From the NCBI GenBank assembly GCA_023511535.1, contig JAIMBK010000003.1, positions 25,471 to 89,470 of the forward strand: DNA of 64,000 nucleotides, in the 5' to 3' direction. Shown one piece after another: positions 1 to 64,000 of the stretch (position 1 is the stretch's first letter; every line of letters begins with the position of its first letter). Below the pieces are notes generated by a model. The model saw nothing but the letters and a program-made list of their open reading frames with translations. It ran no database searches and was not told the origin of the DNA. Origin of the DNA: Armatimonadota bacterium. Its GTDB lineage: Bacteria > Bacillota > Desulfotomaculia > Desulfotomaculales > Nap2-2B. The position numbers and the translations under genes were made by a program.

Positions 1-885
1 GAGCAGTTCCGAATTAAGCTCGGGATGCTGCCGATTATCGATAACCTCCCCTTCTGGGTGGCCCAGGAAAAAGGGTATTTTCAAGCCGAAGGCCTGGACG
101 TGGAATTGATCCCTTTTCCCAGCGCGGTCGAGCGGGACAGCGCCTTTACGGCCCGGAAAATCGACGGGGCGGTGGGCGATCTGCTGGCCGTGGCGGCCTT
201 AAATGACGCCGGCGTGCCGCTGAAAGCGGTGAGCATCGCGATGGGAGCCAAACCCGGCGAGAGCAGGTTTGCCGTGCTGTCCGCGCCGGATTCGAATATT
301 CGCCGGCCGGAGCAGCTGAAAAACGTCGAGATCGCCATGTCTTTGAATTCCATCATCGAGTACACTACGGACCGGCTCCTCCAGCATCAAGGGCTGAAAC
401 CGGACGAGATTAAAAAGGTGTCTATTCCAAAAATGCCCGTTCGCCTGGAATCTCTGCTTCAGGGGAAGGTAAAAGCAGCCACCCTGCCCGATCCGCTGGC
501 CACCCTGGCGGCCATCAAAGGGGCCCACATCGTGGCGGATACCTTAAATGACAACGTTGCGCAGACCGTCGTCATTATTCAGCAGGAGATGCTGGATCAA
601 AACCTGCCGGCGGTGAAGAAATTAATGAAGGCGTACGGGCGGGCCGTGGCCGATATCCAGGCCGACCCCGCCGGCTTTAACAGGCTTCTGGCGGAACAGG
701 CGAAAGTACCGGAAGAGGTCCTGGCCAGCAAAGAGCACCGCCTGCCGGTGAACTTTTCGGCCCCGCAACTCCCGGCTAGAAAAGACGTGCAGGATGTGCT
801 GGACTGGATGAAGGAGCGCAACCTTTTGAAAAAGCCGTTGAAGTACGAGGATCTGGTGGATGAACGGGTAATCGGTAAGGATTAG
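1..885 (+). CDS. ABC transporter substrate-binding protein, NMT1/THI5-like (NitT/TauT family); 5' end outside window
   Basis: ORF 25..885 stays open in-frame back to nt 1. The translated sequence looks like nitrate/sulfonate/pyrimidine-type periplasmic binding proteins. The cognate ATPase and permease follow. Confidence 0.8.
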   Translation, partial: EQFRIKLGMLPIIDNLPFWVAQEKGYFQAEGLDVELIPFPSAVERDSAFTARKIDGAVGDLLAVAALNDAGVPLKAVSIAMGAKPGESRFAVLSAPDSNIRRPEQLKNVEIAMSLNSIIEYTTDRLLQHQGLKPDEIKKVSIPKMPVRLESLLQGKVKAATLPDPLATLAAIKGAHIVADTLNDNVAQTVVIIQQEMLDQNLPAVKKLMKAYGRAVADIQADPAGFNRLLAEQAKVPEEVLASKEHRLPVNFSAPQLPARKDVQDVLDWMKERNLLKKPLKYEDLVDERVIGKD

Positions 886-967
886 CGATTAACCCTCAGG
901 ACGCTTTTTCGGGGCGATGACAAAAATAAGCGAATGCTGTTTTCAGGACGGAGGTATAAAGGCATTG

Positions 968-1030
968 AGGCACAAAGAAAAGATGTGACATTTACTTTGT
1001 GCCTTTGTGCCTGAAAAACTTTGTGCCTGG
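968..1030. repeat. GGCACAAAG / CTTTGTGCC inverted-repeat element (copy K1)
   Basis: aGGCACAAAG, a 21-nt spacer, then CTTTGTGCCTTTGTGCC, aaaaa, CTTTGTGCCtgg. Same 9-mer family as copies at 28083, 40901, 50459 and 57898. Confidence 0.8.
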
Positions 1031-1057
1031 TATTTCGGGGTAGAGACAGGTGATCTT

Positions 1058-1855
1058 ATGCCTGGAGGGGGAGCTGCGGTACTGGTTGACCGCCTGTCCT
1101 TTTTTTACGCGCTCAACGGCAACCGGGTAGAAGCGTTGAAAGAAGTTTCTTTTTCCATCGAGGGAGGCGGAATTTATGCCCTCATCGGCCCTTCCGGCTG
1201 CGGCAAGTCCACCCTTTTATATATTTTGGCCGGATTGCTTCCCCCCCGCGGCGGCAGGGTCCTGATCAACGGCGAGCGGCCCCTCCCCGGCCGGCGGGCA
1301 ACTTCCCTGATTCTGCAGGAATATGGCCTGTTGCCCTGGAAAACGGTTTGGGATAACGTGGTTCTGGGGCTGGTGATCAGGCGCCTGCCGGCCGGTGAAA
1401 TCCGCCGGAAAGGGGAAAAAGTCTTAAAAGAAATGGGTCTGTGGGAACTGCGGCGGCGCTACCCCGCCGAACTGAGCGGCGGCCAGCGCCAGCGGGTGGC
1501 GATTGCCCGCTCCCTGGCCACTGAACCGGATTTGTTGCTTATGGACGAGCCGTTTTCCTCCCTCGACGCCCTGACCAGGGAGGCTTTGCAGGATGTTTTG
1601 CAAAATATTTTGCAGAGCGGGGGTTTAACTGTTCTGTTGGTGACCCATAACATTGAGGAGGCGGCCTTCCTGGGGCGCCGGGTAATTGTGCTTACCCCCC
1701 ATCCCGGCTCCGTCTACCAGATTTTCGAGAACCCGCGGGCCTGTTCACCAGGTTACCGGAAGAGCGCCGAATTCTTTCGTTTGTGCACGGAACTGCGCAA
1801 CGCCCTGGAGTTTGCACAGATCCGTGCACAAGATGCAAATGCAGGTTGTGGTTAA
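1058..1855 (+). CDS. ABC transporter ATP-binding protein (NitT/TauT family)
   Basis: Walker A GPSGCGKST, ABC signature LSGGQRQRVAIARSL, Walker B LLLMDEPFSSLD. Start moved from ORF-track 1007 to ATG 1058 because 1007-1057 lies inside the repeat element. Confidence 0.9.
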   Translation: MPGGGAAVLVDRLSFFYALNGNRVEALKEVSFSIEGGGIYALIGPSGCGKSTLLYILAGLLPPRGGRVLINGERPLPGRRATSLILQEYGLLPWKTVWDNVVLGLVIRRLPAGEIRRKGEKVLKEMGLWELRRRYPAELSGGQRQRVAIARSLATEPDLLLMDEPFSSLDALTREALQDVLQNILQSGGLTVLLVTHNIEEAAFLGRRVIVLTPHPGSVYQIFENPRACSPGYRKSAEFFRLCTELRNALEFAQIRAQDANAGCG

Positions 1856-1860
1856 GACCA

Positions 1861-2628
1861 ATGCAGCAAGCAAAAAAACCGGGGACAATCAAAAACCTGA
1901 TATATTATAAACTAACGCCCGTACTGACCCTGTTTGCGGTTTGGTACCTGTTGGCGACTGGTCTGAACAATCCGGCCCTGCCCCCACCCGGAAAGGCTTT
2001 ATTAACGTTTTTCGAGCAAATCCCCGCCGATCTCGGGAGACATTTCCTGATTAGTTCCTGGCGCGTGCTGGCGAGCATTTTCATTTCACTGTTCGCCGGC
2101 GTTCCGCTGGGCCTCTGGCTGGGGACGGAGGAAAGGTTCGACCGCTTTTTCGCTCCGCTGATTTACCTGACTTACCCTATTCCCAAGATCGTTTTTCTAC
2201 CGGTGGTTATGATTTTACTCGGGCTGGGCGACCCATCCAAAATATTCCTGATCACTCTGGTGGTTTTTTTTCAGATCCTGGTCACTACCCGGGATGCCGC
2301 CCGCAGTGTCAGCCAGGCGATGATCCTTTCGGTGGTTTCCCTGGGGGCGAAAAAGCTGGATATTTACCGGCACGTCATCTGGCCGGCGGTTCTCCCGGAC
2401 GTTTTTACCGCGCTGCGGATCGGCTCGGGAACGGCCATTGCGGTTTTGTTTTTTGCGGAGTCCTTCGCCAGCAGTGATGGTCTGGGCTACTACCTGATGG
2501 ACGCCTGGTCGCGTTATGCCTACCTGGAAATGTTTGCCGGAATTATTGCCATGAGCCTTCTGGGCTATTTACTTTACGTCTGCTTGGACGGGCTGGATCG
2601 AAAAGCCTGCCCCTGGAAGGGTTTGTAA
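1861..2628 (+). CDS. ABC transporter permease (NitT/TauT family)
   Basis: Multi-span hydrophobic protein. ATG 1861 lies 6 nt after the ATPase stop. The 1783 ORF start overlaps the ATPase gene and is unlikely. Confidence 0.85.
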   Translation: MQQAKKPGTIKNLIYYKLTPVLTLFAVWYLLATGLNNPALPPPGKALLTFFEQIPADLGRHFLISSWRVLASIFISLFAGVPLGLWLGTEERFDRFFAPLIYLTYPIPKIVFLPVVMILLGLGDPSKIFLITLVVFFQILVTTRDAARSVSQAMILSVVSLGAKKLDIYRHVIWPAVLPDVFTALRIGSGTAIAVLFFAESFASSDGLGYYLMDAWSRYAYLEMFAGIIAMSLLGYLLYVCLDGLDRKACPWKGL

Positions 2629-2705
2629 AAGAGGAGAAAAAACACAAGGAAAAGGCAAAAAGGTATAAGGGATAAAAATGAATAAAGGGAGAGAGATGGA
2701 CAAAT

Positions 2706-3341
2706 ATGCTTGGTGGACAACCGCGTAAAGTAGCGATTATCGGCGGCCCGGGCACGGGGAAAACCACCTTGATTAAACAACTGGACGTAGATTACAGCAT
2801 GGCCGGTTACATTACCGACGTGGCCCTGGAATTTGCCCGCAGCTACATCGTCAGGTACGGCGTTCCGACGTCCATTTTTGAACAGTTTTTGCTCTACGAG
2901 GGGCAAAAGCAGCGCGAGGAAGAATTGCGGCACTGCGACATCATTTTTTGCGACAACGCCACAATTTTAAACTATGTATACGGACTGATGTGCTGCGATT
3001 TTAAAAACCCCAAGGAAGTGTACGCGCTGATGAAATTGTACGAATGGGCCATGAAGGATTTGCCCGGCTATGATATTTTTTACGTCCCCCGGGAATTTGC
3101 CCTGGAGAAAGACGGGGTGCGCTACCAGGACGAAGAGTTCGCCGTGGTCGTAGACACGAAGATCAAAAATTTTTTAGATATCATGAATGTGCCGTATACT
3201 ATAGTCAAAGGGGACTTGCCCGCCAGGGTGAAGACAGTCAAGGAGAAGCTGGGTTTTGTGGAGAAGCGGAGGAAAATGATCTGTTTACTGGAAGGAGAAG
3301 AAGGTACACCGGCCGGGCAGGAGACCGGATCAGGTCAATAG
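2706..3341 (+). CDS. P-loop NTPase (AAA_28 / NadR-like kinase-type ATPase), function unknown
   Basis: N-terminal Walker A IIGGPGTGKTTL. About 210 aa, AT-richer codon usage than neighbours, purine-rich RBS region upstream. Confidence 0.6.
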   Translation: MLGGQPRKVAIIGGPGTGKTTLIKQLDVDYSMAGYITDVALEFARSYIVRYGVPTSIFEQFLLYEGQKQREEELRHCDIIFCDNATILNYVYGLMCCDFKNPKEVYALMKLYEWAMKDLPGYDIFYVPREFALEKDGVRYQDEEFAVVVDTKIKNFLDIMNVPYTIVKGDLPARVKTVKEKLGFVEKRRKMICLLEGEEGTPAGQETGSGQ

Positions 3342-3420
3342 GAACGGGATCATTTCCATCTTAACAATGAAGATAGAGTGCTGGATTAGTCTGGGCGGGT
3401 GACAGAAAAGGGGTTCTCAC

Positions 3421-3456
3421 TAATTCCCATCCCCAACCCCTAACCCCTAATCCCTG
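3421..3456 (+). repeat. Heptamer tract (YAAYYCC)n-TG, copy H1, 5' of rlmD-like gene
   Basis: TAATTCC CATCCCC AACCCC TAACCCC TAATCCC TG, ending 15 nt before ATG 3471. Confidence 0.85.
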
Positions 3457-3470
3457 ATCTGCCGGGGTGG

Positions 3471-4694
3471 ATGATGAATCAGCGTGAATTTGAACTGGAA
3501 ATAACCGAAATGGCCCACCGGGGAGAGGCGGTGGGCAGGCTGAACGGCAAAGTTGTTTTTGTACCCTTCGCCATACCCGGGGAAGTGGTCCTGGTCAGGC
3601 CGCGCCTGGAAAAGAAAGATTACCTCGAAGCGGAGATTGTGGAAATCCGCAAGCCCTCGCCGCACCGGATTGAAGGGGCCTGCGCCGGTTTTGGCCGCTG
3701 CGGGGGCTGCAACTGGCAGCATATCGAGTACGGCTACCAGCTGGAGCTGAAAAGGCAGGTGGTCGAAGACCAGTTGCGGCGCGTGGGCAAGATCGCCAAT
3801 CCCGTGGTAAAGCCGGTTCTTCCCGCCGTCCGGCAGTGGCATTACCGCAACCGCGGTGATTTTTCGGTAAACAAGGAAGGATACCTGGGCTTCCGGATGC
3901 GGGGGACGCATAAATTCGTTCCCGTGCAGGACTGCCGCCTGATGCATCCGCAGATCAACGAGCTGCTTTCCCGGCTCCAGGGAAAATGTACCCGGAGCGC
4001 CGCCCGGAAGACACACAACGTCTGCCTCCGGTACGGCGTGCACACCGGGGAATGGTTAATCCAGCCCTTCCTGGATTTGCCGGACGTCCCGACCGGCCAG
4101 CCCTTTTACCGGGAAAAGCTGCTCGATCACCTCTTTGTTATTTCCGCGGCTTCTTTCTTTCAGGTTAATACCCTGCAGGCCGAGAAATTAATTGCCGTTG
4201 TGGAAGAATTCGTCCGTCCCACCGGGGAGGAAGTGCTGGTGGATGCCTACGCCGGGGTGGGGACGTTTGCTAAAGCCCTGGCGGGAAAAGTCCGCCGGGT
4301 AATCGCGGTGGAGGAGGCGAAGTCGGCGGTAAAAGACGCCGCGGTAAACCTGGAGGGGTTTGCCAATGTCCGGTATTACAAGGCGAAAACGGAAGATTTC
4401 CTGGGACAAATGACCGAAAGGGTGGATGTGGTGATCCTGGACCCGCCCCGGGCCGGTTGTTTCCGTCCGGCGCTGGAAGCCCTGGTGCGGCTCGCCCCGG
4501 CGAAGGTGGTTTACGTCTCCTGCGATCCCGCCACCCTGGCCCGGGATCTTGCCTTCCTGGTCGAAAACGGCTATACCCTCGGCGAAGTCCAGCCCGTGGA
4601 CATGTTTCCCCAGACCTACCACATCGAGTGCGTAGTTTCCATCGAAAGAAAACACAGTATTAATGGCAAGGGTTTGAGGTACTTTGGGAGTTAA
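3471..4694 (+). CDS. 23S rRNA (uracil-5)-methyltransferase, RumA/RlmD family (TRAM + Fe-S + SAM-MTase)
   Basis: N-terminal TRAM-like segment, Cys cluster CAGFGRCGGCNWQH, SAM motif VDAYAGVGTF, and C-terminal VYVSCDPATLARD typical of the RumA family. Confidence 0.85.
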   Translation: MMNQREFELEITEMAHRGEAVGRLNGKVVFVPFAIPGEVVLVRPRLEKKDYLEAEIVEIRKPSPHRIEGACAGFGRCGGCNWQHIEYGYQLELKRQVVEDQLRRVGKIANPVVKPVLPAVRQWHYRNRGDFSVNKEGYLGFRMRGTHKFVPVQDCRLMHPQINELLSRLQGKCTRSAARKTHNVCLRYGVHTGEWLIQPFLDLPDVPTGQPFYREKLLDHLFVISAASFFQVNTLQAEKLIAVVEEFVRPTGEEVLVDAYAGVGTFAKALAGKVRRVIAVEEAKSAVKDAAVNLEGFANVRYYKAKTEDFLGQMTERVDVVILDPPRAGCFRPALEALVRLAPAKVVYVSCDPATLARDLAFLVENGYTLGEVQPVDMFPQTYHIECVVSIERKHSINGKGLRYFGS

Positions 4695-4765
4695 TAGTAT
4701 GTTTCCATGTGCCGACGGAGAAAACACCTCGTTTTTGCAATTGTTGGTTATGCCCGGCCTTAAAC

Positions 4766-5338
4766 TTACATTGCGCGAAAAACGTTAAAGGTCTGTTCTG
4801 GTAAAAAATCATATCTCTCAACCAGGACGTATCCGGCATTTTTCATGGTTTCTTGAATAAACGCCTCTTCAGCATAATGCCCTATCAAGGCAATTACATT
4901 TAGTGTCTTGCGCTTCTTATAATCAATGACAACAACCCTGCCTCCAGGCTTTAGAAAACATTTCAGGGTCTTAAAATAATGTTCTGGTTGATTTAAATGA
5001 TGAAAAACATTTCTCAAAAAAATTAGGTCACAGCCCTCTTTTGGCAAGTTTAATCCGTTTTTATCAATCAATACGGTTTCCACGTTTGTTATTTGATTCT
5101 TCTTAGCGTAATTCTTAACATAAGCCAAAAGCCGGGCATTGGTGTCGACAGCAAATACCCTGCCATTCAATCCCACTGTTTTAGCAAAACGTATTGTAAA
5201 ATAACCTCCACCAGAGCCAATATCTGCAACTACCGCCCCTTTTTGAAGTGAAAGAACTTCGATAATCTCATCCGCCTTGAATTTCGGATGGCTCGCCCTG
5301 CGATTCAACATTTCTGCCCTCTTAAATATAAATAGCAT
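4766..5338 (-). CDS. Class I SAM-dependent methyltransferase (small, stand-alone)
   Basis: Motif I VADIGSGGGYFT and a Methyltransf_11-like layout. Visibly AT-rich compared with flanking genes. Confidence 0.75.
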   Translation of the reverse strand: MLFIFKRAEMLNRRASHPKFKADEIIEVLSLQKGAVVADIGSGGGYFTIRFAKTVGLNGRVFAVDTNARLLAYVKNYAKKNQITNVETVLIDKNGLNLPKEGCDLIFLRNVFHHLNQPEHYFKTLKCFLKPGGRVVVIDYKKRKTLNVIALIGHYAEEAFIQETMKNAGYVLVERYDFLPEQTFNVFRAM

Positions 5339-5472
5339 CTCGTTATCTCCCCGGTTACGTATATTGGTTGTGAGCGGTTATCCAGACTCGGCTGGCCGGG
5401 TTGAAAAGGGTCTCCTTGAAAAGAACCTTAAAAAGCTCCAAAGGAGTCTAAGAACATGCGGCTCAAACCTTT

Positions 5473-7479
5473 TTACCCGCTACCGACAGGTTTCCCGCAG
5501 CACTTTTTATACTTTTTTCCACTGCCGCACGGGCAGGGATCATTCCGGCCGATCTTCGGAGGTTTGACGATCGGCTTTAGCGGCGGGTGATCGGCCCACT
5601 CTTCGTCATCATCTTCTTCTTCATCGAATAACGGGGCGGATTCTTCCCAGCCCTCCTCGTCCTCATCCGGGAGCCATTCCGGTTCGTCATCGGGGTCAGC
5701 GTCGAACAGGTCCGGAAAGCGGGTATGTAATTTATATAATTCTTGATCGAACTTACTGGTCCTTATCCTTTCCACCTCTTTTTTCAGTTCGGCCATTTCC
5801 GGAAAAGAAATCCCGTTGTTTTCCCCGAGCTCGACGAGAGCGACTTGCGCCGCTTCGACAACTTCTTCGTCTTCGTCGGCGAGAAGGCGCCGGATCTGGA
5901 AAATGGCCGCCGGATCGCCGTATTCCTGGAGATGCTCCAGGGCGGCCCGCCTGATTTCCGGATTGGCGTCTTCAAGCTGGCCCAAAAGAAAGGATAACGA
6001 CCTGGGATGACGGATTTTAGCCAGGGCGCCGCCGACCGAGATAATGTTTTGCCAGGAACCGGTGTTTGTCCAGGCTTGAATTTTCTTGAGGGCGGGTTCG
6101 ATTACTTTTTCCCCGCAGAAGGCCAGGGCATCCTGGATTGTGTGCAGCATCAGTTCCCCGTCTTCGTCTTCCGGATCAACATCCGGAATAACCTCCAGCA
6201 AAGCTTCTACGGCGCCGGGCGTGTTGATTTCCCCCAGGGCCTCGGCGGCCCAGAAACCGGCCTGGCTTCCCGGATATTTTTTCAGGACCGATTTTAACGG
6301 GTTAACTGCCGGATCACCGTAGCCGATGATTTTTTTGAGCAAGAAACGGGGTTTTACCGTGCTTGTAATGATCATTTGGGTAATCAGGGCGGCTAAATCG
6401 TCTGCTTTGCCGGCAGCGGCACCCGGGTTTCTTTTTTCGAAGATCCGGTTAAGTTCTTCCCAGGTGGCGGAGGTGCAGAAAACAGCCAGCTCAAGGTCCC
6501 GGCCGGTATACTTTTCCCTTGTTATTAGTTTTTTCTGGCTTAAGAAACTAAAGGTCGTGATGATTGCCCCGAGCCTGGTATCAATCAGTTTTTGCAGAAT
6601 TCTATCTTCGTCGTGGAAATCGCTCTCCTCCAAAATTCCGGCCGCTTCCAGAACGGCATAGCTGGTCAGGAGCAGGGCTTCCGCGAGGGATTCGTAAAAA
6701 CGCCGGAAGGATTTTTTCTGCAGGGCCTGCAGAGCTGATTTATAGATCTTTTTCAATTCGGGCGGCGCTTCGGCGATCTCTTCATTCACCAGGGAAGAGA
6801 AGAATTCCGTGGCGTCAGCGAGATCTATTTCCCCCTCCTGAAAAAATTCCGGCTTTCCCAGCAGGGAAGCCAGGCATCTGGTTAAGTCGTCCCGGTAAAA
6901 ATCATCGTCCAGGCGATAATATAATTCAATGATCTGCGGCATCGCCCGGTAGCATTGCAATTCGGCCAGCGCTTCGGCGCAGGCGACCTCCTCGTCTGGA
7001 TTTTCTGCTTCCGCCAGAAAGGAAAGCAGTTCTTTTTCCAGACCCTGCTCCGGAAACGCCCCCAGCGCCAGCAAAACCTCCTCCCGGCCGGGGAAGGCGG
7101 GATCGCGGGCGGCCGCGCGCAAGGCCGGAAAAGCTTCCCGGAATCCCAGGTCACCCAGAATGCCGGCCGCTTCCGGGCTCAGCAGATCGTGTTTTTGGTT
7201 CAGGATGGCGATCAGTTTGGGAACGCATCCTTCGTCTCTCAGCCACCGCAAAGAATCCATGGCGCCTAACGCGACCAGGGGATCGCTGTCCCGAAGGGCC
7301 GTTTCCAGGGGGGCCAGCGCCGGGCGGCCGAAATAGCGGAGCTGGAACGCGGCGTGGCGCCTTACCTTTACCTCCGGGCTGGTCAGGTCGCGGGCATAAT
7401 CCTGAACACCTTTCAATTTAACAACCCCTTGTACATTCAATTCCCCCATCCGTTCTGAACACCGGAAGGGAGTGTCCAA
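5473..7479 (-). CDS. HEAT-repeat protein with acidic linker and C-terminal SEC-C zinc motif
   Basis: Repeated HEAT/PBS-lyase-like helices, an acidic D/E run, and terminal [19 protein letters not shown] (SEC-C motif). Start is uncertain: TTG 7479 or ATG 7449. Confidence 0.7.
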
Positions 7480-7654
7480 CCTTAATTAGTTGTTGTCAAT
7501 TATACCATTTCAGGAGAGAAATAACTATCCTCCGGGTTATTTATTTTGATAAATTTTTTATATTGTCCTGCTTTGTTTAAAAAATTTTCCCGGGCAGGAA
7601 GTCTGCCGCTGGTTGTTGAACTATTTAATTAAGCAAAAGAAAGGAGAAGCAACT

Positions 7655-8953
7655 GTGTATTGGGACCGTGAGAATGAAACCATGCCCCGGGAGCAGCTGC
7701 AGGCGCTCCAGCTGGAACGGCTCCGGCTGACCATCGAGCGGGTTTACCGGAACGTCCCTTTTTATCGCGAAAGATTTACCAAAGCGGGTATTAAGCCTTC
7801 TTCCGTCCGTTCTTTAGAGGACTTGCGCCGCCTGCCGTTTACCACCAAGCAGGATCTGCGGGACAACTATCCTTTCGGCCTGTTCGCCGTCTCCATGAGC
7901 GATGTGGTGCGCGTCCACGCTTCCTCGGGCACCACGGGCAAACCCACCGTGGTGGGCTACACAAAAAATGATATCAACACGTGGGCGGAGCTCGCCGCCC
8001 GGTCGCTGGCCTGCGCCGGCGGCACCAAATTTGACGTGGTGCAAAATGCCTATGGGTACGGTTTGTTTACCGGCGGGCTGGGCCTGCATTACGGCGCCGA
8101 AAGGCTGGGTGCGGCGGTGGTGCCGGTTTCCGGGGGGAACACCCGGCGCCAGCTGATGCTTATGCAGGACTTCGGTACCACCATTCTCACCTGCACACCT
8201 TCCTACGCCCTCTATCTGGCGGAGGAAGGGCAGAAAATGGGCCTGGATTTTAAAAAAATGCCTTTAAAGGCCGGGATTTTCGGGGCCGAGCCCTGGTCGG
8301 AGCGGATGCGCCGGCAGCTGGAAGAAAAACTGGATCTGGTGGCGCTGGATATTTACGGGTTGTCCGAAATTATGGGTCCGGGCGTGGCCATGGAGTGTCC
8401 GGCTAAAGAGGGCATGCACATTTTCGAGGACCACTTTATCCCGGAAATTATCGATCCCGACACGGGAGAAGTGCTTCCTGCAGGAAGCGAAGGGGAACTG
8501 GTTATTACTACCATAACGAAAGAAGCTTTTCCCCTCATCCGCTACCGTACCCGGGACATTACCCGGTTCAACCCGGAGCCTTGCCCCTGCGGCCGCACGC
8601 ACCTGCGCATCCGGCGGATTACCGGCCGCACCGACGATATGCTGATCATCCGCGGCGTAAACGTGTTTCCCTCCCAGGTGGAAAGCGTCCTGCTGGAGTC
8701 CGGCGAAACCGAACCCCACTATCTTTTGGTGGTGGACCGCAAGGGCAATTTAGATCAGCTTGAAATCTGGGTGGAGGTGGGGGAAGAACTGTTCAGCGAT
8801 AAGGTCCGCCAGCTGGAGGACCTGGAACAGCGCCTGCGGGAGCGCATCGAAAGCGTGCTGGGGATTTCCGCCCGGGTGAGGCTGGTCGAGCCCAACACCA
8901 TCCCCCGCAGCGAGGGCAAGGCCAGGCGGGTAGTGGACCGGCGGGAAATATAA
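7655..8953 (+). CDS. paaK: Phenylacetate--CoA ligase family protein (aryl-acid CoA ligase)
   Basis: N-terminus [25 protein letters not shown] motif [10 protein letters not shown]-terminal [17 protein letters not shown] 7655 follows RBS AAAGGAGAA. Confidence 0.9.
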
Positions 8954-8979
8954 AAACTAAAAAACAGGGGGGTTGGGGA

Positions 8980-9411
8980 ATGAAAATAAAGCAGATTTCG
9001 CTCTTTCTGGAAAACAAATCGGGGCGCCTGGCCAGGGTAACCCGGGTCCTGGGCGGGCACAACATCAACATCCGCGCCCTGTCCATTGCCGATACCACCG
9101 ATTTCGGCATCTTAAGGCTCATCGTCAACGAACCGGACCTGGCCTACCGGGTCTTAAAAGAAGCCGGTTTTACCGTCAGCGCCACCGAAGTCATTGCCGT
9201 GGAGGTTGCCGACGAACCCGGGGGGCTGGCCCGGGTGCTGGCCGTTTTAGAAGAGGCCGGTTTAAACATTGAGTATTTATACGCCTTCGTGCAAAAAACT
9301 CCCCGGGCGGCCCTGGTGGTGTTCCGGGTGGAGCAACTGGACGAAGCCATCGCCGCCCTGCAGGCCAAAGGCGTCCGGATCTTGAAAGAGGAAGAAGTGT
9401 ACTCTTTATAA
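8980..9411 (+). CDS. ACT domain-containing (amino-acid-binding) protein
   Basis: Two ACT-like beta-alpha-beta-beta-alpha-beta units ([15 protein letters not shown]..., [13 protein letters not shown]...). Classic partner gene downstream of paaK. Confidence 0.8.
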
Positions 9412-9418
9412 GCAGGAT

Positions 9419-11848
9419 TCAGCTTACTTCCTTGTTTTGAAAGGTTCTTTTGAATTGTTCCAGGGTCATCAGGACCGGCCGGGGTTTGCTGCCGTCAAAT
9501 TTCCCCACGATTCCCCTTTGCTCCATGATGTCCACGAGCCGGGCGGCCCTGGCGTAGCCGATGTGGAAGCGCCTTTGCAGCAGGGAGATGGAAGCGGTTC
9601 CTTTTTCAATGAAAAGCTGCACGGCCTGGGGAAGCAATTCGTCCTCTTCTTCGGCCAGGGCGGAATGGTTTTCCGGAAGCTCCATTTCCGCCACTTCCTG
9701 GTCGTAAACCGGTTTGGCCTGCTCCTTGAGAAAGGCTACCAGGGCCTCCACTTCCTTATCCGAAAGGAAGGTTCCCTGCACCCGCACCGGTTTGGGCGCT
9801 CCCACGGGGAAGAAGAGCATATCCCCCCTCCCCAGCAGCTTTTCGGCGCCGCCGATGTCCAGGATGGTGCGCGAGTCCATCTGCGAAGAAACGGCGAACG
9901 AGATCCGGGAGGGAATGTTGGCCTTGATCAAACCGGTGATGATGTCCACCGAAGGGCGCTGGGTGGCCACCACCAGGTGCAGGCCGGCGGCCCTGGCCAT
10001 TTGCGCCAGGCGGCAGATGGAATCCTCCACCTCGGCTGGCGCAACCATCATCAGGTCGGCCAGTTCGTCGATGATGATGACGATAAACGGCAGCGGACCG
10101 TCGCCGGCACCCCCGGCATGGACAACCCCGCCGCCGGCAGCCCCACCGGGGATACTCCCGGTATGCATACCCCTTTCGCCGGCGCTCCTGTTCTTGTCCC
10201 CGGCGCCCCCGCCGCCGGCCCCCGTTTCCCCGCCGGCTCCCGGCTCCCCCGCTTCATTTGCGCTTCCGGAAACGGGGCTCCTGGGCTGGCCCGCGTACAG
10301 CTGCTCATTGTACCGGGCAATGTCCTTGGCGCCGGCCGCGGCAAACAACTCGTAGCGCCGCTCCATTTCCTTGACCGCCCAGTGCAGAATGCCGGCCGCC
10401 TTTTTCGGACTGGTGACCACCGGGGTGATCAAATGCGGAATCCCGTTGTAGGTGATCAGTTCGACCATTTTGGGGTCGATTAAGATAAACTTTACTTCGT
10501 CCGGCGTGGCCTTAAACAGGATGCTGGCCACAATCGTGTTGATGCAAACGCTTTTTCCGGAGCCGGTGGCGCCGGCCACCAGCAGGTGGGGCATTTGGGC
10601 CAGGTCGGCGACGACGGGCGCGCCGGCGATATCTTTGCCCAGCGCCACGGTAAGCCGGGAAGGGGATTGCTGGAACTCCTTGCTTTCCAGCAACTCCCGC
10701 AAGTGGACGGTTGCTGTTTTCCGGTTCGGCACCTCGATGCCGATGGCGGCCCGGCCGGGGATGGGCGCCTCAATCCGGACCTGCGGGGCGGCCAGGGCCA
10801 GGGCCAGGTCGTCGGCCAGCCCGACGATGCGGCTCACCTTGACTCCCGCCGGCGGCTGGATTTCGTAGCGGGTGATGGCCGGACCAACAGTCACCTGCGT
10901 TACGCGGGCCGTTATGCCGAAGCTGGCCAGGGTTTCCTCCAGGATGCCGATCTTCTCGTTGATTTCCTTGTCGGTAACCCCGGATTCCCGGCCTTTTGCC
11001 GGGGACAGTAAAGATGCCGGCGGAAGCTGGCAGGTTTTGCCGCTGCGCACGGAAAAGGGGATTACCTTGCTCTCTTTTTTGTTTTGATCTTCCTGCTGTT
11101 TTTTGGCGGGGTGCCGCTCTCTGTCCCGGTCGGCTGCTGCTTCCGGGCGGTTGGCAATAATTACTTTTTTGCCGGCGCCTTGATCTTTTTGTTCGCCTTT
11201 GCTTTCCCCTTCCTCTTCTTTGATTTCCTCAAAAAGGAAATTAGAAATCCTGTGCACGGCCTTTCGTCCCGCCAGGGACAGGCGGGTCCCGAAGATTTGC
11301 CCCAACTGCGCCAGCGAAAGACCCGTCAAGAGGATCACCGCCACGATCAGCAGCGAGGTTAAGATAATATAGCTGCCCGCAAGGCCGAAATACTTGACCA
11401 GCAAGTAGCTGCCCAGAGCTCCCAGCAGCCCGCCGCCCTGACCCTGTTTTCCGGCGGAAAAGGTTTCGGCGAGGGGTACCCCGAGGTGCAAAAAGGTTAA
11501 AGCCACCAGCAGCAGCAGGGTAAGCCCGGTAAGCCGGGAGGTAATCTGAAGGTTCTGACGCTGCCGGATTATTTCCCAGCCAATGAAAAGAAAAAACAGG
11601 GGCAGCAGGTACCGGCCCGCCCCGGCGATACTGACGAGGCCCTGCCTGAGCAGGCTCCCGGCTGTTCCGGCGGCGGGCGTGAAAAGGCTGACCAGGCCGA
11701 GAAGCGCCAGGGTGATCGTGGCAATGCCCGCAAGCTCAAACTTCAACTCCGTGGGTGGCGGCTTGGCCACGCCGGCATTCCCCCTTTGCAAGCAGGTAAC
11801 CGCGAAGGCGCATAAAGCGCATAGAACCAAAGTTATCAAGGCTATCAA
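9419..11848 (-). CDS. ftsK: DNA translocase FtsK/SpoIIIE
   Basis: N-terminal TM segments, Walker A GATGSGKS, Walker B IIIDELADLM, C-terminal gamma wHTH (SISLLQRRFHIGYARAARLVD). Carries a Gly/Ala-rich insert (see findings). Confidence 0.9.
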   Translation of the reverse strand: MIALITLVLCALCAFAVTCLQRGNAGVAKPPPTELKFELAGIATITLALLGLVSLFTPAAGTAGSLLRQGLVSIAGAGRYLLPLFFLFIGWEIIRQRQNLQITSRLTGLTLLLLVALTFLHLGVPLAETFSAGKQGQGGGLLGALGSYLLVKYFGLAGSYIILTSLLIVAVILLTGLSLAQLGQIFGTRLSLAGRKAVHRISNFLFEEIKEEEGESKGEQKDQGAGKKVIIANRPEAAADRDRERHPAKKQQEDQNKKESKVIPFSVRSGKTCQLPPASLLSPAKGRESGVTDKEINEKIGILEETLASFGITARVTQVTVGPAITRYEIQPPAGVKVSRIVGLADDLALALAAPQVRIEAPIPGRAAIGIEVPNRKTATVHLRELLESKEFQQSPSRLTVALGKDIAGAPVVADLAQMPHLLVAGATGSGKSVCINTIVASILFKATPDEVKFILIDPKMVELITYNGIPHLITPVVTSPKKAAGILHWAVKEMERRYELFAAAGAKDIARYNEQLYAGQPRSPVSGSANEAGEPGAGGETGAGGGGAGDKNRSAGERGMHTGSIPGGAAGGGVVHAGGAGDGPLPFIVIIIDELADLMMVAPAEVEDSICRLAQMARAAGLHLVVATQRPSVDIITGLIKANIPSRISFAVSSQMDSRTILDIGGAEKLLGRGDMLFFPVGAPKPVRVQGTFLSDKEVEALVAFLKEQAKPVYDQEVAEMELPENHSALAEEEDELLPQAVQLFIEKGTASISLLQRRFHIGYARAARLVDIMEQRGIVGKFDGSKPRPVLMTLEQFKRTFQNKEVS

Positions 11849-12061
11849 CGAAAAAGCGACAAATAACCCTTTTTCTCCTCAAAGCTTACCATAAAGTGGG
11901 CGAATAGGCAAGCCGGGCCAGGGAAAAAGGCCGGGGGAAACTGACATAAAAAGGAGTGCGGTTGCGGGACCTCCCCGTGGCTCCGGAGAAGATTCCGGCG
12001 GCGATGAAACAAATAAGGATAATAGAGAAATACAGCCAGTTTTTACCTGGTAAAATTCTTG

Positions 12062-12091
12062 TTGACAAAGGTTTTTCCGTTATGGTATTAT
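12062..12091 (+). promoter_or_regulatory. Sigma-A-type promoter with extended -10
   Basis: TTGACA (12062-12067), an 18-nt spacer including TG at 12083-12084, then TATTAT (12086-12091). Confidence 0.6.
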
Positions 12092-12111
12092 TTCGCCAGT
12101 CAATTTGATAA

Positions 12112-12164
12112 CGGTTGAGTTGAGATGAGTTTGCGGTTCGTCAGCTTAGGTGAGTTGAGATGAG
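12112..12164 (+). promoter_or_regulatory. Phased (G/U)AG triplet array in the 5' leader (candidate RNA-binding-protein site)
   Basis: GAG at 12117, 12122, 12127. CAG at 12142, TAG at 12147. GAG at 12152, 12157, 12162. All are on one 5-nt register. Confidence 0.55.
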
Positions 12165-12184
12165 CGGCAGGTTTACGTGGTAAT

Positions 12185-12222
12185 AAACCGGCGTTCGTCT
12201 GCAACGCTGGTTTTTTATTTTA
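12185..12222 (+). terminator. Intrinsic terminator / attenuator upstream of dctP
   Basis: Stem CCGGCGTT (12188-12195) / AACGCTGG (12203-12210), 7-nt loop, then TTTTTTATTTT. It lies between the promoter and the dctP RBS. Confidence 0.75.
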
Positions 12223-12242
12223 ATCTTAAGGAGGTTCGACCC

Positions 12243-13337
12243 ATGCCGACCAACCCACAACCAACCGCCCGCCTGTTTCAAAGACCGGTTCTTCTCCTGC
12301 TGGCGGCCCTGCTCGGCCTCGGGCTGCTTTTCGGCGGCTGCGGCCGGCAGGAGGCCCAGCCTCCAAAAGAAGGGCAGGCCCCGCAAGAGGCCAAACCGAT
12401 CACCTTAAAATACGCCTTCTTTGCCCCCGCCAACACCTTCCCGGCCAGGCAAATGGATAAGTGGGCCGAAGAGGTGGAGAAGCGGACCAACGGCAAGGTC
12501 AAGGTGGAAAAATTCCCCGGGGGCACCCTGCTTACCGCCCAGAACATGTACGACGGCGTCTTAAAAGGAGTGGCGGACATCGGACTCTCCTGCCCCTCCT
12601 ACGAACCCGGCCGGTTCCCGCTCATCGGCGTCAGCGACCAGCCCGTGGCCTACCCCAACGCCAGGGTGGCCAGCCTGGTCCTCTACGACCTGGTCAAAGA
12701 ATTCCAGCCCCAGGAACTGGCCGACTTTAAGGTTCTCACCGTTTTTAACACCGAACCCGCGTACATCCAGTCCAAAAAGCCGGTGCAAAGATTAGAAGAC
12801 ATTACCGGCTTGCGCCTGCGCACCACCGGCACGGGGGTTCCGGTGCTCAAAGCCTTGGGCGGCACCCCGGTGGGCATGCCCCAGTCGGAAATCGCCCAGG
12901 CCCTGCAGACCGGGGTCATCGACGGGTACATCACCAGCCGGGAAGTGCTCCTCGACTTTAAGTACGCCGAAACCGTCAAATACGTCACGGACTATCCCCT
13001 GGTCACCGTCTCCTTTGCGGCGGTGATGAACAAGAACGTCTGGAACTCCCTGCCCCCGGACGTGCAAAAGGTGATCGACGACCTGGGCCGGGAAATGGCC
13101 CTCTGGACGGGGACCTACCTGGACAACCACGTCAAGGAAAGCCTGGCCTGGGCCACCAAAGAACAGGGCCTGAAAGTAATCACCTTAACCCCGGAAGAAA
13201 AGGCCCGGTGGGACGCCAAATTAAAGGGAGTCACCGACGCCTACGTTAAAGAAGTGGAAGCCAAGGGGCTCCCGGCGCAAAAGTTTCTCCAGCGGCTTAC
13301 CGAACTAAGGGATAAGTACGCTCAAGAATACAAGTAG
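12243..13337 (+). CDS. dctP: TRAP transporter substrate-binding protein (DctP family), lipoprotein
   Basis: ATG 12243 after RBS AAGGAGG. Signal peptide with lipobox LFGGC. DctP-family body. DctQ and DctM follow. Confidence 0.85.
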   Translation: MPTNPQPTARLFQRPVLLLLAALLGLGLLFGGCGRQEAQPPKEGQAPQEAKPITLKYAFFAPANTFPARQMDKWAEEVEKRTNGKVKVEKFPGGTLLTAQNMYDGVLKGVADIGLSCPSYEPGRFPLIGVSDQPVAYPNARVASLVLYDLVKEFQPQELADFKVLTVFNTEPAYIQSKKPVQRLEDITGLRLRTTGTGVPVLKALGGTPVGMPQSEIAQALQTGVIDGYITSREVLLDFKYAETVKYVTDYPLVTVSFAAVMNKNVWNSLPPDVQKVIDDLGREMALWTGTYLDNHVKESLAWATKEQGLKVITLTPEEKARWDAKLKGVTDAYVKEVEAKGLPAQKFLQRLTELRDKYAQEYK

Positions 13338-13456
13338 GTGGCCTGAAAAAAAAGTTATTACCTGCTCCAAAAAATAACTTTTTCGTCCTCTGTCGGGTCG
13401 CAAAAAACATATGGTCTGAATTCCCAATCCCTGCTTTCAAGGAGGACGTTTTTCCC

Positions 13457-13933
13457 GTGGAAAAATTCATCCACCGCTTAAACACAGGGCTGGCCTGGGT
13501 GGCTGCAGGGGCCTTGATGATCATGATGCTCCTCTCCGTGGCCAACATCATTTTGCGCCTGGCCCACCGCCCCTTAGGGGGCACCGCCGAGGCCGTCGGC
13601 TGGCTGGCGGCCGTCACCGCCGCCTTTGCCTTAGGTTACGCCCAGCTGCACCGCGGCCACGTGGCCATCGACCTGTTCGTGGCGCGCCTCCCGGCCCGCC
13701 CCCGGGCCGGCATCGCCGCCGCCGCCTCCTTTGCTGCCGCGGCCTTCTTCGCCCTGGCTGCCTGGCGGGTGGGGGTGCTGGCCCACCGCTTAGGGCAGCT
13801 GGGCAAGCTCTCCGAAACGATGCACGTGAGCTATTATCCCTTTACTTACGCCGTGGCCTTCGGCCTGGCCTGCCTTGCCCTGGTCCTTTTGGTGGATCTG
13901 CTCAAAGCGGGGAAAGGGGTCTTTGGGAAATGA
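13457..13933 (+). CDS. dctQ: TRAP transporter small permease (DctQ)
   Basis: 158-aa protein with four hydrophobic spans. Its stop overlaps the dctM start (ATGA). Confidence 0.8.
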   Translation: MEKFIHRLNTGLAWVAAGALMIMMLLSVANIILRLAHRPLGGTAEAVGWLAAVTAAFALGYAQLHRGHVAIDLFVARLPARPRAGIAAAASFAAAAFFALAAWRVGVLAHRLGQLGKLSETMHVSYYPFTYAVAFGLACLALVLLVDLLKAGKGVFGK

Positions 13934-15210
13934 GCGCCCTTCTCGGCACAGGGTTGATGGTCGTCCTCATGCTCCTGGGGATGCCCGTGGGCTTTGCCAT
14001 GCTGCTGGCCGGCTTTGTAGGGTTTTGCCTCGTAACCTCTCCGGAAGCCGCCCTGAATATGTTAAGCGGGGACATCTGGGAGCAGTTTTCCTCCTACGGC
14101 TTAAGCGTCATTCCCTTGTTTGTGCTCATGGGCAGCATCGCCTTTCACTCCGGGGTGACCGAAAGCCTTTACCGGGCGGCGTACAAGTGGGTGGGGCACT
14201 TCAAAGGCGGCCTGGCCAGCACCACCATCGTGGCCAGCATGGGCTTTGCCGCCATCTGCGGCTCCAATGCCGCCACCGCCGCCACCATGGGGACCATCGC
14301 CCTGCCGCAGATGAAAAAATACCGCTACGACCCGGCCTTGAGCGCGGCCAGCGTGGCCTGCGGCGGCACCTTGGGGGTGGTCGTTCCCCCCAGCGTGGTC
14401 CTCATCGTCATCGCCATCCAGACCGAACAGTCCATCGGCAAACTGTTTGTGGCCAACGTTATCCCCGGGATTCTTTTGGGCCTTTTGTTTTTGCTCACCA
14501 TTTCTTTTTTATGTCTGAAGAATCCCAGACTTGGCCCCGCCGGGGAAAAGGCGAGCTTTCAAGAAAGGCTGGCCGCCCTGCCCGGGGTGATCGAAACTCT
14601 GGTGTTGTTTGCCCTGGTCATCGGCGGCCTCTACCTGGGGTGGTTCACCCCCACTGAGGCCGGTGCCGCCGGTTCCTTCGGCGCCCTCGTCATTGCCCTT
14701 CTCCAGCGCCAGCTGACCTGGAAAGGGTTTGCCGGCGCCGTTCTCGAGACCATCCGCATCTCGGCCATGGTCATGGTCCTGGTGACCGGCGCCGTCATCT
14801 TCGGCCGCTTTTTAACCGTCACCAGGCTCCCCTATATTTTAACCGACTGGGCGGCGGCCCTGCCCGTTCCCCCCTTTGTGGTCCTGGGGATCATCATCGC
14901 CATCTACACCTTAGGGGGCATGTTCATGGACGCCCTGGGCTTTCTGGTGGTGACCATCCCGGTTTTTTTCCCGCTGGCCCTGGCTCTAGGCTACGACCCC
15001 TTGTGGTTTTCGGTGCTCTTGAACATCCTCACCACCATGGGGGCGGTGACCCCGCCGGTGGGAGTGTGCGCGTATATTGTGAGCGGGCTTGGTGAAAACC
15101 TGCCCCTGCAGGTGGTCTTCAAGGGTATTCTGTACTTTTTGCCCGCTTATTTTGCCGTCGTTATAATTCTGATTGCCTTTCCGCAAACGATTACCTTTTT
15201 AACCAGTTAA
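13930..15210 (+). CDS. dctM: TRAP transporter large permease (DctM)
   Basis: 426-aa polytopic protein typical of the DctM family. Confidence 0.9.
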   Translation: MSALLGTGLMVVLMLLGMPVGFAMLLAGFVGFCLVTSPEAALNMLSGDIWEQFSSYGLSVIPLFVLMGSIAFHSGVTESLYRAAYKWVGHFKGGLASTTIVASMGFAAICGSNAATAATMGTIALPQMKKYRYDPALSAASVACGGTLGVVVPPSVVLIVIAIQTEQSIGKLFVANVIPGILLGLLFLLTISFLCLKNPRLGPAGEKASFQERLAALPGVIETLVLFALVIGGLYLGWFTPTEAGAAGSFGALVIALLQRQLTWKGFAGAVLETIRISAMVMVLVTGAVIFGRFLTVTRLPYILTDWAAALPVPPFVVLGIIIAIYTLGGMFMDALGFLVVTIPVFFPLALALGYDPLWFSVLLNILTTMGAVTPPVGVCAYIVSGLGENLPLQVVFKGILYFLPAYFAVVIILIAFPQTITFLTS

Positions 15211-15241
15211 AATTAATCATATCCAGAAAAAGGTATACCCT

Positions 15242-15271
15242 TAATTCCTAATCCCAAATTCCTAATTCCTG
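15242..15271 (+). repeat. Heptamer tract (YAAYYCC)n-TG, copy H2, 5' of iorA RBS
   Basis: TAATTCC TAATCCC AAATTCC TAATTCC TG, followed by cttttaAGGAGG and ATG 15294. Confidence 0.85.
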
Positions 15272-15293
15272 CTTTTAAGGAGGCGGTAGACGC

Positions 15294-17084
15294 ATGCCCA
15301 AACATCTTCTCCTGGGCAACGAAGCCATCGCCTGGGGGCTGGTGGAGGGCGGCCTGCAGGTGGCCGCCGCCTACCCGGGCACCCCCTCTTCGGAGGTCTT
15401 CGGCACCCTGGCCCGACTGGCCCCCACCAAAGGTTTCTACGCCGAGTGGTCGGTCAACGAAAAAGTGGCTCTGGAAGTAGCCGCCGGGGCGGCCTACGCC
15501 GGGGCCCGGGCGGCGGTGAGCATGAAGCAGGTGGGCTTGAACGTGGCCGCCGATCCGTTAATGGCCCTGGCCTACATCGGCGTCAAAGGGGGCCTGGTCC
15601 TGGTGGTGGCCGACGACCCCGGTCCCCACAGTTCCCAGACCGAGCAGGACACCCGGCTCTTTGCCCGCTTCGCCGGCCTGCCTGTGTTAGATCCGGCTAC
15701 CCCGCAAGAGGCCAAAGAAATGGCCAAAGCCGCCTTTGCCCTTTCCGAGGTCCTGGGTCTCCCGGTGATCTTGCGGCCCACCACCCGAGTGGCCCACGTC
15801 GGCCAGGATGTCGGGATCGACGAAACGGTGGTCTCGCCCCCCTTCACAGGGAAATTTGCCAAAGACCCCCGCTGGGTGATCTTCCCCAGCTTAGCGGCTA
15901 AACGCCACGTCTGGCTAAACCGTCAGCAGGAAGCGGCCCAGAAGCTATTGGCCGCCACCCCCTTTAATGTTTTCCGGGAAGCAGAGAGCGAACTGGGCAT
16001 TCTTGCCTCCGGGGTCAGCGCCACCTACGCCGAAGAAGCCCTCTTTGAGTTAGGGCTAAAAGTTAACCTCTTCAAGATCGGCACTCCCTATCCCTTGCCG
16101 ATAGAACCGGTGCTCAGCTTCTTAAAGCGCTTAAAACGCCTTTTGATCCTCGAAGAGCTGGAGCCGGTGGTGGAAGACCAGGTGATCCGCCTGGCCTGGC
16201 AGCATCGCCTGCCGGTGGAGATAGCCGGCAAGCACGATCACCTGGTCCCCCGGGAAGGGGAGTTCAACGTAGACCTGGTCCGGAAAATCATCGCCTTCTT
16301 TGCCGGAGTAGCAGATCAGCTCCCTCCGGAGATGGTTCTCCCCCCTTTGCCGGCCCGCCCCCCGGTCCTCTGCGCCGGGTGCCCCCACCGGGCTTCCTTC
16401 TATGCCTTGAAAAAGGCCGCGGAAGGAACGGACGCAGTCTTCACCGGGGACATCGGCTGCTATACCCTGGGCAACGCCCCGCCGCTTTCGATGGTGGATA
16501 CCTGTCTGTGCATGGGGGCCGGGATAAACATTGCCGCGGGGCTTTTCCGGGTGGGGCCCGCCCGCAAGCAGGTGGCCTTTTTAGGGGACTCCACCTTCTT
16601 TCACGCCGGCCTGCCCGGCCTGGTCAACGCCGTCTACAACCGGGCGGCCATCACCATCGTCGTTCTGGACAACCGCACCACGGCCATGACCGGCTACCAG
16701 CCCCACCCGGGGACCGGCCGAAATGCCGCCGGCAAACCCGCCCCGGTGATTGAGATCGCCGCTTTGGCCAGGGCCTGCGGGGTGGAATTTGTCCGGGTGG
16801 TGGACCCCTACGACCTCGCCGAAGCCGTGCGGGTGGCCAGAGAAGCCCTGGCTTTCCCCGGACCCGCGGTGGTGGTCATGCGCCGGGAGTGTGTTGCCTT
16901 AGCCCAACCTAAAAAACCCTGCCGGGTGGACCGGGAAAAGTGCCTGGAGTGCAACCTCTGCATAGAAGAGCTGGGCTGCCCGGCCCTTGCCCCCGGTCCG
17001 CAAATTACCCCTGCCTGCACCGGCTGCGGCCTGTGCGCGGCTGTCTGCCCGGCCGGCGCCATCTCCGGAGGTGAGCTTTCGTGA
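15294..17084 (+). CDS. iorA: Indolepyruvate:ferredoxin oxidoreductase subunit alpha
   Basis: TPP-enzyme layout (GDIGCYTLG, GDSTFFHAG) plus two C-terminal ferredoxin-type Cys clusters (CLECNLCIEELGCP, CTGCGLCAAVCP). About 596 aa. Confidence 0.9.
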   Translation: MPKHLLLGNEAIAWGLVEGGLQVAAAYPGTPSSEVFGTLARLAPTKGFYAEWSVNEKVALEVAAGAAYAGARAAVSMKQVGLNVAADPLMALAYIGVKGGLVLVVADDPGPHSSQTEQDTRLFARFAGLPVLDPATPQEAKEMAKAAFALSEVLGLPVILRPTTRVAHVGQDVGIDETVVSPPFTGKFAKDPRWVIFPSLAAKRHVWLNRQQEAAQKLLAATPFNVFREAESELGILASGVSATYAEEALFELGLKVNLFKIGTPYPLPIEPVLSFLKRLKRLLILEELEPVVEDQVIRLAWQHRLPVEIAGKHDHLVPREGEFNVDLVRKIIAFFAGVADQLPPEMVLPPLPARPPVLCAGCPHRASFYALKKAAEGTDAVFTGDIGCYTLGNAPPLSMVDTCLCMGAGINIAAGLFRVGPARKQVAFLGDSTFFHAGLPGLVNAVYNRAAITIVVLDNRTTAMTGYQPHPGTGRNAAGKPAPVIEIAALARACGVEFVRVVDPYDLAEAVRVAREALAFPGPAVVVMRRECVALAQPKKPCRVDREKCLECNLCIEELGCPALAPGPQITPACTGCGLCAAVCPAGAISGGELS

Positions 17085-17665
17085 GCTTTGATATCGTCAT
17101 CACCGGTGTGGGCGGCCAGGGCACCGTCCTGGCCGCCCGGGTGCTGGCCGCAGCGGCCATGGCCGCCGGTCTCCCCGTGCGCACCTCGGAAATCATCGGA
17201 ATGGCCCAGCGGGAAGGGGTGGTGATGAGCCAGGTGCGCTTCGGCGACCCCCTGTGGGGCGCCTTGATCCCGGACCGAAAAGCGGATCTGCTCTTAGGCT
17301 TTGAGCCCGCCGAAGCGGTCCGCGGCCTGCCCAAGCTAAAACCCGCCGGCGTGGCGGTGGTGAATACCACCCCCGTGATCCCCGTCACCGCCGCTTTAGG
17401 GTTGTCCGCCTACGACCCGCAGGCCTGCCTGGCTTACCTGCGGGAAAAAGTGCCCCGCCTCTACCTGCTGGAGGCTTCCCGCCTGGCCGCCGAAGCGGGG
17501 CACCCCCGGGCGGTCAACTCTGTCTTGCTGGGCGCCGCCGCCGCCCTGGACCTTTTGCCCTTTAGTGCCGGCTCCCTTTTGGACTGCCTTTTGGCGGCAG
17601 TGCCGGAAAAATACCGGGAGGTCAACAGGAGGGCTTTTGAGGCGGGGAAAATGGCCGTCGGGTAA
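17081..17665 (+). CDS. iorB: Indolepyruvate:ferredoxin oxidoreductase subunit beta
   Basis: GTG overlaps the iorA stop (GTGA). N-terminus DIVITGVGGQGTVLA is typical of the gamma/IorB family. Confidence 0.85.
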   Translation: MSFDIVITGVGGQGTVLAARVLAAAAMAAGLPVRTSEIIGMAQREGVVMSQVRFGDPLWGALIPDRKADLLLGFEPAEAVRGLPKLKPAGVAVVNTTPVIPVTAALGLSAYDPQACLAYLREKVPRLYLLEASRLAAEAGHPRAVNSVLLGAAAALDLLPFSAGSLLDCLLAAVPEKYREVNRRAFEAGKMAVG

Positions 17666-17693
17666 ATGAAAACAAATACAGCAAAAGTATCTA

Positions 17694-17726
17694 CCCCAAT
17701 TCCCAATTCCTAATTCCCAATTCCTG
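17694..17726 (+). repeat. Heptamer tract (YAAYYCC)n-TG, copy H3, 5' of paaK2 RBS
   Basis: CCCCAATTCC CAATTCC TAATTCC CAATTCC TG, then tatttaAGAGGTGa and ATG 17746. Confidence 0.85.
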
Positions 17727-17745
17727 TATTTAAGAGGTGATCACC

Positions 17746-19032
17746 ATGACCTACGACGAAGTCGTCCACCTTTCCGCCGACGAAATGTACTCCATTCAGG
17801 AAAAAGGCCTCAAGTGGACGGTCCGCCACGCCTACGCGAACTGTCCCTTTTACCGCCGGAAAATGGACGAAGCGGGGGTAACCCCCGAAGACATCAAAAC
17901 CCTGGCAGACATCACCAGGCTTCCCTTTACCACCCCGGAAGACATCCGGGACAACTACCCCTTAGGGATCACGGCGGTCCCGGAAAAAGACATCGTCCGC
18001 ATCCACGCCTCTTCGGGCACTACGGGGAAAAAGAAAGTGATCCCGTATACCCGCAAGGATCTTGAAGACTGGGCGGAAATGTTCTCCCGCTGCTTTAAGC
18101 TGGCCGGCCTCACCCCCGAAGACCGCATCCAGGTGATGGTGGGCTACGGCCTCTGGACCGCCGGCGTGGGCTTTCAGGCCGGGATCGAAAAGTTCGGCGC
18201 CATGGCCGTCCCGGTGGGCCCCGGCCAGACCGACCTGCAGCTGGAGCTCATGGAAGATCTGCAGGTGACCGCCTTTTGCGCCACTTCCTCCTACGCCCTC
18301 TTTTTAGGCGAGGAAGTGGAAAGAAGGGGCTTAAAACCCCGCTTAAAGCTCAAAGCCGGGATCATCGGCTCGGAGCGCTGGAGCGACCGGATGCGCAAAA
18401 GGATCGAAGAACTCCTGGGCGTGGAAACCTTCGATATCCCCGGAATGACCGAACTCTACGGCCCCGGCACGGGCCTTGATTGCCAGGCCCACGAAGGGAT
18501 CCACTACTGGTCCGACTACTTCCTCTACGAGATCATCGACCCCCGGACCGGCCAAACCCTCCCCCCGGGGGAAACGGGGGAACTGGTGGCCACCACCTTA
18601 TGCAAAGAAGCCATGCCCATGATCCGCTACCGGACCCACGACCTCACCCGGCTCCTCCCCGGCCGGTGCTCCTGCGGGCGCTCGTTCTTCCGCACCGACC
18701 GCTTTCTGGGACGGACCGACGACATGGTGAAGGTACGGGGGGTGAATATTTTCCAGAGCCAGATCGATCATCTGTTAAATCCTTTCCGGGAACTGGGCAG
18801 CGAATACCAGTTCATTATTGACAGGGCGCCCGGGGGGAAGGACGCCGTCCTCTTACGGGTGGAATGCAGGCCGGGTTTTTCCGGCGACGGTAACGGGTTG
18901 GCGGAAACAATCAAAAAAAGGTTTTTTAACTTCGTCGGCCTCACCCCGGATGTCGAGCTGGTGCAATATGGGGGCTTGCCGCGCACGGAGCGAAAAACCA
19001 GGCGCATTTTTGATCGCCGGCTGGATTTATAA
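17746..19032 (+). CDS. paaK: Phenylacetate--CoA ligase family protein, second copy
   Basis: SSGTTGKKK AMP motif. Paralog of 7655..8953. ATG 17746 follows RBS AAGAGGTGA. Confidence 0.9.
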   Translation: MTYDEVVHLSADEMYSIQEKGLKWTVRHAYANCPFYRRKMDEAGVTPEDIKTLADITRLPFTTPEDIRDNYPLGITAVPEKDIVRIHASSGTTGKKKVIPYTRKDLEDWAEMFSRCFKLAGLTPEDRIQVMVGYGLWTAGVGFQAGIEKFGAMAVPVGPGQTDLQLELMEDLQVTAFCATSSYALFLGEEVERRGLKPRLKLKAGIIGSERWSDRMRKRIEELLGVETFDIPGMTELYGPGTGLDCQAHEGIHYWSDYFLYEIIDPRTGQTLPPGETGELVATTLCKEAMPMIRYRTHDLTRLLPGRCSCGRSFFRTDRFLGRTDDMVKVRGVNIFQSQIDHLLNPFRELGSEYQFIIDRAPGGKDAVLLRVECRPGFSGDGNGLAETIKKRFFNFVGLTPDVELVQYGGLPRTERKTRRIFDRRLDL

Positions 19033-19159
19033 AGATTTTCCCTGAGAATTGTTCCAGACACCACCAACTTTTGCTACCATCAGGCGTAAATTGATAGAAC
19101 GGAGCCATATCCACAATCCAGTCCTGGCTGTCAAGAGTGTACTGAGAGGGGCGAAAAAA

Positions 19160-19198
19160 TAAAAAAACCGGAAAAGAGATTCTTTCCGGTTATTTTTA
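19160..19198. terminator. Bidirectional intrinsic terminator
   Basis: AACCGGAAA (19166-19174) / TTTCCGGTT (19183-19191), flanked by an A-run and a T-run. Lies between convergent paaK2 and the zinc-ribbon gene. Confidence 0.75.
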
Positions 19199-19214
19199 TC
19201 CTTCTTTTTACCTT

Positions 19215-19508
19215 CTACCGGTAGCTCATCTGGCGGTTTTGGGCCAGGCATTCCCGGCAGTAAACGGGCTTTCTCCCGGTGGGTTTGAAAGGTACCATGG
19301 TCTGGGCGCCACAATTGGAACAGAAGGCTTCGTACATCTGGCGGCTGGCCGACCCGCGCCGTTCTTCTTTGCGTCGCTGGCGGCAATCCCGGCAACGGCT
19401 GGGCTCGTTGGTCAGCCCCTTTTCCGCGTAAAAAGCCTGCTCACCGGCACTGAACACAAAATCAGCGCCGCAATCCTTGCACTTGAGCACTTTGTCTTCG
19501 TAGAACAT
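19215..19508 (-). CDS. Double zinc-ribbon protein (CxxC...CxxC x2), function unknown
   Basis: CKDCG...CRDCR and CSNCG...CRECL pairs. Strong RBS AAGGAGGAG upstream of the ATG. Confidence 0.7.
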   Translation of the reverse strand: MFYEDKVLKCKDCGADFVFSAGEQAFYAEKGLTNEPSRCRDCRQRRKEERRGSASRQMYEAFCSNCGAQTMVPFKPTGRKPVYCRECLAQNRQMSYR

Positions 19509-19708
19509 GAAAAAATTCTCCTCCTTGAAAGATTGGGTTACTGGTTTAGGGACCCAAACAAACCTTCTTCCTATCCAAACCAGCTTTTCAAGGAGAAGAA
19601 TTGTTGCCGGTTACCTAAAAACCAGTTTTTTAAATTATAACATAAATCATTGTGGCTGTCGAGACCATGGACAGTTATTTTTTTACTTCTCTTTAAAAAC
19701 ACTCCCGG

Positions 19709-20458
19709 TTAAAAAGCCTGCAGCCACCGGGCAACGACCCGCCAGACCTGCCGGTAATGCTGCGAAAACTGATGATCGGCCCCGTCGATTAAAGCCAGCT
19801 GCTTTGGTTCGCCGGCTGAACGGTAGATGGCTTCCGCCTCGGCGGGCGACACCAGTTCGTCCTTTGTGCCGTGAATAATCAGCAGGGGGCGGGGAGATAG
19901 ACGCCCCGCGTCGGCGGCGACGTCGTATTGCTGGAGATCTTCAAGGAAGCTTTTTTTCAGGTAAACGACACCCTGTTCTCCAGCCAGGCCGATCCGGTCG
20001 CCTTCGTCGGCGGAAAGGCCGGTAAAAAGTTCAGTAAGCGCGGCGGGCGCGGCCCAGGTGCAGACGCCGGCCGCCGTTTGATCCCGGGCGGCCTGGCAGA
20101 TTACCGTGCTTCCCCCGAAGCTCCGGCCAAGGGTGACGATTTTTGGAAAACCTTTTTCCGTGCACCATTTCAGCGCACAGGTTAAATCGTCTATCTGCCC
20201 GGTGAGGGTAAGCCCGGCAAAGGAGCCTTCACTTTCCCCGCAGCCGGCAAAGTCGAATAAAAGCGCCGACCACCCCCGGTTGCCAAATTCCTCGGCCATT
20301 TCGACGGCCCTGCCGCCCCCTTCCTTGCTTCCCGTGAAGCCGTGGCAGACGACCAATATTTTCCCCGCGGGCGCCGGTGGGGTATATAATAACCCGGCGA
20401 TTTTGCGGCCCTGCGAATTGCGAAACGAGATTTTTTGCCAGGAAGGAGAAGCAGCCAT
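19709..20458 (-). CDS. Alpha/beta-fold hydrolase
   Basis: 249 aa, HGFTGSKEGG oxyanion region, nucleophile elbow GRSFGG, C-terminal DH (GADHQF). Confidence 0.75.
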   Translation of the reverse strand: MAASPSWQKISFRNSQGRKIAGLLYTPPAPAGKILVVCHGFTGSKEGGGRAVEMAEEFGNRGWSALLFDFAGCGESEGSFAGLTLTGQIDDLTCALKWCTEKGFPKIVTLGRSFGGSTVICQAARDQTAAGVCTWAAPAALTELFTGLSADEGDRIGLAGEQGVVYLKKSFLEDLQQYDVAADAGRLSPRPLLIIHGTKDELVSPAEAEAIYRSAGEPKQLALIDGADHQFSQHYRQVWRVVARWLQAF

Positions 20459-20783
20459 TTGGAAACCCTCCGGATCTAAAATCTATTCTTCCCTGGAATA
20501 TTATCCATTCCGCAGGCAAATTCCTGCCGGCATCACCAGGATTTTAACGGTCGGTACCATGGCGGCAATTTCCGACCGCAAGACAGTTTCCTTTTGGTCG
20601 ATGACCAGCAGACGTTTTACGTTTTCGCGGATGGACATCTTGCAACACCCTTAAATTTATGGTATATATTATACTATTAGGTATATTATGGTATAAAAAT
20701 TCCCAGGAGTTTTCTGGAGAGAAAAGAGCAAATTCGGGGCAGACTAAGCATGGAGAAAATCAAAAAAACAGGAGGCGTGAACG

Positions 20784-21002
20784 ATGACGATCGGCGAAAA
20801 AATGCACCAGACCCTGGCGACCCTGGAAGGCGTAACGGCAAACCTGAAAAGCTTTGCCCTGGATACACAGGATAAAAATGCAAAGAAAATGTTTTCCGAT
20901 TATGCCAACCAGCTGGAAAATATTACCCGGGGGCTGCGCGGAAGGGTAAATTATGTCGAGCAGCAGGAGCCCCAATATAAGGTTTACGAACAGCAAACAT
21001 GA
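20784..21002 (+). CDS. DUF1657-family small spore-associated protein
   Basis: 72 aa. LATLEG...LKSFALDTQDKNAKKMF...EQQEPQYKVY matches my recollection of DUF1657. RBS AGGAGG. Confidence 0.65.
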   Translation: MTIGEKMHQTLATLEGVTANLKSFALDTQDKNAKKMFSDYANQLENITRGLRGRVNYVEQQEPQYKVYEQQT

Positions 21003-21036
21003 TAGCGCAAAACTTTTTTGCCCCAATAGATCACTA

Positions 21037-21070
21037 AAAGGGACAGGATAACCCGCCTGTCCCTTTTTTC
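21037..21070 (+). terminator. Intrinsic terminator after the DUF1657 gene
   Basis: AAAGGGACAGG / CCTGTCCCTTT stem, 8-nt loop, T-run. Confidence 0.8.
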
Positions 21071-21188
21071 CGATGGCCCAAGAAAAATTTCCTTAGCCCT
21101 CAGTCCTTCATCTGAATACGCCCGGCTTGAGGCACCGGCCGCTCGGGTAACCTATCCCTCGTTGCCATAAAATGGTATAAAATTTAAC

Positions 21189-21217
21189 TTGATTTATTCC
21201 TTCGCTTTAGATATAAT
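21189..21217 (+). promoter_or_regulatory. Sigma-A-type promoter of the T-box leader
   Basis: TTGATT (21189-21194), 17-nt spacer, TATAAT (21212-21217). Confidence 0.6.
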
Positions 21218-21224
21218 AACCCAT

Positions 21225-21537
21225 AACATAACGATGGTCTTCAAATCCCGTGAAGGAGGAAAGTAGGCCGGGCCCAGTTCTTCAGGGAGGAGGCGTCGGC
21301 GACTGGAAGCGCCTCTAGAACATGGCTGGTTGAAGTTCCCTCCGGAGGAGCAGGCTGAAAACCTTGAGCGGTAAAGTAGGCTGCGCCGGCTTCTTCCCCC
21401 GTTACCGGGAAGGGGGTATCGGAGTTCATTCCTGTACCTTTTTACCTGAGGGGTTTGCGCTTTTGGCGCAGGCAAGTAGGGTGGTACCGCGAAAAGATTG
21501 ATGGCTTTTCGTCCCTATGGATGAAAAGCCTTTTTTA
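21225..21537 (+). promoter_or_regulatory. T-box riboswitch 1 (complete: Stem I, Stem II, Stem III, T-box, terminator)
   Basis: Stem I base is GGAGG (21255-21259) / CCTCC (21339-21343), with AAAGTA S-turn motifs at 21260 and about 21373. Stem III is GCGCttttGGCGC. T-box core is AAGTAGGGTGGTACCGCG (21474-21491). Terminator is GGCTTTTC...GAAAAGCC plus T6 (21503-21536). Confidence 0.85.
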
Positions 21538-21539
21538 GT

Positions 21540-21665
21540 TGTCAGGAATGATTTTTCCCGTACCCTAAGCGAGGGGGCCGCCGGCGCTCGGCGGTCAACC
21601 AGGGTGGTACCGCGAAGAGCCCGCAGCCTTCGTCCCTGGAGGGATGGAGGCTGCGGGTTTTTTTC
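21540..21665 (+). promoter_or_regulatory. Second T-box antiterminator/terminator module (no recognisable Stem I)
   Basis: Hairpin GGCCGCCGgcgctCGGCGGTC, T-box core CCAGGGTGGTACCGCG (21599-21614), and terminator CCCGCAGCC...GGCTGCGGG plus T7 (21620-21664). Confidence 0.75.
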
Positions 21666-21730
21666 TATATTTATACCTTAATTTAATACCTTCACTTTAA
21701 ACAACTTATTACAGTTGGGAGGGCGCAAAG

Positions 21731-22789
21731 ATGGTTGTTGTCATGGAGCCCGGTGCATCACCGGAAACGATCGAAGTCGTCAGCGAGAGGCTGGCCGCCC
21801 AGGGTTTTCAACCGCATTTAATCCATGGCGTCAGCAGAATTGTCATCGCGGCCGTGGGGGAGCACCGCGCGGCGGATACTTCAGGCCTGGAAAACTTGCC
21901 CGGCGTGGAAAAGGTAGTCCCCATCATGAAGCCTTATAAGCTGGCCAGCAGGGAGGTCAGGGGGGAAGACAGCGTGGTGAAAGCCGGCCGGGTGGCGGTA
22001 GGCGGCGGGAGAAGCGTGGTCGTGATGGCCGGGCCGTGCGCCGTCGAAAGCCGCGAGCAGCTGTTCATGGCGGCCCGGGTGGTGAAGCGGGCCGGGGCGA
22101 CAATTTTGCGCGGCGGGGCCTTTAAACCGCGGACGTCTCCCTACAGCTTCCAGGGGTTAGCAGAAAAGGGATTACAGTTGCTGGCGGAGGCAGCCGCCTG
22201 GGCGGGTCTGGCCACGGTGAGCGAAGTAATTGACCAGGAAAGCCTGGACATGGCCAAAGATTACGTGGATATTCTGCAGATTGGGGCGCGCAACATGCAG
22301 AATTTCCGCCTTTTGCGGGCGGCCGGCCGCTCCGGCAAGCCCGTTCTGTTGAAGCGCGGCCTCTCGGCGACCATCGAGGAATGGCTCATGGCGGCGGAAT
22401 ATATCATGTCGGAAGGCAACGAGCAAGTTATCCTGTGCGAACGGGGCATCCGCACCTTTGAGCGCCTGACGCGTAATACCCTGGACTTGAGCGCCGTTTC
22501 TCTGGTGAAAATCTTAAGCCACCTGCCCGTGGTGGTCGATCCCAGCCATGCCACCGGAGACCGGCGCCTGATCGGCCCGATGTCCAAAGCAGCACTGGCG
22601 GCCGGGGCGGACGGCCTGCTCATCGAGGTGCACCCCGATCCTGCTCAGGCGCTGTGCGACGGCCAGCAGTCCCTTAACCCGGAACAATTTACCGCGCTGA
22701 TGCAGGACTTACAGGCAATAACGCTGGTTACCGGGCGAAAATTGGGCAGCCTTCCGGAGGCGGGCAAAGGAATAAAAGCTGCCGGCTAG
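21731..22789 (+). CDS. aroF: 3-deoxy-7-phosphoheptulonate (DAHP) synthase, class I-beta with N-terminal ferredoxin-like regulatory domain
   Basis: N-terminal roughly 70-aa regulatory domain (VVVMEPGAS...), then KDO8P/DAHPS-type barrel (AGPCAVES, GAFKPRTSPYSFQG, DPSH). Confidence 0.9.
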   Translation: MVVVMEPGASPETIEVVSERLAAQGFQPHLIHGVSRIVIAAVGEHRAADTSGLENLPGVEKVVPIMKPYKLASREVRGEDSVVKAGRVAVGGGRSVVVMAGPCAVESREQLFMAARVVKRAGATILRGGAFKPRTSPYSFQGLAEKGLQLLAEAAAWAGLATVSEVIDQESLDMAKDYVDILQIGARNMQNFRLLRAAGRSGKPVLLKRGLSATIEEWLMAAEYIMSEGNEQVILCERGIRTFERLTRNTLDLSAVSLVKILSHLPVVVDPSHATGDRRLIGPMSKAALAAGADGLLIEVHPDPAQALCDGQQSLNPEQFTALMQDLQAITLVTGRKLGSLPEAGKGIKAAG

Positions 22790-22936
22790 CCGCTTTCTTG
22801 CGGAGAGCGGCAAATCCGATAAGCCTTTTAAGGTTGCCGGAAAGGAGGAAATTAGCAAATGGAGGAGATTGTTCAGGGGAATTCGCGTTCCCCTCCATAA
22901 AAAGTGAAAATAGCCGTGCATACCAGGAGTATCTAT

Positions 22937-22949
22937 CCCCAATCCCTGT
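22937..22949 (+). repeat. Short heptamer tract, copy H4, 5' of pheA RBS
   Basis: CCCCAATCCC TG, then ttttaaaAGGAGG and ATG 22970. Confidence 0.6.
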
Positions 22950-22969
22950 TTTAAAAGGAGGATGAAATC

Positions 22970-23848
22970 ATGACTAAAAAAATCGGTTATTTAGGACCGC
23001 CGGGAACTTTTTCGGAAATGGCCGCCAGGCTTTACCTAAATAGCGTGGATAAGGGTGAATTAATTCCCTTTCCTTCTCTGACGGATATTTTTATGGCCGT
23101 AGAAAAAGGAGGACTGACCGAAGGAATTTTGCCCCTGGAAAATTCTACCGAGGGATCGGTAAACCAGACGCTGGATTTACTGGCCCACCGCTTTGGGCAG
23201 ACGAAAATCAAGAACGAAATAATCTTGTCCGTGAACCACCATTTGCTGGCGCGGACGGGTGTTCCTTTCCATAAAGTGGTGCGGGTGGTCTCGCACCCCC
23301 AGGCGCTGGCGCAGTGCCGCTCCTTTCTGGAAAACTCCCTGCCGGGGGTGGAGGTACAGGAGGCTGCCAGCACTGCTGAAGCCGCTGCGCTCGTCGCCGC
23401 CATGCCGGCGCCCTGGGCGGCCATCGGAACCGCGCAGGTTGCCCGGTCTTGCGGCCTGGTGATTTTAGCGGAAAAGATCAACGATTGCTCCGCCAACGCC
23501 ACCCGTTTCATCGTGGTTGCCCGGGAGGACGCTCCCCAGGGGCCGGGGTGCAAGACTTCCATCATCTTTTCCGTGGAGGACCGGCCGGGGGCGCTGTGCG
23601 ACGTTCTTCTCGAATTTGCGGAAAGGAAAATCAACCTTACCCGGATTGAATCCCGCCCCACCCGGAACAGGCTGGGGGAATACCTGTTCTTTGTTGACTT
23701 CCAGGGGCATCGCCTGGACCAGGTCGTGCAGCAGGCCCTGGCGGCGGTTTCCCGGCGCGCGGTCAGCATGCGCGTGCTGGGCTCGTATCCGGCGGTTTCC
23801 GGAGAAGAACCGGAGGCCGGGCAGAAAAAATACCGGCGGGCCGGTTAA
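22970..23848 (+). CDS. pheA: Prephenate dehydratase (PDT + ACT domains)
   Basis: GYLGPPGTFSE N-terminus and TRIESRPTR ACT-domain motif. Confidence 0.9.
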   Translation: MTKKIGYLGPPGTFSEMAARLYLNSVDKGELIPFPSLTDIFMAVEKGGLTEGILPLENSTEGSVNQTLDLLAHRFGQTKIKNEIILSVNHHLLARTGVPFHKVVRVVSHPQALAQCRSFLENSLPGVEVQEAASTAEAAALVAAMPAPWAAIGTAQVARSCGLVILAEKINDCSANATRFIVVAREDAPQGPGCKTSIIFSVEDRPGALCDVLLEFAERKINLTRIESRPTRNRLGEYLFFVDFQGHRLDQVVQQALAAVSRRAVSMRVLGSYPAVSGEEPEAGQKKYRRAG

Positions 23849-23932
23849 AATACTTGAAACACGGGTTTAAAGCCGGGCAGGTTTAAAACTGTTAGAACAG
23901 CGGCGCCAGAAAGAACTGTCCACCGCTGAAAC

Positions 23933-23977
23933 AAAAAGCAAGCTTCCGGGAAATCGCCCCCGGCCGCTTGCTTTTTG
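23933..23977. terminator. Bidirectional terminator between pheA and ilvD
   Basis: AAAAAGCAAGC (23933-23943) / GCTTGCTTTTT (23966-23976), with an inner CCGGG/CCCGG hairpin. Confidence 0.7.
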
Positions 23978-24063
23978 TTCTTCTGACCGAAATGAATTGG
24001 GTTGACGCTCAACTGGTTAACCGGCGGCGGAAAAACCGGCGTCAGGGCACTAACTCCTGATCC

Positions 24064-25737
24064 CTACTCCGGCGCTTTCATTACCGCCCCCGTGCTGGCG
24101 GAAGTGACCAGGGCCGCGTAGCGGGCCAGGTAGCTTTTGCCGGTGACTTTCGGGGGCGGGGGCTGCCAGGCGCTGCGCCGGGCGGCCAGCTCTTCTTCGG
24201 AAAGCTTTACGTTCAGCTGGCGCCGGGGAATGTCGATTTCAATCAGGTCGCCTTCTTGCACCAGGGCCAGCGGCCCGCCTTCGGATGCTTCCGGGGAAAT
24301 GTGCCCGATGGAAGCCCCGCGGGTGCCGCCGGAGAAACGCCCGTCGGTGATCAGGGCGACTTTGCTGCCCAGGCCCATTCCCGTGATGGCCGAAGTGGGG
24401 CTGAGCATCTCCCGCATGCCGGGACCACCCCTGGGACCTTCATAACGGATGACCACTACGTCTTTTTCCCGGATTTTTCCGTCCATAATGGCGTTAAAAG
24501 CTTCTTCCTCGCTTTCGAACACCCGGGCCGGGCCGGTGTGCACGAGCATTTCCGGGACCACCGCCGACTGCTTGACCACCGCGCCGTCCGGCGCCAGGTT
24601 ACCCCTTAAGACGGCGATCCCTCCCTCGGGCGCGTACGGGTCGGTTAAGGGGCGAATGACCCGGGAATCACGCACGGCGGCCCGGCTGATGTTTTCGCCC
24701 AGCGTTTTGCCGGTGGCGGTCGGCGCGTCCAGCGCCAGCAGTCCCGCTTTGCCCAGTTGCTTGAGCACGGCGGAAATGCCGCCCGCCTGGTAGAGGTCAA
24801 ACAGCCGGTCTTCACCGGCGGGGCTCAGCTTGCAGATGTTCGGCACCCGGGCGCTGATTTCGTCAAAGGTTTCCAGCGCCAGGGGAACTTCCGCCTCGTA
24901 AGCGATGGCCAGCAGGTGGAGCACCGTGTTGGTGGAGCCGCCGATGGCCATATCCAGTGCGATGGCGTTGCGAAAAGCCGCCGGGGTAAGGATATCCCGG
25001 GGGCGCACGTTTCGCCGGACCATTTCCATGAGGCGCTCCCCGGCCAGCTTGGCCAGGGCTTTGCGCTGCCCGTAGGGGGCGGGAATGGTGCCGTTGCCGG
25101 GCAGGCCGATCCCCAAAGCCTCCGCCAGGCAGTTCATGGTGTTGGCCGTGAAAAGCCCGGCGCAGCTCCCGCAGCTGGGGCAGGCGCTCAGTTCCATTTC
25201 GGTCAGTTCTTCTTCGCTTATTGTTCCCTGGGCGAAAGTGCCCACCGCTTCAAAGACCCCCCGCACCAGGTCGACCTTCCTTTCCCGGTGCGTGCCCGTC
25301 AGCATGGGTCCGCCGCCCACGTACACGCTCGGAATGTTCAGGCGGGCGGCGGCCATCAACATACCGGGGACAATTTTATCACAGTTGCCGATCAGCACCA
25401 GCCCGTCCAGCTTGTGGGCGACCACCATGGTTTCGATGGAATCGGCAATCAGCTCCCGGCTGGCCAGGGGGTACTTCATGCCGTCGTGGTTCATGGCGAT
25501 CCCGTCGCAAATGCCGATAACCGGAAATTCCACCGGCGTACCGCCGCCGGCCGCCACGCCCAGCTTGGCCGCCTGGGCAAGCTCCCTTAAATGGATGTGC
25601 CCGGGAATGATTTCGTTGAAGGCGTTGACAATCCCGATCAGCGGTTTTTGCAGGTCTTCCGGCGTATAGCCCATGGCGTAAAAGAGCGACCGGTGCGGCG
25701 CCCTGGTGACGCCTCTGGTTACCTGTTCGCTAGCCAA
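24064..25737 (-). CDS. ilvD: Dihydroxy-acid dehydratase
   Basis: 557 aa with canonical IlvD motifs (CDGIAMNH..., SDGRFSGGT-like [11 protein letters not shown]). TTG start after GGGTGAG. Confidence 0.95.
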
Positions 25738-25895
25738 CCAAATCTCACCCTTTCTAGTGTTTTACCGGTTGCCGGGATAATCTTTCCTCATTATCGCTCA
25801 ACAAAAGATTTCAATAAAAAAATAGAAAACCCTTTTTGGAAAATACATCTTGCTAAATTCCTACACGAAAGGTATAGAAAGAGGGCTGAAGTCAG

Positions 25896-25915
25896 CCCCT
25901 AACCCCTAACCCCTG
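25896..25915 (+). repeat. Heptamer tract copy H5 (G-rich on the mRNA strand, directly after the mutase small-subunit stop)
   Basis: CCCCTAACCCC TAACCCC TG on the + strand, 5 nt from the stop codon of the minus-strand gene 25920..26318. Confidence 0.8.
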
Positions 25916-25919
25916 TCTT

Positions 25920-26318
25920 CTATACTCGCACATTTTCCCTGATCCACTGCACAATCGTCTCGATCGGCGTGCCGGGGGTAAACAGCTCCTTTGCCCAGCC
26001 GCCCTCTTTTAAGGCTTTGATGTCGTCCGTCGGGATGGTGCCGCCGCCGATGACGATGATGTCTTCCGCTCCGCGCTCTTTCAGCAGTTCGCTCACCCGG
26101 GGGAAGAGGGTCAGGTGGGCGCCGGACAAAATGCTCAACCCGATGACGTCCACATCTTCCTGGATGGCGGCTTCGACAATCTGCTCGGGGGTTTGGTGCA
26201 GACCGGTATAGACTACTTCCATCCCCGCGTCGCGCAGACCCCGGGCGATTACCCGGGCGCCCCGGTCGTGACCGTCTAAGCCCGGTTTGGCGACTAAAAC
26301 GCGAATTCTTCTGCTCAT
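25920..26318 (-). CDS. icmB: B12-binding small subunit of acyl-CoA mutase
   Basis: DxHxxG motif ([10 protein letters not shown]), SxL...GG cobalamin-binding fold, 132 aa. Symbol is tentative and follows from the large-subunit signature. Confidence 0.85.
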
Positions 26319-26363
26319 GGTTTCTCCTTCCTTTCTTTTGGAAAACCTTCCAAAATCAAATCC

Positions 26364-28025
26364 TTAGAAAACAGGCTTTTCTTTGTATTCGCCGAAAACT
26401 TCCTTCATCGTCTGGATGATCTCGCCCTCGGTGGCGTAGGCCCGCACGCACTCCAGGATGCAGGGCATCAGGTTTTCCGTGCCCGCGCAGGCCCGGCGCA
26501 GGTTGTCCAGGGTTTCCTTGACCCGGATGTTGTCCCTTTCCTGGCGCAGCTTCCGCACCCGCTCCACCTGCTCCTTTTCCACCTGCGGGTCAATCTTGAG
26601 AATTTCGATTTCCAGCTGTTCGTCGGGGTTGATAAATTCGTTCACCCCGACTAAAATTCTTTGTTTGCTGTCCAGGGCCTGCTGGTAGCGGTAGGCCGCG
26701 TCGGCAATTTCCTGCTGGAAGAAATTCTGGTCGATGCAGGCCAGCACCCCGCCGCGCCGGTCGATTTCCTCAAAATACTTTTCCGCTTCTTCTTCCATTT
26801 TATTGGTGAGCGCTTCGACGTAGTAGGAGCCGGCCAGGGGGTCGATGACGTTGGCCGCGCCCGTTTCGTAGGCGAGAATCTGCTGGGTGCGCAGGGCGAT
26901 CTGGACCGCCTTTTCGGTGGGCAGCGCCCAGACTTCGTCCATGGAGTTGGTGTGCAGGGACTGGGTTCCGCCCAAAACGGCGGCCATGGCCTCGTAAGCC
27001 GTGCGCACGATGTTGTTTTCCGGCTGCTGGGCGGTGAGGCTGCAGCCGGCGGTCTGGGTGTGGAAGCGCAAAAGCCACGAGCGGGGGTTTTTCGCCCCGT
27101 ATTTTTCCTTCATCCGGCGCGCCCAGATCCGCCGGGCGGCCCGGTACTTGGCGATTTCTTCGAAGAAGTCGATGTGCGCGTTGAAGAAGAAGGACAGCCG
27201 GGGGGCGAAGTCGTCCACGTCAAGCCCTGCTTTGATCCCCGCTTCCACGTAGGCGAAGCCGTCGGCCAGGGTAAAGGCCAGCTCCTGGACGGCGGTGGAG
27301 CCGGCTTCCCGGATGTGGTAGCCGCTGATGCTGATGGTGTTCCATTTGGGCACGTGTTTGGAACCGAATTCGAAAATGTCCGTAATGATCCGCATGGACG
27401 GTTCGGGTGGGAAGATCCAGGATTTCTGGGCGATGTATTCCTTTAGGATGTCGTTCTGGATGGTGCCCGTGAGCTGCTCCGGGCGCACTCCCTGCTTTTC
27501 CCCGGTGGCGATGTACATGGCCCAGATCACCGAGGCGGGGGCGTTGATGGTCATCGAGGTGCTCACCTTATCCATGGGGATGCCGTCAAAAAGGGTTTCG
27601 AAGTCCTGCAGGGAGTCGATGGCCACGCCGCACCGGCCCACTTCGCCCAAGGAGCGGGGATGGTCGCTGTCGTAGCCCATGATGGTGGGCATGTCAAAGG
27701 CAATGCTCAAGCCCGTCTGGCCTTTTTCAAGCAGGTACTTGTAACGCTGGTTGGAGTCCTTTGCCGTGCCGAAGCCGGCAAACTGGCGCATGGTCCACAG
27801 GCGCCCGCGGTACATGTTCCCCTGGACGCCGCGGGTAAAGGGGTAGAGGCCGGGGAAGCCCAAATCGCGCAGGTAGTCTAAGCCTTCGATGTCCAGAGGG
27901 GTGTAAAGATCGTTGACCGGCAGGCCGGAGACCGTTTCAAACCGTTCTTCCCGGTCCTTCATTTTGCCGCGCAGTTCCAGCCATTGTTGCCGTCCCTTGC
28001 GGATTTCTTCGGATTCATTGCCCAT
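26364..28025 (-). CDS. icmA: Acyl-CoA mutase large (substrate-binding) subunit, isobutyryl-CoA-mutase-type signature
   Basis: Global MCM-family sequence. Substrate-carboxylate residues are replaced: RQFAGF (Phe for MCM Tyr89) and KEYIAQKSW (Gln for MCM Arg207). Confidence 0.8.
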
Positions 28026-28082
28026 AAAATTACCACCTCATTTCCTAAAAATTATATAAATTTAATCCTTTTATGAAGTTTT

Positions 28083-28155
28083 CCAGGCACAAAGGCACAA
28101 AGTAAAATATTCCCTGGTTGCACCTGTTTCTTCGTGCCTTCGTGCCCCCTGTGCC
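28083..28155. repeat. GGCACAAAG / CTTYGTGCC inverted-repeat element (copy K2)
   Basis: ccaGGCACAAAGGCACAAAG, a 29-nt spacer, then CTTCGTGCCTTCGTGCC, ccCTGTGCC. Confidence 0.8.
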
Positions 28156-28247
28156 TCCCCTATAAAAATAGCTTTCGCACATTTTCATCTTCTGTTGATG
28201 TCGCCGAAAAAGCAGCATGGAGGTTTAATCCCCGATCTTTTCTCTAT

Positions 28248-28274
28248 CCCCTAATTCCCAATCCCCAATTCCTG
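28248..28274 (+). repeat. Heptamer tract copy H6 (G-rich on the mRNA strand, directly after the activase stop)
   Basis: CCCCTAATTCC CAATCCC CAATTCC TG on the + strand, 4 nt from the stop of minus-strand gene 28278..29228. Confidence 0.8.
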
Positions 28275-28277
28275 TCT

Positions 28278-29228
28278 TTATACGTCCCAGCGCGGGCAGC
28301 GTCCTCCCCAGCGCCCGATGATCCGGTCCGCTTCGTAAATCTCCACGATTTCGCACGTATTGGGGCAGCCGTCGCACTCGAAACTGCTTGTGCGGTAACG
28401 CACTTGCGCGGCGCCAAAACCCTTAAAACTGGTGGACCCTTTTTTGCCGGCCTCTTCTTTGGCCAGGTAGGCGGCGCCGATGGCGCCCATGATTTTATGG
28501 TGCTCCGGGACATAAATTTCCAGTTTTAAAGCCCGCTCAAAGGCCGCCTTAATGCCGACGTTGGCCGCTACCCCGCCCTGGAAGACAACCGGCGGAAGGA
28601 TTTCCTTGCCCTTTCCCACGTTGTTCAGGTAGTTGCGCACCAGGGCCTCGCACAACCCGTTAATGATGTCCGGCAGGGAGTGCCCCATTTGTTGTTTGTG
28701 GATCATGTCCGATTCGGCAAAGACGGTGCACCGGCCGGCGATCCGGACGGGTTTTTGCGACTGCAGGGCCAGGCTGCCGAACTGGTCGATGGGAATGTTC
28801 AAGCGCGCCGCCTGCTGGTCCAAAAAAGAGCCCGTTCCAGCCGCGCAGACGGTATTCATGGCAAAATCAACCACCACCCCCCGGCGCAAAATAATCATTT
28901 TCGAATCCTGGCCTCCGATTTCGAATACGGTCTGAACGTCGGGAATCAACAGAGAAGCAGCTAAAGCGTGGGCGGTAATTTCGTTTTTAATCACGTCGGC
29001 ACCCACCATTACGCCGGCCAGGAAACGGCCGCTTCCCGTGGTCCCCGCGCCGGCGATTTCGATCCCCGCCGGCAAACTTTCCCGGACCTGCCGCAGGCCT
29101 GTCTGGATGGCTTCAATCGGCCTTCCGGCCGTGCGCAAATACAACCCGCTCAGAATTTCCCCGGCTTCCGTCAGGATCACCAGGTTTGTACTGACGGAGC
29201 CCACATCGATGCCAAGGTAAGCTTTCAT
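28278..29228 (-). CDS. BadF/BadG/BcrA/BcrD-type ATPase (2-hydroxyacyl-CoA dehydratase activase-like)
   Basis: Acetate/sugar-kinase fold N-terminus LGIDVGSVSTN. Cluster-bridging Cys contexts (VCAAGTGSF, AGRCTVFAESD). C-terminal Cys-rich tail CDGCPNTCEI. Confidence 0.85.
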   Translation of the reverse strand: MKAYLGIDVGSVSTNLVILTEAGEILSGLYLRTAGRPIEAIQTGLRQVRESLPAGIEIAGAGTTGSGRFLAGVMVGADVIKNEITAHALAASLLIPDVQTVFEIGGQDSKMIILRRGVVVDFAMNTVCAAGTGSFLDQQAARLNIPIDQFGSLALQSQKPVRIAGRCTVFAESDMIHKQQMGHSLPDIINGLCEALVRNYLNNVGKGKEILPPVVFQGGVAANVGIKAAFERALKLEIYVPEHHKIMGAIGAAYLAKEEAGKKGSTSFKGFGAAQVRYRTSSFECDGCPNTCEIVEIYEADRIIGRWGGRCPRWDV

Positions 29229-29241
29229 TCCGTTCCCTTCT

Positions 29242-30348
29242 TCAAATGTTTACGGCCATTTTGGGCGACTTTGCCTGCTTTTTCCGGTAGCGCAGCAAAT
29301 CCACGAAAGCTTCCAGCCGGGTGGTCATTCCGGCCTTCCCGGTTTGTTCGTCCAGGAAAAAAGTAAGCACAGGCAGATCATAATCTTTAGCCACCCGGGG
29401 CAGGATGGTGCGGGCGACAATTTCCGGGATGCAGGTGAAGGGAGCCAGCTGAATCACCCCGTCAAAGCCCCGTTTGGCGTAAATGATTGTGTTGCCCACC
29501 GACTCGCGGCCGTGTCCGCCCAGCAGTTCGGGCAAATAGGGCAGGGCCGCCTCGCGCACGGTGATGTTTTCCACCGTTTCCGCCCAGGTGTTGTCGCGGG
29601 TCCAGCCGGTCAGGAACATGGAGCGTTCCACCTCCACGCCCAGGTTGCCCAGGGTTTCTTCCATTTCCAGGTTGCTGGCCGGCTCCAGCAGGACGTAAAT
29701 TTCCCCCACAATGCCCACGCGCAAAACTTCCCGTTCCGGGTCCTGCGGTACTTTTTGTAGCGCCTCCAGGGCGGCGGCTTCCGCCTCGAGGATTTCTTTT
29801 AAGGAATAAGCGTGGTCAACCCATTCCACGCCCTGCCGGTAAACCCTGGTGGTAGCGCCGCGGCTCAGTTCGCGCGGGCGCACCCGGTGGCTGAGTTTTT
29901 CCAGGTTGTCCAGGGCCTGGATCTTGCGCCAGGCCCGCCGGACGCACTCGTAAACGGACCGGTAGGACAGCCGGCGCGGATTCAGTTTTTTTACATTCAG
30001 CAATAGATCCAGGGGGTAGAGCCGCGGCGGTTCGAAGACGATGATGTCCACGGAGTAGCCCAGGGAGCGCAGAATTTTTTTATGTAGCTGAGCGTAATGG
30101 CCGGCCCGGCAGGGACCCACCCCGCCGCTGGTGACGATTAACTCTACCCCTTGCGGGCAGGTCTCCAGATAGGTGCCCAGGAGGATTTTGACCGGAAAAC
30201 AGGCGAATTCCGGGGCGTACTTAACCCCCAGGTCGAGGGTGCGTTTGCTGGGCCGGGGTGGCATAATTACCTCGTTGCCCAGGTCGTTCATCAGCATTTT
30301 TAGTGCCCGCTGCGCTTCCGCAACGTGAGGAAAGGTGATTACCGGCAT
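29242..30348 (-). CDS. Acyl-CoA dehydratase activase-related protein (DUF2229 / dehydratase component-D-like)
   Basis: 368 aa. Resembles the C-terminal modules of the large 'CoA-substrate-specific enzyme activase' fusions. Its start overlaps the upstream gene's stop. Confidence 0.7.
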   Translation of the reverse strand: MPVITFPHVAEAQRALKMLMNDLGNEVIMPPRPSKRTLDLGVKYAPEFACFPVKILLGTYLETCPQGVELIVTSGGVGPCRAGHYAQLHKKILRSLGYSVDIIVFEPPRLYPLDLLLNVKKLNPRRLSYRSVYECVRRAWRKIQALDNLEKLSHRVRPRELSRGATTRVYRQGVEWVDHAYSLKEILEAEAAALEALQKVPQDPEREVLRVGIVGEIYVLLEPASNLEMEETLGNLGVEVERSMFLTGWTRDNTWAETVENITVREAALPYLPELLGGHGRESVGNTIIYAKRGFDGVIQLAPFTCIPEIVARTILPRVAKDYDLPVLTFFLDEQTGKAGMTTRLEAFVDLLRYRKKQAKSPKMAVNI

Positions 30349-31349
30349 CAGGCAGCCGCCCCCTTTTTCCTTCTAACCATATCCGCAAAAGCTTCCAGGC
30401 GAGTGGTCATGCCGGCCTCGCCGCTGTGTTCGTCTACGGTTAAACTCATAAACGGGATGCTGGAGCGCTCCTTGACCAGCATTTCCATAAATTTATCCAG
30501 CATGGCGTCCGGTCCGCAACCGAAGGCGGTGAGGTGGATAATTCCGTCCACCCCGCCGCGCTGCAAGAGAAACTGGGTAGCTTTATAGGCCAGGTCGCTA
30601 AACGTCCAGAAAAGCCGTTTGTCTAAAATATGCGGCTGCCTGGCCAGGGGTTTCGCCGGTAAATTTTCGGCGGTGACCGCCTTGATTCCCATTTTGGATA
30701 ATTTATTTAATAGTCCGACGCTGACAAATTGATCATGAATAAGGTACGGGTAACCAAGAATGGCAAAAACGAGTTCCGTTTTATTCCGGTGGAAATGGCC
30801 TGGGGATTTCTGGACCGCGGATTTATTTTTGAAGATTTCCAGGGCTTCCGGGGGCTGATAACCCGCCTGCAAAAGGGCGAAAAAACGCCTTCCGGCAAGT
30901 ATGGCCTTTCCGTAAGCCTGCGCTACGGCCGGCCATTTGGCACCCAGGGCGCGGCCCGCTTCGCTGTATGCGCGGTAGAGGGCACCGGTTCCTTCGCGCA
31001 CATCCATCCGGACATCAATCAGCGGGGGAAGGTCCGTCAGAACGTGCCTGATCATATCCGGCAGCCCGAGAAACTTGGGACAGTAGGTGGTCTCGCCATT
31101 TAAGCAAACCACCCGGGGCACAAACAGGTAGTCGACCCCTTTTTCAATCAGGTTCAAAACGTGACCGAAGTACAGCTTGATAGGCACGCAGGCATCTGCC
31201 AGCGCTTCTTTAACGCCGTAGTCCAGCGCTTTTTTATTTGTTTTGCCGGAGGTGACAACCTCGGCGCCGATATTCCGGAAAAAGGTTTCCCATACCGGAA
31301 AGTACAGGTAATAAAGCAGGGTGCCTGGAATACCGACCCGGGCAGGCAT
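30348..31349 (-). CDS. Acyl-CoA dehydratase activase-related protein (DUF2229-like), first gene of the triad
   Basis: 333 aa, paralogous in layout to 29242..30348. RBS AGGAGGTG upstream of ATG 31349. Confidence 0.7.
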   Translation of the reverse strand: MPARVGIPGTLLYYLYFPVWETFFRNIGAEVVTSGKTNKKALDYGVKEALADACVPIKLYFGHVLNLIEKGVDYLFVPRVVCLNGETTYCPKFLGLPDMIRHVLTDLPPLIDVRMDVREGTGALYRAYSEAGRALGAKWPAVAQAYGKAILAGRRFFALLQAGYQPPEALEIFKNKSAVQKSPGHFHRNKTELVFAILGYPYLIHDQFVSVGLLNKLSKMGIKAVTAENLPAKPLARQPHILDKRLFWTFSDLAYKATQFLLQRGGVDGIIHLTAFGCGPDAMLDKFMEMLVKERSSIPFMSLTVDEHSGEAGMTTRLEAFADMVRRKKGAAA

Positions 31350-31367
31350 GGCCGCACCTCCTGGGAA

Positions 31368-31400
31368 CAGGGATTAGGGGTTGGGGATTAGGGGATAGGG
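31368..31400 (-). repeat. Heptamer tract copy H7, 5' of the triad RBS
   Basis: Minus strand reads CCCTATCCCCTAATCCC CAACCCC TAATCCC TG, then ttcccAGGAGG and ATG 31349. Confidence 0.85.
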
Positions 31401-31603
31401 TTTACTTTTATGCCGCTTTTAGTGATCACAACGGAACAACAGAGGGTGCCCGGCGCACAGCTCAGGTTAATTTTTTTTGTTCTGAGCAGGGAGCTGGGAG
31501 CCGGTTGCTGATTCCGGATATCTATTTTCCTCTGTGTTCTCTGTGGTTAAATTTATATTATTGAGTATTTCTATGACTGCGGGGAAAATCCTCTTCCAAA
31601 AGG

Positions 31604-32914
31604 TTACAATTTTCGCCCGGGAAACTTGCTTTTTAAAACTTCCCAGCCTTTGGGGTCTTCTAAGCCCAGGCGCCAGACGGCGACGCCCCCCAGGTTGTAC
31701 TTCACCGCCAGATCCAGCTTGCCCGCCCAACTGCTGGCGTTTTCAAAGTAAACTTCGTGGCGGGAGCCATTTTCGTCTACGTAAGTAAAATAAGGAACCT
31801 GCGCCCTTTCGTCCCAGCTGATCGGCTGCCGGTAACGGCGGGCGGTGGCCATGGCGATGGCGTACGAAATGTAGCGCGGCTCTTCCCGGTCCTCGTTCCA
31901 GTCAAACCCGTAGGCCGGGATGCCCAGGACGATCTTGGCGGGCGGAATCTCCCGCAAGACGCTGCAAATTACCTTTTCCACCCAGGGCAGCGAAGCCACC
32001 GGCCCCGCACCGCTAAAAACGCCGTGCTCGTCGTAGGCCATGATTACTACCTGGTGGGCGTAACGGCCTACCGTTCCGTAATCGAAAGAATCGGACCAGC
32101 TTAAGCCGGTTTGTTCGTCCAGCCTCGCCGGGAGAGCCACGGAAAGGTAATATTGCCGGGGCGCCAGCGCATCCGCCAGTTCTTTAATGAATTGATTAAA
32201 CAATTGCCGGTCACGCGGGTAAATGTTTTCCAGATCAATTTCTATGCCCGCAAAGCCATTCTCTTGAATGACGGCCAGCAGATTCTTGATCAGCGCCTGC
32301 CGGTTTTCCTTGTCGGCCAAGACCCGGTGGGCCGCTTCCCGGCCGTCGATACCTTTATTATATAACAGGTTATGAACGAGAGCCAGTACCTTTACGTTCT
32401 GTTCGCGGGCAGTTTTAACCAGCCTGCGCATTTCTTCCCGGGTGACGTCCGCCTGCAGAATCAAATCACCGTTTCCCCGGGGATCGAGCTGGTACCAGAA
32501 GGGTGCAACCTGGGTGAGGACACTACCCTGGGCGGCCAGGACGGCTGCGGAAGAAGGCAGGGGGCCTTCCGCACCGGTGTAGTAGCCATGGACAATTCGC
32601 GGCCGGCTGCCCGTCCTTTGCAAAAAAACATCAATTGCCGCCCGGGTTTGGGGACCGACAATTCCATCCGCCTGCAGGCGGGCGTCTTTTTGTAGACCGG
32701 TTACCGCCAGGGAGGTCAGGGGACCGAAATAGCCGGTGGGGGAAGCCTGGAAATAGCCCAATTGCCGAAGCTGTTCTTGCAAAGTGCGGACGTCTGCGCC
32801 GTAGTCGCCTTGCGCCAAAAGCCGGTTGGTCTGTCCGGGGGAGGAAAATCCGGAGGAAAAAATGAGGGCGACAAAGAAAATCAGCAGGGTTGGCAGTTTT
32901 AGCCGGGAAAACAT
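31604..32914 (-). CDS. Peptidoglycan-binding domain + GH18 glycosyl hydrolase (spore cortex/peptidoglycan hydrolase-like)
   Basis: Signal peptide, PG_binding_1 repeat (GADVRTLQEQLRQLGY...), GH18 catalytic FAGIEIDLE. Start set to ATG 32914, which follows GAAGGAGG. Confidence 0.8.
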   Translation of the reverse strand: MFSRLKLPTLLIFFVALIFSSGFSSPGQTNRLLAQGDYGADVRTLQEQLRQLGYFQASPTGYFGPLTSLAVTGLQKDARLQADGIVGPQTRAAIDVFLQRTGSRPRIVHGYYTGAEGPLPSSAAVLAAQGSVLTQVAPFWYQLDPRGNGDLILQADVTREEMRRLVKTAREQNVKVLALVHNLLYNKGIDGREAAHRVLADKENRQALIKNLLAVIQENGFAGIEIDLENIYPRDRQLFNQFIKELADALAPRQYYLSVALPARLDEQTGLSWSDSFDYGTVGRYAHQVVIMAYDEHGVFSGAGPVASLPWVEKVICSVLREIPPAKIVLGIPAYGFDWNEDREEPRYISYAIAMATARRYRQPISWDERAQVPYFTYVDENGSRHEVYFENASSWAGKLDLAVKYNLGGVAVWRLGLEDPKGWEVLKSKFPGRKL

Positions 32915-33168
32915 AATAACCTCCTTCGCGGTAAACATTTTAACAAATTATATAAAATTTACCCTCAGGAGGCATTGCAAAATATCTGGCTTAAATGGGA
33001 CAAGCTGGCAATCAGCAAATGCCGGGTAGCGGCTGTTAAGGTTGGGAAATGCCAGCCCTTCTTTAAGCCGTCCTTTGCTCCATAAAAAACCGGCTGCCGT
33101 TATTAATGGCCGCCGGTGCTGGTAGATGGATACTGATCTAATGCCTTTCAACGCCAGGGAAAATCGAT

Positions 33169-33615
33169 CTAGTGGATGTCGATCCGGATCGGTTTTCGCC
33201 GGCCTTCCTCACTCTTCGGAATGCGCACCTCCAAAATCCCGTTCCGGTAGCTCGCCCGGGCCTGCTCCGGTTTCACCTCGGCCGGCAGGGGGACGGTGCG
33301 GCTGAAAGTACCGTAATACCGCTCGCTGTGGTAAAAATCGTCGTCCTTTAGGTCCTGGGCGCGCTTGAATTCTCCTCTGATGGTCAGGCTGTTGTCCGTG
33401 ACCGAGACGTCAATGTCTTCCTTCGACTCGATGCCCGGCAGCTCCGCCGTGGCCACCACCTCGTTTTCCGTCTGGTAAACGTCAACCCGCGGCCCGTACC
33501 CTTCCAGGCCCCAGCCGCCGCGCCAGCCCCGCCACCAGGGGCTTTCCAGGAAACGATTCATGTGTTGGCGCAGGGCGCTTAATTCTCCAAATGGATCCCA
33601 GCGCATTAAGCCCAT
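33169..33615 (-). CDS. Hsp20/alpha-crystallin small heat-shock protein
   Basis: 148 aa alpha-crystallin domain (VDVYQTENEVVATAELPG...AxxxNGILxV: ASYRNGILEVRIPK). Confidence 0.9.
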   Translation of the reverse strand: MGLMRWDPFGELSALRQHMNRFLESPWWRGWRGGWGLEGYGPRVDVYQTENEVVATAELPGIESKEDIDVSVTDNSLTIRGEFKRAQDLKDDDFYHSERYYGTFSRTVPLPAEVKPEQARASYRNGILEVRIPKSEEGRRKPIRIDIH

Positions 33616-33636
33616 GACTGAAAACCTCCTTGAAAA

Positions 33637-33666
33637 TAGGAATTGGGGATTGGGAATTAGGGATTA
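33637..33666 (-). repeat. Heptamer tract copy H8 in the hsp20 5' UTR
   Basis: Minus strand reads TAATCCC TAATTCC CAATCCC CAATTCC TA, then ttttcaAGGAGG and ATG 33615. Confidence 0.85.
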
Positions 33667-33812
33667 GCCCTCTTCCCGGACATGCTTGTTTTCATATCTG
33701 AAATTAAATTTGCCCGGAAACAACCGCAAATATACGCATAATAAAAGCAGGAAAATAACCTTTGTGCAGCGAAAGTCGAATAGTGGAGAAGGGACAAGGG
33801 AGATGATTTGCT

Positions 33813-34418
33813 TTGTGGATGAACCTGGAGCCGGCCATTCGAAAAGCGCGGGAGGATTTCGGCCGGCGCGACCCGGAAGCAATGGCCTTCAACGCCCGGG
33901 TGTCCTTTGCCCGGGGAGAATTCGAAATACCGTTCCTGGGCGAAGCATACCTGGTCCGCCACCCGCAGGGAGAGGTTAGGTGCATCCCGCAAGAACAGGA
34001 GGTACCTCTCCCCCTGCAGATTATTTTACTGCACTACCTCGCCCAGGCAACGCCGGCGGCCCCGGAAGGCAGGCTGGTCTCGTTTAAGGAATTGCCCGGC
34101 GGAAATATCTACGTGGGGCCTTTCACCAACCGGACGATCCGCCCCCTGCTGAAATACTTCGGCACGCAGCCGGAAAAGCTCCTGGCGGCCGGCGCAAAAT
34201 TAGGCGGGAAATCCGCCGGCGTTGGCGAGTTTTCCGTAACCGTGCCCGCTTTGCCGAAAATTCCCGTCACCTTTGTCATCTGGCCCGGCGACGAGGAATT
34301 TCCTCCTTCCGGAAATATTCTCTTCGATTCCTCCGCCGCCAGGCACCTGCCCGCGGAAGATTACGTTGTCTTGTGCGGCCTGGTTTTGGACGAATTAAGA
34401 AGAACAGGAGGCGAATAG
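33813..34418 (+). CDS. Hypothetical protein (possibly DUF3786-like)
   Basis: 201-aa ORF with good coding look. Its stop lies 1 nt before the nudF start. The family assignment is from memory only. Confidence 0.5.
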   Translation: MWMNLEPAIRKAREDFGRRDPEAMAFNARVSFARGEFEIPFLGEAYLVRHPQGEVRCIPQEQEVPLPLQIILLHYLAQATPAAPEGRLVSFKELPGGNIYVGPFTNRTIRPLLKYFGTQPEKLLAAGAKLGGKSAGVGEFSVTVPALPKIPVTFVIWPGDEEFPPSGNILFDSSAARHLPAEDYVVLCGLVLDELRRTGGE

Positions 34419-34419
34419 T

Positions 34420-34977
34420 TTGACCTCCCAGGCAGAGACCCGGGAAACCCGGATTGCTTCCAGAATCATCTACGAAGGGAAAATTGTTCATCTGCGGGTT
34501 GATCAGGTCAGGCTGCCCAACGGCCGGGAAGCCTCCCGGGAAGTGGTGGAGCACGCGCCGGCGGTCGCGGTGGTGGCCCTGGACCGGAATCAAAACGTTT
34601 TGCTGGTGAGGCAGTACCGTTACCCGGTGCAAAAGGAGGTGCTGGAAATTCCCGCCGGTCTGGTGGAAGCGGGGGAGGAGCCCCTGGCGGCGGCGCAAAG
34701 GGAGCTGGCGGAGGAAACGGGCCGGCGCGCCCGGCGCTGGCAGCCCCTTTTCAGCATTTATTCCTCCCCCGGATTTACGGACGAGCAGCTTCACCTTTTT
34801 CTGGCGCAGGACCTGGAGCCGGCCGGCGGGCAGCACCTGGACGAGGACGAGTTTATCAAAGTGGTGAAGGTGCCCCTGGCGCAGATTCCGGAAATGATCA
34901 GGCGGGGCGAAATCTGCGACGCCAAGTCCGTCGCCGGCCTGCTGGGGTGCGGCTATCCGTTTGAAGGTCGCAGGTAA
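34420..34977 (+). CDS. NUDIX hydrolase (ADP-ribose pyrophosphatase-like)
   Basis: Nudix box GLVEAGEEPLAAAQRELAEETG. TTG start. Confidence 0.85.
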   Translation: MTSQAETRETRIASRIIYEGKIVHLRVDQVRLPNGREASREVVEHAPAVAVVALDRNQNVLLVRQYRYPVQKEVLEIPAGLVEAGEEPLAAAQRELAEETGRRARRWQPLFSIYSSPGFTDEQLHLFLAQDLEPAGGQHLDEDEFIKVVKVPLAQIPEMIRRGEICDAKSVAGLLGCGYPFEGRR

Positions 34978-35690
34978 GGGCGGATGACCAGTTTCCCGTT
35001 TTCCAGCAGGGCCATTTGCGGGGTCCCGTTCTCCGGAAGGGAGGATGGGGAACTCTTCCGCGGCGCCGGCGCCGCCACTCCGGCGATGGTCAGCCGGTTG
35101 GGGCGGAGGTCCAGCGCCACCACCATGGCCTTTTGGTTGTCCGGTTCGCCGGCGTGCACGTCTCCCCGGCACCGCCCCATAATGACGACGTCCCCGGAAG
35201 CGAAAATCCGGGCGCCCGGGTGAACGTCCCCCACCAGGACCAGGTTGCCGGAATGGACAATTTGCTGCCCGGAGCGCAGCTGGGTGCACACCAGCCGGGC
35301 GCGCTCGCCCGCACCGTTTTGGGCCGGACGGACCGGCCAGCGGATGTTCGGGGCGGGAACCAGCCCGTATTGCCGGCAGATGTTTTCCAGCTCCACCTGC
35401 TGCTCTGCGTTCAAGGCCGTGTTTCCCTGGTAGAGGGTAAATTTAGCGCCCCGGAAAAAGCCCCGGGCCGCTTCGATTTTATGTTTCAAGTTATTCTTAA
35501 TCTCTTCAAATTCCCTTTCCGGGTCAAAAAAGATGACCAGACCTTCGCGCGTTCCTTTAATGCTGACAAGTTCCTTCGCCAAAGGAAATCCACCCTTCCA
35601 GGATTTTCTTTCTACGGGTAAAATTCGACTTGCCTGTTCTTTTTCCTGCCGGAAACGAAAAGTTTGTTTAAAAAAGGTCGGCCTTTGCAT
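34953..35690 (-). CDS. minC: Septum site-determining protein MinC
   Basis: N-terminus IKGTREGLVIFF. C-terminal beta-helix repeats (VHSGNLVLVGDVHPGARIFASGDVVIMG). The true start may be internal. No minD is adjacent. Confidence 0.8.
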   Translation of the reverse strand: MQRPTFFKQTFRFRQEKEQASRILPVERKSWKGGFPLAKELVSIKGTREGLVIFFDPEREFEEIKNNLKHKIEAARGFFRGAKFTLYQGNTALNAEQQVELENICRQYGLVPAPNIRWPVRPAQNGAGERARLVCTQLRSGQQIVHSGNLVLVGDVHPGARIFASGDVVIMGRCRGDVHAGEPDNQKAMVVALDLRPNRLTIAGVAAPAPRKSSPSSLPENGTPQMALLENGKLVIRPYLRPSNG

Positions 35691-35738
35691 AAAAAGGGCG
35701 TTTTTGCGGTAACTTTACAGTGAAAGGAGGAAAAGAAA

Positions 35739-36032
35739 ATGGCCATTGTCGAAGTAAACGTCACCCCTTTGGGCACCGGCCGGCCGAACATCAGCAGTTA
35801 CATTGCCAGTTGCTGCGACATAATTAAAAAAGAAGAAGGGATCAGATACCAGGTTACCCCGATGTCCACCGTGATCGAGGGAGACCTGGACCGGGTGCTG
35901 GAGGTGGTCAAAAAAATCCACCGCGTGCCCTTTCATAACGGCGTGCAGCGCGTACTGACCTCCCTGACCATTGACGAGCGCACGGACAGGGAAGATTCGA
36001 TGGAAGCCATGGTGCAATCCGTCGTTACTTAA
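35739..36032 (+). CDS. MTH1187/YkoF-family (DUF77) small protein
   Basis: 97 aa. VEVNVTPLGTG...MSTVIEGDLD is typical of the family. Confidence 0.75.
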   Translation: MAIVEVNVTPLGTGRPNISSYIASCCDIIKKEEGIRYQVTPMSTVIEGDLDRVLEVVKKIHRVPFHNGVQRVLTSLTIDERTDREDSMEAMVQSVVT

Positions 36033-36187
36033 GCCCCGGGGGACACAGTGAACAAAAGAAGATCCGGGGTAGACCTCCATGCCGCTTTTCACGCCACCAA
36101 TATGGGATGAAAAAGTTCTTTTGTTGATGAGAGAAGCTGCCCTCTGTGCCCTCTATGGCTTAAAACTTTGCAAAGGAGGAAACCGTT

Positions 36188-37219
36188 TTGCCCGAATGGA
36201 GAAGGGATCCGGTGGTTGACCGCTGGGTGGCCATTGCTACCGAGCGGGGCAAGCGGCCGTCCGATTTTAGATGCGTGGTGCACGAGCGGAACGATACCGC
36301 CTGCCCCTTGTGTGCCGGCTGTGAGGAGCATACCCCGCCCGAAGTCATGGCTTTTCGCCGGGCCGGCACCCCGAAGGACGCGCCGGGCTGGTGGGTGCGG
36401 GTGGTGCCGAACAAATTTCCGGCGGTAAAAATCGAAGAGGGCCAGGAAGTCTTCCACCGGGGCATCTACGAAGTCAGGGAAGGTTTGGGAGCCCACGAAG
36501 TGGTGGTGGAGGTGCCCCAGCACGTTGACAACCTTGACGTCCAGAGCGAAAAACAGGTCGCCGAAGTCCTGTGGGCCTGGCGGGAACGATCCCTGGATCT
36601 CCGCCGGGACACCCGGTTTAAATATATCCAGATCTTTAAAAATTACGGCAGTACGGCGGGGGCGTCCCTGGAGCACGCCCATTCCCAGATCATCGCCACG
36701 CCCATGGTGCCCGCCGAAGTCCGGAACGAGCTGGAAGGCTTTCACCGCTACGCCCGGGCTGCGGGCAGGTGTATTTTTTGCGATCTGGTCGCCCAGGAAG
36801 CGGCTGAGCGCGAGCGCCTGGTGATCCAGGAAAAGCATTTTCTGGCCCTGGCCCCTTTTGCTTCCCGGTTTCCATTTGAATTGTGGATCGTCCCCACCGA
36901 ACACCAGCACGATTTTGCGCAGATCCGCGAAGGGCAGATCCGGGAACTGGCCCGGATGCTGCGGGCCTGCCTGCGCAAGTTGTCCGTGCTGCTCTACGAT
37001 CCGCCGTACAACCTTGTGCTGCACACTTCGCCGGTGAACGAACCGGAGGTTGAACAATACCACTGGCACCTGGAAATTCTGCCCCGTTTAACCGTGATTG
37101 CCGGCTTTGAGCTGGGCACCGGCTACTACATCAATCCCACCCCGCCGGAACTGGCCGCCCGGTACTTGCGGGAAACGGAGGCGCACTTTGAAGAAATGCC
37201 GTACAGGGGGGTAGGGTAA
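36188..37219 (+). CDS. GalT-like HIT-superfamily nucleotidyltransferase (hexose-1-phosphate uridylyltransferase / ADP-glucose phosphorylase-like)
   Basis: Zn site CPLCAGCEEHTP, active-site EHAHSQIIA (HxHxQ). TTG start after AAGGAGG. Stop lies 3 nt before glgA. Confidence 0.8.
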   Translation: MPEWRRDPVVDRWVAIATERGKRPSDFRCVVHERNDTACPLCAGCEEHTPPEVMAFRRAGTPKDAPGWWVRVVPNKFPAVKIEEGQEVFHRGIYEVREGLGAHEVVVEVPQHVDNLDVQSEKQVAEVLWAWRERSLDLRRDTRFKYIQIFKNYGSTAGASLEHAHSQIIATPMVPAEVRNELEGFHRYARAAGRCIFCDLVAQEAAERERLVIQEKHFLALAPFASRFPFELWIVPTEHQHDFAQIREGQIRELARMLRACLRKLSVLLYDPPYNLVLHTSPVNEPEVEQYHWHLEILPRLTVIAGFELGTGYYINPTPPELAARYLRETEAHFEEMPYRGVG

Positions 37220-37222
37220 AAA

Positions 37223-38716
37223 ATGTTTGACCGTCCGCTCAAAATCTTGCTGGTTTCGGCGGAAGTGGTGCCGTTTGCCAAAACGGGCGGCCTGGCCGAC
37301 GTGGCCGGTTCCCTGCCGAAAGCCCTGGCCACCGTGGGCAACGATCACGCCGGCAACGACGTCCGGGTGACCCTCCCCCATTACAAAGGGATCGAGGGGG
37401 CGCGGTACCGGATGGATTTCCCGGTCTTATTTAAAAACCGGGCGGAAACCGCCATCATTCGCGAAGCCGGCTTAGAAGCCCAGTATCGGGGTGAACACCG
37501 CCTGGTCCCGGTTTACCTGGTGGATAATCACCATTATTTTTACCGGGACGGCATGTACATGTTTGAAGATGAAGCGGAGCGCTTCGCCTTTTTCTGCCGG
37601 GCGGTGCTGGAGATGCTGCCCCGGCTGAACTGGCAGCCGGACGTCATTCACTGCAACGACTGGCAGGCCGGACCGATTCCTTTCTTTTTAAAGGTGCGCT
37701 ACCGCCACGATTCTTTTTACAATAAAATGGCCACCGTGTTTACTATCCACAACCTGCAGTACCAGGGTAATTTCCCCCAAGAAACCCTCTCTCTTTTGGG
37801 TGTGGGCGAAGATTACTTTACCCCGGAATTGCTGGAATTTTACGGAACAGTCAGCTTTATTAAAATGGGCATTTTATTTGCCGACGTGGTCAGCACCGTC
37901 AGCCGGACCTACGCCGAAGAAATCCAGCGGCCGGAAACGGGTGAGCGCCTGGACGGCCTTTTGCGGATGCGCGCGGCGGATCTATACGGCATCGTGAACG
38001 GTATTAATTATCACGAGTTTAACCCCCGGACGGACCCCCGCATCCACCGCAATTACGACCGGGATTCCCTGGAAAATAAGCGGGAAAACAAATACTCCCT
38101 GCAAAAAGAAATGGGCCTGCCCGTCAAAAACACCCCTGTTGTAGCGATGATTTCCCGCCTGGTGGAGCAAAAGGGCCTCGACCTGGTGGCGCGGATTATT
38201 GATCAATTAATGGAGATGGACCTGCAGTTCGTCCTGTTGGGGACGGGGGACCCGGATTACGAAAAAATTTTTAAGGAAATAAAAAGCAAATATCCCGGCA
38301 AGGCAGGCGTCCACATCGGCTTTAACGCCATCCTGGCCCAGCGCATTTACGCCGGCGCGGACATGTTCCTGATGCCCTCGCGCTTTGAGCCCTGCGGGCT
38401 GGGCCAGTTGATCGCCATGCGCTACGGGACCATTCCCATCGTCCGCGCCGTGGGCGGCCTGGCGGACACCGTCCACGATTTTAACCCCGTCACGGGTTCC
38501 GGCAACGGCTTTGTCTTCTCCGAATACAGTGAAGAAGCACTGCTGCACGCCGTGAAACGGGCGCTGGCCCTCTACCGCGACGACCCCGGCCAGTGGCAAA
38601 AACTCGTCCGCCACGCGATGGAAATCGACTATTCCTGGGCGCGCTCGGCGGTGGAATACCTGCAGCTATACCAGGAAGCGCTGGCCAGACACACGCAGAA
38701 GGCGAAAATAGCTTAA
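37223..38716 (+). CDS. glgA: Glycogen synthase (ADP-glucose type)
   Basis: N-terminus ILLVSAEVVPFAKTGGLADV and C-terminal GT1 motifs (PSRFEPCGL). Confidence 0.95.
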   Translation: MFDRPLKILLVSAEVVPFAKTGGLADVAGSLPKALATVGNDHAGNDVRVTLPHYKGIEGARYRMDFPVLFKNRAETAIIREAGLEAQYRGEHRLVPVYLVDNHHYFYRDGMYMFEDEAERFAFFCRAVLEMLPRLNWQPDVIHCNDWQAGPIPFFLKVRYRHDSFYNKMATVFTIHNLQYQGNFPQETLSLLGVGEDYFTPELLEFYGTVSFIKMGILFADVVSTVSRTYAEEIQRPETGERLDGLLRMRAADLYGIVNGINYHEFNPRTDPRIHRNYDRDSLENKRENKYSLQKEMGLPVKNTPVVAMISRLVEQKGLDLVARIIDQLMEMDLQFVLLGTGDPDYEKIFKEIKSKYPGKAGVHIGFNAILAQRIYAGADMFLMPSRFEPCGLGQLIAMRYGTIPIVRAVGGLADTVHDFNPVTGSGNGFVFSEYSEEALLHAVKRALALYRDDPGQWQKLVRHAMEIDYSWARSAVEYLQLYQEALARHTQKAKIA

Positions 38717-39120
38717 GGGCAGCGATGACCAAACAAGCGACGGGCACCGGAAAATAATTTGGAGCAAAAGCAGGAATTTAACAAGAATCGAAGAAAAAGT
38801 AGATTATTAACCGGATGTTCTAATAATGCGCATGGGAACCGGCCGGCAGTGAAGGGGGTGAACTTTTCTCAATCATGACCATGTGCACTTTTTCCCCGGG
38901 CAGCCTGAAACGCCGCCAAAAGTCTTTGCTCCGGCCCGCCGGCCGCCGGCAATCCGGAAATCCGGGATGGGCATAGGGAATCCTTGTGCCGGCTATTCTT
39001 TTCATCAGTAAGTTAAATAAATCCGGGATAGGCAGGGACAAGGCTGCTAAAAAAGCTTTTTCAGGCGCCCGGCCTGATTTATTGCCGGAACCATGGTTTC
39101 AGAAAAAAGGGGGAGAAGAG

Positions 39121-39891
39121 ATGAAAATCATCGTCCTGATGAAGCAAACCTTCGACACCGAGGCCAAGATCACCCTCGACGGCCAGGGCAAGATCAACCG
39201 GCAGGGGGTCAACCTGATCATCAACCCCTACGACGAATTTGCCGTGGAAGAAGCCCTGCGCATCAAAGAAAAACACGGAGGAGAGGTTGTTTTAGTGAGC
39301 GTCGGCGCTGATTCCGTCCAGGAAGCCCTGCGCCAGGCCCTGGCCATGGGCGCCGACCGGGCGGTGCTGATCAACCCGGAGATGGAAGAAGTGGACGAAT
39401 TTACCACCGCCACCATCCTCGCCAGGGCCGTGTCCGGTCTGGGGTATGACCTGATCCTGGGCGGCTGGCGGGCCATTGACGACGGCAGCGCCCAGGTGGC
39501 GGGCCGCGTGGCGGAAATCTTGGACCTCCCCGTGGTCAACCAGGTCACCAAAATCGAAATTGAAGCCGGCAAAGCGGTCGCCACCCGCGACATTGAAGGC
39601 GGGAACGAGGTGGTGGAAGTTTCCTTGCCGGCCGTTTTGACCGCTCAAAAGGGCTTAAACGAGCCGCGTTACCCGACCATGAAAGGGATCATGCAGGCCA
39701 AAAAGAAGCCGATGGAGAAAAAGAATCTGGCCGACCTGGGCTTGAGCGCCGACCAGGCGGCCCCCAAAGTGAAGGTGCTGGAGTACTTCCTGCCCAAGCC
39801 CCGGGCCGCCGGCAAAATTCTCGAAGGCGAAGTTCCCGAAGCAGTGGCCGCTCTGGTCAAAGCCTTACGCGAAGAAGCCAAGGTTATCTAA
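39121..39891 (+). CDS. etfB: Electron transfer flavoprotein subunit beta
   Basis: MKIIVLMKQTFDTEAKI... The ORF-track start 38986 is an upstream extension. ATG 39121 follows GGGGGAGAAGAG. Confidence 0.9.
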   Translation: MKIIVLMKQTFDTEAKITLDGQGKINRQGVNLIINPYDEFAVEEALRIKEKHGGEVVLVSVGADSVQEALRQALAMGADRAVLINPEMEEVDEFTTATILARAVSGLGYDLILGGWRAIDDGSAQVAGRVAEILDLPVVNQVTKIEIEAGKAVATRDIEGGNEVVEVSLPAVLTAQKGLNEPRYPTMKGIMQAKKKPMEKKNLADLGLSADQAAPKVKVLEYFLPKPRAAGKILEGEVPEAVAALVKALREEAKVI

Positions 39892-39907
39892 AAAGGAGGA
39901 AGGGCAA

Positions 39908-40894
39908 GTGGCGAAAGGAATCTGGGTTTACGCGGAAGTCCGCGACAACAAAATTAAAAAAGTTACCTGCGAAATTTTAAGCGCCGGGCGCAAGTTTGCC
40001 GACCAGCTGGGCGAAGAACTGTGTGCCGTCCTGGTGGGCAAGGGCTTGGCGGAACTGGCCCCGGGCCTGGGCGCCTACGGGGCCGATAAAGTGTACGTCA
40101 TCGAGGGGGACCGGCTGGAAAACTACACCACCGACGGCTACACCAAAGTGGTCGCCGATCTGATTAAGGAGCACCAGCCCTCCGCCTTCCTCCTCGGCTG
40201 CACCATCCGCGGCCGGGACCTGGCCGCCCAGGTGGCCCAGCGGCTGAACACGGGCCTGCTGACCGACTGCACGGACATCGCCTTAGAAGACGGCCGGCTG
40301 GTCTTCACCCGGCCGATTTACGCCGGCAAAGCCTTTGTCAGAGCATACTGCCCGGAGGCCCGGCCGGTAATGGCCACCATCCGGCCGAACGTCCTGCCCG
40401 TGGACGCTCCCCAGGAGGGCAGAACCGCCGAAGTTGTTCCGGTAAGCGCCGATCCCGGCGACCTCCGGCAGGTCATCCGGGAGGTCGTCCGCCAGGTCAG
40501 CACCCGTCCCGAGCTTACCGAGGCGGACATCATCGTTTCCGGCGGCCGCGGCATGAAGGGCCCTGAAAACTTCAAGATTTTAGAAGAACTGGCCGACGTT
40601 TTAGGCGCCGCCGTTGGTGCTTCCCGGGCCGCTGTAGACGCCGGCTGGGCCCCGCACAGCATGCAGGTGGGCCAGACGGGCAAAACCGTGTCCCCCACCA
40701 TCTACATCGCCTGCGGGATCTCCGGGGCCATCCAGCACCTGGCCGGGATGGGCTCTTCCAAGTGCATCGTGGCCATCAACAAAGACCCGGAGGCCAATAT
40801 CTTTAAAGTGGCCACCTACGGCATCGTGGCCGATCTGTTCCAGGCCGTGCCCTTGCTGACGGAGGAGTTTAAGAAGCTGCTGGCGTCATCGTAA
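39908..40894 (+). CDS. etfA: Electron transfer flavoprotein subunit alpha
   Basis: GTG after AAAGGAGGAAGGG. FAD-binding C-terminus ([17 protein letters not shown]). Confidence 0.9.
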
Positions 40895-40900
40895 AAAGAG

Positions 40901-41140
40901 GTACAAAGGACAAAAAAGAAAGGCACAGAGGCACAAAGGCACAAAGAAAGAAAGGAATCAAGGGATTAAAGGGCCAGCGGCACAAGGGCACAGAGGAGTA
41001 GAGGTACTAAAGAATAGAATCAACCCGGTACCTGTTTTTAAACTTTGTGCCTTAGTGCCTGGTTAACTTTCCAATCTATATACCTCAGTGCTTAAACTAA
41101 CTTCTTAACCTTTGTGCTTTTGTGCCTGCTCAACTTTGTG
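40901..41140. repeat. Largest GGCACAAAG / CTTTGTGCC inverted-repeat cluster (copy K3)
   Basis: The left half has at least 6 GTACAAAG/GGCACAGAG/GGCACAAAG-type units. The right half has at least 5 CTTTGTGCC/CTTAGTGCC/CTTTTGTGCC-type units. It fills the etfA-thiolase spacer. Confidence 0.85.
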
Positions 41141-41219
41141 TTTCCCAAGACGTAGACCAGATGAGCAAAGCGGCCATTTCAGAGGTTTATTTCTAATGGA
41201 AGGGGGAAAACTTTTCCCG

Positions 41220-42515
41220 ATGCGCGAAGTAGTGATTGTCAGCGGGGCACGAACGGCCATCGGTTCTTTCGGCGGCTCTCTGAAAGACGTTCCGGCGGTT
41301 AAACTGGGGAGCCTGGTGATTAAGGAGGCGCTGAAAAGGGCCGGCTTAAAGCCGAAATCCGGCGAAGAGCTGCTGGGCTTCGGCCCGGATGCACTGAAGG
41401 GCGGCGGCGTGACCGAACTGGAAAAGTCGTTTGCCGATTGGGACGATTCCCTGCGGGAGGTCCAGGTGGACGAGGTGATCATGGGCAACGTCCTCCAGGG
41501 CGGGCAGGGCCAGAACCCGGCCCGTCAGGCGGCGGTTTACGCCGGCGTGCCCAAGGAAACCACCGCATTTACCGTTAACAAGGTCTGCGCTTCCGGGTTA
41601 AAGGCCATTACCCTCGGCGCCCAGGCCATCATGCTGGGGGAAGCGGAGGTAGTGGTGGCCGGCGGCATGGAAAACATGAGCTGCGCTCCCTACCTGCTGC
41701 CCAGGGCCCGCTGGGGCTACCGGATGGACGTCAGCGCCAAAGGGGAATGTGTGGATTTAATGGTTTTTGACGGGCTCTGGGAAATCTTTTACGGCTACCA
41801 CATGGGCAATACGGCCGAAAACATTGCGGCCAGGTACGGAATCACCCGCCGGGAGCAGGATGAAATCGGCCTGCTCAGCCACCAGCGAGCCCGGACGGCG
41901 ATCAAGGAAGGCCTTTTCCAGGAGGAAATCGTGCCCGTGGTTATCCCGCAAAGAAAGGGCGATCCCGTCGTCTTCGCCACCGACGAGCGGCCCATGGATA
42001 CCACCCTGGAAAAAATGGCCAAGCTGCCGCCGGCCTTCCGTAAAGACGGGGTGGTCACGGCGGGTAACTCTTCCGGAATCAACGACGGGGCGGCCGCCGT
42101 GGTCTTAATGTCCCGCCGGAAGGCTGAAGAGCTGGGCCTGGAACCCTGGGTAACCATTAAGGCGTATGCATCCGGCGGCGTGGATCCCGCCTACATGGGC
42201 CTGGGCCCCATTCCGGCGGTCCGGAAGGTTCTGAAAAAAACGGGTCTTTCCGTCGCCGACCTGGACGTCGTCGAGCTGAACGAAGCCTTTGCCGCCCAGG
42301 CCATCGCCTGCCTGCGGGAGCTCGGCTTAAATCTTGACCAGACCAACCCCCTGGGCAGCGGCATTTCCCTGGGGCACCCCATCGGCTGCACCGGCGCCCG
42401 GCTTGTCGTTACCATCATGCACGAAATGAAACGGAAAGGGCACCGTTACGGTCTGGTTACCATGTGTATCGGCGGCGGCCAGGGAATGGCCATGCTGGTG
42501 GAAAGAAAGGTTTAA
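41220..42515 (+). CDS. Acetyl-CoA C-acetyltransferase (thiolase II) with N-terminal-region insert
   Basis: MREVVIVSGARTAIGSFGG, active-site VNKVCASGLKA, C-terminal CIGGGQGMA. Start moved from 41112, which lies in the repeat, to ATG 41220. Confidence 0.9.
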   Translation: MREVVIVSGARTAIGSFGGSLKDVPAVKLGSLVIKEALKRAGLKPKSGEELLGFGPDALKGGGVTELEKSFADWDDSLREVQVDEVIMGNVLQGGQGQNPARQAAVYAGVPKETTAFTVNKVCASGLKAITLGAQAIMLGEAEVVVAGGMENMSCAPYLLPRARWGYRMDVSAKGECVDLMVFDGLWEIFYGYHMGNTAENIAARYGITRREQDEIGLLSHQRARTAIKEGLFQEEIVPVVIPQRKGDPVVFATDERPMDTTLEKMAKLPPAFRKDGVVTAGNSSGINDGAAAVVLMSRRKAEELGLEPWVTIKAYASGGVDPAYMGLGPIPAVRKVLKKTGLSVADLDVVELNEAFAAQAIACLRELGLNLDQTNPLGSGISLGHPIGCTGARLVVTIMHEMKRKGHRYGLVTMCIGGGQGMAMLVERKV

Positions 42516-42531
42516 AAAGGAGGCGGGTAAA

Positions 42532-43314
42532 GTGACCTGGAACAATATCCTGGTGACGAAAGAGGAAAACATCGCCATCCTCACCATTAACCGGCCGAAA
42601 GTGTTGAATGCTTTAAACTACGACACTGTGATGGAAATCGGCCAGGCCATGGAACAGCTGGAAGCCGACCCGGAGGTGCGGGTGATCATCATCACCGGTG
42701 CCGGTGACCGCGCCTTTGTGGCCGGCGCGGACATCGTCTACATGAGCGGGCTCACCCCCCTTCAGGCAAGGGATTTTGCCCGGAAGGGGCAGTTGGTCTT
42801 AAACAAAATTGAGAACCTGGCCAAACCCGTTATTGCGGCCATTAACGGGTTTGCCCTGGGCGGCGGCTGCGAACTGGCCATGGCGTGCGACATCCGGGTC
42901 GCCTCGGAGAACGCGAAACTGGGCCAGCCGGAAGTAAACCTGGGCATAATGGCCGGCTTTGGCGGAACCCAGCGCCTGACCCGCCTGGTGAACCCCGGGT
43001 GGGCGAAGGAAATCCTCTTTACCGCGGACCAATACGACGCCCAAACCGCCCTGAGCATCGGTCTGGTCAACCACGTGGTGCCGGCGGACCAGCTGCTGGA
43101 TTTCTGCCGGGATCTGGCCAGGCGCATCGCCCGGCGCGGACCCGTGGCCGTGCGCCTGACTAAAGAAGCAGTAAACGAGGGGCTGGAAATGGACCTGGAC
43201 AAGGCCCTGGCCCACGAGGCGGATCTCTTCGGCGTGCTGTTTTCTACCGAAGACAGGAAAGAAGGAATCGCCGCCTTCATGGAAAAGCGCAAACCGGAGT
43301 TTCAAGGAAAATAA
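42532..43314 (+). CDS. Enoyl-CoA hydratase (crotonase family)
   Basis: 260 aa, GAGDRAFVAGADI and GFALGGGCELAMACD motifs. GTG after AAAAGGAGG. Confidence 0.9.
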   Translation: MTWNNILVTKEENIAILTINRPKVLNALNYDTVMEIGQAMEQLEADPEVRVIIITGAGDRAFVAGADIVYMSGLTPLQARDFARKGQLVLNKIENLAKPVIAAINGFALGGGCELAMACDIRVASENAKLGQPEVNLGIMAGFGGTQRLTRLVNPGWAKEILFTADQYDAQTALSIGLVNHVVPADQLLDFCRDLARRIARRGPVAVRLTKEAVNEGLEMDLDKALAHEADLFGVLFSTEDRKEGIAAFMEKRKPEFQGK

Positions 43315-43495
43315 TAATCGCCCCGGCACAGGCCGCGTTTTAAGCGCTGACTGCAGCGGCAAGTTTTTTGTATTGACTGCATGTCGCAAAATTGACACCT
43401 TATCTGTCGTTCAGCCGACAGACGGAGTCAAGCAGAACTGGCATAATAAAGATGAGCCTGATTAACTGAATATATCCTATACCTCCTTTTCCCGG

Positions 43496-43521
43496 GTCCT
43501 GCTTTTACGGCAGGACTTTTT
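43496..43521 (+). terminator. Intrinsic terminator about 180 nt downstream of the crotonase gene
   Basis: GTCCTGC (43496-43502) / GCAGGAC (43510-43516) plus T5. Confidence 0.7.
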
Positions 43522-43593
43522 GCTATTCCTGATTCACTTTTTCCGCGTACTTGTGTTATAATTGAAAGAAAAATGCGAGGAGGTCCCGGTCTG

Positions 43594-44226
43594 ATGTTTA
43601 TCAGGGATCACATGACCCCAAACCCCGTTACCATTCCCTCCAACACGCCCATTTTAGAGGCGATGGACATCTTGAAGAAGCAAAAAATCAGGCAGCTTCC
43701 AGTTGTCGATAATGGCGTTTTGGTGGGACTGGTCACCAGGTACGATTTGTTGACGGTTTCACCGTCCCCCGCCACCACGCTGAGCGTCTTTGAAATGAAT
43801 TATCTTCTTTCCAAAATGGTTGTCCGGGAGGTTATGATCAAGAACCCGCCCACGATCAGCCCGGACGCCAGTATCGAAGAAGCGGCCGTGATTATGCGCG
43901 ACCACCAGATCGGCTCCCTTTTAGTGGTCGAGAACGGCAAACTGCTGGGGATCATCACCGAATCGGATTTATTTGAAGCGCTCATTCAGCTTTTCGGTTT
44001 CCGCCGGCCCGGGACCAGAATCGTCATCGAAACGGAAAACCGCGTCGGCGCCCTGGCCGATCTGCTTGACGTCGTGCGGGACCATAACATCAGCGTAATC
44101 GGGATCGCCTGTGTGGAACGGCCGGAAGCAAAGGTCCAGGTGGTCTTAAGATTAAACACGACCGAACCTGCCCCTCTGGTGGACGAATTTAAAGCTAAAG
44201 GCTTTAACGTCCGGTCAATCAGCTGA
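43594..44226 (+). CDS. CBS-pair + ACT domain protein (AcuB-like)
   Basis: Two CBS motifs followed by a C-terminal ACT-like domain. ATG 43594 follows GCGAGGAGG. TGtTATAAT promoter at about 43553. Confidence 0.8.
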   Translation: MFIRDHMTPNPVTIPSNTPILEAMDILKKQKIRQLPVVDNGVLVGLVTRYDLLTVSPSPATTLSVFEMNYLLSKMVVREVMIKNPPTISPDASIEEAAVIMRDHQIGSLLVVENGKLLGIITESDLFEALIQLFGFRRPGTRIVIETENRVGALADLLDVVRDHNISVIGIACVERPEAKVQVVLRLNTTEPAPLVDEFKAKGFNVRSIS

Positions 44227-44385
44227 AAAACGATCCGGATTAAGTAAATCCAGAAGATAAATACATAGGGAATTGGGGAAAAGGGTAAAAGATAAACGTA
44301 GAAAACACTCTCGTAGCCAGTGTTTCTAATAAAGTCTTAACCCTTGATCCCAATTCTTCATTTCTAACGTAAAGGGAGCAATGAA

Positions 44386-45018
44386 ATGGAAACACAGGAA
44401 ACTCAGGTGCTGGCCAGGTACGCCACTATTGCCGTGGATATCGCGACCAGAATCGTCCGCGGGGAATACCGGGAAGGGCAAAAAGTTTTCGGCCGCTCGA
44501 CGCTGGCCGGAAAGTACAGCGTTTCCCCGGAAACCATCCGGAGGGCGCTCACCCTTCTGCAGGAGACAGGCATTGTGCAGGTTGTTCCCGGCGTGGGGGT
44601 GGTGGTCCGGTCGCAGAAGGCGGCGGAAGAGTTTTTGGCGGAGTACGGCCACCGGCAGGTGCTGCGCCACATGCAGCAGAAGCTGCACCACCTGCTGAGA
44701 GAAAGGGACAAAATAAACCTCGAAATCGAAAAGCTCATGAACGAACTTCTCGATTACACCTTTAAAATGGCCGGAAACCTGCAGCGGATCGAGGAAATCA
44801 AGGTTGCCCCCGGCTCGCCCCTGGCGGGCAAGTCCCTAAGGGAAGCAGAGTTTCGCACCAGAACCGGGGCCACTGTGCTTTCCATTTACCGGAACGGTGA
44901 AGAAATTCTGTCCCCCCAGGCGGACACCGTCATCTACAGCGGGGACGTTTTAATTGTTCTGGCCCCGCCTGAGTTAAAGGAGCAGGTTTACGATCTGGTA
45001 AATGGGAAACAGAAGTAA
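44386..45018 (+). CDS. GntR-family wHTH regulator fused to a TrkA-C (RCK_C) ligand-binding domain
   Basis: N-terminal GntR HTH (STLAGKYSVSPETIRRALTLLQETGIV) and C-terminal TrkA_C (GSPLAGKSLREAEFRTRTGATVLSIYRNGE...). Confidence 0.8.
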   Translation: METQETQVLARYATIAVDIATRIVRGEYREGQKVFGRSTLAGKYSVSPETIRRALTLLQETGIVQVVPGVGVVVRSQKAAEEFLAEYGHRQVLRHMQQKLHHLLRERDKINLEIEKLMNELLDYTFKMAGNLQRIEEIKVAPGSPLAGKSLREAEFRTRTGATVLSIYRNGEEILSPQADTVIYSGDVLIVLAPPELKEQVYDLVNGKQK

Positions 45019-45063
45019 AAAGCTCAAAGGGTGCAGCATGTTGCAGAATGTTGGTGATCGCCG

Positions 45064-46173
45064 GTGGACGAGCAGTACATGAAGCTGGCTCTGGAGCTGG
45101 CTAAAAAGGCGGAAGGATTCACCAGTCCCAACCCGCTGGTCGGGGCTGTGCTCGTGAAGGATGGAAAGATCGTCGGGACGGGCTACCACGCCCGCGCCGG
45201 CTCGCCCCACGCCGAGATTATGGCCCTGCGGGAAGCCGGGGAAAAAGCGCAGGGGGCCACCCTTTACGTGAACCTGGAACCTTGCTGCCACCACGGGCGC
45301 ACAGGGCCGTGCACGGAGGCGGTCATTGCGGCGAAAATCCGCAAAGTGGTGGTCGCCATGGCGGATCCCAACCCGCTGGTGGCCGGAAAGGGCATTGCGC
45401 GGCTCCGGCAGGCCGGGGTCGAGGTCGCCGTCGGCGTGCTGGAGGCCGAAGCAGGGCGCCTGAATGAAGTTTTCAGCAAGTACATCACCACTCGCCTGCC
45501 TTTTGTTGTGCTGAAGGCGGCCATGAGTTTGGACGGCAAAATCGCCACCCGGCGGGGGGAATCCCGGTGGATTACCTCGGAACAGGCGCGTATCTTCGGG
45601 CATCGCCTGCGCCATCGCTACGATGCAATTTTAGCCGGCGTCGGCACAGTTCTGGCGGACAATCCTTCCCTGACCGCCCGGCTGCCGGAAGGAGGGGGCA
45701 GGGACCCGGTGCGGGTAGTCCTCGACAGCAGCGCCCGCACGCCGACCAGCGCAAAAATAATTAACCAGGCGTCACCTGCCCCCACCCTGATCGCCGCCAC
45801 GCCGAAGGCGCCGGCAGCGCGGGTGGCGGCGCTCAAAGAGGCCGGCGCGGAAGTTTTGGTGCTGCCCCCGGACGAAAAAGGGCGGGTAAATCTGCCGCTG
45901 TTAATGAAGGAACTGGCCGGCCGGGAAATTACCAGCGTGCTCATTGAAGGGGGCGCCGAAGTGCACGCCTCCGCCTTAAACGCCGGAATTGTGGACAAAG
46001 TTGCGTGGTTTATCGCGCCCCGGATCATCGGCGGGAAGGAAGCCCCCGGCCCGGTGGGGGGGCAGGGAGCCGGCCGGCTGGACGAAGCTGTTCCACTGCG
46101 GAACGTATCCGTCCAGCGAATTGGTGAAGATATTTACATTGAAGGATACGTCGAAGGATCCGCCGGACGTTAA
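45064..46173 (+). CDS. ribD: Bifunctional riboflavin deaminase/reductase
   Basis: CMP/dCMP deaminase Zn motif (HAEIMA...PCCHHGRTGPC) plus RibD_C reductase domain. Confidence 0.95.
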   Translation: MDEQYMKLALELAKKAEGFTSPNPLVGAVLVKDGKIVGTGYHARAGSPHAEIMALREAGEKAQGATLYVNLEPCCHHGRTGPCTEAVIAAKIRKVVVAMADPNPLVAGKGIARLRQAGVEVAVGVLEAEAGRLNEVFSKYITTRLPFVVLKAAMSLDGKIATRRGESRWITSEQARIFGHRLRHRYDAILAGVGTVLADNPSLTARLPEGGGRDPVRVVLDSSARTPTSAKIINQASPAPTLIAATPKAPAARVAALKEAGAEVLVLPPDEKGRVNLPLLMKELAGREITSVLIEGGAEVHASALNAGIVDKVAWFIAPRIIGGKEAPGPVGGQGAGRLDEAVPLRNVSVQRIGEDIYIEGYVEGSAGR

Positions 46174-46209
46174 TTTGTTTAATTCGTTTCATTCGGGGAG
46201 AAGAGAAGG

Positions 46210-46860
46210 TTGTTTACCGGCATCGTCGAAGAACTGGGAACACTCCGGCAAATTGTCCGGGGAACCGCCTCGGCCCGTTTAAAAATTGAGGCCCGGCACG
46301 TGCTGGAAGGAACCCGCGCAGGGGACAGCATTGCGGTCAACGGAGTTTGCCTCACCGTTACCGCCCTGGACAAAAACTTTTTCACCGCCGACGTGATGGC
46401 CGAAACCCTGGCCAAAACAAATTTAGGGCAACTGGCGCCCGGCGACCGGGTTAACCTGGAGCGCGCCCTGCGGCTGGACGCCCGCCTGGGCGGGCACCTG
46501 GTGAGCGGCCACATCGACGGCGTGGGAACAATCCTCCGGCGCGAACCGCACGACATCGCCACCCTGCTGACGATCGGCGCCCCTGCCGGGGTAATGCGCT
46601 ACATTATTAAAAAAGGCTCCGTGGCTATTGACGGGATCAGCCTGACGGTGATAGATTTTAATGATAGCAGCTTTCAAGTTTCCCTCATTCCCCATACGGC
46701 CGCCCTGACCACGCTGGGCTTCAAAAGGCCCGGCGACACCGTGAACCTGGAGGCCGACCTCATCGGGAAGTACGTGGAGCGCCTTTTACTCCAGAGGGAA
46801 AACGGCCGCCGGGAAAAGCTGTCCCTGGCCTTTTTGGCCGAACACGGATTTATGGAATAG
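46210..46860 (+). CDS. ribE: Riboflavin synthase
   Basis: MFTGIVEELG N-terminus, duplicated lumazine-binding barrel. TTG start. Confidence 0.95.
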   Translation: MFTGIVEELGTLRQIVRGTASARLKIEARHVLEGTRAGDSIAVNGVCLTVTALDKNFFTADVMAETLAKTNLGQLAPGDRVNLERALRLDARLGGHLVSGHIDGVGTILRREPHDIATLLTIGAPAGVMRYIIKKGSVAIDGISLTVIDFNDSSFQVSLIPHTAALTTLGFKRPGDTVNLEADLIGKYVERLLLQRENGRREKLSLAFLAEHGFME

Positions 46861-46922
46861 GGATTGGGGGTTAGGGATTGGGAATTAGTGTCGCGGGTTA
46901 GGAATTAGGAATTGGGGGATTG
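46858..46922 (-). repeat. Heptamer tracts copy H9 (two blocks; G-rich on the mRNA strand, starting at the ribE stop)
   Basis: + strand reads TAGGGATTGGGGGTTAGGGATTGGGAATTAG (46858-46888) and GGTTAGGAATTAGGAATTGGGGGATTG (46896-46922). Confidence 0.85.
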
Positions 46923-47069
46923 TAGGAGTGGGGACAAGGCGATGAGAACTACCGGCCCGTCGTTCGGTGTGCCGGGAGCGTTGGCGCGGCGGCAAACGAC
47001 CGGCGGGCAAAAGGGTTTTTCGGAGGAGAAGCTGGTTTGAATATTGCGGGAGAGAAAGGAAGTAAGGAC

Positions 47070-48278
47070 ATGGAATTTCGTTTTAGCACCATCGATGAGG
47101 CCATCGAAGATATTCGCGCCGGAAAAATGGTTGTTGTGGTCGATGACGAGGATCGCGAAAACGAAGGGGACCTCATCATGGCCGCGGAAAAGGTCACCCC
47201 GGAAGCAATCAACTTTATGGTTACCCACGCCCGCGGCCTGGTTTGCCTGCCGGTTAACGGGGCGCGGCTGGACGAACTGGATTTGCCCCTGATGGTGACG
47301 CATAATACCGACCCCCACGGCACCGCCTTTACCGTTTCCATCGACCACCGGGACACGACGACAGGCATTTCCGCCCACGAACGGGCCTTTACCATTAAAT
47401 CTATTTTAGACCCGGCCACCCGGCCCGAAGACCTTCGGCGCCCGGGGCATATCTTCCCCCTGCGGGCGAAGGAAGGCGGCGTCTTGCGCCGGGCGGGCCA
47501 TACCGAGGCGACGGTGGATCTGGCGCGGCTGGCGGGTCTTTACCCGGCCGGCGTCTGCTGCGAAATTATGAAGGAAGACGGAACCATGGCCCGGGTGCCC
47601 GAACTGATCGAGTTTTGCCGGCAGCACGGCTTAAAGATGATCACCATCGCGGACCTGATCCAGTACCGGCGGCGCACGGAAAAGCTGATTAAAAAAGTGG
47701 ACGAAGCGAAGCTGCCCACCAGGTTCGGCGAATTTACCGCCGTAGCGTACGAAAGCCTGCTGGACAAAAAAGGTCACCTTGCCCTGGTGAAGGGCGATTT
47801 AACGAGCGTGGAGGCGCCCCTGGTGCGGGTGCACTCCGAATGTCTCACCGGCGACGTTTTTGGCTCTCTGCGCTGCGATTGCGGCGAGCAGCTGAAGCGG
47901 GCCATGGAGATGATTGCAGAAGAAGGCGTGGGCGTTGTTCTGTACATGCGCCAGGAGGGACGCGGCATCGGCCTTTTAAACAAGATCCGGGCCTACAAGC
48001 TCCAGGATCAGGGCAAGGACACCGTCGAGGCAAACGAAGCTTTAGGTTTTCCGCCGGACCTGCGGGATTACGGGATTGGCGCTCAGATTCTGGTGGATCT
48101 CGGTCTGCGAAAGATCCGCATCATGACCAACAATCCACGGAAAATCGCCGGTTTGGAAGGGTACGGGCTGCAGGTTGTAGACCGCGTCCCGATCGAAATT
48201 TCTCCGTGCAAAACCAACCGTTTTTACCTGAGCACGAAGAAGAAAAAGCTCGGGCATTTATTGAACCTCACCGGCTAA
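47070..48278 (+). CDS. ribBA: Bifunctional DHBP synthase / GTP cyclohydrolase II
   Basis: [35 protein letters not shown] and the RibA Zn motif [15 protein letters not shown]. Confidence 0.95.
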
Positions 48279-48417
48279 GAACGGTCGTCGGAAGTCGGAA
48301 GTCGGACGTTTGAAATAAATCAGTCCGCTGGCGGGTGGGAAGAACCAACGGACCGGACCATTGTTACCCAAACGTTGACTGCCGGCGGCGCCAGTTTAAA
48401 TGAAGGGACAGGAGATT

Positions 48418-48885
48418 ATGGCGAAAGTTTACGAAGGTCATTTATTGGGCGAAGGGTTGCGGTTCGGCCTGGTAGTGGGCCGCTTTAACGAATTCATCAC
48501 CAACCGGCTGCTCAGCGGTGCCCTCGACGCCCTCAAACGCCACGGGGTGGCGGAAGAGGACGTGGAAATAGCCTGGGTGCCGGGCGCCTTTGAGGTTCCC
48601 CTGGCCGCCCGCAAGATGATTGAAAAACGGCGGTTTAACGCGATAATTTGCCTGGGCGCGGTAATCCGCGGCGCCACTCCGCATTTTGAGTATGTGGCCG
48701 CCGAAGTAGCGAAGGGAATCGCCAGAATCAGCATGGAGACCGGCGTGCCGGTGGCGTTCGGCATAATTACCGCCGATACCATCGAGCAGGCCATCGAAAG
48801 GGCGGGCACGAAGGCCGGGAACAAGGGCTGGAGCGCAGCCGTCACGGCCATTGAAATGGCTAATTTACTTAAGAATATGGAGTAA
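48418..48885 (+). CDS. ribH: 6,7-dimethyl-8-ribityllumazine synthase
   Basis: MAKVYEGHL...VVGRFNEFI...VPGAFE... canonical RibH. Confidence 0.95.
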
Positions 48886-48919
48886 TAAAAGTTTTCTTTT
48901 CAGGGAGGGCGGGCTCAAA

Positions 48920-49102
48920 ATGACTGAAAAAGAAAAGATTGTGCAGGTCGTTAAGGAACTTCCTGATGATGCGACAATCGAAGAAGCAATGGAGCGTCTC
49001 TATTTGCTTTACAAAATTCAACGCGGTCTTGAGCAGGCAGATGCCGGGCAGAAAGTATCTGCAGAAGAAGCCCGGATACGGTTGGCAAGATGGCTCAGAT
49101 AA
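48920..49102 (+). CDS. Type II antitoxin (small, RelB/ParD-like partner of the ParE toxin)
   Basis: 60-aa acidic protein. ATG 48920 follows GGGAGGG. Its stop overlaps the toxin start by 13 nt. AT-richer than the rib genes. Confidence 0.65.
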   Translation: MTEKEKIVQVVKELPDDATIEEAMERLYLLYKIQRGLEQADAGQKVSAEEARIRLARWLR

Positions 49103-49392
49103 CCTGGACTAAACAGGCGCTTGATGATCTGGATACGATTTGCCTTTATATTGCGAATGATTCTCCTCGTTTTGCGGAATTGTTTGCATTCAAAGTATTT
49201 CAGGCTGTAGAACGTTTAGCTGATTTTCCGTTTTCGGGCCGGGTTGTTCCTGAAATTGAACAAGAAAACATACGGGAAATAGTTATGGGCAATTATAGAA
49301 TTATCTACCGGGCAAGTTATGAGGAAGTTGAAGTATTGACAGTTTACCATAGCGCAAGACTGCTTGATCCCCTTAAGCTGCTTGGAAAATAA
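49090..49392 (+). CDS. Type II toxin, RelE/ParE family
   Basis: 100 aa. WTKQALDDLDTICLYIANDSP...YRIIYR...VEVLTVYHSARLLD matches the ParE-type plasmid-stabilisation toxin pattern. Confidence 0.8.
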   Translation: MAQITWTKQALDDLDTICLYIANDSPRFAELFAFKVFQAVERLADFPFSGRVVPEIEQENIREIVMGNYRIIYRASYEEVEVLTVYHSARLLDPLKLLGK

Positions 49393-49450
49393 ACGAGTTT
49401 TTTTACGGGGCGGGTGAAGAAAAATCAAAACCGTACAGGGCTTACAAGAA

Positions 49451-50455
49451 GTGGCCGGTTTCCAGGTTTCGACCGGCCGGCGCCTTTTTTCGGCGGATGA
49501 AGAAGAGATCCGCCAGGGCTGGACGACCGACATTTATTTTATCAAAACGAGGGAAATCTTGCGCGCCATGGGTTTGCAGGATACTCCGGTGGTTGCGGAA
49601 GTTTTTGCCGGGCGGGCCGGCATCCTGGCGGGAGTTCCGGAAGTAAAAAATCTGCTCGCCGGAACCGGTACGGAAATCTGGGCTTTACCGGAGGGCGAGC
49701 CCTTTGACGAAAAAGAAGTAATTATGCGCCTGGCCGGTCCGTACGATCGCTTCGGCCTTTACGAAACCGCCCTTTTGGGTATCCTGGCCAGTTCCAGCGG
49801 CTGGGCCACCGCCGCCCGGCGCTGCAAAGAGGCCGCCGGAGGGAAAAGGGTCGTTTGTTTCGGCGCCCGTCACGTCCATCCGGCGGTTGCCCCGGTGATG
49901 GAAAGGGCCGCCATCGTGGGCGGGGCCGACGGCGCCAGTTGTATTTTGGGAGCCAAGCTGGCCGGCTGCGAACCTTCCGGGACGGTGCCGCACGCAGTTA
50001 TTTTAATTGTCGGCGATACCCTCGAGGTGGCCCGGGTTTATCAGCGCATCATGCCTCCGGATTCGCCGGTGATTGTGCTGGTGGATACTTTCAAGGACGA
50101 GGCGGAGGAAACCCTGCGGGTGGCGGCGGATCTCAAGGAGAAACTGCAGGGGGTCCGGCTGGACACGCCTAACGAAAGGGGCGGGGTGACCCCGGCGCTG
50201 GTCCGGGAGGTAAGGGCCCGCCTGGACCAGGCGGGCTTCGGGCACGTGCAGATTTTTGTCAGCGGGGGGCTTACTCCCGAGCGGATCAGGGCCCTTAGCG
50301 ACGTCGGCGCCGGCGCTTTCGGCGTAGGCAGCTATATCTCCGCTGCACCGCCCATCGACATGACCATGGACATTAAAGAAGTGAACGGCCGGCCCGTGGC
50401 CAAGCGCGGGCGCATCCCGGGAATCACCCCTGCGCCGCGGCTGAAAAAGCTTTAA
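49451..50455 (+). CDS. Nicotinate phosphoribosyltransferase (archaeal/short type, QPRT-fold)
   Basis: TDIYFIKTREIL N-terminus, GARHVHP and RLDTP motifs typical of the type II PRTase barrel. GTG start. Confidence 0.75.
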   Translation: MAGFQVSTGRRLFSADEEEIRQGWTTDIYFIKTREILRAMGLQDTPVVAEVFAGRAGILAGVPEVKNLLAGTGTEIWALPEGEPFDEKEVIMRLAGPYDRFGLYETALLGILASSSGWATAARRCKEAAGGKRVVCFGARHVHPAVAPVMERAAIVGGADGASCILGAKLAGCEPSGTVPHAVILIVGDTLEVARVYQRIMPPDSPVIVLVDTFKDEAEETLRVAADLKEKLQGVRLDTPNERGGVTPALVREVRARLDQAGFGHVQIFVSGGLTPERIRALSDVGAGAFGVGSYISAAPPIDMTMDIKEVNGRPVAKRGRIPGITPAPRLKKL

Positions 50456-50458
50456 AAA

Positions 50459-50494
50459 GGCACAAAGGCATCAGGCTCAGAAACACAAAGGAAC
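50459..50494. repeat. GGCACAAAG-type repeat (copy K4, left-arm units only)
   Basis: GGCACAAAGGCAtcaggctcagaaACACAAAGGAAC. Confidence 0.6.
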
Positions 50495-50512
50495 AAAAAA
50501 AACCTGCCAAAA

Positions 50513-50551
50513 CGCTTTGCCGGGACTAAGGTACCGGCAAAGCGCTTTTTT
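50513..50551. terminator. Bidirectional terminator between the NAPRTase gene and rpmB
   Basis: CGCTTTGCCGG (50513-50523) / CCGGCAAAGCG (50534-50544) plus T6. An A-run lies upstream. Confidence 0.8.
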
Positions 50552-50586
50552 ATGGCTCAATTTTTTCCTTTATCCTGTTTTAAATT

Positions 50587-50778
50587 TTAAACAGCCCGCT
50601 GCACCTTTCCGCTGCGCAGGCAGCGCGTGCAGACCAGGATTCTTTTCGGCGCGCCGTTGACGATTGCCTTTACCCGTTGCAAATTCGGCGTCCAGGTTCT
50701 TTTTGTCCGGATATGGGAATGGCTTACCTGCATGCCCACCCTGATTCCTTTTCCGCAAATGGCGCATTTTCTGGCCAA
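50587..50778 (-). CDS. rpmB: 50S ribosomal protein L28
   Basis: (M)ARKCAICGKG...SHSHIRTKRTWTPNLQRV. TTG 50778 lies 5 nt after GGAGGTG. Confidence 0.9.
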   Translation of the reverse strand: MARKCAICGKGIRVGMQVSHSHIRTKRTWTPNLQRVKAIVNGAPKRILVCTRCLRSGKVQRAV

Positions 50779-50799
50779 GAAAAACACCTCCTATAAAAA

Positions 50800-50832
50800 C
50801 AGGAATTAGGAATTGGGAATTAGGAATTGGGG
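50800..50832 (-). repeat. Heptamer tract copy H10, 5' of rpmB RBS
   Basis: Minus strand reads CCCCAATTCC TAATTCC CAATTCC TAATTCC TG, then tttttatAGGAGGTG and TTG 50778. Confidence 0.85.
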
Positions 50833-51178
50833 AAAGAAAAAATCACTTTGATATTCTACCAAAAGAAAAAAGGCGGCGCAAGCCACTTTTTTCAAATTAA
50901 AAAGTAAATATGCGGTGAAACCGCTCACCGCAACATTTTAAAATTGGAAATGTGCAAAATAAATTCCCTCCAAAATATGCCTGCCCTAATTCGCCTGTCA
51001 TTAAATGCCTCTCATGCCTGTACGTACCATTTTCTTATTCACACATTCCCAGTGAGATGGAGGAGCGTGCCCCCTTTTTCTAATGATCCGGGCCTTTCTC
51101 GGGTAAAATGTTCTAGTTATAAATTATTTTATTGACGACAATACTAAGACCAGGATAAAGACAAGGAGGTGAAACACG

Positions 51179-51421
51179 ATGGCCTTAGGGCAAAAACGGA
51201 ACACTTTAATTTTCCCGCAGGCTGCTGCCGCGATGGAGCAGTTCAAATGGGAAACCGCCCGCGAACTGGGCGTCCAGGTTCCGCAGGGAGGTTACATGGG
51301 TGATATTCCTTCCCGGGTCAACGGCGCCATCGGCGGCAACATGGTCAGAAAGATGATTGCCGCCTATGAGCAAAGCCTGGCTGCCGGTTCCCAGCCTCCG
51401 ACCCCGCAGGTAACCAGGTAG
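51179..51421 (+). CDS. Alpha/beta-type small acid-soluble spore protein
   Basis: FKWETARELGV...GGYMGDIPSRVNGAIGGNMVRKMI, the canonical SASP motif pair. RBS AAGGAGGTG. Confidence 0.9.
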   Translation: MALGQKRNTLIFPQAAAAMEQFKWETARELGVQVPQGGYMGDIPSRVNGAIGGNMVRKMIAAYEQSLAAGSQPPTPQVTR

Positions 51422-51655
51422 TCAGCGCCCGGACTACTCCTGTCCAGGGAGGTACGGGATGAAGAGCTTTGACACGGGTCCGCGCTGTGTCCCGTGTTCC
51501 CTGCTTACCTCATTAAGGACCTATCCGGGGGCCGTTTAGATTAAAAGCAAAGCCAAATTGAACCGGCCCCCGGTAGACCTTACTAAAAACCAACAAAATC
51601 AGCAGTAATTCCCGGCCGCAAAGCTGTTCGCAAATTCCAGAAAAACAGATACAAT

Positions 51656-52639
51656 TTAGTGCAGATAAAAGTTGTATTCGTCGGGGGTCAGATTTGGGTG
51701 CAGGGCCATGGTTATTCCCCCTGCAACGATTTCAGCGGCCGTATGAATCAAGGTGTCAATTTCTTTGGGTGTTACCGTCAAGTTCCCGCCGAAAGGTTCC
51801 AGCACCCGGTTGATTACTTCCTGGGCCAAACCCGGACTCAATCTCTGAGAAAGCTGGTAGAGTTCGGGGCTTTTCCTTAGCTGCTCCAAAAAGCCGTCGA
51901 GAGTGTCCCGGGCAATCACGGCGGCGTGGGCCACCGTGGGAATCCCGAGGGCAATTACCGGCACCCCCATGGTTTCCCGGTTGATTCCCGCCCGCTGATT
52001 CCCAGTTCCCGACCCGGGGCTGATTCCCGTATCGGCGATCTGGATGGTGGTGCCGATCCGGCTGACGTTGCGGGCGGCCAGGGCGTCGATGGTGATGATC
52101 AGCTCCGGGCGGATTTTTTCCACCACGCCTTTAATGATTTCCGCTGTTTCGATTCCGGTAATGCCCAACACGCCCGGCGCCAGAGCGCTGACCGAACGCA
52201 TTCCTTCTTTTAACGCTTGCGGCGCGTAATTGAACAGGTGCCGCGTAACCACGGTCAGACTGCAGACTTTCGGCCCCAGGGAATCAGGAGTGGCCCGCCA
52301 GTTGCCCAGACCTACCACCAGGATATTAGAGTATTCCGGCAGTTTCACGAACGGTTCCAGGTGCCGGGCGAGGATTTCCGTAATTTCCTGGTGGGCGGGG
52401 GGGTTGTTTTCTCTGATGACGGGGGCTTCAATGGTGATGTAAGTGCCCACGGGTTTACCCATCAGCTTTTCGGCGTAAGGCTCCACTATTTTAACGATGG
52501 TTACTTCCGCATAATCGTATTTTTCCCGGTCCACCTGTACGCCGGGGACTTCCTGCTCCGTTTCTCCCCGGACGATTTCCCTCGCTTCCAGGGCCAGATC
52601 CAGATTGATGCCAAAAGCCCGGCAAAACTCTGTAAACAA
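51656..52639 (-). CDS. gpr: GPR endopeptidase (germination protease)
   Basis: 327 aa. DLALEAREI..., VVGLGNWRATPDSLGP..., DTGISPGSG. The protease that degrades SASPs. TTG start is uncertain. Confidence 0.85.
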   Translation of the reverse strand: MFTEFCRAFGINLDLALEAREIVRGETEQEVPGVQVDREKYDYAEVTIVKIVEPYAEKLMGKPVGTYITIEAPVIRENNPPAHQEITEILARHLEPFVKLPEYSNILVVGLGNWRATPDSLGPKVCSLTVVTRHLFNYAPQALKEGMRSVSALAPGVLGITGIETAEIIKGVVEKIRPELIITIDALAARNVSRIGTTIQIADTGISPGSGTGNQRAGINRETMGVPVIALGIPTVAHAAVIARDTLDGFLEQLRKSPELYQLSQRLSPGLAQEVINRVLEPFGGNLTVTPKEIDTLIHTAAEIVAGGITMALHPNLTPDEYNFYLH

Positions 52640-52899
52640 ATGGTTTTCCCCTTCCCAATTTCTCGTTAATAGCTTTTCCCGGACAAATTTATCTATACGT
52701 GAAAAAATCGATTTTTCGCTTGTATGTGTTTAAGATCCGGTTTTGAAAGAGGGGGTTCACCGCAACGCCGAACCTGGTATTGGCAAGGTGTAGAATATCC
52801 TTAAAGGCAAAATTTTACTTTGCAAAAGGAATGAGGAGGAAAACGTCGAATGGATATAATGACCAGGAACAGAAAAGTACAGGCAGGTGTGGATAAAGC

Positions 52900-53856
52900 A
52901 TGGAACCTACCTTATTTGATTCTCTGTTTTATGCCGAAGAAACTCAAAAGGAGAACACCATTGTTGTCGGTCCCCCGTCTTTACTTTCTAAAATCGATAA
53001 AGAAAAATCGTACATAATTACAGGAAACGCCCTGACAGCGTTAAAGCAATTGCCTGCTGACATCATCCAGACCTGCATTACCTCACCACCTTATTGGGGG
53101 CTTCGCGATTACGGCATCCCAGACCAGATCGGTACGGAAATGGACATCTCCGAATACCTGGATAAGCTGGTCAAGGTTTTCCGAGAGGTAAAGAGGGTCC
53201 TTAAACCCGAAGGCACTTTCTGGTTGAACATAGGCGATGGCTATACGAGCGGGGGGAGGACTTACCGTGCCCCCGACAAAAAAACCGACAACGGCCACAT
53301 CGTGCGCGGGCTGCCTTTCCGGCCTCCTACACCGGCCGGTTTAAAACCAAAGGATCTCCTGGGCCTGCCGTGGCGATTGGCTTTCTTGTTACAAGAAGAT
53401 GGCTGGTATTTAAGGGCAGATATTATCTGGTTTAAGCCTAACATACTACCTGAAAGCGTTAAAGACAGGCCGACCATCGCCCACGAATACGTCTTTTTGC
53501 TCACTAAAAACGAACGTTATTATTATGATTACCAGGCAATTCTTGAGCCAGCAGCTTCCGGTAAAGGTTACCGGAACAAGCGGTCGGTCTGGACCGTGAA
53601 TACCGAACCTTACCCGGAGGCCCATTTCGCGACCTTCCCCCCGGCCCTTGTCCTGCCCTGCATCCTGGCCGGGTCAAAACCAGGTGATCTCGTGCTTGAC
53701 CCCTTCCTGGGTTCGGGTACTACAGGGTTAGTGGCCCTGCAACAAAGGAGGTATTTTATCGGCATCGAACTAAACCCTGAATATTGTACGCTGGCCGAAA
53801 AAAGGCTAATTCCTTACGCCACGATCCTGAAAAACGAAACCGAAACGGAGGCTTGA
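52900..53856 (+). CDS. Beta-class amino DNA methyltransferase (SPPY type; probably N4-cytosine)
   Basis: Motif IV TSPPYWGLRDYG precedes motif I DPFLGSGTTG (beta-class order). ParB-less, about 318 aa. Confidence 0.85.
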   Translation: MEPTLFDSLFYAEETQKENTIVVGPPSLLSKIDKEKSYIITGNALTALKQLPADIIQTCITSPPYWGLRDYGIPDQIGTEMDISEYLDKLVKVFREVKRVLKPEGTFWLNIGDGYTSGGRTYRAPDKKTDNGHIVRGLPFRPPTPAGLKPKDLLGLPWRLAFLLQEDGWYLRADIIWFKPNILPESVKDRPTIAHEYVFLLTKNERYYYDYQAILEPAASGKGYRNKRSVWTVNTEPYPEAHFATFPPALVLPCILAGSKPGDLVLDPFLGSGTTGLVALQQRRYFIGIELNPEYCTLAEKRLIPYATILKNETETEA

Positions 53857-53859
53857 ATT

Positions 53860-54745
53860 GTGGAAACTTTGATTCCCACAAAACAAATGTGGGTAATCAG
53901 CCGCTTAAAGTCCGAGCGTGGAAAAATTCTGCGCGACGCCCTGAGAGAAGCCGTGGGAAAAGTAGGGGTCCAGATTATTGATCGTGAGCTTCACGATATG
54001 GTCAGTGCAGGCGCCCTCAATAAATTGGGCGCGTTCGGCCTGCGCGGAGAAGTCCTTTTTGCCGTACCCTGGCAAAAAAGGTCTGGGTAAGTGGGTTGAA
54101 ATTGAAAAAGGAAAAAGCGAAACTGTTTCGGAAAGCGAAATTCGGGACCTTTGCGCCGCTCTTATCGAGGCGGGAGAACGATTATTGAGCGCGATTAGCA
54201 GCAGGGATAATATCACCGAAGATTTTTTCCACGAACTTGCCCTGTTGACCCTGGGGGCACAATTGGACGGGAGTTACCGGGTAATCGTCGGCCAGAAGGC
54301 GGTAGCCGTTGTTCGGGAGTTAATCGAAAACATCGTTAAGCCAAAAAATCCAAGCGGTTTCCAGGAAAGGGAGAGCGAGATCGAATTCAACAACGCGGCG
54401 GGCCGGCGGGTGAAAATACGTTTCGGCTCCGACCCGGATATACTGGTTAGCGAGCGTTCCGGAAACCAATACCGGCACCTGCTAGCGATAGAAGTAAAAG
54501 GGGGCAGCGACCTTTCTAATATTCACAACAGGTTGGGCGAGGCTGAAAAGAGCCACTTAAAGTTGTCCGCAAGCGGCGTCCTCCGCTGGACTATCATAGG
54601 GGTTCCGGTTGACGAACAAACGGCCCGGATGCGCTCACCGAGTACAAACCGATTTTATGCGATTAGCACTTTGCTTATTGACGGAAGCCAGGAGTACGAA
54701 AGTTTTCGGCGGGAGTTGATTTCAATTCTGGGCCTTCCTGAATAA
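53860..54745 (+). pseudogene. PD-(D/E)xK type II restriction endonuclease candidate, split by a +1 frame change near 54061-54088
   Basis: GTG 53860 follows ACGGAGG, 3 nt after the MTase stop. Frame 1 stops at 54090, and the sequence continues in frame 2 to 54745. Catalytic-like DPDILV...LLAIEVKGG. An A6 run lies at 54074-54079. Confidence 0.55.
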
Positions 54746-54767
54746 ACACCAGTTTTCGCTTTATCCA

Positions 54768-54802
54768 AGCGTTGCTTCCAGGGACAACGCTATTTTTATT
54801 TT
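54768..54802 (+). terminator. Intrinsic terminator after the nuclease gene
   Basis: AGCGTTG / CAACGCT stem followed by ATTTTTATTTT. Confidence 0.75.
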
Positions 54803-54869
54803 AAGGCTATAAATCGATTTTTTTGTTTTTTTATGTTATAATGTCCCCAGCTAAAGGAAAGGAAAATTT

Positions 54870-55424
54870 ATGGTCAGAATTATTGCCGGCGCCTGCAAGG
54901 GGCGCCGCCTGAAAACCCCGCCCGACTGGCCGGGCCGCCCCACTGCCGACCGGGTAAAGGAGGCTCTGTTTAATATCCTGGCTCCCGTGCTCGCCGGGAG
55001 CAAATTTTTAGATCTTTTCGCCGGGAGCGGCAACGTGGGCATCGAGGCCTTAAGCCGCGGGGCGGAAGCGGCTTTTTTCGTGGAAAAAGACCGCCGGGCG
55101 GTAAAAACCATTTTTGAGAATCTCGCTGCCCTATCTTTAAGCGCCGGCGCGCGGGTACTGCCGGAAGATGTATTTACGGCCATCAAACGGCTGGCCAAAA
55201 AAGGAGAGCGTTTTCACCTTATTTTTCTCGATCCGCCCTACGAGCGGCATCTGGAGCAGCCTGTTTTAGAACAAATCGCCTGGTCCAATTTATTAGAACC
55301 GGGCGGGATAATTATCGTTGAAAGCAGTAAAAGAGAGGTGTTGCCCTCCAGAATTCACAATCTCGTCCTGGAGCGCCAGGAAAAATACGGCGATACCATG
55401 CTAACATTCTTCAGGGAGGGCTAG
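54870..55424 (+). CDS. rsmD: 16S rRNA (guanine966-N2)-methyltransferase
   Basis: RIIAGACKGRRLKTP...RPTADRVKEALFNIL...DPPY. Conserved rsmD-coaD pair. Confidence 0.9.
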   Translation: MVRIIAGACKGRRLKTPPDWPGRPTADRVKEALFNILAPVLAGSKFLDLFAGSGNVGIEALSRGAEAAFFVEKDRRAVKTIFENLAALSLSAGARVLPEDVFTAIKRLAKKGERFHLIFLDPPYERHLEQPVLEQIAWSNLLEPGGIIIVESSKREVLPSRIHNLVLERQEKYGDTMLTFFREG

Positions 55425-55428
55425 AATC

Positions 55429-55932
55429 TTGGCAAAAGCAGTATATCCAGGAAGTTTTGACCCGTTGACCTACGGGCACCTGGATGTGATCGAGCGGGCG
55501 GCTTCCCTATTTGAGGAGGTAATTGTCGCCGTGTCCCGCAATGCCAGCAAAAAGCCTTTATTTTCGGTCGCCGAGCGGATAGACATGCTGAAAACGGTGC
55601 TTGCCCCCTTTTCGAATGTAAAAGTAGATTCATTTGACGGGTTGACTGTCAACTATGCCAAACAAAACGGGGCCAACGCCATTATTCGCGGCCTGCGGGC
55701 GATTTCGGATTTCGAAAATGAATTTATGATGGCGCTGACCAATAAAAAACTGGCGCCCACCATCGACACCGTGTTTTTGATGACCAGGGCTGAATATTCC
55801 TTTATCAGTTCCAGCGGCGTCAAGGAAGTGGCCTCTTTCGGCGGATGCGTGAGAGAACTGGTGCCGCCGGAGGTGGAACAGAGGTTGATTAAAAAATTCG
55901 CGGGCCGCAAAGAAACGGGAGGATGTGAATGA
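55429..55932 (+). CDS. coaD: Pantetheine-phosphate adenylyltransferase
   Basis: AVYPGSFDPLTYGHLDVIERA (T/HxGH motif). TTG start. Confidence 0.95.
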   Translation: MAKAVYPGSFDPLTYGHLDVIERAASLFEEVIVAVSRNASKKPLFSVAERIDMLKTVLAPFSNVKVDSFDGLTVNYAKQNGANAIIRGLRAISDFENEFMMALTNKKLAPTIDTVFLMTRAEYSFISSSGVKEVASFGGCVRELVPPEVEQRLIKKFAGRKETGGCE

Positions 55933-55935
55933 AAA

Positions 55936-56397
55936 GTGGAATTATTTAATGTTTTGAACGAATTGGAGGATTTGGTGGAAAACAGCCCAAAAATTCCTCT
56001 GACCAGGCGCGTCTTGATCGACGAGGAAAAACTGCTGGACTACCTGGACCGGATGCGGGCCGCTTTACCCGAGGAAGTCCGTCAGGCCAAATGGGTGCTG
56101 CAGGAGCGGGAAAAGGTTTTGGCGGACTCGAAAAAAGAAGCCCTGCGGATTATGGAGGAAGCGCAAAAGCAGCTGGACCGGCGCGCCGAGGAAAGCGAAA
56201 TCGCCCGTCAGGCAAAGGCAATCGCCGAAGAGGTCGTACAGAAAGCAGAGGTTGTGGCCAGGGAAATCAAGCAGGGCGCAAGGGATTACGCCGACGACAT
56301 TTTAAGCGGCCTGGAAAAAGAATTAAACAAGTTAATTACTCAGGTAAGAAACGGACGGGCGGAGTTAAAAGGCTATAAACCGGCTGAGGAAAAATGA
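55936..56397 (+). CDS. Hypothetical coiled-coil protein
   Basis: 153 aa, highly charged heptad-like sequence. GTG start 3 nt after the coaD stop. Confidence 0.6.
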   Translation: MELFNVLNELEDLVENSPKIPLTRRVLIDEEKLLDYLDRMRAALPEEVRQAKWVLQEREKVLADSKKEALRIMEEAQKQLDRRAEESEIARQAKAIAEEVVQKAEVVAREIKQGARDYADDILSGLEKELNKLITQVRNGRAELKGYKPAEEK

Positions 56398-56404
56398 AAT
56401 TTTT

Positions 56405-56797
56405 TTGGGCTGGCTACAGGTTTTGCAAAGATATCACCCCGGCGGTCTGGAGGTAATTCTGGGGGCAAAGCGGGACGCCGAATTCGGCCCGGTGATCATT
56501 TTCGGCCTGGGCGGCATTTACACCGAAGTACTCAAAGACGTTTCTTTCCGGCTCGCCCCTTTGACTGAAAAAGAAGCCTGGGAAATGCTGGCCGAAATTA
56601 AATCTTTTCCGCTCCTGTCCGGAGCGCGCGGAGTTCCCCCGGCAGACAAGGCCGCCCTGGTGGACAGTCTGCTGCGCCTGGGGCGGCTGGTTACCGATTT
56701 CCCCCAGATTGCCGAGCTGGATATCAATCCCCTGGCGGTCTGGCCCAAGGGCGTGCTGGCCCTGGACGCCCGGACCGCCGTTAGGGACCCGGTTTAA
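56405..56797 (+). pseudogene. C-terminal remnant of an ADP-forming acyl-CoA synthetase (ATP-grasp/ligase-CoA domain)
   Basis: EVILGAKRDAEFGPVIIFGLGGIYTEVLKDVSFRLAPL...ELDINPL matches only the last roughly 120 aa of roughly 700-aa acetate--CoA ligase (ADP-forming) proteins. No upstream domains are present. Confidence 0.5.
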
Positions 56798-56896
56798 GCT
56801 GCGTTTGCCGTGCAGGTCCGGCGGAGGCGTTGACACCGCCGAAAAAATTGGTTATGATAATAAATATGTGACGAAGACTTGCGGGGGAATTTAGAT

Positions 56897-57814
56897 ATGG
56901 ATCTGGATGCAACCGTTCGCCGGCGCCTCCCGGGGCCCCAGCTGCTGTTCCAGGCGGCAAAAAATTACATCGAGGTGACCAAGCCGCGGTCGGTTTTCCT
57001 GCTGGTTTTTACCGCGCTGGTAACCATGTTTTTGGCCGCTCCGGGAGCAGCCCAGGCCCCATCCGCGGTCTTCTGGGTCAAGGCCATTCTGGCCATTACC
57101 CTGGCCTGCTCGGGCGTGAACGCCGTCAGCTGCTACGTGGACCGGGATTTAGACGCCGGCATGGAGCGGACCTGCCGGCGCCCCATCCCCTCCGGGCGGA
57201 TTTACCCGGCCAGCAAGGCGCTGTACTGGGGCCTGGCGCAATTTGCGGCGGCCCTGGCCATTGCCTGGGCGATTAATTGGCCCGCCTTCGCCTGCATATT
57301 GCTGGGTATGTTCGGTTACGTGGGGGTGTATAGCCTGTGGCTGAAGCGAAAAACCCCCTGGAACATCATCCTGGGGGGTTTCAGCGGCGGTTTGCCCGCC
57401 CTTTTCGGGTGGGCGGCCGTGACCGGCCAGGTGACCATTACGTCTTTGTTAATCAGTATTTTAGTTGTTTTGTGGATTCCCAACCACATCTGGAACCTGG
57501 CCATATACTTTAAGGACGACTATCGGCGGGTCAACGTGCCCATGCTCCCGGTGGTTTGCCGGATCCGGACCACCCTTTTATTCATCCTGCTCACCGTTGT
57601 GCTAATGGTGGCCGTTTCCCTGGCCGTTTACCGCTACGGGAATTTTGGCCCGGTTTACCTCTGGACGGCTCTCGTCAGCGGCGCCGTTATTTTTGCCGGC
57701 AACGTCTATCTTTATTTTAACAGTGAAAACAAAAAGGCGTGGTTTCTGTACAAATTGTCCAGCCCGTACCTGTTTCTCTTGTTTGCGGGCATGCTCCTCG
57801 ACCGGGTGCTGTAA
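56897..57814 (+). CDS. ctaB: UbiA-family prenyltransferase, protoheme IX farnesyltransferase-like
   Basis: Polytopic protein with VNAVSCYVDRDLDAGMERTCRRPIPSGRI (NxxxDxxxD...RT..RP motif of CyoE/CtaB). Confidence 0.75.
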   Translation: MDLDATVRRRLPGPQLLFQAAKNYIEVTKPRSVFLLVFTALVTMFLAAPGAAQAPSAVFWVKAILAITLACSGVNAVSCYVDRDLDAGMERTCRRPIPSGRIYPASKALYWGLAQFAAALAIAWAINWPAFACILLGMFGYVGVYSLWLKRKTPWNIILGGFSGGLPALFGWAAVTGQVTITSLLISILVVLWIPNHIWNLAIYFKDDYRRVNVPMLPVVCRIRTTLLFILLTVVLMVAVSLAVYRYGNFGPVYLWTALVSGAVIFAGNVYLYFNSENKKAWFLYKLSSPYLFLLFAGMLLDRVL

Positions 57815-57897
57815 TAATCATATTAGACATCCATGCTGCAAACGCAGCATCAGCAGAGGATGAAAATTAGCGAAGGTTATTTTCAGGTCAAAAGCAA

Positions 57898-57967
57898 CCA
57901 GGCACAGAGGCATAAAGAAAAAAGGTGACCTGAATATTTTGCCTTTGTGTCCGGGAACTTTGTGCCT
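57898..57967. repeat. GGCACAAAG / CTTTGTGCC inverted-repeat element (copy K5)
   Basis: ccaGGCACAGAGGCATAAAG, a spacer, then GCCTTTGTGTCC, gggaaCTTTGTGCCtg. Confidence 0.8.
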
Positions 57968-58013
57968 GATATTTAAGGGTAGGAAAGAGAGCTAATCTCT
58001 GATTAAAAACTTT

Positions 58014-58039
58014 AATTCCCAAATCTAGTTTTGGGAATT
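58014..58039. promoter_or_regulatory. Perfect 10-bp inverted repeat upstream of crp-1
   Basis: AATTCCCAAA tctagt TTTGGGAATT, about 50 nt upstream of GTG 58091. Confidence 0.4.
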
Positions 58040-58090
58040 TTCTTACAAGCTCTCCTTCCCATTCAGGTTGCAAAAGAGGGGGAAAACCTG

Positions 58091-58759
58091 GTGGTTAACG
58101 AAGTTTTTGAGCGAGTTGTTCTGGACGATCTGGAGAAAATGCTGATCAGGCAGGCCGGGCTGACCGTCCACTACCCGAAGGGTCACACCGTTTTTGCCGC
58201 CGGGGATTATGCCGACCGGGTGTTTCTGATTGAAAGCGGCTGGGTAAAAATTTACCGCCTGTCGGCCGACGGGCGGCGGGTTACCGTGGGCAGCATCCGC
58301 AGCCCCGGAGAGTTGATGGGCCTTGCAGAAACCCTCTGGGGGGGCGAGCGCACCTGCTTCGCCGGGGCGATCAGCAACGTTTCCCTGGTGGTCTTGCGAA
58401 AAAACAAATTCGAAGAGCTGATGGCCACCCATCCGTTCCTGGCCATCAAAATTGCCAAGCTGCTGGGGGCGCGGATGCGGGAAGCCGAGGCGATTATCCA
58501 CGAAATGGTCTCCTGGCAGGCACCGGGGCGGCTGGCCCTGACCCTGCTGAAAATCGGCGAGCGCTGTGGCGTGGAAACCAAAAGCGGGATCAAGATCGGC
58601 CTCCCGCTGACTCACGAAGAACTGGCCAGCATGGTCGGGACTTCCCGGCAAACTGTGACCTCTTTGCTAAGCACTTTCAAACAGGAAAAAAGCATCGCTT
58701 ACGAGGGACGGGAGATTAAAATCGTTAATCCGGACAAACTGGCCAAATGGATTGTTTAA
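58091..58759 (+). CDS. Crp/Fnr-family transcriptional regulator (copy 1)
   Basis: cNMP-binding-like barrel plus C-terminal HTH (THEELASMVGTSRQTVTSLLSTF). GTG 58091 follows GAGGGGG. Start chosen by alignment with copy 2. Confidence 0.85.
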   Translation: MVNEVFERVVLDDLEKMLIRQAGLTVHYPKGHTVFAAGDYADRVFLIESGWVKIYRLSADGRRVTVGSIRSPGELMGLAETLWGGERTCFAGAISNVSLVVLRKNKFEELMATHPFLAIKIAKLLGARMREAEAIIHEMVSWQAPGRLALTLLKIGERCGVETKSGIKIGLPLTHEELASMVGTSRQTVTSLLSTFKQEKSIAYEGREIKIVNPDKLAKWIV

Positions 58760-58765
58760 TTAGAG

Positions 58766-58786
58766 AAGCCGGGTTTATCCCGGCTT
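58766..58786 (+). terminator. Hairpin after crp-1
   Basis: AAGCCGGG tttat CCCGGCTT. Weak T-tail. Confidence 0.5.
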
Positions 58787-58787
58787 G

Positions 58788-58900
58788 ATTCCCTCCCCAG
58801 TTCCCCACCCCTGATTTCCAATTGTCAACCCCCAATTCCCACCCCTAATCCTAATCCCTAAGTTTAACTTCAACTCCAATCCCTAATTCACAATTCCCAA
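58788..58900 (+). repeat. Longest, degenerate heptamer-tract region (copy H11)
   Basis: About 110 nt of CCCTCCCC / CCCCAATTCCC / CCCCTAATCC TAATCCC TAA ... CAATCCC TAATTCA CAATTCCC units between crp-1 and the TauE-like gene. Confidence 0.75.
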
Positions 58901-58967
58901 ATTATCAACTTACGTTCAAAATATGTCATCTACTTGCTAATAACCTGTCGTCAGGATGACCTTTATT

Positions 58968-58991
58968 ATGTCTGCCGGCTGACATTATAAT
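58968..58991 (+). promoter_or_regulatory. Palindrome abutting a TATAAT box upstream of the TauE-like gene
   Basis: ATGTCTGCCGGCTGACAT (16/18 symmetric; half-sites ATGTC/GACAT), immediately followed by TATAAT (58986-58991). Confidence 0.4.
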
Positions 58992-59163
58992 TGTCGTGTA
59001 TCTGTTATTTTACTTTGTAAAGGTAATTTTAAGGACAGATTAAAAAAAGCAGGTTAAGGAGGTGTGAGTTATCGATAGGTTGATGATTTGTCCGGGAAAG
59101 GGAGGATGAGTTGGAATTATTTTTTTGGTTTACCGGATAACTCGTTAAATGGGGGAGGACGTC

Positions 59164-60378
59164 ATGAAAAAAGGAGCACTGATCAATAAAATTGCCATCA
59201 TTATGCTGATTTTCCTGTTAAGCTGCCTGGTTTTAGGAGCAAGCGGCGTGGGTGCCCAAACACCCCAGGCAGGCCAACCGGCGGCAGATCAGGCCAAGGT
59301 GGTGGGCAGCGACCTGGGCCTGCAGGGAAAGCTGGGCGAAGCCATTGCCAAAGCCCCGGCCGGAACGGGGAAAGGGCAGATTAACCCGGACGCGCCCAGG
59401 GGAGCGTTCGGCATCCCCGGCGCACCGAAAATCAACTACCTTGTCGCCATCCTGTGGGCTGTTTGGGTCGGCTGGATCTTCTCCACGGTGGGCGCCTTTG
59501 GCGGGATTATGGCGGGCGTCGGGCACATGACCATTTTTGGGCTGGGCGATTACGCGAAGAGCTTTAAAAATACCGCACCCACTGTAAATAAACTGCTCAC
59601 CGACTCCATTCGCGCCTCGAACCAGTGGCTGGTCGGGTTGTCGTCCCTGTTAAGCACCATTAATTATCTGAAAGCGAAGCGTCTGGCCTGGCCTTTGGGG
59701 CTTGCGCTCGGTCTGGGTTCCATCGCGGGGGCCGTGGCCATTCCGGCACTTACGGGCGGAAAGATCAGTTTCAGCCAGTATCAGGGATGGTTCGGCCTCT
59801 GTGTTTTTGTTATCGGCGGCTTTTTGTTGTACGAAACCACCCCCCGCGGGCAGGCGGGAAAAAAGGCGGCCAAACAAGCGGCCCAGGCTTTTGAAAAAAG
59901 CGTGAAAGAGAAGAAGAACGAAGCGGAGCAGGGGATCGCCGTAAATAGCTGGGGTTTGACAAAAATCGATTTTTCCTTCTTCGGCGCGGAATTCAGCTTT
60001 AACCCGGTGTGGGCCTTCATCGGCGGCGTATTTATTGCTTCGCTTTCGGCTTTTCTGGGGATCGGCGGCGGCTTCCTGTACGTTCCGTACATGACCAGCA
60101 TCGTCGGCCTGCCTATGTTTGTAGTGGCGGGCACCTCGGCCATGGCTGTCTTTGTAAGTATGCTGACCAGTATCACCACCTACATTACGGTGGCCGGCGC
60201 CGCTATGGACTGGGCCCTAATCGGCGTAGGCGTCTTTATCGGTTCGATGATCGGCCCACGGACGCAAAAATATATTCCGGACGTTTGGCTCAAGCGTTTG
60301 TTTGTCGTCCTGGCGCTGTACGTCGGGCTGGGCTACTTCAGCAAAGGGTTCTTCGGACAATCCTGGGTGCCCATGTAA
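59164..60378 (+). CDS. TauE/SafE (TSUP) family permease with signal peptide and low-complexity N-terminal extension
   Basis: ATG 59164 follows GGGGGAGG. Signal-like MKKGALINKIAIIMLIFLLSCLVLGASG, an A/G/Q/P-rich roughly 70-aa segment, then a 4+4 TM TSUP core with a charged central loop. Confidence 0.75.
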   Translation: MKKGALINKIAIIMLIFLLSCLVLGASGVGAQTPQAGQPAADQAKVVGSDLGLQGKLGEAIAKAPAGTGKGQINPDAPRGAFGIPGAPKINYLVAILWAVWVGWIFSTVGAFGGIMAGVGHMTIFGLGDYAKSFKNTAPTVNKLLTDSIRASNQWLVGLSSLLSTINYLKAKRLAWPLGLALGLGSIAGAVAIPALTGGKISFSQYQGWFGLCVFVIGGFLLYETTPRGQAGKKAAKQAAQAFEKSVKEKKNEAEQGIAVNSWGLTKIDFSFFGAEFSFNPVWAFIGGVFIASLSAFLGIGGGFLYVPYMTSIVGLPMFVVAGTSAMAVFVSMLTSITTYITVAGAAMDWALIGVGVFIGSMIGPRTQKYIPDVWLKRLFVVLALYVGLGYFSKGFFGQSWVPM

Positions 60379-60471
60379 GCCTTGCGAAGCGGGGATCAAT
60401 TGCTCAGGCTCCAGATCCGCCAGCGGGCCTGAGCAATTTCCGCCCGAAAAGGCACGAGGGAAGGGGGTCAA

Positions 60472-60496
60472 CCCCCCTCCCAATTCCTGATTCCTG
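60472..60496 (+). repeat. Heptamer tract copy H12
   Basis: CCCCCCTCC CAATTCC TGATTCC TG, about 50 nt upstream of ATG 60546. Confidence 0.7.
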
Positions 60497-60545
60497 TTTT
60501 GCCCGGGGTTGCGCCTGGAAACGTTCGTTCCGAGGTGATTTTTTT

Positions 60546-61076
60546 ATGGATTTTTGGGCAGTTCTCGACTTGATTTTGATTTCTTTTTACCGGCTTACCG
60601 GCAACCCGGTCCTGGACTTTTTTCTGGGTACCTTCGGGGTAGCTTTCCTGGTCGTGTTGATTGGGGAATTCACCATATCTTTAGTTTTCAAAGCAAATAA
60701 ACGTCATCTGGAGAGCTTGAACGTCCGCCTGTCCGATTTGCACCGCCTTTCTATGGCGGCCCTGCGGCTGGGCGACAAAAAAAGCTACCGGGCATGCAAT
60801 AAGGAGGCCAATGACACCTTCGGGCAGGTTTTTTTCAATATGTTCGGCCTGTCGGCGGCCTCTCTCTGGCCCGCTTTTTTCGCCCTGAGCTGGATGCAGC
60901 AGCGCTTTGCCGGGATTGGTTTCCCCCTTCCCTTTACCGGCTATACAGTGAACTATGTTGTTCCCTTTTTGATCTGCTATATCTTAAGCAGGATGTTGTT
61001 TGGCCGGGTAAAGCATAAACTTCCGTATTTCAAAGGCGTTTCGGAAATGCTGGCGGCCTGCGAAAAAAATCAATAA
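60546..61076 (+). CDS. Hypothetical integral membrane protein (176 aa)
   Basis: ATG 60546 follows GAGGTGA. Four predicted hydrophobic segments. The ORF-track 60009 start is an out-of-context extension overlapping the TauE-like gene. Confidence 0.6.
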   Translation: MDFWAVLDLILISFYRLTGNPVLDFFLGTFGVAFLVVLIGEFTISLVFKANKRHLESLNVRLSDLHRLSMAALRLGDKKSYRACNKEANDTFGQVFFNMFGLSAASLWPAFFALSWMQQRFAGIGFPLPFTGYTVNYVVPFLICYILSRMLFGRVKHKLPYFKGVSEMLAACEKNQ

Positions 61077-61094
61077 AAGAAAGGAGACAGGGAG

Positions 61095-61979
61095 ATGGAA
61101 GTTTTAAAATTGCCGGAGCGGGAAAATGTGGCCAAAGAGGGGGTGAATAGCGAACTTCTCCTGGACGACAGGATGTTTGCCGAAGCAATGCTCATGAAGG
61201 AACAGTTGGGCAATGCTGATTTGACCTTTGCGCTCCGCAACTTGCTTAAGCTGGAGTATTACCCGGTGGCCGTAAAGTTTTTCTATTTGGAAAATGAAAT
61301 CGAACAGTTTAAAAATGCCAACGGGTACCGGATCGCTGCCCGTCCCTATACATTTTGTCATTTTTCTGCAGCTTCCCGGCAGCGGGGGGACGTCCTTTTC
61401 GGTGAGAAAGAAACAATGGGTTGTACCAATGCGAAGTACAATTTTGGCTGGAAGGAACTTGACGAGGACGAAATTAAAAGCCACGTAAAATACACCCGGG
61501 ACAGGGAACAGGCGGAAAGATTTGTGAAAACGAAGCCGCGGCTGCCGGAAGGCCTGCTGGCTTTTGCCACCGCCCCGCTCCACAAGGCAACCTTTGAACC
61601 AGACATAATTCACATTATTTGCAACGTTTTACAGGCCTACCATATTGCCAACGACTACGCTTCGGCCATGGACGAGCACCCCGTGGAAACCGCCATGTTG
61701 ATGAATTCCGCTGTCTGCGGGGGTGCAACCTGGAGTTACGTAAACCAGAAATTAAACCTCGTTCCGATGTGCAGCAGCAGTTATACAGCTGGCAAAACCG
61801 AGCAAGGGGAAATCAATGTTTACATTCCCTGGAAAAAGTTCCGGCCGACAGTGAGAAGGCTGCTGGAGAGAACTCTCCAGTACGGGGGGGCTTCCTTCCC
61901 CAGAACCGGCGAAACCTTTCCCGGCTTTAACGTCTGTAAGCTTTGTAATTTCCTTGCGTTTGTTAAACCGAAAAATTAA
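61095..61979 (+). CDS. DUF169-family protein
   Basis: 294 aa. YPVAVKFF... and conserved Cys/Gly pattern (MGCTNAKY, AVCGGATW, PMCSSSY) as recalled for DUF169/COG2043. Confidence 0.65.
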   Translation: MEVLKLPERENVAKEGVNSELLLDDRMFAEAMLMKEQLGNADLTFALRNLLKLEYYPVAVKFFYLENEIEQFKNANGYRIAARPYTFCHFSAASRQRGDVLFGEKETMGCTNAKYNFGWKELDEDEIKSHVKYTRDREQAERFVKTKPRLPEGLLAFATAPLHKATFEPDIIHIICNVLQAYHIANDYASAMDEHPVETAMLMNSAVCGGATWSYVNQKLNLVPMCSSSYTAGKTEQGEINVYIPWKKFRPTVRRLLERTLQYGGASFPRTGETFPGFNVCKLCNFLAFVKPKN

Positions 61980-62119
61980 ATTCTGTCTTTACCGGGTTTT
62001 GTTTTTTCATGGGCGGTGCTTATAACGAGGCTGTTGTTGAAGAGCGAGGTTTTCAAACCTCGCTCTAATAATCCTCAAAATAATAGCCAGTGCGGTAGAC
62101 ATGTGGAGGGAAGCGGACG

Positions 62120-62788
62120 ATGGAAGCGAAGTATTTCGAAAGGGTAGTTTTAAGCGACGTGGAAAAAATACTAATCCGTCAGGCGGGAATAACGTTGCAA
62201 TATAAAAAGAAACAGATCATTTTTGCTCCCGAAGATCTTGCCGACAAAGTTTATCTCATTGACAGCGGGTGGGTTAAAATTTTTCGTCTAACTGCCGACG
62301 GGCGCGGCGTGACGGTGGGCAGCATCCGCAACCCGGGAGAACTAATGGGGCTGGCCGAAACCTTAAGCGGCGAAAGAAGAACGTGTTTTGCCGGCGCCCT
62401 TACCGACGTTTCGCTGGTTGCCCTGGGAAAAAACAAGTTTGAGGAACTGCTGGCCAAACACTCTTTTTTAGCCGTCAAGGTGGCCCAACTCCTGGGTGCG
62501 CGCATGCGAGAAGCCGAATCGATTATTCACGAAATGGTCAGCTGGCAGGCGCCAGGCCGGCTTGCTTCTACTCTTTTAAAATTGGGGGAAAAATGCGGCG
62601 AAGAAGGTAAAAATGGCATAAAAATCAGACTTCCTCTTACGCATGAAGAGCTGGCGGGCATGGTGGGGGTATCCCGGCAAACAATTACCTCACTATTGAA
62701 TACATTTAGAAATGAAAAAAGTATTGATTATGAACGTAAAATAATCAAAATTATTAACATCGAGCAGTTATCCCGATGGATTGTTTAA
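62120..62788 (+). CDS. Crp/Fnr-family transcriptional regulator (copy 2, paralog of 58091..58759)
   Basis: Collinear with copy 1 over its full length, roughly two-thirds identical by eye. Near-identical HTH (THEELAGMVGVSRQTITSLLNTF). AT-richer. Confidence 0.85.
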   Translation: MEAKYFERVVLSDVEKILIRQAGITLQYKKKQIIFAPEDLADKVYLIDSGWVKIFRLTADGRGVTVGSIRNPGELMGLAETLSGERRTCFAGALTDVSLVALGKNKFEELLAKHSFLAVKVAQLLGARMREAESIIHEMVSWQAPGRLASTLLKLGEKCGEEGKNGIKIRLPLTHEELAGMVGVSRQTITSLLNTFRNEKSIDYERKIIKIINIEQLSRWIV

Positions 62789-63820
62789 AATGGTTTCCTT
62801 TAGATGTAAAATCTGCTGGGCGCGGCGGACCACAGGAAGCTCCACCATTTTGCCTTCCAGCTGGATTACTCCGGCGCCGGCGGCCTGCGCCTGCGCGAAA
62901 GCAGCCACCACCTTTTTCGCCCATTCCACTTCGGCGGGCGACGGGTTAAACACCTCGTTGACCGGCCTCACCTGCGCCGGGTGAATCACCAGTTTGCCCT
63001 GGAAGCCCAGTTGTTTGACCCGTTTGACCTCCTCGACGAGTGCCGGAATGTTCCGGAAGTCCGGGTTCACCGTATCCAGGGGCGGGGCAATGCCGGCGAG
63101 ACGCGAAGCCGTCACCAGGCGGCAGCGCGCGTAGAACTGTTCCGCCCCTTCCGGGGAGTAGGTGGTGCCGATGTCCATGGTGTAATCGTTGCCGCCGAAA
63201 GCCAGGCACCACACCCGGGCGCACGCCCCGGCGATCTCCGCGGCCTGCTCGATGCCCCGGGCGCTCTCAACAAAGGGAATGATCACCAGGCGGCCCGGCG
63301 CGATTCCCTTTTCCCGTTCCAGGAGGCCCAGCAGCCAGTCGGCGCGCCGCACCTCTTCGCCGGATTCCGCCTTCGCCAGCATGATTCCTTCGATGGGCAA
63401 ATCCACGACCGCTTCCAGGTCCTTTAAGATATGAGGCGAAGAAACCGCGTTCACCCGGACAAAAACAGGAACCCGGCGCTGATCCCTGCATGAGCCGCTG
63501 CCCGGGTCCTGGCCCCCGCTTCCGAATGGCTCTCCAGCAGGGCTTCCGTCCAGAGTCCCGGGCGATTCCCCCGATGATGCTCCCCCTGCCGGGCTTTCGG
63601 GTGCTCCTCCGGCCTTACTCCGGTCCGAACTCCCGGATGGGCCCCCGGCGGCGGCTCCCGCCAAAACTTCTCTTACCGTTTGCCTGGCGGCGTCCTTTTT
63701 TTCGGGAGCGACGGCGTCCTCCAGGTCTAAAACCACGGCGTCCGCCCCGGCGGCAAAAGCCTTGCCGGCCTTTTTCCGGTCGTCCCCCGGCGCAAAAAGC
63801 ACGGAACGAAATATTTTCAC
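62768..63820 (-). CDS. HpcH/HpaI-CitE family CoA-ester lyase (citrate lyase beta-like) with low-complexity insert
   Basis: RSVLFAPGDD...DAVVLDLEDAV...PFVESARG...VIHPAQV. GTG 63820 follows AAGGTGG (the ORF track extends to 63841). 3' end overlaps crp-2 by 21 nt. Confidence 0.8.
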   Translation of the reverse strand: MKIFRSVLFAPGDDRKKAGKAFAAGADAVVLDLEDAVAPEKKDAARQTVREVLAGAAAGGPSGSSDRSKAGGAPESPAGGASSGESPGTLDGSPAGEPFGSGGQDPGSGSCRDQRRVPVFVRVNAVSSPHILKDLEAVVDLPIEGIMLAKAESGEEVRRADWLLGLLEREKGIAPGRLVIIPFVESARGIEQAAEIAGACARVWCLAFGGNDYTMDIGTTYSPEGAEQFYARCRLVTASRLAGIAPPLDTVNPDFRNIPALVEEVKRVKQLGFQGKLVIHPAQVRPVNEVFNPSPAEVEWAKKVVAAFAQAQAAGAGVIQLEGKMVELPVVRRAQQILHLKETILNNPSG

Positions 63821-63942
63821 GGCATCAACCCACCTTACCAATCCAACGCTTTTAAGACTATTTCAAAAGAGTTTCTCGAGAGAACTTACGTTTTCTCCAA
63901 ACATTAAGGATGAAAAACAGTCATTTCCATCAAGAATATTTA

Positions 63943-63962
63943 CCCTCAATCCCTAATCCCTG
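63943..63962 (+). repeat. Heptamer tract copy H13 at the window edge
   Basis: CCCTCAATCCC TAATCCC TG then tatttaat..., presumably 5' of a + strand gene beyond nt 64000. Confidence 0.7.
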
Positions 63963-64000
63963 TATTTAATATTCTTCCTGCGTCCTCTGGATTCCTTCTG

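Follow-up and report, generated by a model that had tools for sequence, protein, structure and literature searches.

The leader of the dctPQM-iorAB-paaK operon (12243-19032) carries a phased array of NAG triplets at 12117-12170, and the last of these triplets lie on the 5' strand of a predicted antiterminator hairpin (12158-12200) that excludes the intrinsic terminator (12185-12222) at the end of the leader. With somewhat better than even confidence, this leader was judged to attenuate transcription through a bound protein, in the manner of TRAP (MtrB) in Bacillus. Coordinates are those of the window, meaning the whole 64-kb stretch of DNA analysed, and all features described are on its + strand. 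A sequence-only reading of this DNA had proposed an MtrB-type tryptophan attenuator at this position. The cis-acting part of that proposal stood, with a predicted antiterminator/terminator pair, a conserved triplet phase and nine NAG triplets, but its protein part did not gain the same backing, as mtrB was not found in the 64-kb window or in any leader-bearing locus examined. As that reading had cautioned, the name TRAP covers two unrelated things, the MtrB protein and the transporter encoded downstream.

The sigma-A type promoter at 12062-12091 consists of the -35 element TTGACA (12062-12067), an 18-nt spacer and the extended -10 element TGgTATTAT (12083-12091), and was located where it had been placed by eye, both by direct reading and by a consensus scan. 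It matched the consensus at 11 of 12 positions, with the TG, and was the sole promoter-like site in 11500-12600, for which shuffled sequences gave a mean of 0.2. The promoter was conserved in four related leaders (L052, L077, L133 and L002), and transcription would start near A12098. At the other end of the leader (12228-12245), direct reading gave dctP the Shine-Dalgarno sequence AAGGAGG at 12228-12234 and the start codon ATG at 12243, and its reading frame was confirmed by the Pfam DctP family. Pfam also supported the expectation that the downstream genes encode a transporter, an indolepyruvate oxidoreductase and an aryl-CoA ligase: dctP (12243-13337; DctP), dctQ (13457-13933; DctQ), dctM (13930-15210; DctM), iorA (15294-17084; IorA), iorB (17081-17665; IorB) and a paaK-like aryl-CoA ligase gene (17737-19032; PaaK-like). 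An operon terminator was read from the sequence near 19168-19198. Nearby genes for aromatic biosynthesis are under a Phe T-box. MCL6446769.1, filed under Armatimonadetes bacterium, has the same sequence as the DctP protein of the window, and near-identical copies are assigned to Bacillota, Desulfotomaculales or Pelotomaculum sp. The DNA comes from a Bacillota bacterium not yet in culture, a Pelotomaculum-like anaerobe of the Desulfotomaculales.

The array occupies 11 slots with a period of 5 nt (6 nt for the last step), and is proposed as the site for a ring-shaped TRAP-type protein. From 5' to 3' the slots read GAG GAG GAG ugc uuc CAG UAG GAG GAG GAG CAG, with GAG at 12117, 12122, 12127, 12152, 12157 and 12162, TGC at 12132, TTC at 12137, CAG at 12142 and TAG at 12147. 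Every one of these positions agreed with the earlier description of seven (G/U)AG and one CAG in 10 slots on a single 5-nt register, and a further CAG at 12168, beyond a 3-nt spacer, was added here, giving nine NAG triplets in 11 slots. The make-up in the window was thus six GAG, one UAG and two CAG (seven of the nine being (G/U)AG), with spacers of 2 nt except for one of 3 nt, and the two central slots (ugc and uuc) were without NAG. Two clusters of triplets, cluster 1 (12117-12129) and cluster 2 (12152-12164), both GAGUUGAGAUGAG, were exact copies as had been claimed, the 13-mers GAGTTGAGATGAG at these two positions being identical. The last two triplets of cluster 2 form the top of the antiterminator 5' strand.

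Seven (G/T)AG triplets in 10 strict 5-nt slots occurred a single time in the 64-kb window. Outside the leader, the window scan returned no + strand position with six of 10, and the maximum on the - strand was three. None of 5000 dinucleotide-preserving shuffles of the leader attained seven hits, and no array of at least six was found in approximately 218 kb of related loci, the homologous leaders excepted. Some stretches of the array were predicted to be base-paired, which counts against a protein-binding reading. Cluster 1 can pair with 12140-12152 in a predicted hairpin (0:1, -11.0 kcal/mol).

The strong terminator that had been described at the end of the leader was recovered by scanning and folding, with a stem at 12185-12213 (AAACCGGCGUU/AACGCUGGUUU) followed by UUUUUUAUUUU. 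The stem has 11 pairs and a 7-nt loop, and is followed by TTTTTTATTTT, which includes a run of 6 U. When the leader was folded minus the terminator 3' arm, an antiterminator hairpin was predicted in which 12158-12175 (AGAUGAGCGGCAGGUUUA) pairs with 12184-12200 (UAAACCGGCGUUCGUCU). Its 5' strand comprises the last two GAG triplets and the final CAG, and its 3' strand is the terminator 5' arm plus loop. As both structures use 12185-12200, they are mutually exclusive, and the suggestion that folding might reveal such a pair was therefore upheld at the level of prediction, with triplets on the antiterminator 5' strand. Taken each alone, the antiterminator and the terminator had predicted energies of -20.0 and -14.2 kcal/mol in the window, and of -20.8 and -17.5 kcal/mol in the orthologous leader L002. 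In folds of the growing transcript, the antiterminator was the lowest-energy structure at 12200-12210, and the terminator won only once its 3' arm was complete. When the array (12117-12170) was forced to be unpaired, the terminator remained in the predicted fold, and the same result was obtained for L002.

Leaders orthologous to that of the window were compared in three lineages: lineage A (the window, L052 and L077), lineage B (L133, L136 and L137) and lineage C (L001 and L002). DctP identity to the window was 81% for lineage B and 77% for lineage C. Besides the MAG that encodes MCL6446769.1, carriers of the leader are JBFMEJ01 (MAG242), CAZLAK01 (Pelotomaculum sp. binchicken_co193_71), ERZ4756918 NODE_1157 and JGI 3300045889 Ga0496346_000275. 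The gene order in lineage B was DctPQM-PaaK-IorAB (L136/L137), and in lineage C DctPQM was followed by PaaK; the leader travels with the same gene set. With the slots aligned from the 3' end, anchored at GAGcgg-CAG, lineage B read UAG GAG GAG GAG agg agc GAG GAG GAG GAG CAG and lineage C read GAG GAG CAG GAG, a 5-nt spacer, and AAG GAG GAG GAG CAG, this spacer being the one departure of lineage C from strict phase, which weighs against the TRAP-type reading, as do the two slots of the window that are empty of NAG. Each lineage had exactly nine NAG triplets, made up of seven GAG, one UAG and one CAG in lineage B and of six GAG, two CAG and one AAG in lineage C. An alignment of orthologous leaders had been proposed as a check on the register, and in both other lineages the phase was conserved and the spacers were not.

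The 5' runs of triplets (GAGuuGAGauGAG in lineage A, UAGauGAGcgGAGccGAG in B and GAGcgGAGuuCAGcuGAG in C) were not alignable as sequence, and kept only the AG and the 5-nt phase; the spacers within them were uu and au in lineage A, au, cg, cc and aa in B, and cg, uu, cu and ga in C. Taken alone, these runs were matched by 128 (A), nine (B) and 19 (C) of 20000 dinucleotide shuffles. Slot 7 was also variable in its first base, being UAG, GAG or AAG among the three lineages. The exact duplicate of the cluster was confined to lineage A, as lineages B and C carry UAGauGAGcgGAGccGAG and GAGcgGAGuuCAGcuGAG at that place. Further downstream, the 25-nt block G(U/C)GAGUUGAGAUGAGCGGCAGGUU was invariant in five of five leaders, as were the promoter and the terminator with its loop, apart from one G-U pair that becomes G-C in the other lineages. 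Conservation of the terminator loop would follow from its pairing with GAGAUGAG. The antiterminator was also predicted in L002 and L133, and it persisted in the full-length lowest-energy fold of lineages B and C. The stems of the antiterminator and terminator were invariant across the leaders compared, and gave no covariation support for either structure. The invariant 3' cluster and its spacers are fully explained by antiterminator pairing, which leaves the 5' triplets and slot 7 as the sole indication that the triplets as such are constrained.

The leader did not accompany every close relative of the transporter. DctP orthologues with 85-91% identity to that of the window (L003, L025/L026 and L135) had other upstream regions without the leader, and a PucR-like GAF-GGDEF_2-HTH_30 regulator precedes those of L025/L026 and L135. 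The same absence of the leader, with other upstream regions, was seen for orthologues with 73-75% identity (L004, L027 and L134). A metagenome scan with DctP returned 22 loci, none of which had the array, and a scan of a genome collection with GAGNNGAGNNGAGCGGCAGGT gave 102 matches, among which only L052 and L077 were true homologues and the genome of the window did not figure.

Under the proposed TRAP-type mechanism, transcription would start near 12098 and, with no protein bound, the antiterminator (12158-12175/12184-12200) would fold and sequester the terminator 5' arm and loop, so that RNA polymerase would read through into dctPQM-iorAB-paaK. When the effector is plentiful, a ring-shaped RNA-binding protein would wrap the 11-slot, nine-NAG array, keeping the antiterminator 5' strand single-stranded; the terminator stem (12185-12213) would then form, and transcription would halt in the U-run at 12211-12222. 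L-tryptophan is the most likely effector, and an MtrB homologue the most likely protein. Natural TRAP targets have 9-11 NAG repeats (N = G ~ U > A > C) with short spacers (PMC1474065), a number and spacing found in the window and in lineages B and C. Conservation of the triplets with freedom of the spacers was seen in the 5' runs and slot 7. GAGUU and GAGAU are optimised TRAP repeat units, and in the Bacillus subtilis trp leader the TRAP site overlaps the antiterminator, so that blocking the antiterminator lets the attenuator form (PMC3064811); a site overlapping an antiterminator that is exclusive with the terminator was predicted here, and also in L002 and L133. Judged by sequence, the combination of an invariant AG, a variable first base, free spacers and nine repeats in 11 slots corresponds to the published description of a TRAP target.

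An additional element was present in lineage A only. The segment between the clusters, GCGGUUCGUCAGC (12134-12146), had been remarked upon as a hint of alternative pairings, and this was right: it is a decoy that mimics the antiterminator 3' strand, with GCGGTTCGTCAGC (12134-12146) and GGCGTTCGTCTGC (12190-12202) alike at 10 of 13 positions. By pairing with cluster 2 (hairpin 1:2, 12126-12177, predicted energy -18.4 kcal/mol), the decoy can act as an anti-antiterminator, and the alternative pairings predicted in lineage A were 0:1, 1:2, 2:3 and 3:4. In the length series of lineage A, the anti-antiterminator 1:2 appeared ahead of the antiterminator, so that this lineage may have less basal read-through than the other two. 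Pairing of the decoy with cluster 2 would give a further push toward termination, and with the GAG clusters held by a protein, all of these predicted pairings would push in that direction. Cluster 1 of lineage A might owe its presence to RNA structure, serving as a decoy in the 0:1 and 1:2 pairings, and not to protein binding. If the lineage A variant is read correctly, its duplicated cluster and decoy would indicate that a protein-dependent attenuator can gain extra layers of RNA switching.

The MtrB family (PF02081) is large and extends beyond the Bacillaceae, with members in Carboxydothermus, Thermosyntropha, Syntrophomonadaceae and several MAGs of Clostridia and Bacillota. When nine MtrB sequences were aligned, the Glu-Lys pair that binds RNA and the SAIK-motif Lys were invariant, and the Arg was present in eight of nine. 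The GLTRG and QFT motifs, which line the tryptophan pocket in TRAP structures, were also kept. In Carboxydothermus and in one Bacillota MAG, the gene lies in the neighbourhood dnaE - mtrB - small ORF - pfkA - pyk. Look-ups by organism name and by accession number did not tie MtrB to the leader-bearing MAGs, and the literature searched yielded neither a report of TRAP or mtrB from Desulfotomaculum or Pelotomaculum nor one that connects TRAP with indolepyruvate oxidoreductase. MtrB was thus seen in related clostridial lineages but in none of the leader-bearing loci examined, and tryptophan is therefore a putative signal.

The cis-evidence points to a reader of phased triplets, not to its identity, and the same architecture could serve a ring-shaped triplet-binding protein other than a tryptophan-sensing TRAP. 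This might be a protein unrelated to MtrB, or a paralogue of MtrB that senses a different ligand, for instance indoleacetate, phenylacetate, a further aryl acid or another aromatic amino acid, and such a reader is unlikely, while keeping a real chance. It would be in keeping with the failure to tie an mtrB to these genomes, with an operon that handles aryl acids and arylpyruvates generally, beyond indole compounds, and with the Phe T-box that controls the nearby aromatic biosynthesis genes. On the other hand, the clostridial MtrB homologues retain GLTRG and QFT, and we know of no protein family besides TRAP described as reading NAG triplets spaced by 2-3 nt. The preference at N (G, then U, A and C) and the nine occupied slots of 11 likewise fit the 11-mer TRAP (PMC1474065). 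Were a non-tryptophan reader confirmed, it would represent a second ligand class for phased-triplet attenuation. Ribosome-mediated attenuation that senses charged tRNA was a further candidate: the leader of the window has an ORF of seven codons (MSGRFTW-stop, 12161-12184) with a Shine-Dalgarno-like AGGUGA at 12149-12154, which ends in Phe-Thr-Trp and overlaps the antiterminator loop, and a ribosome stalled at its UGG for want of charged tRNA-Trp or tRNA-Phe would cover the terminator 5' arm and allow read-through. L052 and L077 have the ORF as well, with a single, synonymous difference (ACG to ACC). The corresponding AUG of lineages B and C, however, begins a frame that stays open for more than 40 codons, so that the array is conserved and the ORF is not; moreover, the peptide has one Trp codon only, the phased 5' triplets would be left unexplained, and the Rfam Trp leader had no match in the window leader. 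Ribosome-mediated attenuation is very improbable on this evidence, and the leader peptide was rejected as a mechanism shared by the lineages, being found in lineage A only.

A metabolite riboswitch or a purely RNA-intrinsic switch, in which the GAG periodicity is a by-product of internal duplication, would account for a leader that folds much better than its shuffles (z = -3.6) and for the multi-segment alternative pairings of lineage A (0:1, 1:2, 2:3 and 3:4). Upstream of the expression platform, however, the lineages share only the phased NAG triplets, which is the opposite of a conserved aptamer, and a search of 11700-12500 against Rfam families returned no relevant match even at E <= 10, only noise; this explanation is quite improbable. 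The repeats might also act on the DNA, as half-sites of an operator at which a transcription factor stops elongation, in line with two identical 13-bp direct repeats 35 bp apart just past the promoter and with the control of close DctP relatives by a PucR-like transcription factor instead, or they might be a neutral duplication. The phased triplets persist in lineages B and C, which have no second identical copy, the array is strand-specific, lying on the antiterminator strand, and a neutral duplication is ruled out by a block that is invariant across DctP divergence to 77-81% identity, so that the operator or duplication account is highly improbable. A HutP-type site was rejected on the 5-nt period, the single UAG and the position of the triplets on the antiterminator strand. 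HutP, CsrA, Hfq, PyrR and ANTAR proteins were all rejected on motif geometry, the spacing being wrong or the GGA/hairpin motifs missing.

With a TRAP-type attenuator as the preferred reading, the operon would be expected to import aryl acids through its TRAP transporter, activate them to CoA esters by the PaaK-like ligase, and reductively carboxylate these to arylpyruvates by IorAB for the supply of aromatic amino acids. By analogy, DctPQM, IorAB and a ligase fit aryl-acid salvage, and could equally be catabolic. A catabolic operon is expected to be induced by tryptophan rather than repressed. Because binding causes termination in this design, the operon would be off when the ligand is abundant, which favours the anabolic direction over amino-acid fermentation. 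Tryptophan probably switches the operon off, and such repression, if true, would amount to end-product control. For Methanococcus maripaludis, PMC4162585 cites a documented pathway in which indolepyruvate oxidoreductase helps convert aryl acids into aromatic amino acids. Whichever protein binds, repression of this kind would bring to light an anabolic pathway in syntrophic Desulfotomaculales that leads from aryl acids via IOR to amino acids, and the anabolic prediction is a testable statement on the physiology of uncultured syntrophs. To our knowledge, TRAP control has been studied almost exclusively in Bacillaceae, and only for trp biosynthesis, transport and efflux genes. If the attenuator is of the TRAP type, the regulon would extend to a new pathway and to the strictly anaerobic Desulfotomaculales, so that both the target operon and the taxon would be new to it.

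Compared with known systems, the lineage A leader resembles the E. coli trp leader with its 1:2, 2:3 and 3:4 pairings, which correspond to decoy-cluster 2, cluster 2-terminator 5' arm, and the terminator, but it differs from it in having no conserved leader peptide and in that the extra segments are missing from lineages B and C. HutP, the regulator of the B. subtilis hut operon, is an oligomeric, amino-acid-activated protein that recognises UAG triplets at 4-nt spacing in two sets of three, and its binding prevents termination. A HutP site and the present leader are alike in placing repeated NAG triplets in a leader that bears a terminator, whereas the period here is 5 nt, GAG is dominant, and the geometry predicts that binding would lead to termination. 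The TRAP sites of B. subtilis trpG/pabA, trpP/yhaG and ycbK have approximately nine triplets, as does the array described here, and through them the regulon of this protein takes in a transporter gene and an efflux gene. They control the start of translation, overlapping the Shine-Dalgarno sequence or the start codon; in contrast, the Shine-Dalgarno sequence of dctP (12228-12234) lies past the terminator, and control would be transcriptional.

A close counterpart of the present leader is the B. subtilis trpEDCFBA leader. TRAP-regulated trp operons of Bacillus have weak attenuators with an overlap of 0-5 nt between antiterminator and terminator (PMC3064811), a typical though not strictly defining trait of TRAP control, whereas the terminator here is strong, with an 11-pair stem and 6 U, and the overlap is 16 nt. 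The two systems also differ in the two empty central slots of the present array, to which lineage A adds the duplicated cluster and the decoy, and in the target, a TRAP-transporter/IorAB/aryl-CoA-ligase operon in an uncultured Desulfotomaculales host. They are alike in having a leader close to the promoter with nine to eleven NAG triplets, in their short and non-conserved spacers, in the use of GAGUU and GAGAU units, and in the overlap of the triplets with the 5' strand of an antiterminator that excludes an intrinsic terminator further downstream, through which binding of the protein leads to termination in B. subtilis and is proposed to do so here.

The leader with the phased triplet array did not accompany all close orthologues of the DctP encoded at the head of the operon. 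The DctP proteins of L025/L026 and L135, three of the fetched loci, shared 86-91% identity with the window DctP, yet their genes lacked the leader. Directly upstream of these orthologues lay a gene for a PucR-like regulator of 768 residues, with the domain order GAF-GGDEF_2-HTH_30 (L025/L026 469-2775; L135 1-1430). It appears that control of the same transporter has been exchanged between an RNA leader and transcription-factor regulation. Three more distant DctP loci had a different upstream element in common (L003 about 2250-2380, L005 about 2220-2400 and L006 about 280-470), which started with ...GAGCTG(c/g)at... and had a terminator-like hairpin and T-run at its end. This element may be another leader, unrelated to the triplet-array leader.

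A mini-ORF (AUG AGC GGC AGG UUU ACG UGG UAA, encoding MSGRFTW-stop) was present on the plus strand inside the predicted antiterminator (window 12161-12184), with AGGUGA located 6 nt upstream. The mini-ORF was retained in L052 and L077, the two other loci of the window's lineage, with a synonymous change of ACG to ACC. The two other lineages carrying the leader (B and C) did not conserve the mini-ORF.

Just upstream of the operon, on the other side of ftsK, a second PaaK-like aryl-CoA ligase was encoded on the plus strand (7613-8953), followed directly on the same strand by a small protein consisting of a pair of ACT domains (8980-9411). No triplet array was found in the region preceding this ligase gene (7480-7612). 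Just past the operon terminator (about 19168-19198), the opposite strand carried an ORF of 97 residues (19215-19508), cysteine-rich with CxxC pairs and probably a zinc ribbon. A T-box leader (21241-21519, plus strand), which scored 96.7 bits where the gathering score is 93, preceded genes for DAHP synthase (21731-22789) and prephenate dehydratase with an ACT domain (22970-23848), both on the plus strand. As alignment to the model placed UUC (Phe) at the specifier position, these aromatic biosynthesis genes of the window use tRNA sensing.

The minus-strand cluster at 24064-31349 encoded a dihydroxy-acid dehydratase, a B12-binding subunit with methylmalonyl-CoA mutase, a BcrAD/BadFG-type activase and two 2-hydroxyacyl-CoA dehydratase-like proteins, and a further cluster (38986-43314) encoded ETF, thiolase and enoyl-CoA hydratase. 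Both clusters fit a syntrophic acid-degrading lifestyle. The window DctP (12243-13337) matched MCL6446769.1 at 100% identity, a protein whose record is assigned to 'Armatimonadetes bacterium', but near-identical contigs carry the names Pelotomaculum sp., Bacillota or Desulfotomaculales. The assignment to Armatimonadetes probably arose from an error in binning or naming.

Among other Bacillota, the neighbourhood of mtrB, the gene for the proposed reader of the array, had the conserved order dnaE - mtrB - ORF - (accD accA) - pfkA - pyk in Carboxydothermus hydrogenoformans and one Bacillota MAG (L130 5927-15024; L131/L132 6512-13469). The ORF following mtrB was itself conserved, with 61-66 residues (MWTVVYIAPN...).

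Follow-up and report, generated by a model that had tools for sequence, protein, structure and literature searches.

Dispersed, polar heptanucleotide tracts at open reading frame boundaries in a Desulfotomaculales-like Bacillota genome

Between the iorB stop codon and the Shine-Dalgarno (SD) sequence of a phenylacetate-CoA ligase gene lies an array of YAAYYCC heptamers (17694-17726), and it raises the question of what such an array is, why others like it are scattered around it, and whether it does anything for the genes that it accompanies. We put that question to the window, by which we mean the whole 64-kb stretch of DNA that was analyzed, and to other genomes, and establish here the repeat class of the tracts, their polarity, spacing, sequence constraints, turnover, and cross-phylum occurrence. 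The host belongs to the Bacillota and is spore-forming and Pelotomaculum/Desulfotomaculales-like. Its IlvD is 95-96% identical to proteins of Bacillota MAGs and 80-81% identical to that of Pelotomaculum, and the traits of a spore-former and of Bacillota found in the window are encoded SASP and SpoIIIE/FtsK proteins and a T-box.

The heptamer family in the window

The exact pattern YAAYYCCYAAYYCC has 23 matches in the window, compared with 0.06 expected from dinucleotide shuffles. A relaxed scan, in which a perfect seed unit is joined by neighboring units with at most 1 mismatch each, gives 19 tracts, whereas Markov-shuffled sequence averages 1.5 and never exceeds 6. The curated set contains 17 tracts at 14 intergenic loci, for a chance expectation of about 0.06 to 1.5, and since the window has approximately 51 intergenic regions of at least 40 nt, about a quarter of them carry a tract. 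All 14 loci are intergenic or overlap a stop codon. Tandem Repeats Finder reports a period of 7 (or 14) at 3431, 15242, 17695, 25896, 28246, 31369, 33637, 46854, 46898, 50801, and 63943. The tracts are not an assembly artifact, because the independent Logan assembly of run SRR15214128, through a 6.7-kb contig that reaches 927 nt beyond the window, matches at 100% identity over 5770 nt, tracts at 58826-63960 included.

An earlier note made from the letters alone had placed tracts at 3421, 15242, 17694, 22937, 25896, 28248, 31368, 33637, 46858/46896, 50800, 58788, 60472, and 63943, with a fragment at 44266, and each of these is a tract or fragment, although two members were overlooked (13418-13431 and the remnant at 44341-44359). 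It was also right to set CRISPR aside. A CRISPR array consists of repeats of about 24-48 nt with unique spacers of similar length, and the tracts are contiguous 7-mers without spacers. They are listed below with gene boundaries drawn by open reading frame (ORF) and SD heuristics, with Pfam support for most neighbor genes; in class A the C-rich strand is the sense strand, and in class B the G-rich strand is.

3421-3454, + strand: class A tract, TAATTCC CATCCCC / CAACCCC TAACCCC TAATCCC, 9 nt to GGGGTGG and 19 nt to the ATG; the gene behind it (3474-4694) is a TRAM plus U5-methyltransferase gene
8969-8982, - strand: doubtful member, probably a chance hit; GGGGTTGGGGAATG on the + strand corresponds to the SD and ATG of an ACT-domain gene
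13418-13431, + strand: class A tract of 2 units, GAATTCC CAATCCC, then tgctttcaa-GGAGG; 25 nt to the GTG of a DctQ-like gene (13457)
15242-15269, + strand: class A tract of 4 units, then tgcttttaa-GGAGG; 24 nt to the ATG of an iorA-like gene (15294), in an intra-operon spacer, 31 nt past the DctM stop codon
17694-17726, + strand: index tract, class A, with core 17697-17724 CAATTCC CAATTCC TAATTCC CAATTCC, then tgtatttaa-GAGGTG; 21 nt to the ATG (17746) of phenylacetate-CoA ligase, 31 nt past the iorB stop codon
22933-22946, + strand: class A tract of 2 units, CTATCCC CAATCCC, then tgttttaaaa-GGAGG; 23 nt to the pheA ATG (22970)
25893-25913, C-rich strand +, flanking genes -: class B tract, G-rich in the mRNA, where it starts 6 nt past the stop of a B12-binding-domain gene (25920-26318) and 155 nt before ilvD; a terminator-like hairpin has the distal unit as one of its arms
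28245-28272, C-rich strand +, mRNA -: class B tract of 4 units, G-rich, 5 nt past the TAA of a BcrAD/BadFG-type ATPase gene
31370-31404, - strand: class A tract of 5 units, then tgttccca-GGAGG; 20 nt to the ATG (31349) of a DUF2229 CoA-enzyme activase gene
33639-33666, - strand: class A tract of 4 units, then tattttcaa-GGAGG; 23 nt to the hsp20 ATG (33615)
44268-44279, - strand: fragment, + strand G-rich GGGAATTGGGGA, about 40 nt past the stop codon at 44226; complementary to the remnant in the next line
44341-44359, + strand: degenerate class-A-like remnant, cccTTGATCCCAATTCTTC, 21 nt to the ATG at 44381, at the head of a riboflavin gene cluster
46860-46914, - strand: class B double tract, 46860-46887 (4 units) plus 46894-46914 (3 units), sense (+) strand G-rich; the TAG that ends the riboflavin synthase (Lum_binding) gene and the first unit overlap, and ribBA follows 122 nt on
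50802-50829, - strand: class A tract of 4 units, CAATTCC TAATTCC twice and hence with a 14-nt super-period, then tgtttttata-GGAGG; 23 nt to the TTG start (50778) of the gene for ribosomal protein L28
58787-58897, + strand: long decayed C-rich array including 58826-58839 and 58877-58897, 266 nt upstream of a TauE-like gene and 3' of a hairpin that follows the stop codon at 58759; no adjacent SD
60481-60494, + strand: sense-strand tract of 2 units, CAATTCC TGATTCC tgtttt; 51 nt to the ATG at 60546, with a hairpin between tract and SD
63947-63960, + strand: tract of 2 units, CAATCCC TAATCCC tgtatttaat, in a divergent intergenic region, 126 nt to the start of a - strand gene and about 200 nt to a + strand gene starting just outside the window

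The units vary while their pattern is kept, as the note had said. Six forms cover 42 of the 54 units, with TAATCCC, CAATTCC, and TAATTCC dominant and CAATCCC accounting for 8. Positions 1, 4, and 5 exchange C and T only, A2, A3, C6, and C7 are nearly invariant despite the mismatch allowed in each unit, and C6 and C7 never become T. The combination CT at positions 4-5 is expected 5.3 times and observed 0 times, and G makes up 4 of the 378 tract bases (1%). On the other strand the units are GGRRTTR, which in tandem reads GGGAATT, GGGGATT, or GGGGGTT. Four units is the most common copy number (7 of the 17 tracts), followed by 2 units (6), 3 units (3), and 5 units (1). Adjacent units are identical in only 2 of 37 pairs, where random draws would give about 4, so the signature of recent duplication is absent, and recent slippage is, as had been argued, insufficient on its own as an explanation. 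The ending CC-TG proposed for the tracts holds to the extent that the last unit is followed by T in 13 of 17 cases and G in 12 of 17, but the conserved flank is actually longer, with consensus TGTTTTTAA.

Polarity, spacing, and turnover

The way in which the tracts face genes is strictly regular. At 11 of the 14 loci an ORF boundary is found no more than 25 nt from the 3' (TG) end of the C-rich strand, and at 0 of 14 is one that close to the 5' end, a polarity matched by random placement in 0 of 100,000 trials. The strand and position bias beside SD sequences that had been suspected is strong and real. For 8 class A tracts the distance from last unit to SD (GGAGG, GAGG, or GGGG) is 8-10 nt, narrower than the 5-15 nt first proposed, and the start codon follows at 19, 25, 24, 21, 23, 20, 23, and 23 nt, respectively; the 60481 tract, 51 nt from its start codon, departs from the rule. 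At the class B loci (25893, 28245, and 46860) the G-rich sense tract begins 0-6 nt past a stop codon, and the mirror configurations of both classes are found at 0 of the 14 loci. The mRNA-centered description in the note leaves out half of the regularity, namely these G-rich tracts after stops. What is constant is a polarity at the DNA level, in which the 3' end of the C-rich strand faces the nearest ORF in either gene orientation. The downstream genes share no functional class (rpmB, pheA, iorA, paaK, hsp20, rib genes, a mutase, and others).

The same unit pattern recurs, polarity included, in many phyla. When 185,579 species genomes were scanned with a query that needed at least 3 units followed by TG, 158 tracts at 119 loci were returned, several of them at contig ends. 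Of these 158 tracts, 65 have an ORF boundary no more than 20 nt from the 3' end and 20 have one that close to the 5' end (p = 1e-6), and in the subset that is free of the TG search bias the numbers are 40 versus 11. Four units is again the mode of copy number, with 53 of the 158 tracts.

Close relatives give a view of how stable the individual tracts are. The pheA tract is missing at the orthologous site in 3 of them: L130 has a single TAATTC beside the conserved flank, and L127 and L129 have an unrelated insertion of about 250 nt. The flank, TGTTTTRA-GGAGG, is conserved in relatives where the tract is absent, and the idea that it is part of a mobile module together with the array is rejected for pheA, as L130 has the TGTTTTGA-GGAGG flank but no array. 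The post-stop tract of the B12-binding gene (25893) is likewise absent from L129, while that after the BcrAD stop (28245) has an orthologous counterpart in L127, made of 3 diverged units. Individual tracts are gained, lost, and remodeled fast between genomes with 95-96% identical IlvD, which argues that individual tracts are dispensable. The nearest PaaK homologs (79-83% identical, from L001, L002, L122, and L124) have no upstream tract and almost none in 16-21 kb, a comparison that tells little, given the different gene order around them, and a tblastn comparison of the window with Bacillota genomes from the scan (L047, L072, L074, and others) found no shared genes, hence no orthologous sites to compare. 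The Logan contigs of the relatives are only 3-7 kb long, and one breaks within a repeat element; the tracts probably fragment short-read assemblies.

What the tracts may do

The reading that we prefer, tentatively and with a probability of roughly 0.45, is that this is a fast-evolving heptamer family whose members survive only in polar and ORF-proximal positions, probably as a structure-poor leader platform that tunes translation initiation. Tracts turn over fast and persist only where the G-free strand reads 5' to 3' into the nearest ORF. When that ORF is co-oriented, the tract would be in the mRNA leader, ending 8-10 nt upstream of a canonical SD, where it would most likely form a single-stranded platform with little structure and so tune initiation, either as a ribosome stand-by site or as a dock for S1/Csp-type OB-fold binders of single-stranded RNA, and the last unit (UUCCU) could add a weak hairpin that masks the SD. 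When the ORF is counter-oriented, the complementary G-rich tract lies directly past the stop codon. That the tracts are transcribed, affect translation, and meet a binding partner is what we infer; for the tracts in sense orientation, a candidate binding platform or stand-by site is the most plausible reading. In favor of this reading are the abundance and polarity of the tracts, the recurrence of the rule across phyla, the sequence constraint, the published heptamer repeats, and leaders that have no more predicted structure than shuffles and often have less (z > 0 in 7 of 9). Among proteins that might dock there, CspB reportedly occupies heptamer repeats at a ratio of one protein to each unit. 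Several observations sit badly with the platform. Tracts come and go rapidly between close relatives, and S1 is known to have little sequence specificity. The predicted probability that the SD is unpaired is 0.33 in tract-bearing leaders versus 0.46 in 44 other genes (p = 0.054), so accessibility is slightly lower where a simple role in keeping the ribosome-binding site (RBS) open would have it higher. The platform also fails to explain the class B tracts or a DNA-level polarity that is blind to gene orientation.

Function may not be needed at all, although we find this somewhat unlikely. The tracts would then be simple sequence repeats (SSRs), arrays made by slippage and recombination and tolerated only at harmless sites and in harmless orientations, and the polarity would be the trace of a filter, by which, for example, G-rich RNA that is SD-like or prone to form G-quadruplexes (G4) would be purged from the neighborhood of start codons. 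The differences in presence and copy number between genomes with such similar IlvD fit, as do the single TAATTC of L130, as if an array had grown or shrunk in place, and the insertion in L127 and L129, which suggests a permissive site. Imperfect units are mostly at the ORF-distal edge of tracts, the genes downstream have nothing functional in common, and heptanucleotides are reported to be the commonest class of long SSR in prokaryotes, credited to polymerase slippage. Against this, identical neighbors are as rare as 2 in 37 pairs, and positions 6-7 stay nearly invariant although C and T replace each other freely at positions 1, 4, and 5. In 8 tracts the distance to the SD varies by no more than 3 nt, and tracts hug the ORF boundary in intergenic regions of 180-250 nt, through which a tolerance filter predicts that they would be spread. 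One unit family with one polarity in many phyla is a further difficulty. The distinction has consequences. If the tracts tune translation, then about a quarter of the intergenic regions carry an unrecognized expression signal, for which gene callers and RBS models should allow, and if they do not, then they are a striking example of selection filtering the sites of a mutationally active repeat.

An extension of the platform idea, which we hold to be rather improbable, makes the arrays a cross-phylum, orientation-dependent cis-element read by OB-fold binders, with four units corresponding to S1 domains. One OB domain of the cold-shock or S1 type would cover a site as long as the 7-nt period, and the 28-nt four-unit mode would mirror the four RNA-binding domains of S1 instead of the G-runs of a quadruplex. 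A (YRAYYCC)4 array just 5' of the RBS would then serve the 30S subunit as a landing pad that is portable and evolvable, with repeated recruitment or horizontal spread in Cyanobacteria, Bacteroidota, Acidobacteriota, Chloroflexota, Planctomycetota, and Bacillota. It is compatible with the data because the four-unit mode and polarity persist in families unable to form a G4.

Anti-SD mimicry, raised by the note as a possible role, fares poorly, and we consider it improbable. By this account UUCC or UCCC of the last unit pairs with AGGAGG and masks the RBS, in the manner of an RNA thermometer, with upstream units as alternative registers, and translation would be tuned or become temperature-dependent. 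Small hairpins between last unit and SD (4-7 bp, loop 4-7 nt) are predicted in the leaders of iorA, hsp20, rpmB, the activase gene, and dctQ. The targets include hsp20, a spacer fixed at 8-10 nt would keep the loop size constant, and the lower unpaired probability of the SD points the same way, if at borderline significance. Against that, folding energies are no lower than those of 200 dinucleotide shuffles (z from -1.25 to +1.87, with z > 0 in 7 of 9 leaders), and 4 of the 9 leaders are beaten by at least 173 of the 200 shuffles. By prediction the paaK leader has essentially no structure, and the targets are mostly housekeeping genes (rpmB and pheA). The class B tracts are left unaccounted for, as are the same repeats before start codons in lineages such as Bacteroidota and cyanobacteria, which make little use of SD sequences.

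That the tracts are operator sites for a dedicated protein, forming a global regulon, or that C-rich leaders pair with G-rich post-stop tracts as RNA, is very improbable in our estimate. The position-specific constraint, with Y allowed at three positions, would fit either pyrimidine recognition or G-C and G-U pairing with a GGGGUUG-type partner. C-rich 31370 and G-rich 28245 and 25893 are on one strand of one gene cluster, where a putative transcription unit from 31349 to 24064 would begin with a C-rich tract in its leader and contain two G-rich ones. The complementary 44268-44279 and 44341-44359 could pair, and a heptamer-binding protein has been postulated in Nostoc (Pradhan et al.). No candidate protein emerged, however, the downstream genes are functionally unrelated, the sites turn over rapidly, and the pairing idea rests on three loci.

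Least probable among the graded alternatives is a non-B structure, a G-quadruplex of the G-rich strand, with a C-strand i-motif, acting on transcription, replication, or mRNA ends. A quadruplex role has been proposed for the Xanthomonas and Nostoc repeats, and Rehm et al. 2015 (PMC4692102) observed G4 formation by GGGAATC and GGGGAYT oligonucleotides in CD spectroscopy. The four-unit mode is the minimum for a G4, both here (7 of 17) and across phyla (53 of 158), and in the 3427, 31370, and 46860 tracts four or more G3 runs go with a predicted G4. These 3 are, however, the only competent ones of the 17 by prediction; 23 of the 54 units give GG only, and ViennaRNA with G-quadruplex folding predicts none for the commonest units, CAATTCC and TAATTCC. 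Across phyla, families with GG-only units keep the four-unit mode (18 of 64) and have a polarity (33 versus 6) even stronger than that of families with G3 units (17 of 52; 20 versus 11). As a general explanation the G4 is rejected, since mode and polarity persist where it cannot form, and this leading structural idea for such repeats is weakened accordingly.

The remaining candidates are quickly dismissed. A Rho-utilization (rut) site, C-rich and G-poor RNA leading into an ORF, would unify classes A and B but is rejected as a general explanation because cyanobacteria show the same polarity and are not known to have Rho. The TGTNTTTAA flank as an extended -10 promoter is in poor register with TGnTATAAT, transcription starting there would leave no leader before the SD, and a promoter scan placed no site at any tract. 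CRISPR, palindromes of REP/BIME or MITE type, against which speak a tract strand with about 1% G that cannot pair with itself and the lack of predicted structure within tracts, and structured RNA families are all rejected, Rfam giving no family match at gathering score, nor at E ≤ 1 in the region tested.

Relation to known heptamer repeats

The note took the tracts for something other than a described element, and this does not stand, as heptanucleotide repeats of the same type have been published (STRR; Rehm et al. 2015; TAACTGA). In contingency loci, such as Haemophilus hmw, heptanucleotide repeats upstream of genes bring about phase variation. Short tandem repeats of variable copy number between promoter and start are common to both, but the tracts consist of non-identical units, accompany housekeeping or metabolic genes with no link to surface structures, and occupy about a quarter of the intergenic regions. 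ROSE and fourU are RNA thermometers that sequester the SD. The tracts resemble them in having a pyrimidine stretch upstream of the SD that is able to pair, with hsp20 among the genes, and differ in having weak predicted hairpins, no better than shuffles, and in being a dispersed repeat and not a conserved structured leader.

Heptanucleotide repeats have been known in cyanobacteria since 1990, when Mazel et al. reportedly gave the STRR1 unit of heterocystous cyanobacteria as CCCCA(A/G)T. STRR are 7-bp tandem repeats of cyanobacteria, intergenic and also found between the cistrons of operons (hupS-hupL and pecE-pecF), for which roles in transcript stability or translational coupling have been suggested. 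The unit length agrees, CAATCCC is CCCCAAT in shifted register, and many dispersed, mainly intergenic head-to-tail copies are a feature of both. The host here is no heterocystous cyanobacterium, and its arrays have 2-5 units, whereas long near-perfect arrays are common in cyanobacteria.

TAACTGA direct repeats were described by MacGregor 2015 (PMC4679880) in marine Beggiatoaceae, cyanobacteria, and Bacteroidetes; in Beggiatoaceae they are directly upstream of start codons, with S1 and Csp as proposed binders. They are heptamer arrays too (2-6 copies), stand before ribosomal-protein genes as well, are patchily distributed among phyla, and have a forward orientation near start codons, as 8-9 tracts do here. 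TAACTGA arrays themselves were searched for in the window, and none was found. Theirs overlap or replace the SD, whereas here a strong SD is kept 8-10 nt downstream, and the after-stop rule of class B has not been described for TAACTGA.

Close counterparts are the repeats of Rehm et al. 2015 (PMC4692102), GGGAATC in Xanthomonas and GGGGA(C/T)T in Nostoc PCC 7120, most of which are transcribed. In separate work on Nostoc, removal of heptamer repeats had modest reporter effects. (CAATCCC)n is the reverse complement of (GGGGATT)n in shifted register, (CAATTCC)n corresponds to (GGGAATT)n, 1 base off GGGAATC, and the G-strand units of the tracts are 0-1 nt from published ones and agree with the unit consensus GGG(N)AT(C/T). 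Both sets are dispersed and mainly intergenic, usually between co-oriented ORFs, have a mode of four units, and show no tie to one functional class of genes, and the rule that the repeat is always closer to the ORF on the 5' side of its G-strand is what classes A and B amount to here. The differences are a Desulfotomaculales-like Bacillota host, units that are heterogeneous within a tract, a fixed 8-10 nt to a canonical SD, and a canonical G4 predicted for only 3 of the 17 tracts, so that the feature for which the class was named is mostly missing. Hence, the tracts are a lineage-specific heptanucleotide repeat family of an already described class, now in a Bacillota host, and they offer a clean case in another phylum, with short arrays, fixed SD spacing, strict polarity, and relatives that differ tract by tract.

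Abundance and unit anatomy of the tracts

The index tract at 17694-17726 on the + strand reads ccCAATTCC CAATTCC TAATTCC CAATTCC tgtatttaaGAGGTGatcaccATG. The 64 kb contains 23 exact matches to YAAYYCCYAAYYCC, where dinucleotide shuffles predict 0.06. A relaxed scan, which requires one perfect seed unit and allows at most 1 mismatch per neighboring unit, finds 19 tracts in the window where shuffled sequence averages 1.5 and never exceeds 6; the curated total is 17 tracts at 14 intergenic loci. A scan match at 8969-8982 is probably merely the Shine-Dalgarno sequence (SD) and ATG of an ACT-domain gene. Tandem Repeats Finder independently calls period 7 or 14 at the same sites, and of the 17 longest stretches in the window that lack G or lack C, 11 are tracts, the chance expectation for G-free runs of at least 35 nt being about 0.13. 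Because a Logan assembly from another read set is identical across 5770 nt that include the tracts at 58826-63960, the tracts are not assembly artifacts. A tract or fragment is present at every coordinate listed in the earlier, sequence-only note, which overlooked 2 items:

13418-13431, tract of 2 units before a DctQ-like gene
44341-44359, degenerate remnant

The units are under strong internal constraint. Six forms cover 42 of the 54 units, namely CAATTCC (11), TAATTCC (9), CAATCCC (8), TAATCCC (6), CAACCCC (4), and TAACCCC (4). That unit sequences vary while the pattern is kept, as the earlier note had it, is borne out in a stricter form, with variation confined to C/T at 3 positions on a strand that is nearly free of G (4 of 378 tract bases, in a genome of 56% G+C). 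Among the 54 units, position 1 is C in 27 and T in 25, position 4 is T in 41 and C in 12, and position 5 is C in 30 and T in 24, while A2, A3, C6, and C7 almost never vary, though the scan tolerated one deviation per unit. The combination CT at positions 4-5 is never observed, against 5.3 expected. Neighboring units match exactly in just 2 of 37 pairs, versus about 4 from random draws, so recent tandem duplication is not in evidence. Four is the commonest unit number (7 of 17 tracts), imperfect units lie mainly at the 5' edge, and the 3' flank is conserved with the consensus TGTTTTTAA.

Placement at gene boundaries and turnover in close relatives

Gene boundaries were drawn by an ORF plus SD heuristic, with Pfam support for most of the neighboring genes. 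Tracts with the C-rich strand sense, before a start codon, are called class A, and those with the G-rich strand sense, after a stop codon, class B.

Tracts at gene boundaries, with the distance from tract end to start codon for class A
3421, class A, TRAM/U5-methyltransferase gene downstream, 19 nt
13418, class A, dctQ downstream, 25 nt
15242, class A, iorA downstream, 24 nt
17697, class A, paaK-like gene downstream, 21 nt
22933, class A, pheA downstream, 23 nt
31370, class A, DUF2229 activase gene downstream, 20 nt
33639, class A, hsp20 downstream, 23 nt
50802, class A, rpmB downstream, 23 nt
25893, class B, begins 6 nt past the stop codon of a B12-binding-domain gene
28245, class B, begins 5 nt past the stop codon of a BcrAD-type ATPase gene
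46860-46914, class B, at 0 nt, overlapping the riboflavin synthase stop codon

All eight class A tracts keep a fixed spacing to the SD, ending 8-10 nt ahead of GGAGG, GAGG, or GGGG; the tract at 60481 lies 51 nt from its start codon. Placement 5' of the SD, as first proposed, describes the class A tracts; the overall rule is tighter than that and also polar. The common rule acts at the DNA level: the 3' (TG) end of the C-strand faces the nearest ORF, whichever way the ORF is oriented. At 11 of 14 loci the C-strand 3' end is no more than 25 nt from an ORF boundary, a proximity that the 5' end shows at none of the 14, and when position and orientation were randomized within the same intergenic regions, 0 of 100,000 trials matched the observed polarity. 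About 14 of the 51 intergenic regions of at least 40 nt bear a tract. Exceptions to the rule are the loci 58787-58897 and 63947. At hsp20, the TAA of the first unit would be the stop codon of a putative ORF at 33657-33992 (-); this ORF and another upstream of hsp20 at 34276-35289 (-) have no Pfam match, and gene content is uncertain over 33.6-35.7 kb, where several putative ORFs overlap on both strands.

The window PaaK is a 100% match to a protein of an NCBI MAG labeled 'Armatimonadetes bacterium', a label that appears wrong. The host is a Desulfotomaculales-like spore-forming member of the Bacillota, judging from an alpha/beta-type SASP gene (51179-51421), a SpoIIIE/FtsK gene (9419-11848), a T-box, and IlvD identities of 95-96% to Bacillota MAGs, 86% to a Desulfotomaculales MAG, and 80-81% to Pelotomaculum species. 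The T-box leader at 21241-21519 (+), scoring 96.7 bits and above the gathering score, lies upstream of the DAHP synthase gene (21731-22789) and then pheA, so that it precedes genes of aromatic amino-acid biosynthesis and not a tRNA synthetase gene. Terminator-like hairpins lie near it at 21503-21530 and 21615-21662 (two).

Three contigs of relatives (L127, L129, and L130) have IlvD 95-96% identical to that of the window and partly share its gene order. Past the BcrAD stop codon, L127 reads ...TAA AGACA GGAATTA TGAGTTA GGAATTA, with position and flank (tgtctttat.c...cccagcgcgggcagcgtcctcc) as in the window and three diverged units against four. L129 lacks a tract at the orthologous site past the B12-binding stop codon. 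Upstream of pheA, L130 reads ...CTG TAATTC TGTTTTGA GGAGGATGAAATCC ATG, a single unit-like copy beside the same flank and SD as in the window, and that precise spot is occupied in L127 and L129 by some 250 nt of unrelated inserted sequence. Past the POR-gamma gene, a class B tract is present in L127 and L130 and absent from the window; the more distant PaaK-linked contigs are almost without tracts. Conservation at orthologous positions, a check suggested at the outset, is therefore partial, the BcrAD-site tract being kept and remodeled and the pheA and B12-binding sites lacking one. From these differences, individual tracts are gained and lost over a short time scale. The flank is part of the ancestral ribosome-binding region and not of a mobile module.

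Other repeats share these neighborhoods. A structured, MITE-like repeat, some 250 nt long (...GGGCTGGAATTTGTCCGGGTGAG...CCCGGAGCAGCGGAGCGAACCGGACAATTCCAG...), occurs in the close relatives and has 0 matches in the window at up to 3 mismatches; it inserts directly upstream of the SD of pheA, paaK, and a mutase gene, at pheA filling the place of the heptamer tract. A second dispersed family consists of intergenic octamer arrays, (AAAGGCAC)n and its complement, with 5 matches in the window versus 0.08 expected. These are frequently right past stop codons (that at 40897 begins 3 nt past the stop codon at 40894), and in relatives they are inverted and could form hairpins upstream of ilvD.

MITE-like repeats and octamer arrays
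L127 12776-13203 and 1107-1540, MITE-like repeat
L002 ~9880-10000, MITE-like repeat
L122 ~300-600, MITE-like repeat
L129 3966-4027, MITE-like repeat
Window 995-1014, 28083-28146, 40897-40996, 50456-50471, octamer arrays
L127 ~9790-9870, and L130, octamer arrays

The same rule across phyla and what the tracts may do

A pattern scan with YAAYYCCYAAYYCCYAAYYCCTG over one genome per species (185,579 species) matched at least 119 stretches. The matches listed include Cyanobacteria, Acidobacteriota, Bacteroidota, Chloroflexota, Planctomycetota, Gemmatimonadota, Verrucomicrobiota, some Proteobacteria, and several Bacillota, and their units generalize to YRAYYCC (such as TAACTCC/TGACTCC, TAATCCC, and TAATTCC). 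The same placement rule holds across these phyla. For the 158 tracts of at least 3 units from the matches listed, the C-strand 3' end has an ORF boundary no more than 20 nt away in 65, compared with 20 for the 5' end (binomial p = 1e-6); same-strand start codons (53) and opposite-strand stop codons (52) both contribute. The 94 listed tracts not followed by TG, a subset that is therefore without search bias, give 40 versus 11 (p = 6e-5). Four is again the commonest unit number (53 of the 158 listed). In Nostoc sp. PCC 9305 (L008 3430-3473), a TAACTCC-type array lies 8 nt past the stop codon of a riboflavin synthase homolog (39% identity), in class B orientation as at 46858-46887 in the window, which is probably a coincidence. 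Tracts are often located at extreme contig ends of public assemblies, as in the scan loci L028, L035, L062, L083, L087, and L117; the relatives' Logan contigs L125, L129, and L130 are just 3-7 kb, and the L129 break falls inside the MITE-like repeat. Heptamer repeats probably fragment short-read assemblies, and would therefore be under-counted.

The sense-orientation tracts would be part of the mRNA, several of them being located in spacers of 80-130 nt that separate co-oriented genes, such as dctM-iorA and iorB-paaK. There they may form a single-stranded platform with little structure, immediately 5' of the ribosome-binding site, serving as a stand-by site or an S1/Csp-type docking site, with weak SD masking by the last unit as a secondary effect. 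We give the combined statement, a heptamer family of known kind acting as a transcribed single-stranded leader platform, a probability of about 0.45; the identity as such a family is near certain by itself, and the platform mechanism by itself is tentative. The main rival, also rather doubtful, is that the tracts are functionless and their polarity is a tolerance filter. Rapid turnover favors it, and a pure filter is at odds with the internal sequence constraints, with SD spacing precise to 3 nt, and with tracts that hug ORF ends even in long spacers.

Anti-SD mimicry, suggested in the earlier note, finds a basis in the nine sense-orientation leaders folded, where the last unit (UUCCU) is often predicted to form a small hairpin with AGGAG. 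Total folding energies, however, do not improve on dinucleotide shuffles (z from -1.25 to +1.87, positive in 7 of 9), and essentially no structure is predicted for the paaK leader. The predicted unpaired probability of the SD is 0.33 in tract-bearing leaders versus 0.46 in 44 other genes (p = 0.054). The pairing is therefore possible yet weak, a consequence of composition, and masking or thermosensing as the function is improbable.

The tracts have no Rfam match at the gathering score or, in the region tested, at E <= 1, and no promoter-like site in a scan of the window coincides with them. At 25893 the distal unit is one arm of a terminator-like hairpin; the frequency of such hairpins is not above chance overall. 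More improbable than anti-SD masking is that the tracts have a binder dedicated to them, or that C-rich and G-rich tracts pair with each other. A putative transcription unit running 31349 to 24064 on the - strand (three activase genes, mutase, B12-binding protein, ilvD) has a C-rich leader tract at 31370-31404 and G-rich tracts further along the RNA at 28245-28272 and 25893-25913, and long-range pairing is possible in principle. In the riboflavin cluster (44381 to ribH at ~48885), where no FMN riboswitch is detected even at E <= 1, the 154-nt leader 44227-44380 has two complementary fragments of the heptamer family, one G-rich (44268-44279) and one C-rich (44341-44359), that could pair.

Least probable is a G-quadruplex or i-motif, since at least 4 G3 runs or a predicted G4 occur in just 3 of 17 tracts, and since, among the cross-phylum tracts listed, GG-only families keep the four-unit mode (18 of 64, against 17 of 52 in G3 families) and a polarity (33 versus 6) stronger than that of G3 families (20 versus 11), so that G4 capacity is out as the cause of either feature.

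Relation to known heptamer repeats

The tracts are real and statistically solid, and they belong to a known, functionally unexplained class; the earlier note was wrong in not recognizing a described element, as Rehm-type, TAACTGA, and STRR heptamer repeats are already published. Rehm et al. 2015 (PMC4692102) describe GGGAATC repeats in Xanthomonas and GGGGA(C/T)T repeats in Nostoc PCC 7120, always closer to the ORF on the repeat's 5' side in any ORF orientation, the majority transcribed, and with function not found. The (CAATCCC)n of the window is the reverse complement of their (GGGGATT)n in another register, and (CAATTCC)n that of (GGGAATT)n, 1 base from GGGAATC. Sharing both units and placement rule with these repeats, the window family belongs to the same kind of element. 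MacGregor 2015 (PMC4679880) describes TAACTGA heptamers just before start codons in Beggiatoaceae, cyanobacteria, and Bacteroidetes, suggests S1, Csp, or CsrA as binders, and cites CspB binding to heptamer repeats at one protein per heptamer. Mrazek et al. 2007 are reported to have ranked heptanucleotide repeats as the most abundant long SSR class and to have suggested polymerase slippage. For the STRR, 7-bp repeats found in filamentous cyanobacteria, the function is unknown and roles in transcript stability or translational coupling have been suggested; in a 2022 preprint the deletion of other heptamer repeats in Nostoc had modest reporter effects. New here are the host lineage, the heterogeneous units, the canonical SD retained at a fixed distance, the evidence that the four-unit mode and polarity are independent of G-quadruplex capacity, and the presence or absence of tracts between near relatives, which makes the question of function testable.

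Follow-up and report, generated by a model that had tools for sequence, protein, structure and literature searches.

A phenylalanine T-box with an additional discriminator-terminator unit lacking Stem I in the leader of an aroF-pheA operon

What can a T-box core accomplish when it occurs a second time in the same leader with no codon-reading arm of its own? The question is raised by a 64-kb stretch of DNA (64,000 nt, hereafter the window) from an uncultured Bacillota lineage, in which GGGUGGUACCGCG is repeated exactly, 123 nt after its first occurrence, and both copies are followed by their own terminator hairpin and U-run. For the string GGGTGGTACCGCG the window has two exact matches and no more, both on the + strand (21479-21491 and 21602-21614); the chance expectation is 0.07, and none of 100 shuffles contained two matches. 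The original prediction, made from the letters alone, had described a complete T-box followed by an antiterminator/terminator module lacking Stem I, upstream of aroF-pheA, and this architecture is borne out both by the alignments to the Rfam model RF00230 and by the Pfam domains of the two genes. The coordinates that it had given for the second core were exact, while the first core does not begin at 21478, which is the preceding A. In the following, the first and the second copies with their surrounding elements are called unit 1 and unit 2. The genes and the only promoter-like site of the region are these:

21189 to 21217, + strand: promoter-like site, TTGATT and TATAAT separated by 17 nt (10 of 12 matches; a consensus match only)
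21731 to 22789, + strand: aroF-type DAHP synthase, the first regulated gene (PF00793, 1.4e-80; PF18152, 6.8e-20)
22970 to 23848, + strand: pheA-type prephenate dehydratase with an ACT domain, the second gene (PF00800, 1.3e-57; PF01842, 3.7e-13)

The aroF product combines a ferredoxin-like and a DAHP_synth_1 domain, and the SD of the gene, GGGAGGG at 21717-23, is found 53 nt past unit 2. No further promoter-like site was detected in 20800-21900, so that there is no sign of unit 2 having its own promoter. Between 21217 and 21731 there is no open reading frame of at least 80 aa on the + strand, and the 64-kb window contains no tRNA genes. Unit 1 is made up of the following elements:

21241 to 21519, + strand: unit 1, a complete transcriptional T-box leader (RF00230 model positions 1-219)
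21336 to 21338, + strand: specifier codon UUC (Phe), on the 3' side of the specifier loop GAAGUUC at 21332-38 (Rfam register GAA-N-NNN)
21414 to 21439, + strand: linker hairpin, placed after the IIA/B pseudoknot and before Stem III, GGGUAU-C-GGA / UCC-U-GUACCU, with the motif CCUGUACC at 21431-38
21448 to 21516, + strand: discriminator, with GAGGG (21448-52), Stem III (21453-73) and AA (21474-75)
within 21448 to 21516, + strand: antiterminator, with A1 (21478-81/21513-16), the bulge UGGUACC (21482-88) and A2 (21489-96/21505-12)
21503 to 21536, + strand: terminator 1, a 12-bp hairpin (21503-30) followed by UUUUUU (21531-36), from folding

The match of unit 1 to RF00230 is full-length (96.7 bits, cut-off 93, E 5.5e-20) and includes Stem I, Stem II, IIA/B with the F-box CCGUUA at 21399-21404, the linker hairpin, Stem III and the antiterminator, confirming the three stems that had been recognized in the first copy by eye. 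In the Rfam alignment, the base of Stem I is formed by GGAG (21255-58) paired with CUCC (21340-43), and the S-turn of the specifier loop by AGUA (21262-65) together with the GAA of GAAGUUC. The specifier had been considered ambiguous between UUC and GUU; this doubt is removed by the Rfam register, which gives UUC, and by the conservation of UUC in 10 orthologous leaders, with UAC in one (L005, GAAGUAC). Among the orthologous leaders of DAHP-synthase genes, the loop sequence GAAGUUC is itself retained in L103, L017, L029, L031, L080, L089, L092, L098 and L025. The codon is followed by C21339, at a position usually occupied by a purine. The codon fits the regulated genes, DAHP synthase and prephenate dehydratase. 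The linker hairpin is predicted by folding in most of 19 related unit-1 sequences, and G/A in its 5' strand covaries with C/U in its 3' strand (GGUA:UACC versus GAUA:UAUC). The hairpin of terminator 1 has a folding energy of -18.8 kcal/mol (z -4.45), a stability equalled by none of 200 shuffles, and in unit 1 as a whole the terminator state (-30.4 kcal/mol) compares with -23.4 kcal/mol for the antiterminator state.

Unit 2 follows directly on the U-run of terminator 1:

21537 to 21570, + strand: upstream element of unit 2, a hairpin (GGAA 21545-48 / UUCC 21555-58) and then the conserved motif CCCGUACC at 21557-64
21571 to 21637, + strand: discriminator without Stem I, with GAGGG (21571-75), Stem III (21576-83/21589-96, 8 bp) and AA (21597-98)
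within 21571 to 21637, + strand: antiterminator, with A1 (21601-04/21634-37, 5' strand AGGG), the bulge UGGUACC directly 3' of it (21605-11) and A2 (21612-17/21628-33)
21617 to 21664, + strand: terminator 2, a 20-bp GC-rich hairpin (21617-60) with its U-run at 21658-64 (U7), from folding

Against RF00230, unit 2 scores 28.8 bits, with a cut-off of 93, and is confidently aligned only from about model position 150 to 219; Infernal (cmsearch) aligns no Stem I to it, in agreement with the earlier statement that no specifier loop could be placed there. The stretch that leads from the terminator-1 U-run to the second T-box core measures 66 nt and had been credited with one hairpin; that hairpin exists, accompanied by the GGAA/UUCC hairpin and the CCCGUACC motif, and the upstream element to which these two belong repeats part of the linker hairpin of unit 1. 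Similarly, the description of the module as an antiterminator and terminator was right as far as it went. In fact, a purine-flanked Stem III (5'-RRRxG-Stem III-AA-3') lies directly upstream of A1 and a G-U wobble (G21612-U21633) at the base of helix A2, so that, judged from its sequence, unit 2 is a complete T-box discriminator domain and a predicted sensor of the tRNA end, preceded by a conserved motif. Both bulges read UGGU, as originally noticed, and the conserved segment 3' of each core, UUCGUCCCU, is found twice (21508-21516 and 21629-21637), each time with its own terminator and U-run. The hairpin of terminator 2 reaches -42.8 kcal/mol (z -7.35), with a GC toehold of 8-10 nt in the A2 loop; the terminator state of unit 2 (-56.0 kcal/mol) is separated from the antiterminator state (-25.2 kcal/mol) by a gap of 31 kcal/mol, and its default state is predicted to be OFF.

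These parts are the same as those listed for the isolated discriminator construct, namely 5'-RRRxG-Stem III-AA-3', A1, a 7-nt bulge with 5' UGGN, and A2 closed by G-U (Li et al. 2019, summarized in PMC7583486). Unit 2 can be regarded as a natural version of the construct; the laboratory discriminator was cut from a full T-box, whereas unit 2 is natural and comes with a very strong terminator and a conserved upstream motif. The actinobacterial translational T-boxes with ultrashort Stem I are likewise reduced and devoid of the long Stem I and of the elbow-binding platform, but they have a specifier in the apical loop and a Stem II, and sequester the SD, whereas unit 2 lacks a specifier and is closed by an intrinsic terminator and U7. 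Since in our leader the SD lies outside both units and both end in a hairpin and U-run, it is not a translational T-box. The fully tandem T-boxes of the trp, thrS and ilv-leu leaders of Bacillota resemble it in placing two or three serial tRNA-dependent terminators before one operon, an arrangement for which a more digital, sharper response has been proposed (PMC12452182; PMC9413887), but each of their units has its own Stem I, specifier and tRNA, and unit 2, its core 123 nt from the first, has neither Stem I nor specifier. T-boxes in which the terminator-antiterminator elements are duplicated reportedly figure as a structural class in the abstract of a 2008 article in RNA by Vitreschak and colleagues. 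The leader falls into the "partially tandem T-boxes" listed in a 2020 review, which states their modes of action as unknown (PMC7583486): a complete T-box and, directly after it in the same leader and without promoter or gene in between, another T-box sequence that has its antiterminator and terminator but no specifier hairpin, upstream of an amino-acid gene. Nothing essential sets the window leader apart from this class, which it enlarges by an aroF-pheA case found in an uncultured Bacillota lineage, and no later literature on the class was found. The layout is not new, being present in the literature and common in bacteria, and the rarity implied by the original prediction does not hold (PMC7583486; at least 119 genomes, see below). 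The details that we did not find in the articles consulted on partially tandem T-boxes are the full discriminator with purine string and G-U sieve, the covariation, and the upstream C-N-G-U-A motif.

The fold of unit 2 is supported by comparison with 18 related second units, in which 95.5% of the cells are paired and 12 of 18 pairs show changes on both sides, whereas none of 500 shuffles was equally good and slid controls were paired at 43-55%; the covariation check called for at the outset thus supports the structure. In particular, all eight pairs of Stem III covary, the G-U wobble closing A2 is present in 18/18, the purine string AG-x-GG and the AA vary little or not at all, and the bulge UGGNACC is invariant in alignment A2 except that N is C in two sequences. 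For these comparisons the relatives' second units were parsed directly and aligned as a subfamily, because the MAFFT seed alignment A1 was structurally misaligned in Stem III, and terminator 2 was judged by folding each sequence, since terminators of differing length do not align. In the C-N-G-U-A motif upstream of unit 2, at 21557-64, the C, G, U and A are invariant in 18/18. Pairing of this motif with the T-box bulge (GUACC versus GGUAC) was considered and is not supported, as no matching change accompanies the UGGCACC bulge in the leaders that carry it (L069 and L071, n=2). The closest AroF relatives (86, 70 and 66% identity) retain the second unit, and the second terminator, whose absence from close relatives had been named as a possible objection, is present with its module in L103, L121, L122 and L124, the leader of L103 being near-identical to that of the window. 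The second units of the window, L103, L121 and L122 have a mutual similarity of 0.73-0.95, against 0.59-0.64 to their own first units; the duplication is therefore older than this clade, and both copies were kept.

The arrangement is widespread. A genome scan found at least 119 species-representative genomes with two cores 85-137 nt apart; since exact cores and an intervening TTTT were demanded, the counts and the spacing are biased and the counts are a lower bound. Among the matches listed are leaders of His, Phe, branched-chain and Asp genes, with arrays of three and up to four units in series. Culturable carriers of the layout include Syntrophomonas, Alicyclobacillus, the Bacillus cereus group (NhaC leader) and Lactiplantibacillus (His-transporter leader). 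A hairpin and U-run, neither demanded by the search pattern, follow 115 of 122 second units. The Rfam cut-off was reached in 29 of the 33 loci scanned; in these leaders the full-length match always stops with the first core, and the second units all stay below the cut-off. Outside His leaders, the UGGN base is identical in both units or differs only as U/C, while in His leaders (specifier CAC) it varies freely between units. In tRNA-His, C73 is paired to G-1, and the free variation fits a position 73 that is already paired. The idea that UGGN mismatches mark two units reading different tRNAs was discarded: the A/C, A/U and G/x cases are all Lactobacillaceae or Enterococcus leaders, and the mismatched leaders with an inspected alignment (10 shown) all have the His specifier CAC.

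Taken together, these features make it probable that the leader is a partially tandem T-box in which one Phe decoding domain is followed by two serial discriminator-terminator checkpoints, with specificity derived from unit 1 only. Transcription would start at about 21224 and the polymerase would meet unit 1 first, where Stem I would read the anticodon and the elbow of uncharged tRNA-Phe and the free ACCA end would pair with UGGU at 21482-85, stabilizing antiterminator 1 and allowing terminator 1 to be passed. Unit 2, reached about 110 nt later, would have the parts to hold and inspect an uncharged 3' end and no anticodon reader; its UGGU would suit A73 and its G-U wobble may act as a steric sieve. 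The very strong terminator 2 would be the default, and read-through would again need an uncharged A73-CCA end, so that, with two terminators in series, the operon would be switched on only if both checks were passed. The net effect would be a lower basal read-through and a tighter or steeper response than that of a single T-box, at a cost of about 125 nt.

From where unit 2 would obtain its tRNA is a separate matter, on which we lean, tentatively, towards re-use in cis of the tRNA still bound to Stem I of unit 1. The terminator-1 hairpin would form behind the polymerase and free the tRNA 3' end for unit 2; as terminator 1 is more stable than antiterminator 1 by 7 kcal/mol, the end could be released after polymerase passage. 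This route is favoured because the Stem I elbow contact is needed for fast capture by transcriptional T-boxes, its loss reducing the association rate 2- to 20-fold and abolishing read-through in vivo (PMC7583486), and because stand-alone orphan discriminators without a full T-box were not seen in the sequence examined, a biased sample. Against it counts the description of the tRNA-antiterminator complex as locked and non-exchanging (PMC7583486), and so does a swap test, in which no conserved docking helix between unit 1 and unit 2 was found in the window. In a broader form, held with slightly more reserve, one decoding domain may serve several discriminators in turn, the tRNA still tethered to Stem I being handed on after its release from antiterminator 1, to up to three orphan discriminators, as in Lysinibacillus. 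Proofreading would be the task of the extra units, which would stop the polymerases that leaked past terminator 1 without tRNA and pass those with tRNA; if so, the dynamic range would be wider and the starvation threshold would not be raised.

A somewhat less probable source, though one to be taken seriously, is a second uncharged tRNA bound from solution by its acceptor end alone. Unit 2 would then read only 'uncharged, A73' with low affinity and would raise the starvation threshold, the specificity still coming from unit 1. Capture from solution is consistent with the report that the discriminator alone suffices to sense aminoacylation and has been crystallized with tRNA, and the locked state described for the unit-1 complex means that its tRNA may be unavailable (PMC7583486); it also accords with the lack of a conserved docking helix in the window, and predicts equally that the UGGN of both units fits one discriminator base. 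However, the slow capture expected without Stem I, set against an extremely strong terminator 2 with its GC toehold, makes sufficient read-through hard to explain, since weak and slow binding should rarely win, and orphan units were seen only behind a full T-box (in the biased sample mentioned above). Arrays with three or four orphan units are awkward for either supply route.

Far less probable is that unit 2 binds no tRNA and is a constant attenuator, left by the decay of the 3' end of a former tandem T-box or by a slippage duplication. Decay of this sort apparently happens in such leaders: in L125 (59% AroF identity) the T-box is followed by a second terminator-like hairpin containing CUUUCGUCCCU with no T-box bulge, the array of L046 ends in a degenerate fifth core, and in about 20 more distant AroF relatives a single T-box suffices. 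Yet a remnant would hardly keep the bulge, the purine string, the AA and the G-U wobble invariant or nearly so, together with a Stem III covarying at all eight pairs, in 18 second units. Orthologous second units are conserved in a clade whose AroF identity is only 70%, and if a terminator of -43 kcal/mol with U7 acted constantly, hardly any expression of the operon would be left.

Still less credit can be given, for the window, to an exchange of strands between the units, in which the unit-2 copy of the linker 3' strand (CCCGUACCC) would displace the unit-1 copy from GGGGGUAUCGG at 21412-22 after read-through of terminator 1, setting discriminator 2 beside the platform of Stem I, Stem II and pseudoknot. 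In several His leaders a unit-2 segment is complementary to the unit-1 5' strand and loop far beyond what duplication would lead one to expect (in L044, GGAGTTTAGTGATAA opposite TTATCACTAAACTCC, 15/15; similarly in L086, L059, L009, L035, L006 and L015), and the extension has p<=0.05 in 16 of 91 arrays, where 4.6 are expected, and p<=0.01 in 10 of 91. Across the 91 arrays, by contrast, the median duplex energy equals that of shuffled controls, the unit-2 strand is weaker than the own strand in 59, and many second units have a local 5' strand of their own; in the window, the own strand gives -20.4 kcal/mol and the unit-2 strand -15.7/-17.4 kcal/mol (z +0.3). The exchange was therefore rejected as a general mechanism and kept as a lineage-restricted lead, since a helix of this kind may dock the second discriminator in some His leaders. 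Finally, it is most improbable that an ultrashort Stem I, with a Phe codon in or next to its loop as in actinobacterial translational T-boxes, is formed by the hairpin at 21545-58, which would make unit 2 a reduced but complete T-box: the loop and 3' strand of the hairpin, UGAUUUUUCC, do contain UUU and UUC, and several Phe leaders have U-rich loops here, but UUC is missing at this place from the Phe leaders L017, L080 and L098, UUCCCGUAC also precedes the L053 (branched-chain binding protein) and L054 (SSF transporter) operons, and there is neither an adjacent Stem II S-turn or pseudoknot nor an Infernal match, so that the loop was rejected as a hidden Phe specifier.

Since only the first unit is reported by Rfam, leaders of this kind are scored as single T-boxes, and the much stronger second terminator is consequently missed in the prediction of expression or operon boundaries. 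Partially tandem T-boxes are natural experiments on a discriminator without its own Stem I. The leader in the window is a conserved example, compact and well defined, whose Phe specificity is clear and in which the orphan unit keeps every aminoacylation-sensing feature, and the loci found in at least 119 genomes, arrays of three or four units included, provide a set on which the two models of tRNA supply can be tested.

There are exactly two copies of the 13-mer GGGTGGTACCGCG, the T-box core, in the window (21479-21491 and 21602-21614; 0.07 copies expected by chance). Both cores are followed by UUCGUCCCU and then by a terminator-like hairpin plus U-run. The two T-box cores of the original prediction, each with its own terminator, are therefore real. 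No promoter-like site was found between the two units, and no tRNA gene lies within the window.

Main features of the aroF-pheA leader (+ strand) and of the genes downstream
21189-217, promoter-like site TTGATT-17-TATAAT (sequence match)
21503-30, T1, terminator of unit 1, followed by U6 (-18.8 kcal/mol, z -4.5)
21617-60, T2, terminator of unit 2, followed by U7 (-42.8 kcal/mol, z -7.4)
21731-22789, DAHP synthase with ferredoxin-like domain, downstream of the leader
22970-23848, prephenate dehydratase with ACT domain, downstream of the leader

Unit 1 is a complete T-box: the whole RF00230 model (positions 1-219) was aligned to 21241-21519 with 96.7 bits (Rfam; cut-off 93), and the alignment takes in the S-turn, distal platform, Stem II, Stem III and antiterminator, together with the following elements.

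Elements of unit 1 placed by the RF00230 alignment (+ strand)
21255-58 / 21340-43, Stem I base, GGAG / CUCC
21399-404, IIA stem with F-box CCGUUA

The specifier register of the model is GAA-N-NNN-purine, and therefore GAAGUUC at 21332-38 is read as UUC (Phe) and not as GUU. GAAGUUC is shared with ten orthologous DAHP-synthase leaders, and GAAGUAC (Tyr) is found there in one Alicyclobacillus leader, which supports GAA-N-NNN as the likely register; of the two specifiers previously considered ambiguous, UUC is thus retained, while the strict GAA-NNN register giving GUU is discarded. tRNA-Phe has A73, which the bulge UGGU fits. Specifiers are known to prefer C as their third codon base (PMC7583486). 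Directly 3' of the specifier, position 21339 is a C (UUC-C) in place of the normally conserved purine and could pair with G21259; UUC-C is also present in L103, L121, L092, L080, L125 and L131, and Syntrophomonas leaders retain A. Furthermore, a direct repeat of 24 nt with 79% identity (AAAGTAGGCCGGGCCCAGTTCTTC, 21260-21283; AAAGTAGGCTGCGCCGGCTTCTTC, 21373-21396) joins the S-turn side of Stem I with that of Stem II.

When 21500-21720 was searched alone against the T-box model, it gave only 28.8 bits. High posterior starts at model position ~150, and the aligned part of unit 2 is thus limited to Stem III, the T-box sequence and the antiterminator. No Stem I was aligned by the model in this search, and the T1 U-run ends only 66 nt before the second core; the partial match and the short distance bear out the proposal of a second module devoid of Stem I. 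By definition, the T-box discriminator comprises 5'-RRRxG-Stem III-AA-3', helix A1, a 7-nt bulge whose 5' edge carries UGGN, and a helix A2 that a G-U wobble closes. This domain is necessary and sufficient for sensing aminoacylation, and tRNA is not bound by an antiterminator that lacks Stem III (PMC7583486). Judged by sequence, unit 2 is more than an antiterminator, every part of this definition being present.

Discriminator of unit 2 (+ strand)
21571-75, purine string GAGGG
21576-83 / 21589-96, Stem III
21597-98, AA
21601-04 / 21634-37, helix A1
21605-11, bulge UGGUACC
21612-17 / 21628-33, helix A2, with G-U wobble G21612-U21633

Unit 1 also carries, between the pseudoknot and Stem III, a linker hairpin (21414-39), a partial copy of which lies upstream of the unit 2 discriminator.

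Counterparts within the linker hairpins (+ strand)
21431-21438, CCUGUACC, unit 1
21557-64, CCCGUACC, unit 2, within the partial copy

Both contain the motif C-N-G-U-A-Y, 6-10 nt upstream of the RRRxG purines, whose C, G, U and A are invariant in 18/18 second units of alignment A2, a conservation as strict as that of the T-box core; no description of this motif was found in the T-box literature examined. Related lineages also have this motif in their single T-boxes (L131, L147, L148, L164). In unit 1 the motif is the 3' strand of the hairpin GGGUAU-C-GGA...UCC-Y-GUACCU, and the 5' partner is often absent or altered in second units. The unit 2 linker hairpin of the window folds weakly (-8.5 kcal/mol, z -0.1) and its structure is uncertain.

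Docking by strand invasion, in which the unit 2 copy of the hairpin 3' strand would invade the unit 1 hairpin, was unsupported in the window and is not general; the extended complementarity reaches significance in 16 of 91 arrays, mostly His leaders, against 4.6 expected. In some lineages, sequence complementarity suggests that a long-range helix joins unit 1 to unit 2. In L044, L086, L059, L009, L035, L006, L015, L079, L096, L112 (His-transporter leaders) and L054, the segment that precedes the second discriminator can pair with the 5' strand and loop of the unit 1 linker hairpin; in L044 it matches over 15/15 nt, versus a local stem of 7 bp only, and the sequences vary between genera.

A near-identical leader is present in L103, a Bacillota MAG. 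Among 80 metagenomic AroF relatives, the closest three share the layout (L121, 86% identity; L122, 70%; L124, 66%), about 20 more distant ones have a single core at most 800 nt upstream, and no core was found within 800 nt upstream of the remainder. The extra unit is also found in DAHP-synthase leaders of Syntrophomonadaceae and Alicyclobacillus. The second units of the window, L103, L121 and L122 have a mutual similarity of 0.73-0.95, versus 0.59-0.64 for first and second units within one leader; therefore, the duplication predates the clade, and the two copies have both been retained. In L122 (1305-1316) and L124 (1241-1252) the first-unit bulge is UGGUAAC rather than UGGUACC, and the second unit is canonical. 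The AroF relative L125 (59% identity) has, at 1363-1475, a single T-box followed by a terminator-like hairpin with CUUUCGUCCCU and no T-box bulge, possibly a decayed second unit. A Syntrophomonas contig with a partially tandem aroF leader also carries a 6S RNA gene (L017:234-409, - strand; RF00013, 84.4 bits).

On alignment A2, composed of 18 second units of the Clostridia-type subfamily, 95.5% of cells are paired in the antiterminator-state structure, with changes on both sides in 12 of 18 pairs; Stem III covaries in 8/8 pairs, and the helix A2 G-U wobble is present in all 18 second units. None of 500 shuffles was as good, a significance that is overstated because the sequences are related, and the slid controls (43-55%) and per-pair counts are more reliable.

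To survey the distribution of the layout, 185,579 species-representative genomes were scanned for two T-box cores 69-129 nt apart with TTTT between them, revealing at least 119 loci, a biased lower bound because exact cores and a T-run were required. At least 41 arrays precede a polar amino-acid ABC permease (mainly Lactobacillaceae, Enterococcus), at least 14 an NhaC-type transporter (mainly Bacillus cereus group) and at least 12, including the window, a DAHP synthase (mainly Syntrophomonadaceae, Alicyclobacillus, Bacillota MAGs); smaller groups among the matches listed precede branched-chain ABC components, SSF/SNF transporters, aspartyl-tRNA synthetase, acetolactate synthase and carA. Rfam, run on 33 of the loci, identified a full-length T-box ending at the first core in 29 and never called the second unit. 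A hairpin with a U-run, a feature outside the search pattern, follows 115 of 122 second units, and the second terminator is on average stronger than the first (73/111, Wilcoxon p 5e-5).

Longer arrays also occur, with three units in L101 and four to five in Lysinibacillus L046 and L056. In Alicyclobacillus fastidiosus (L005:598-1161, - strand) an orphan unit, i.e., a discriminator-terminator module without Stem I, follows two full T-boxes (Rfam 119.8 and 113.9 bits) ahead of a DAHP synthase; the proximal full unit has the specifier UAC (Tyr), and two further T-boxes lie nearby on the opposite strand. In L046 (6896-7500, + strand) three near-identical orphan units of ~90 nt and one more, degenerate core come after a full Phe T-box (GAA-U-UUC) and ahead of an SNF-family transporter. 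In L056 (3040-3830, - strand) a 280-nt insert lies between the full T-box and four orphan units; the orphan units of these Lysinibacillus arrays have no obvious Stem III.

T-boxes with duplicated terminator-antiterminator elements were reportedly described by Vitreschak et al. in 2008. Recent surveys count tandem T-boxes as complete units (PMC12452182, PMC9413887), and no paper on the mechanism of partial tandems, a full T-box plus one or more orphan units, was found in our literature search. The layout itself is already known (PMC7583486) and the window is a further example; this analysis contributes a parts list, covariation data, a view of how widely the layout is distributed, a resolved specifier, the conserved upstream motif and an explanation, based on tRNA-His, for UGGN variation. 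In particular, the UGGN base is identical in both units, or shows a U/C difference only, except in Lactobacillaceae and Enterococcus leaders, and those inspected with an Rfam alignment have the specifier CAC (His). Position 73 of tRNA-His pairs with G-1, which leaves UGGN unconstrained in His leaders; given the agreement outside them, both units thus seem to recognise one kind of acceptor end.

In unit 2 the terminator state is favoured over the antiterminator state by 31 kcal/mol, compared with 7 kcal/mol in unit 1. In the folding model the default of unit 2 is OFF, and 8-10 free GC-rich bases in the helix A2 loop give the T2 3' strand a predicted nucleation site. The core is quasi-palindromic: 21480-21490 can pair with 21603-21613 over 10 bp (-19.2 kcal/mol), a pairing that is part of the minimum-energy structure predicted for the complete leader and that is inherent to any two T-box cores. 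Such pairing could silence core 2 whenever tRNA is absent from core 1.

We infer that unit 2 binds tRNA; every tRNA-end-sensing feature is strictly conserved, which argues for an uncharged NCCA end as a requirement for its read-through. The sequence is compatible with two sources of this tRNA. Unit 2 may re-use in cis the tRNA bound to Stem I of unit 1: fast tRNA capture by ordinary transcriptional T-boxes depends on the elbow contact of Stem I, orphan units were seen only behind full T-boxes among the loci examined, and T1 can form once the polymerase has passed, freeing the tRNA end. Alternatively, unit 2 may take its own tRNA from solution, the discriminator being autonomous in vitro and the unit 1 complex being described as locked (PMC7583486). 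The best-supported function of the partial tandem is a putative serial AND gate, in which two tRNA-dependent checkpoints would act in series, with their specificity set by a single decoding domain.
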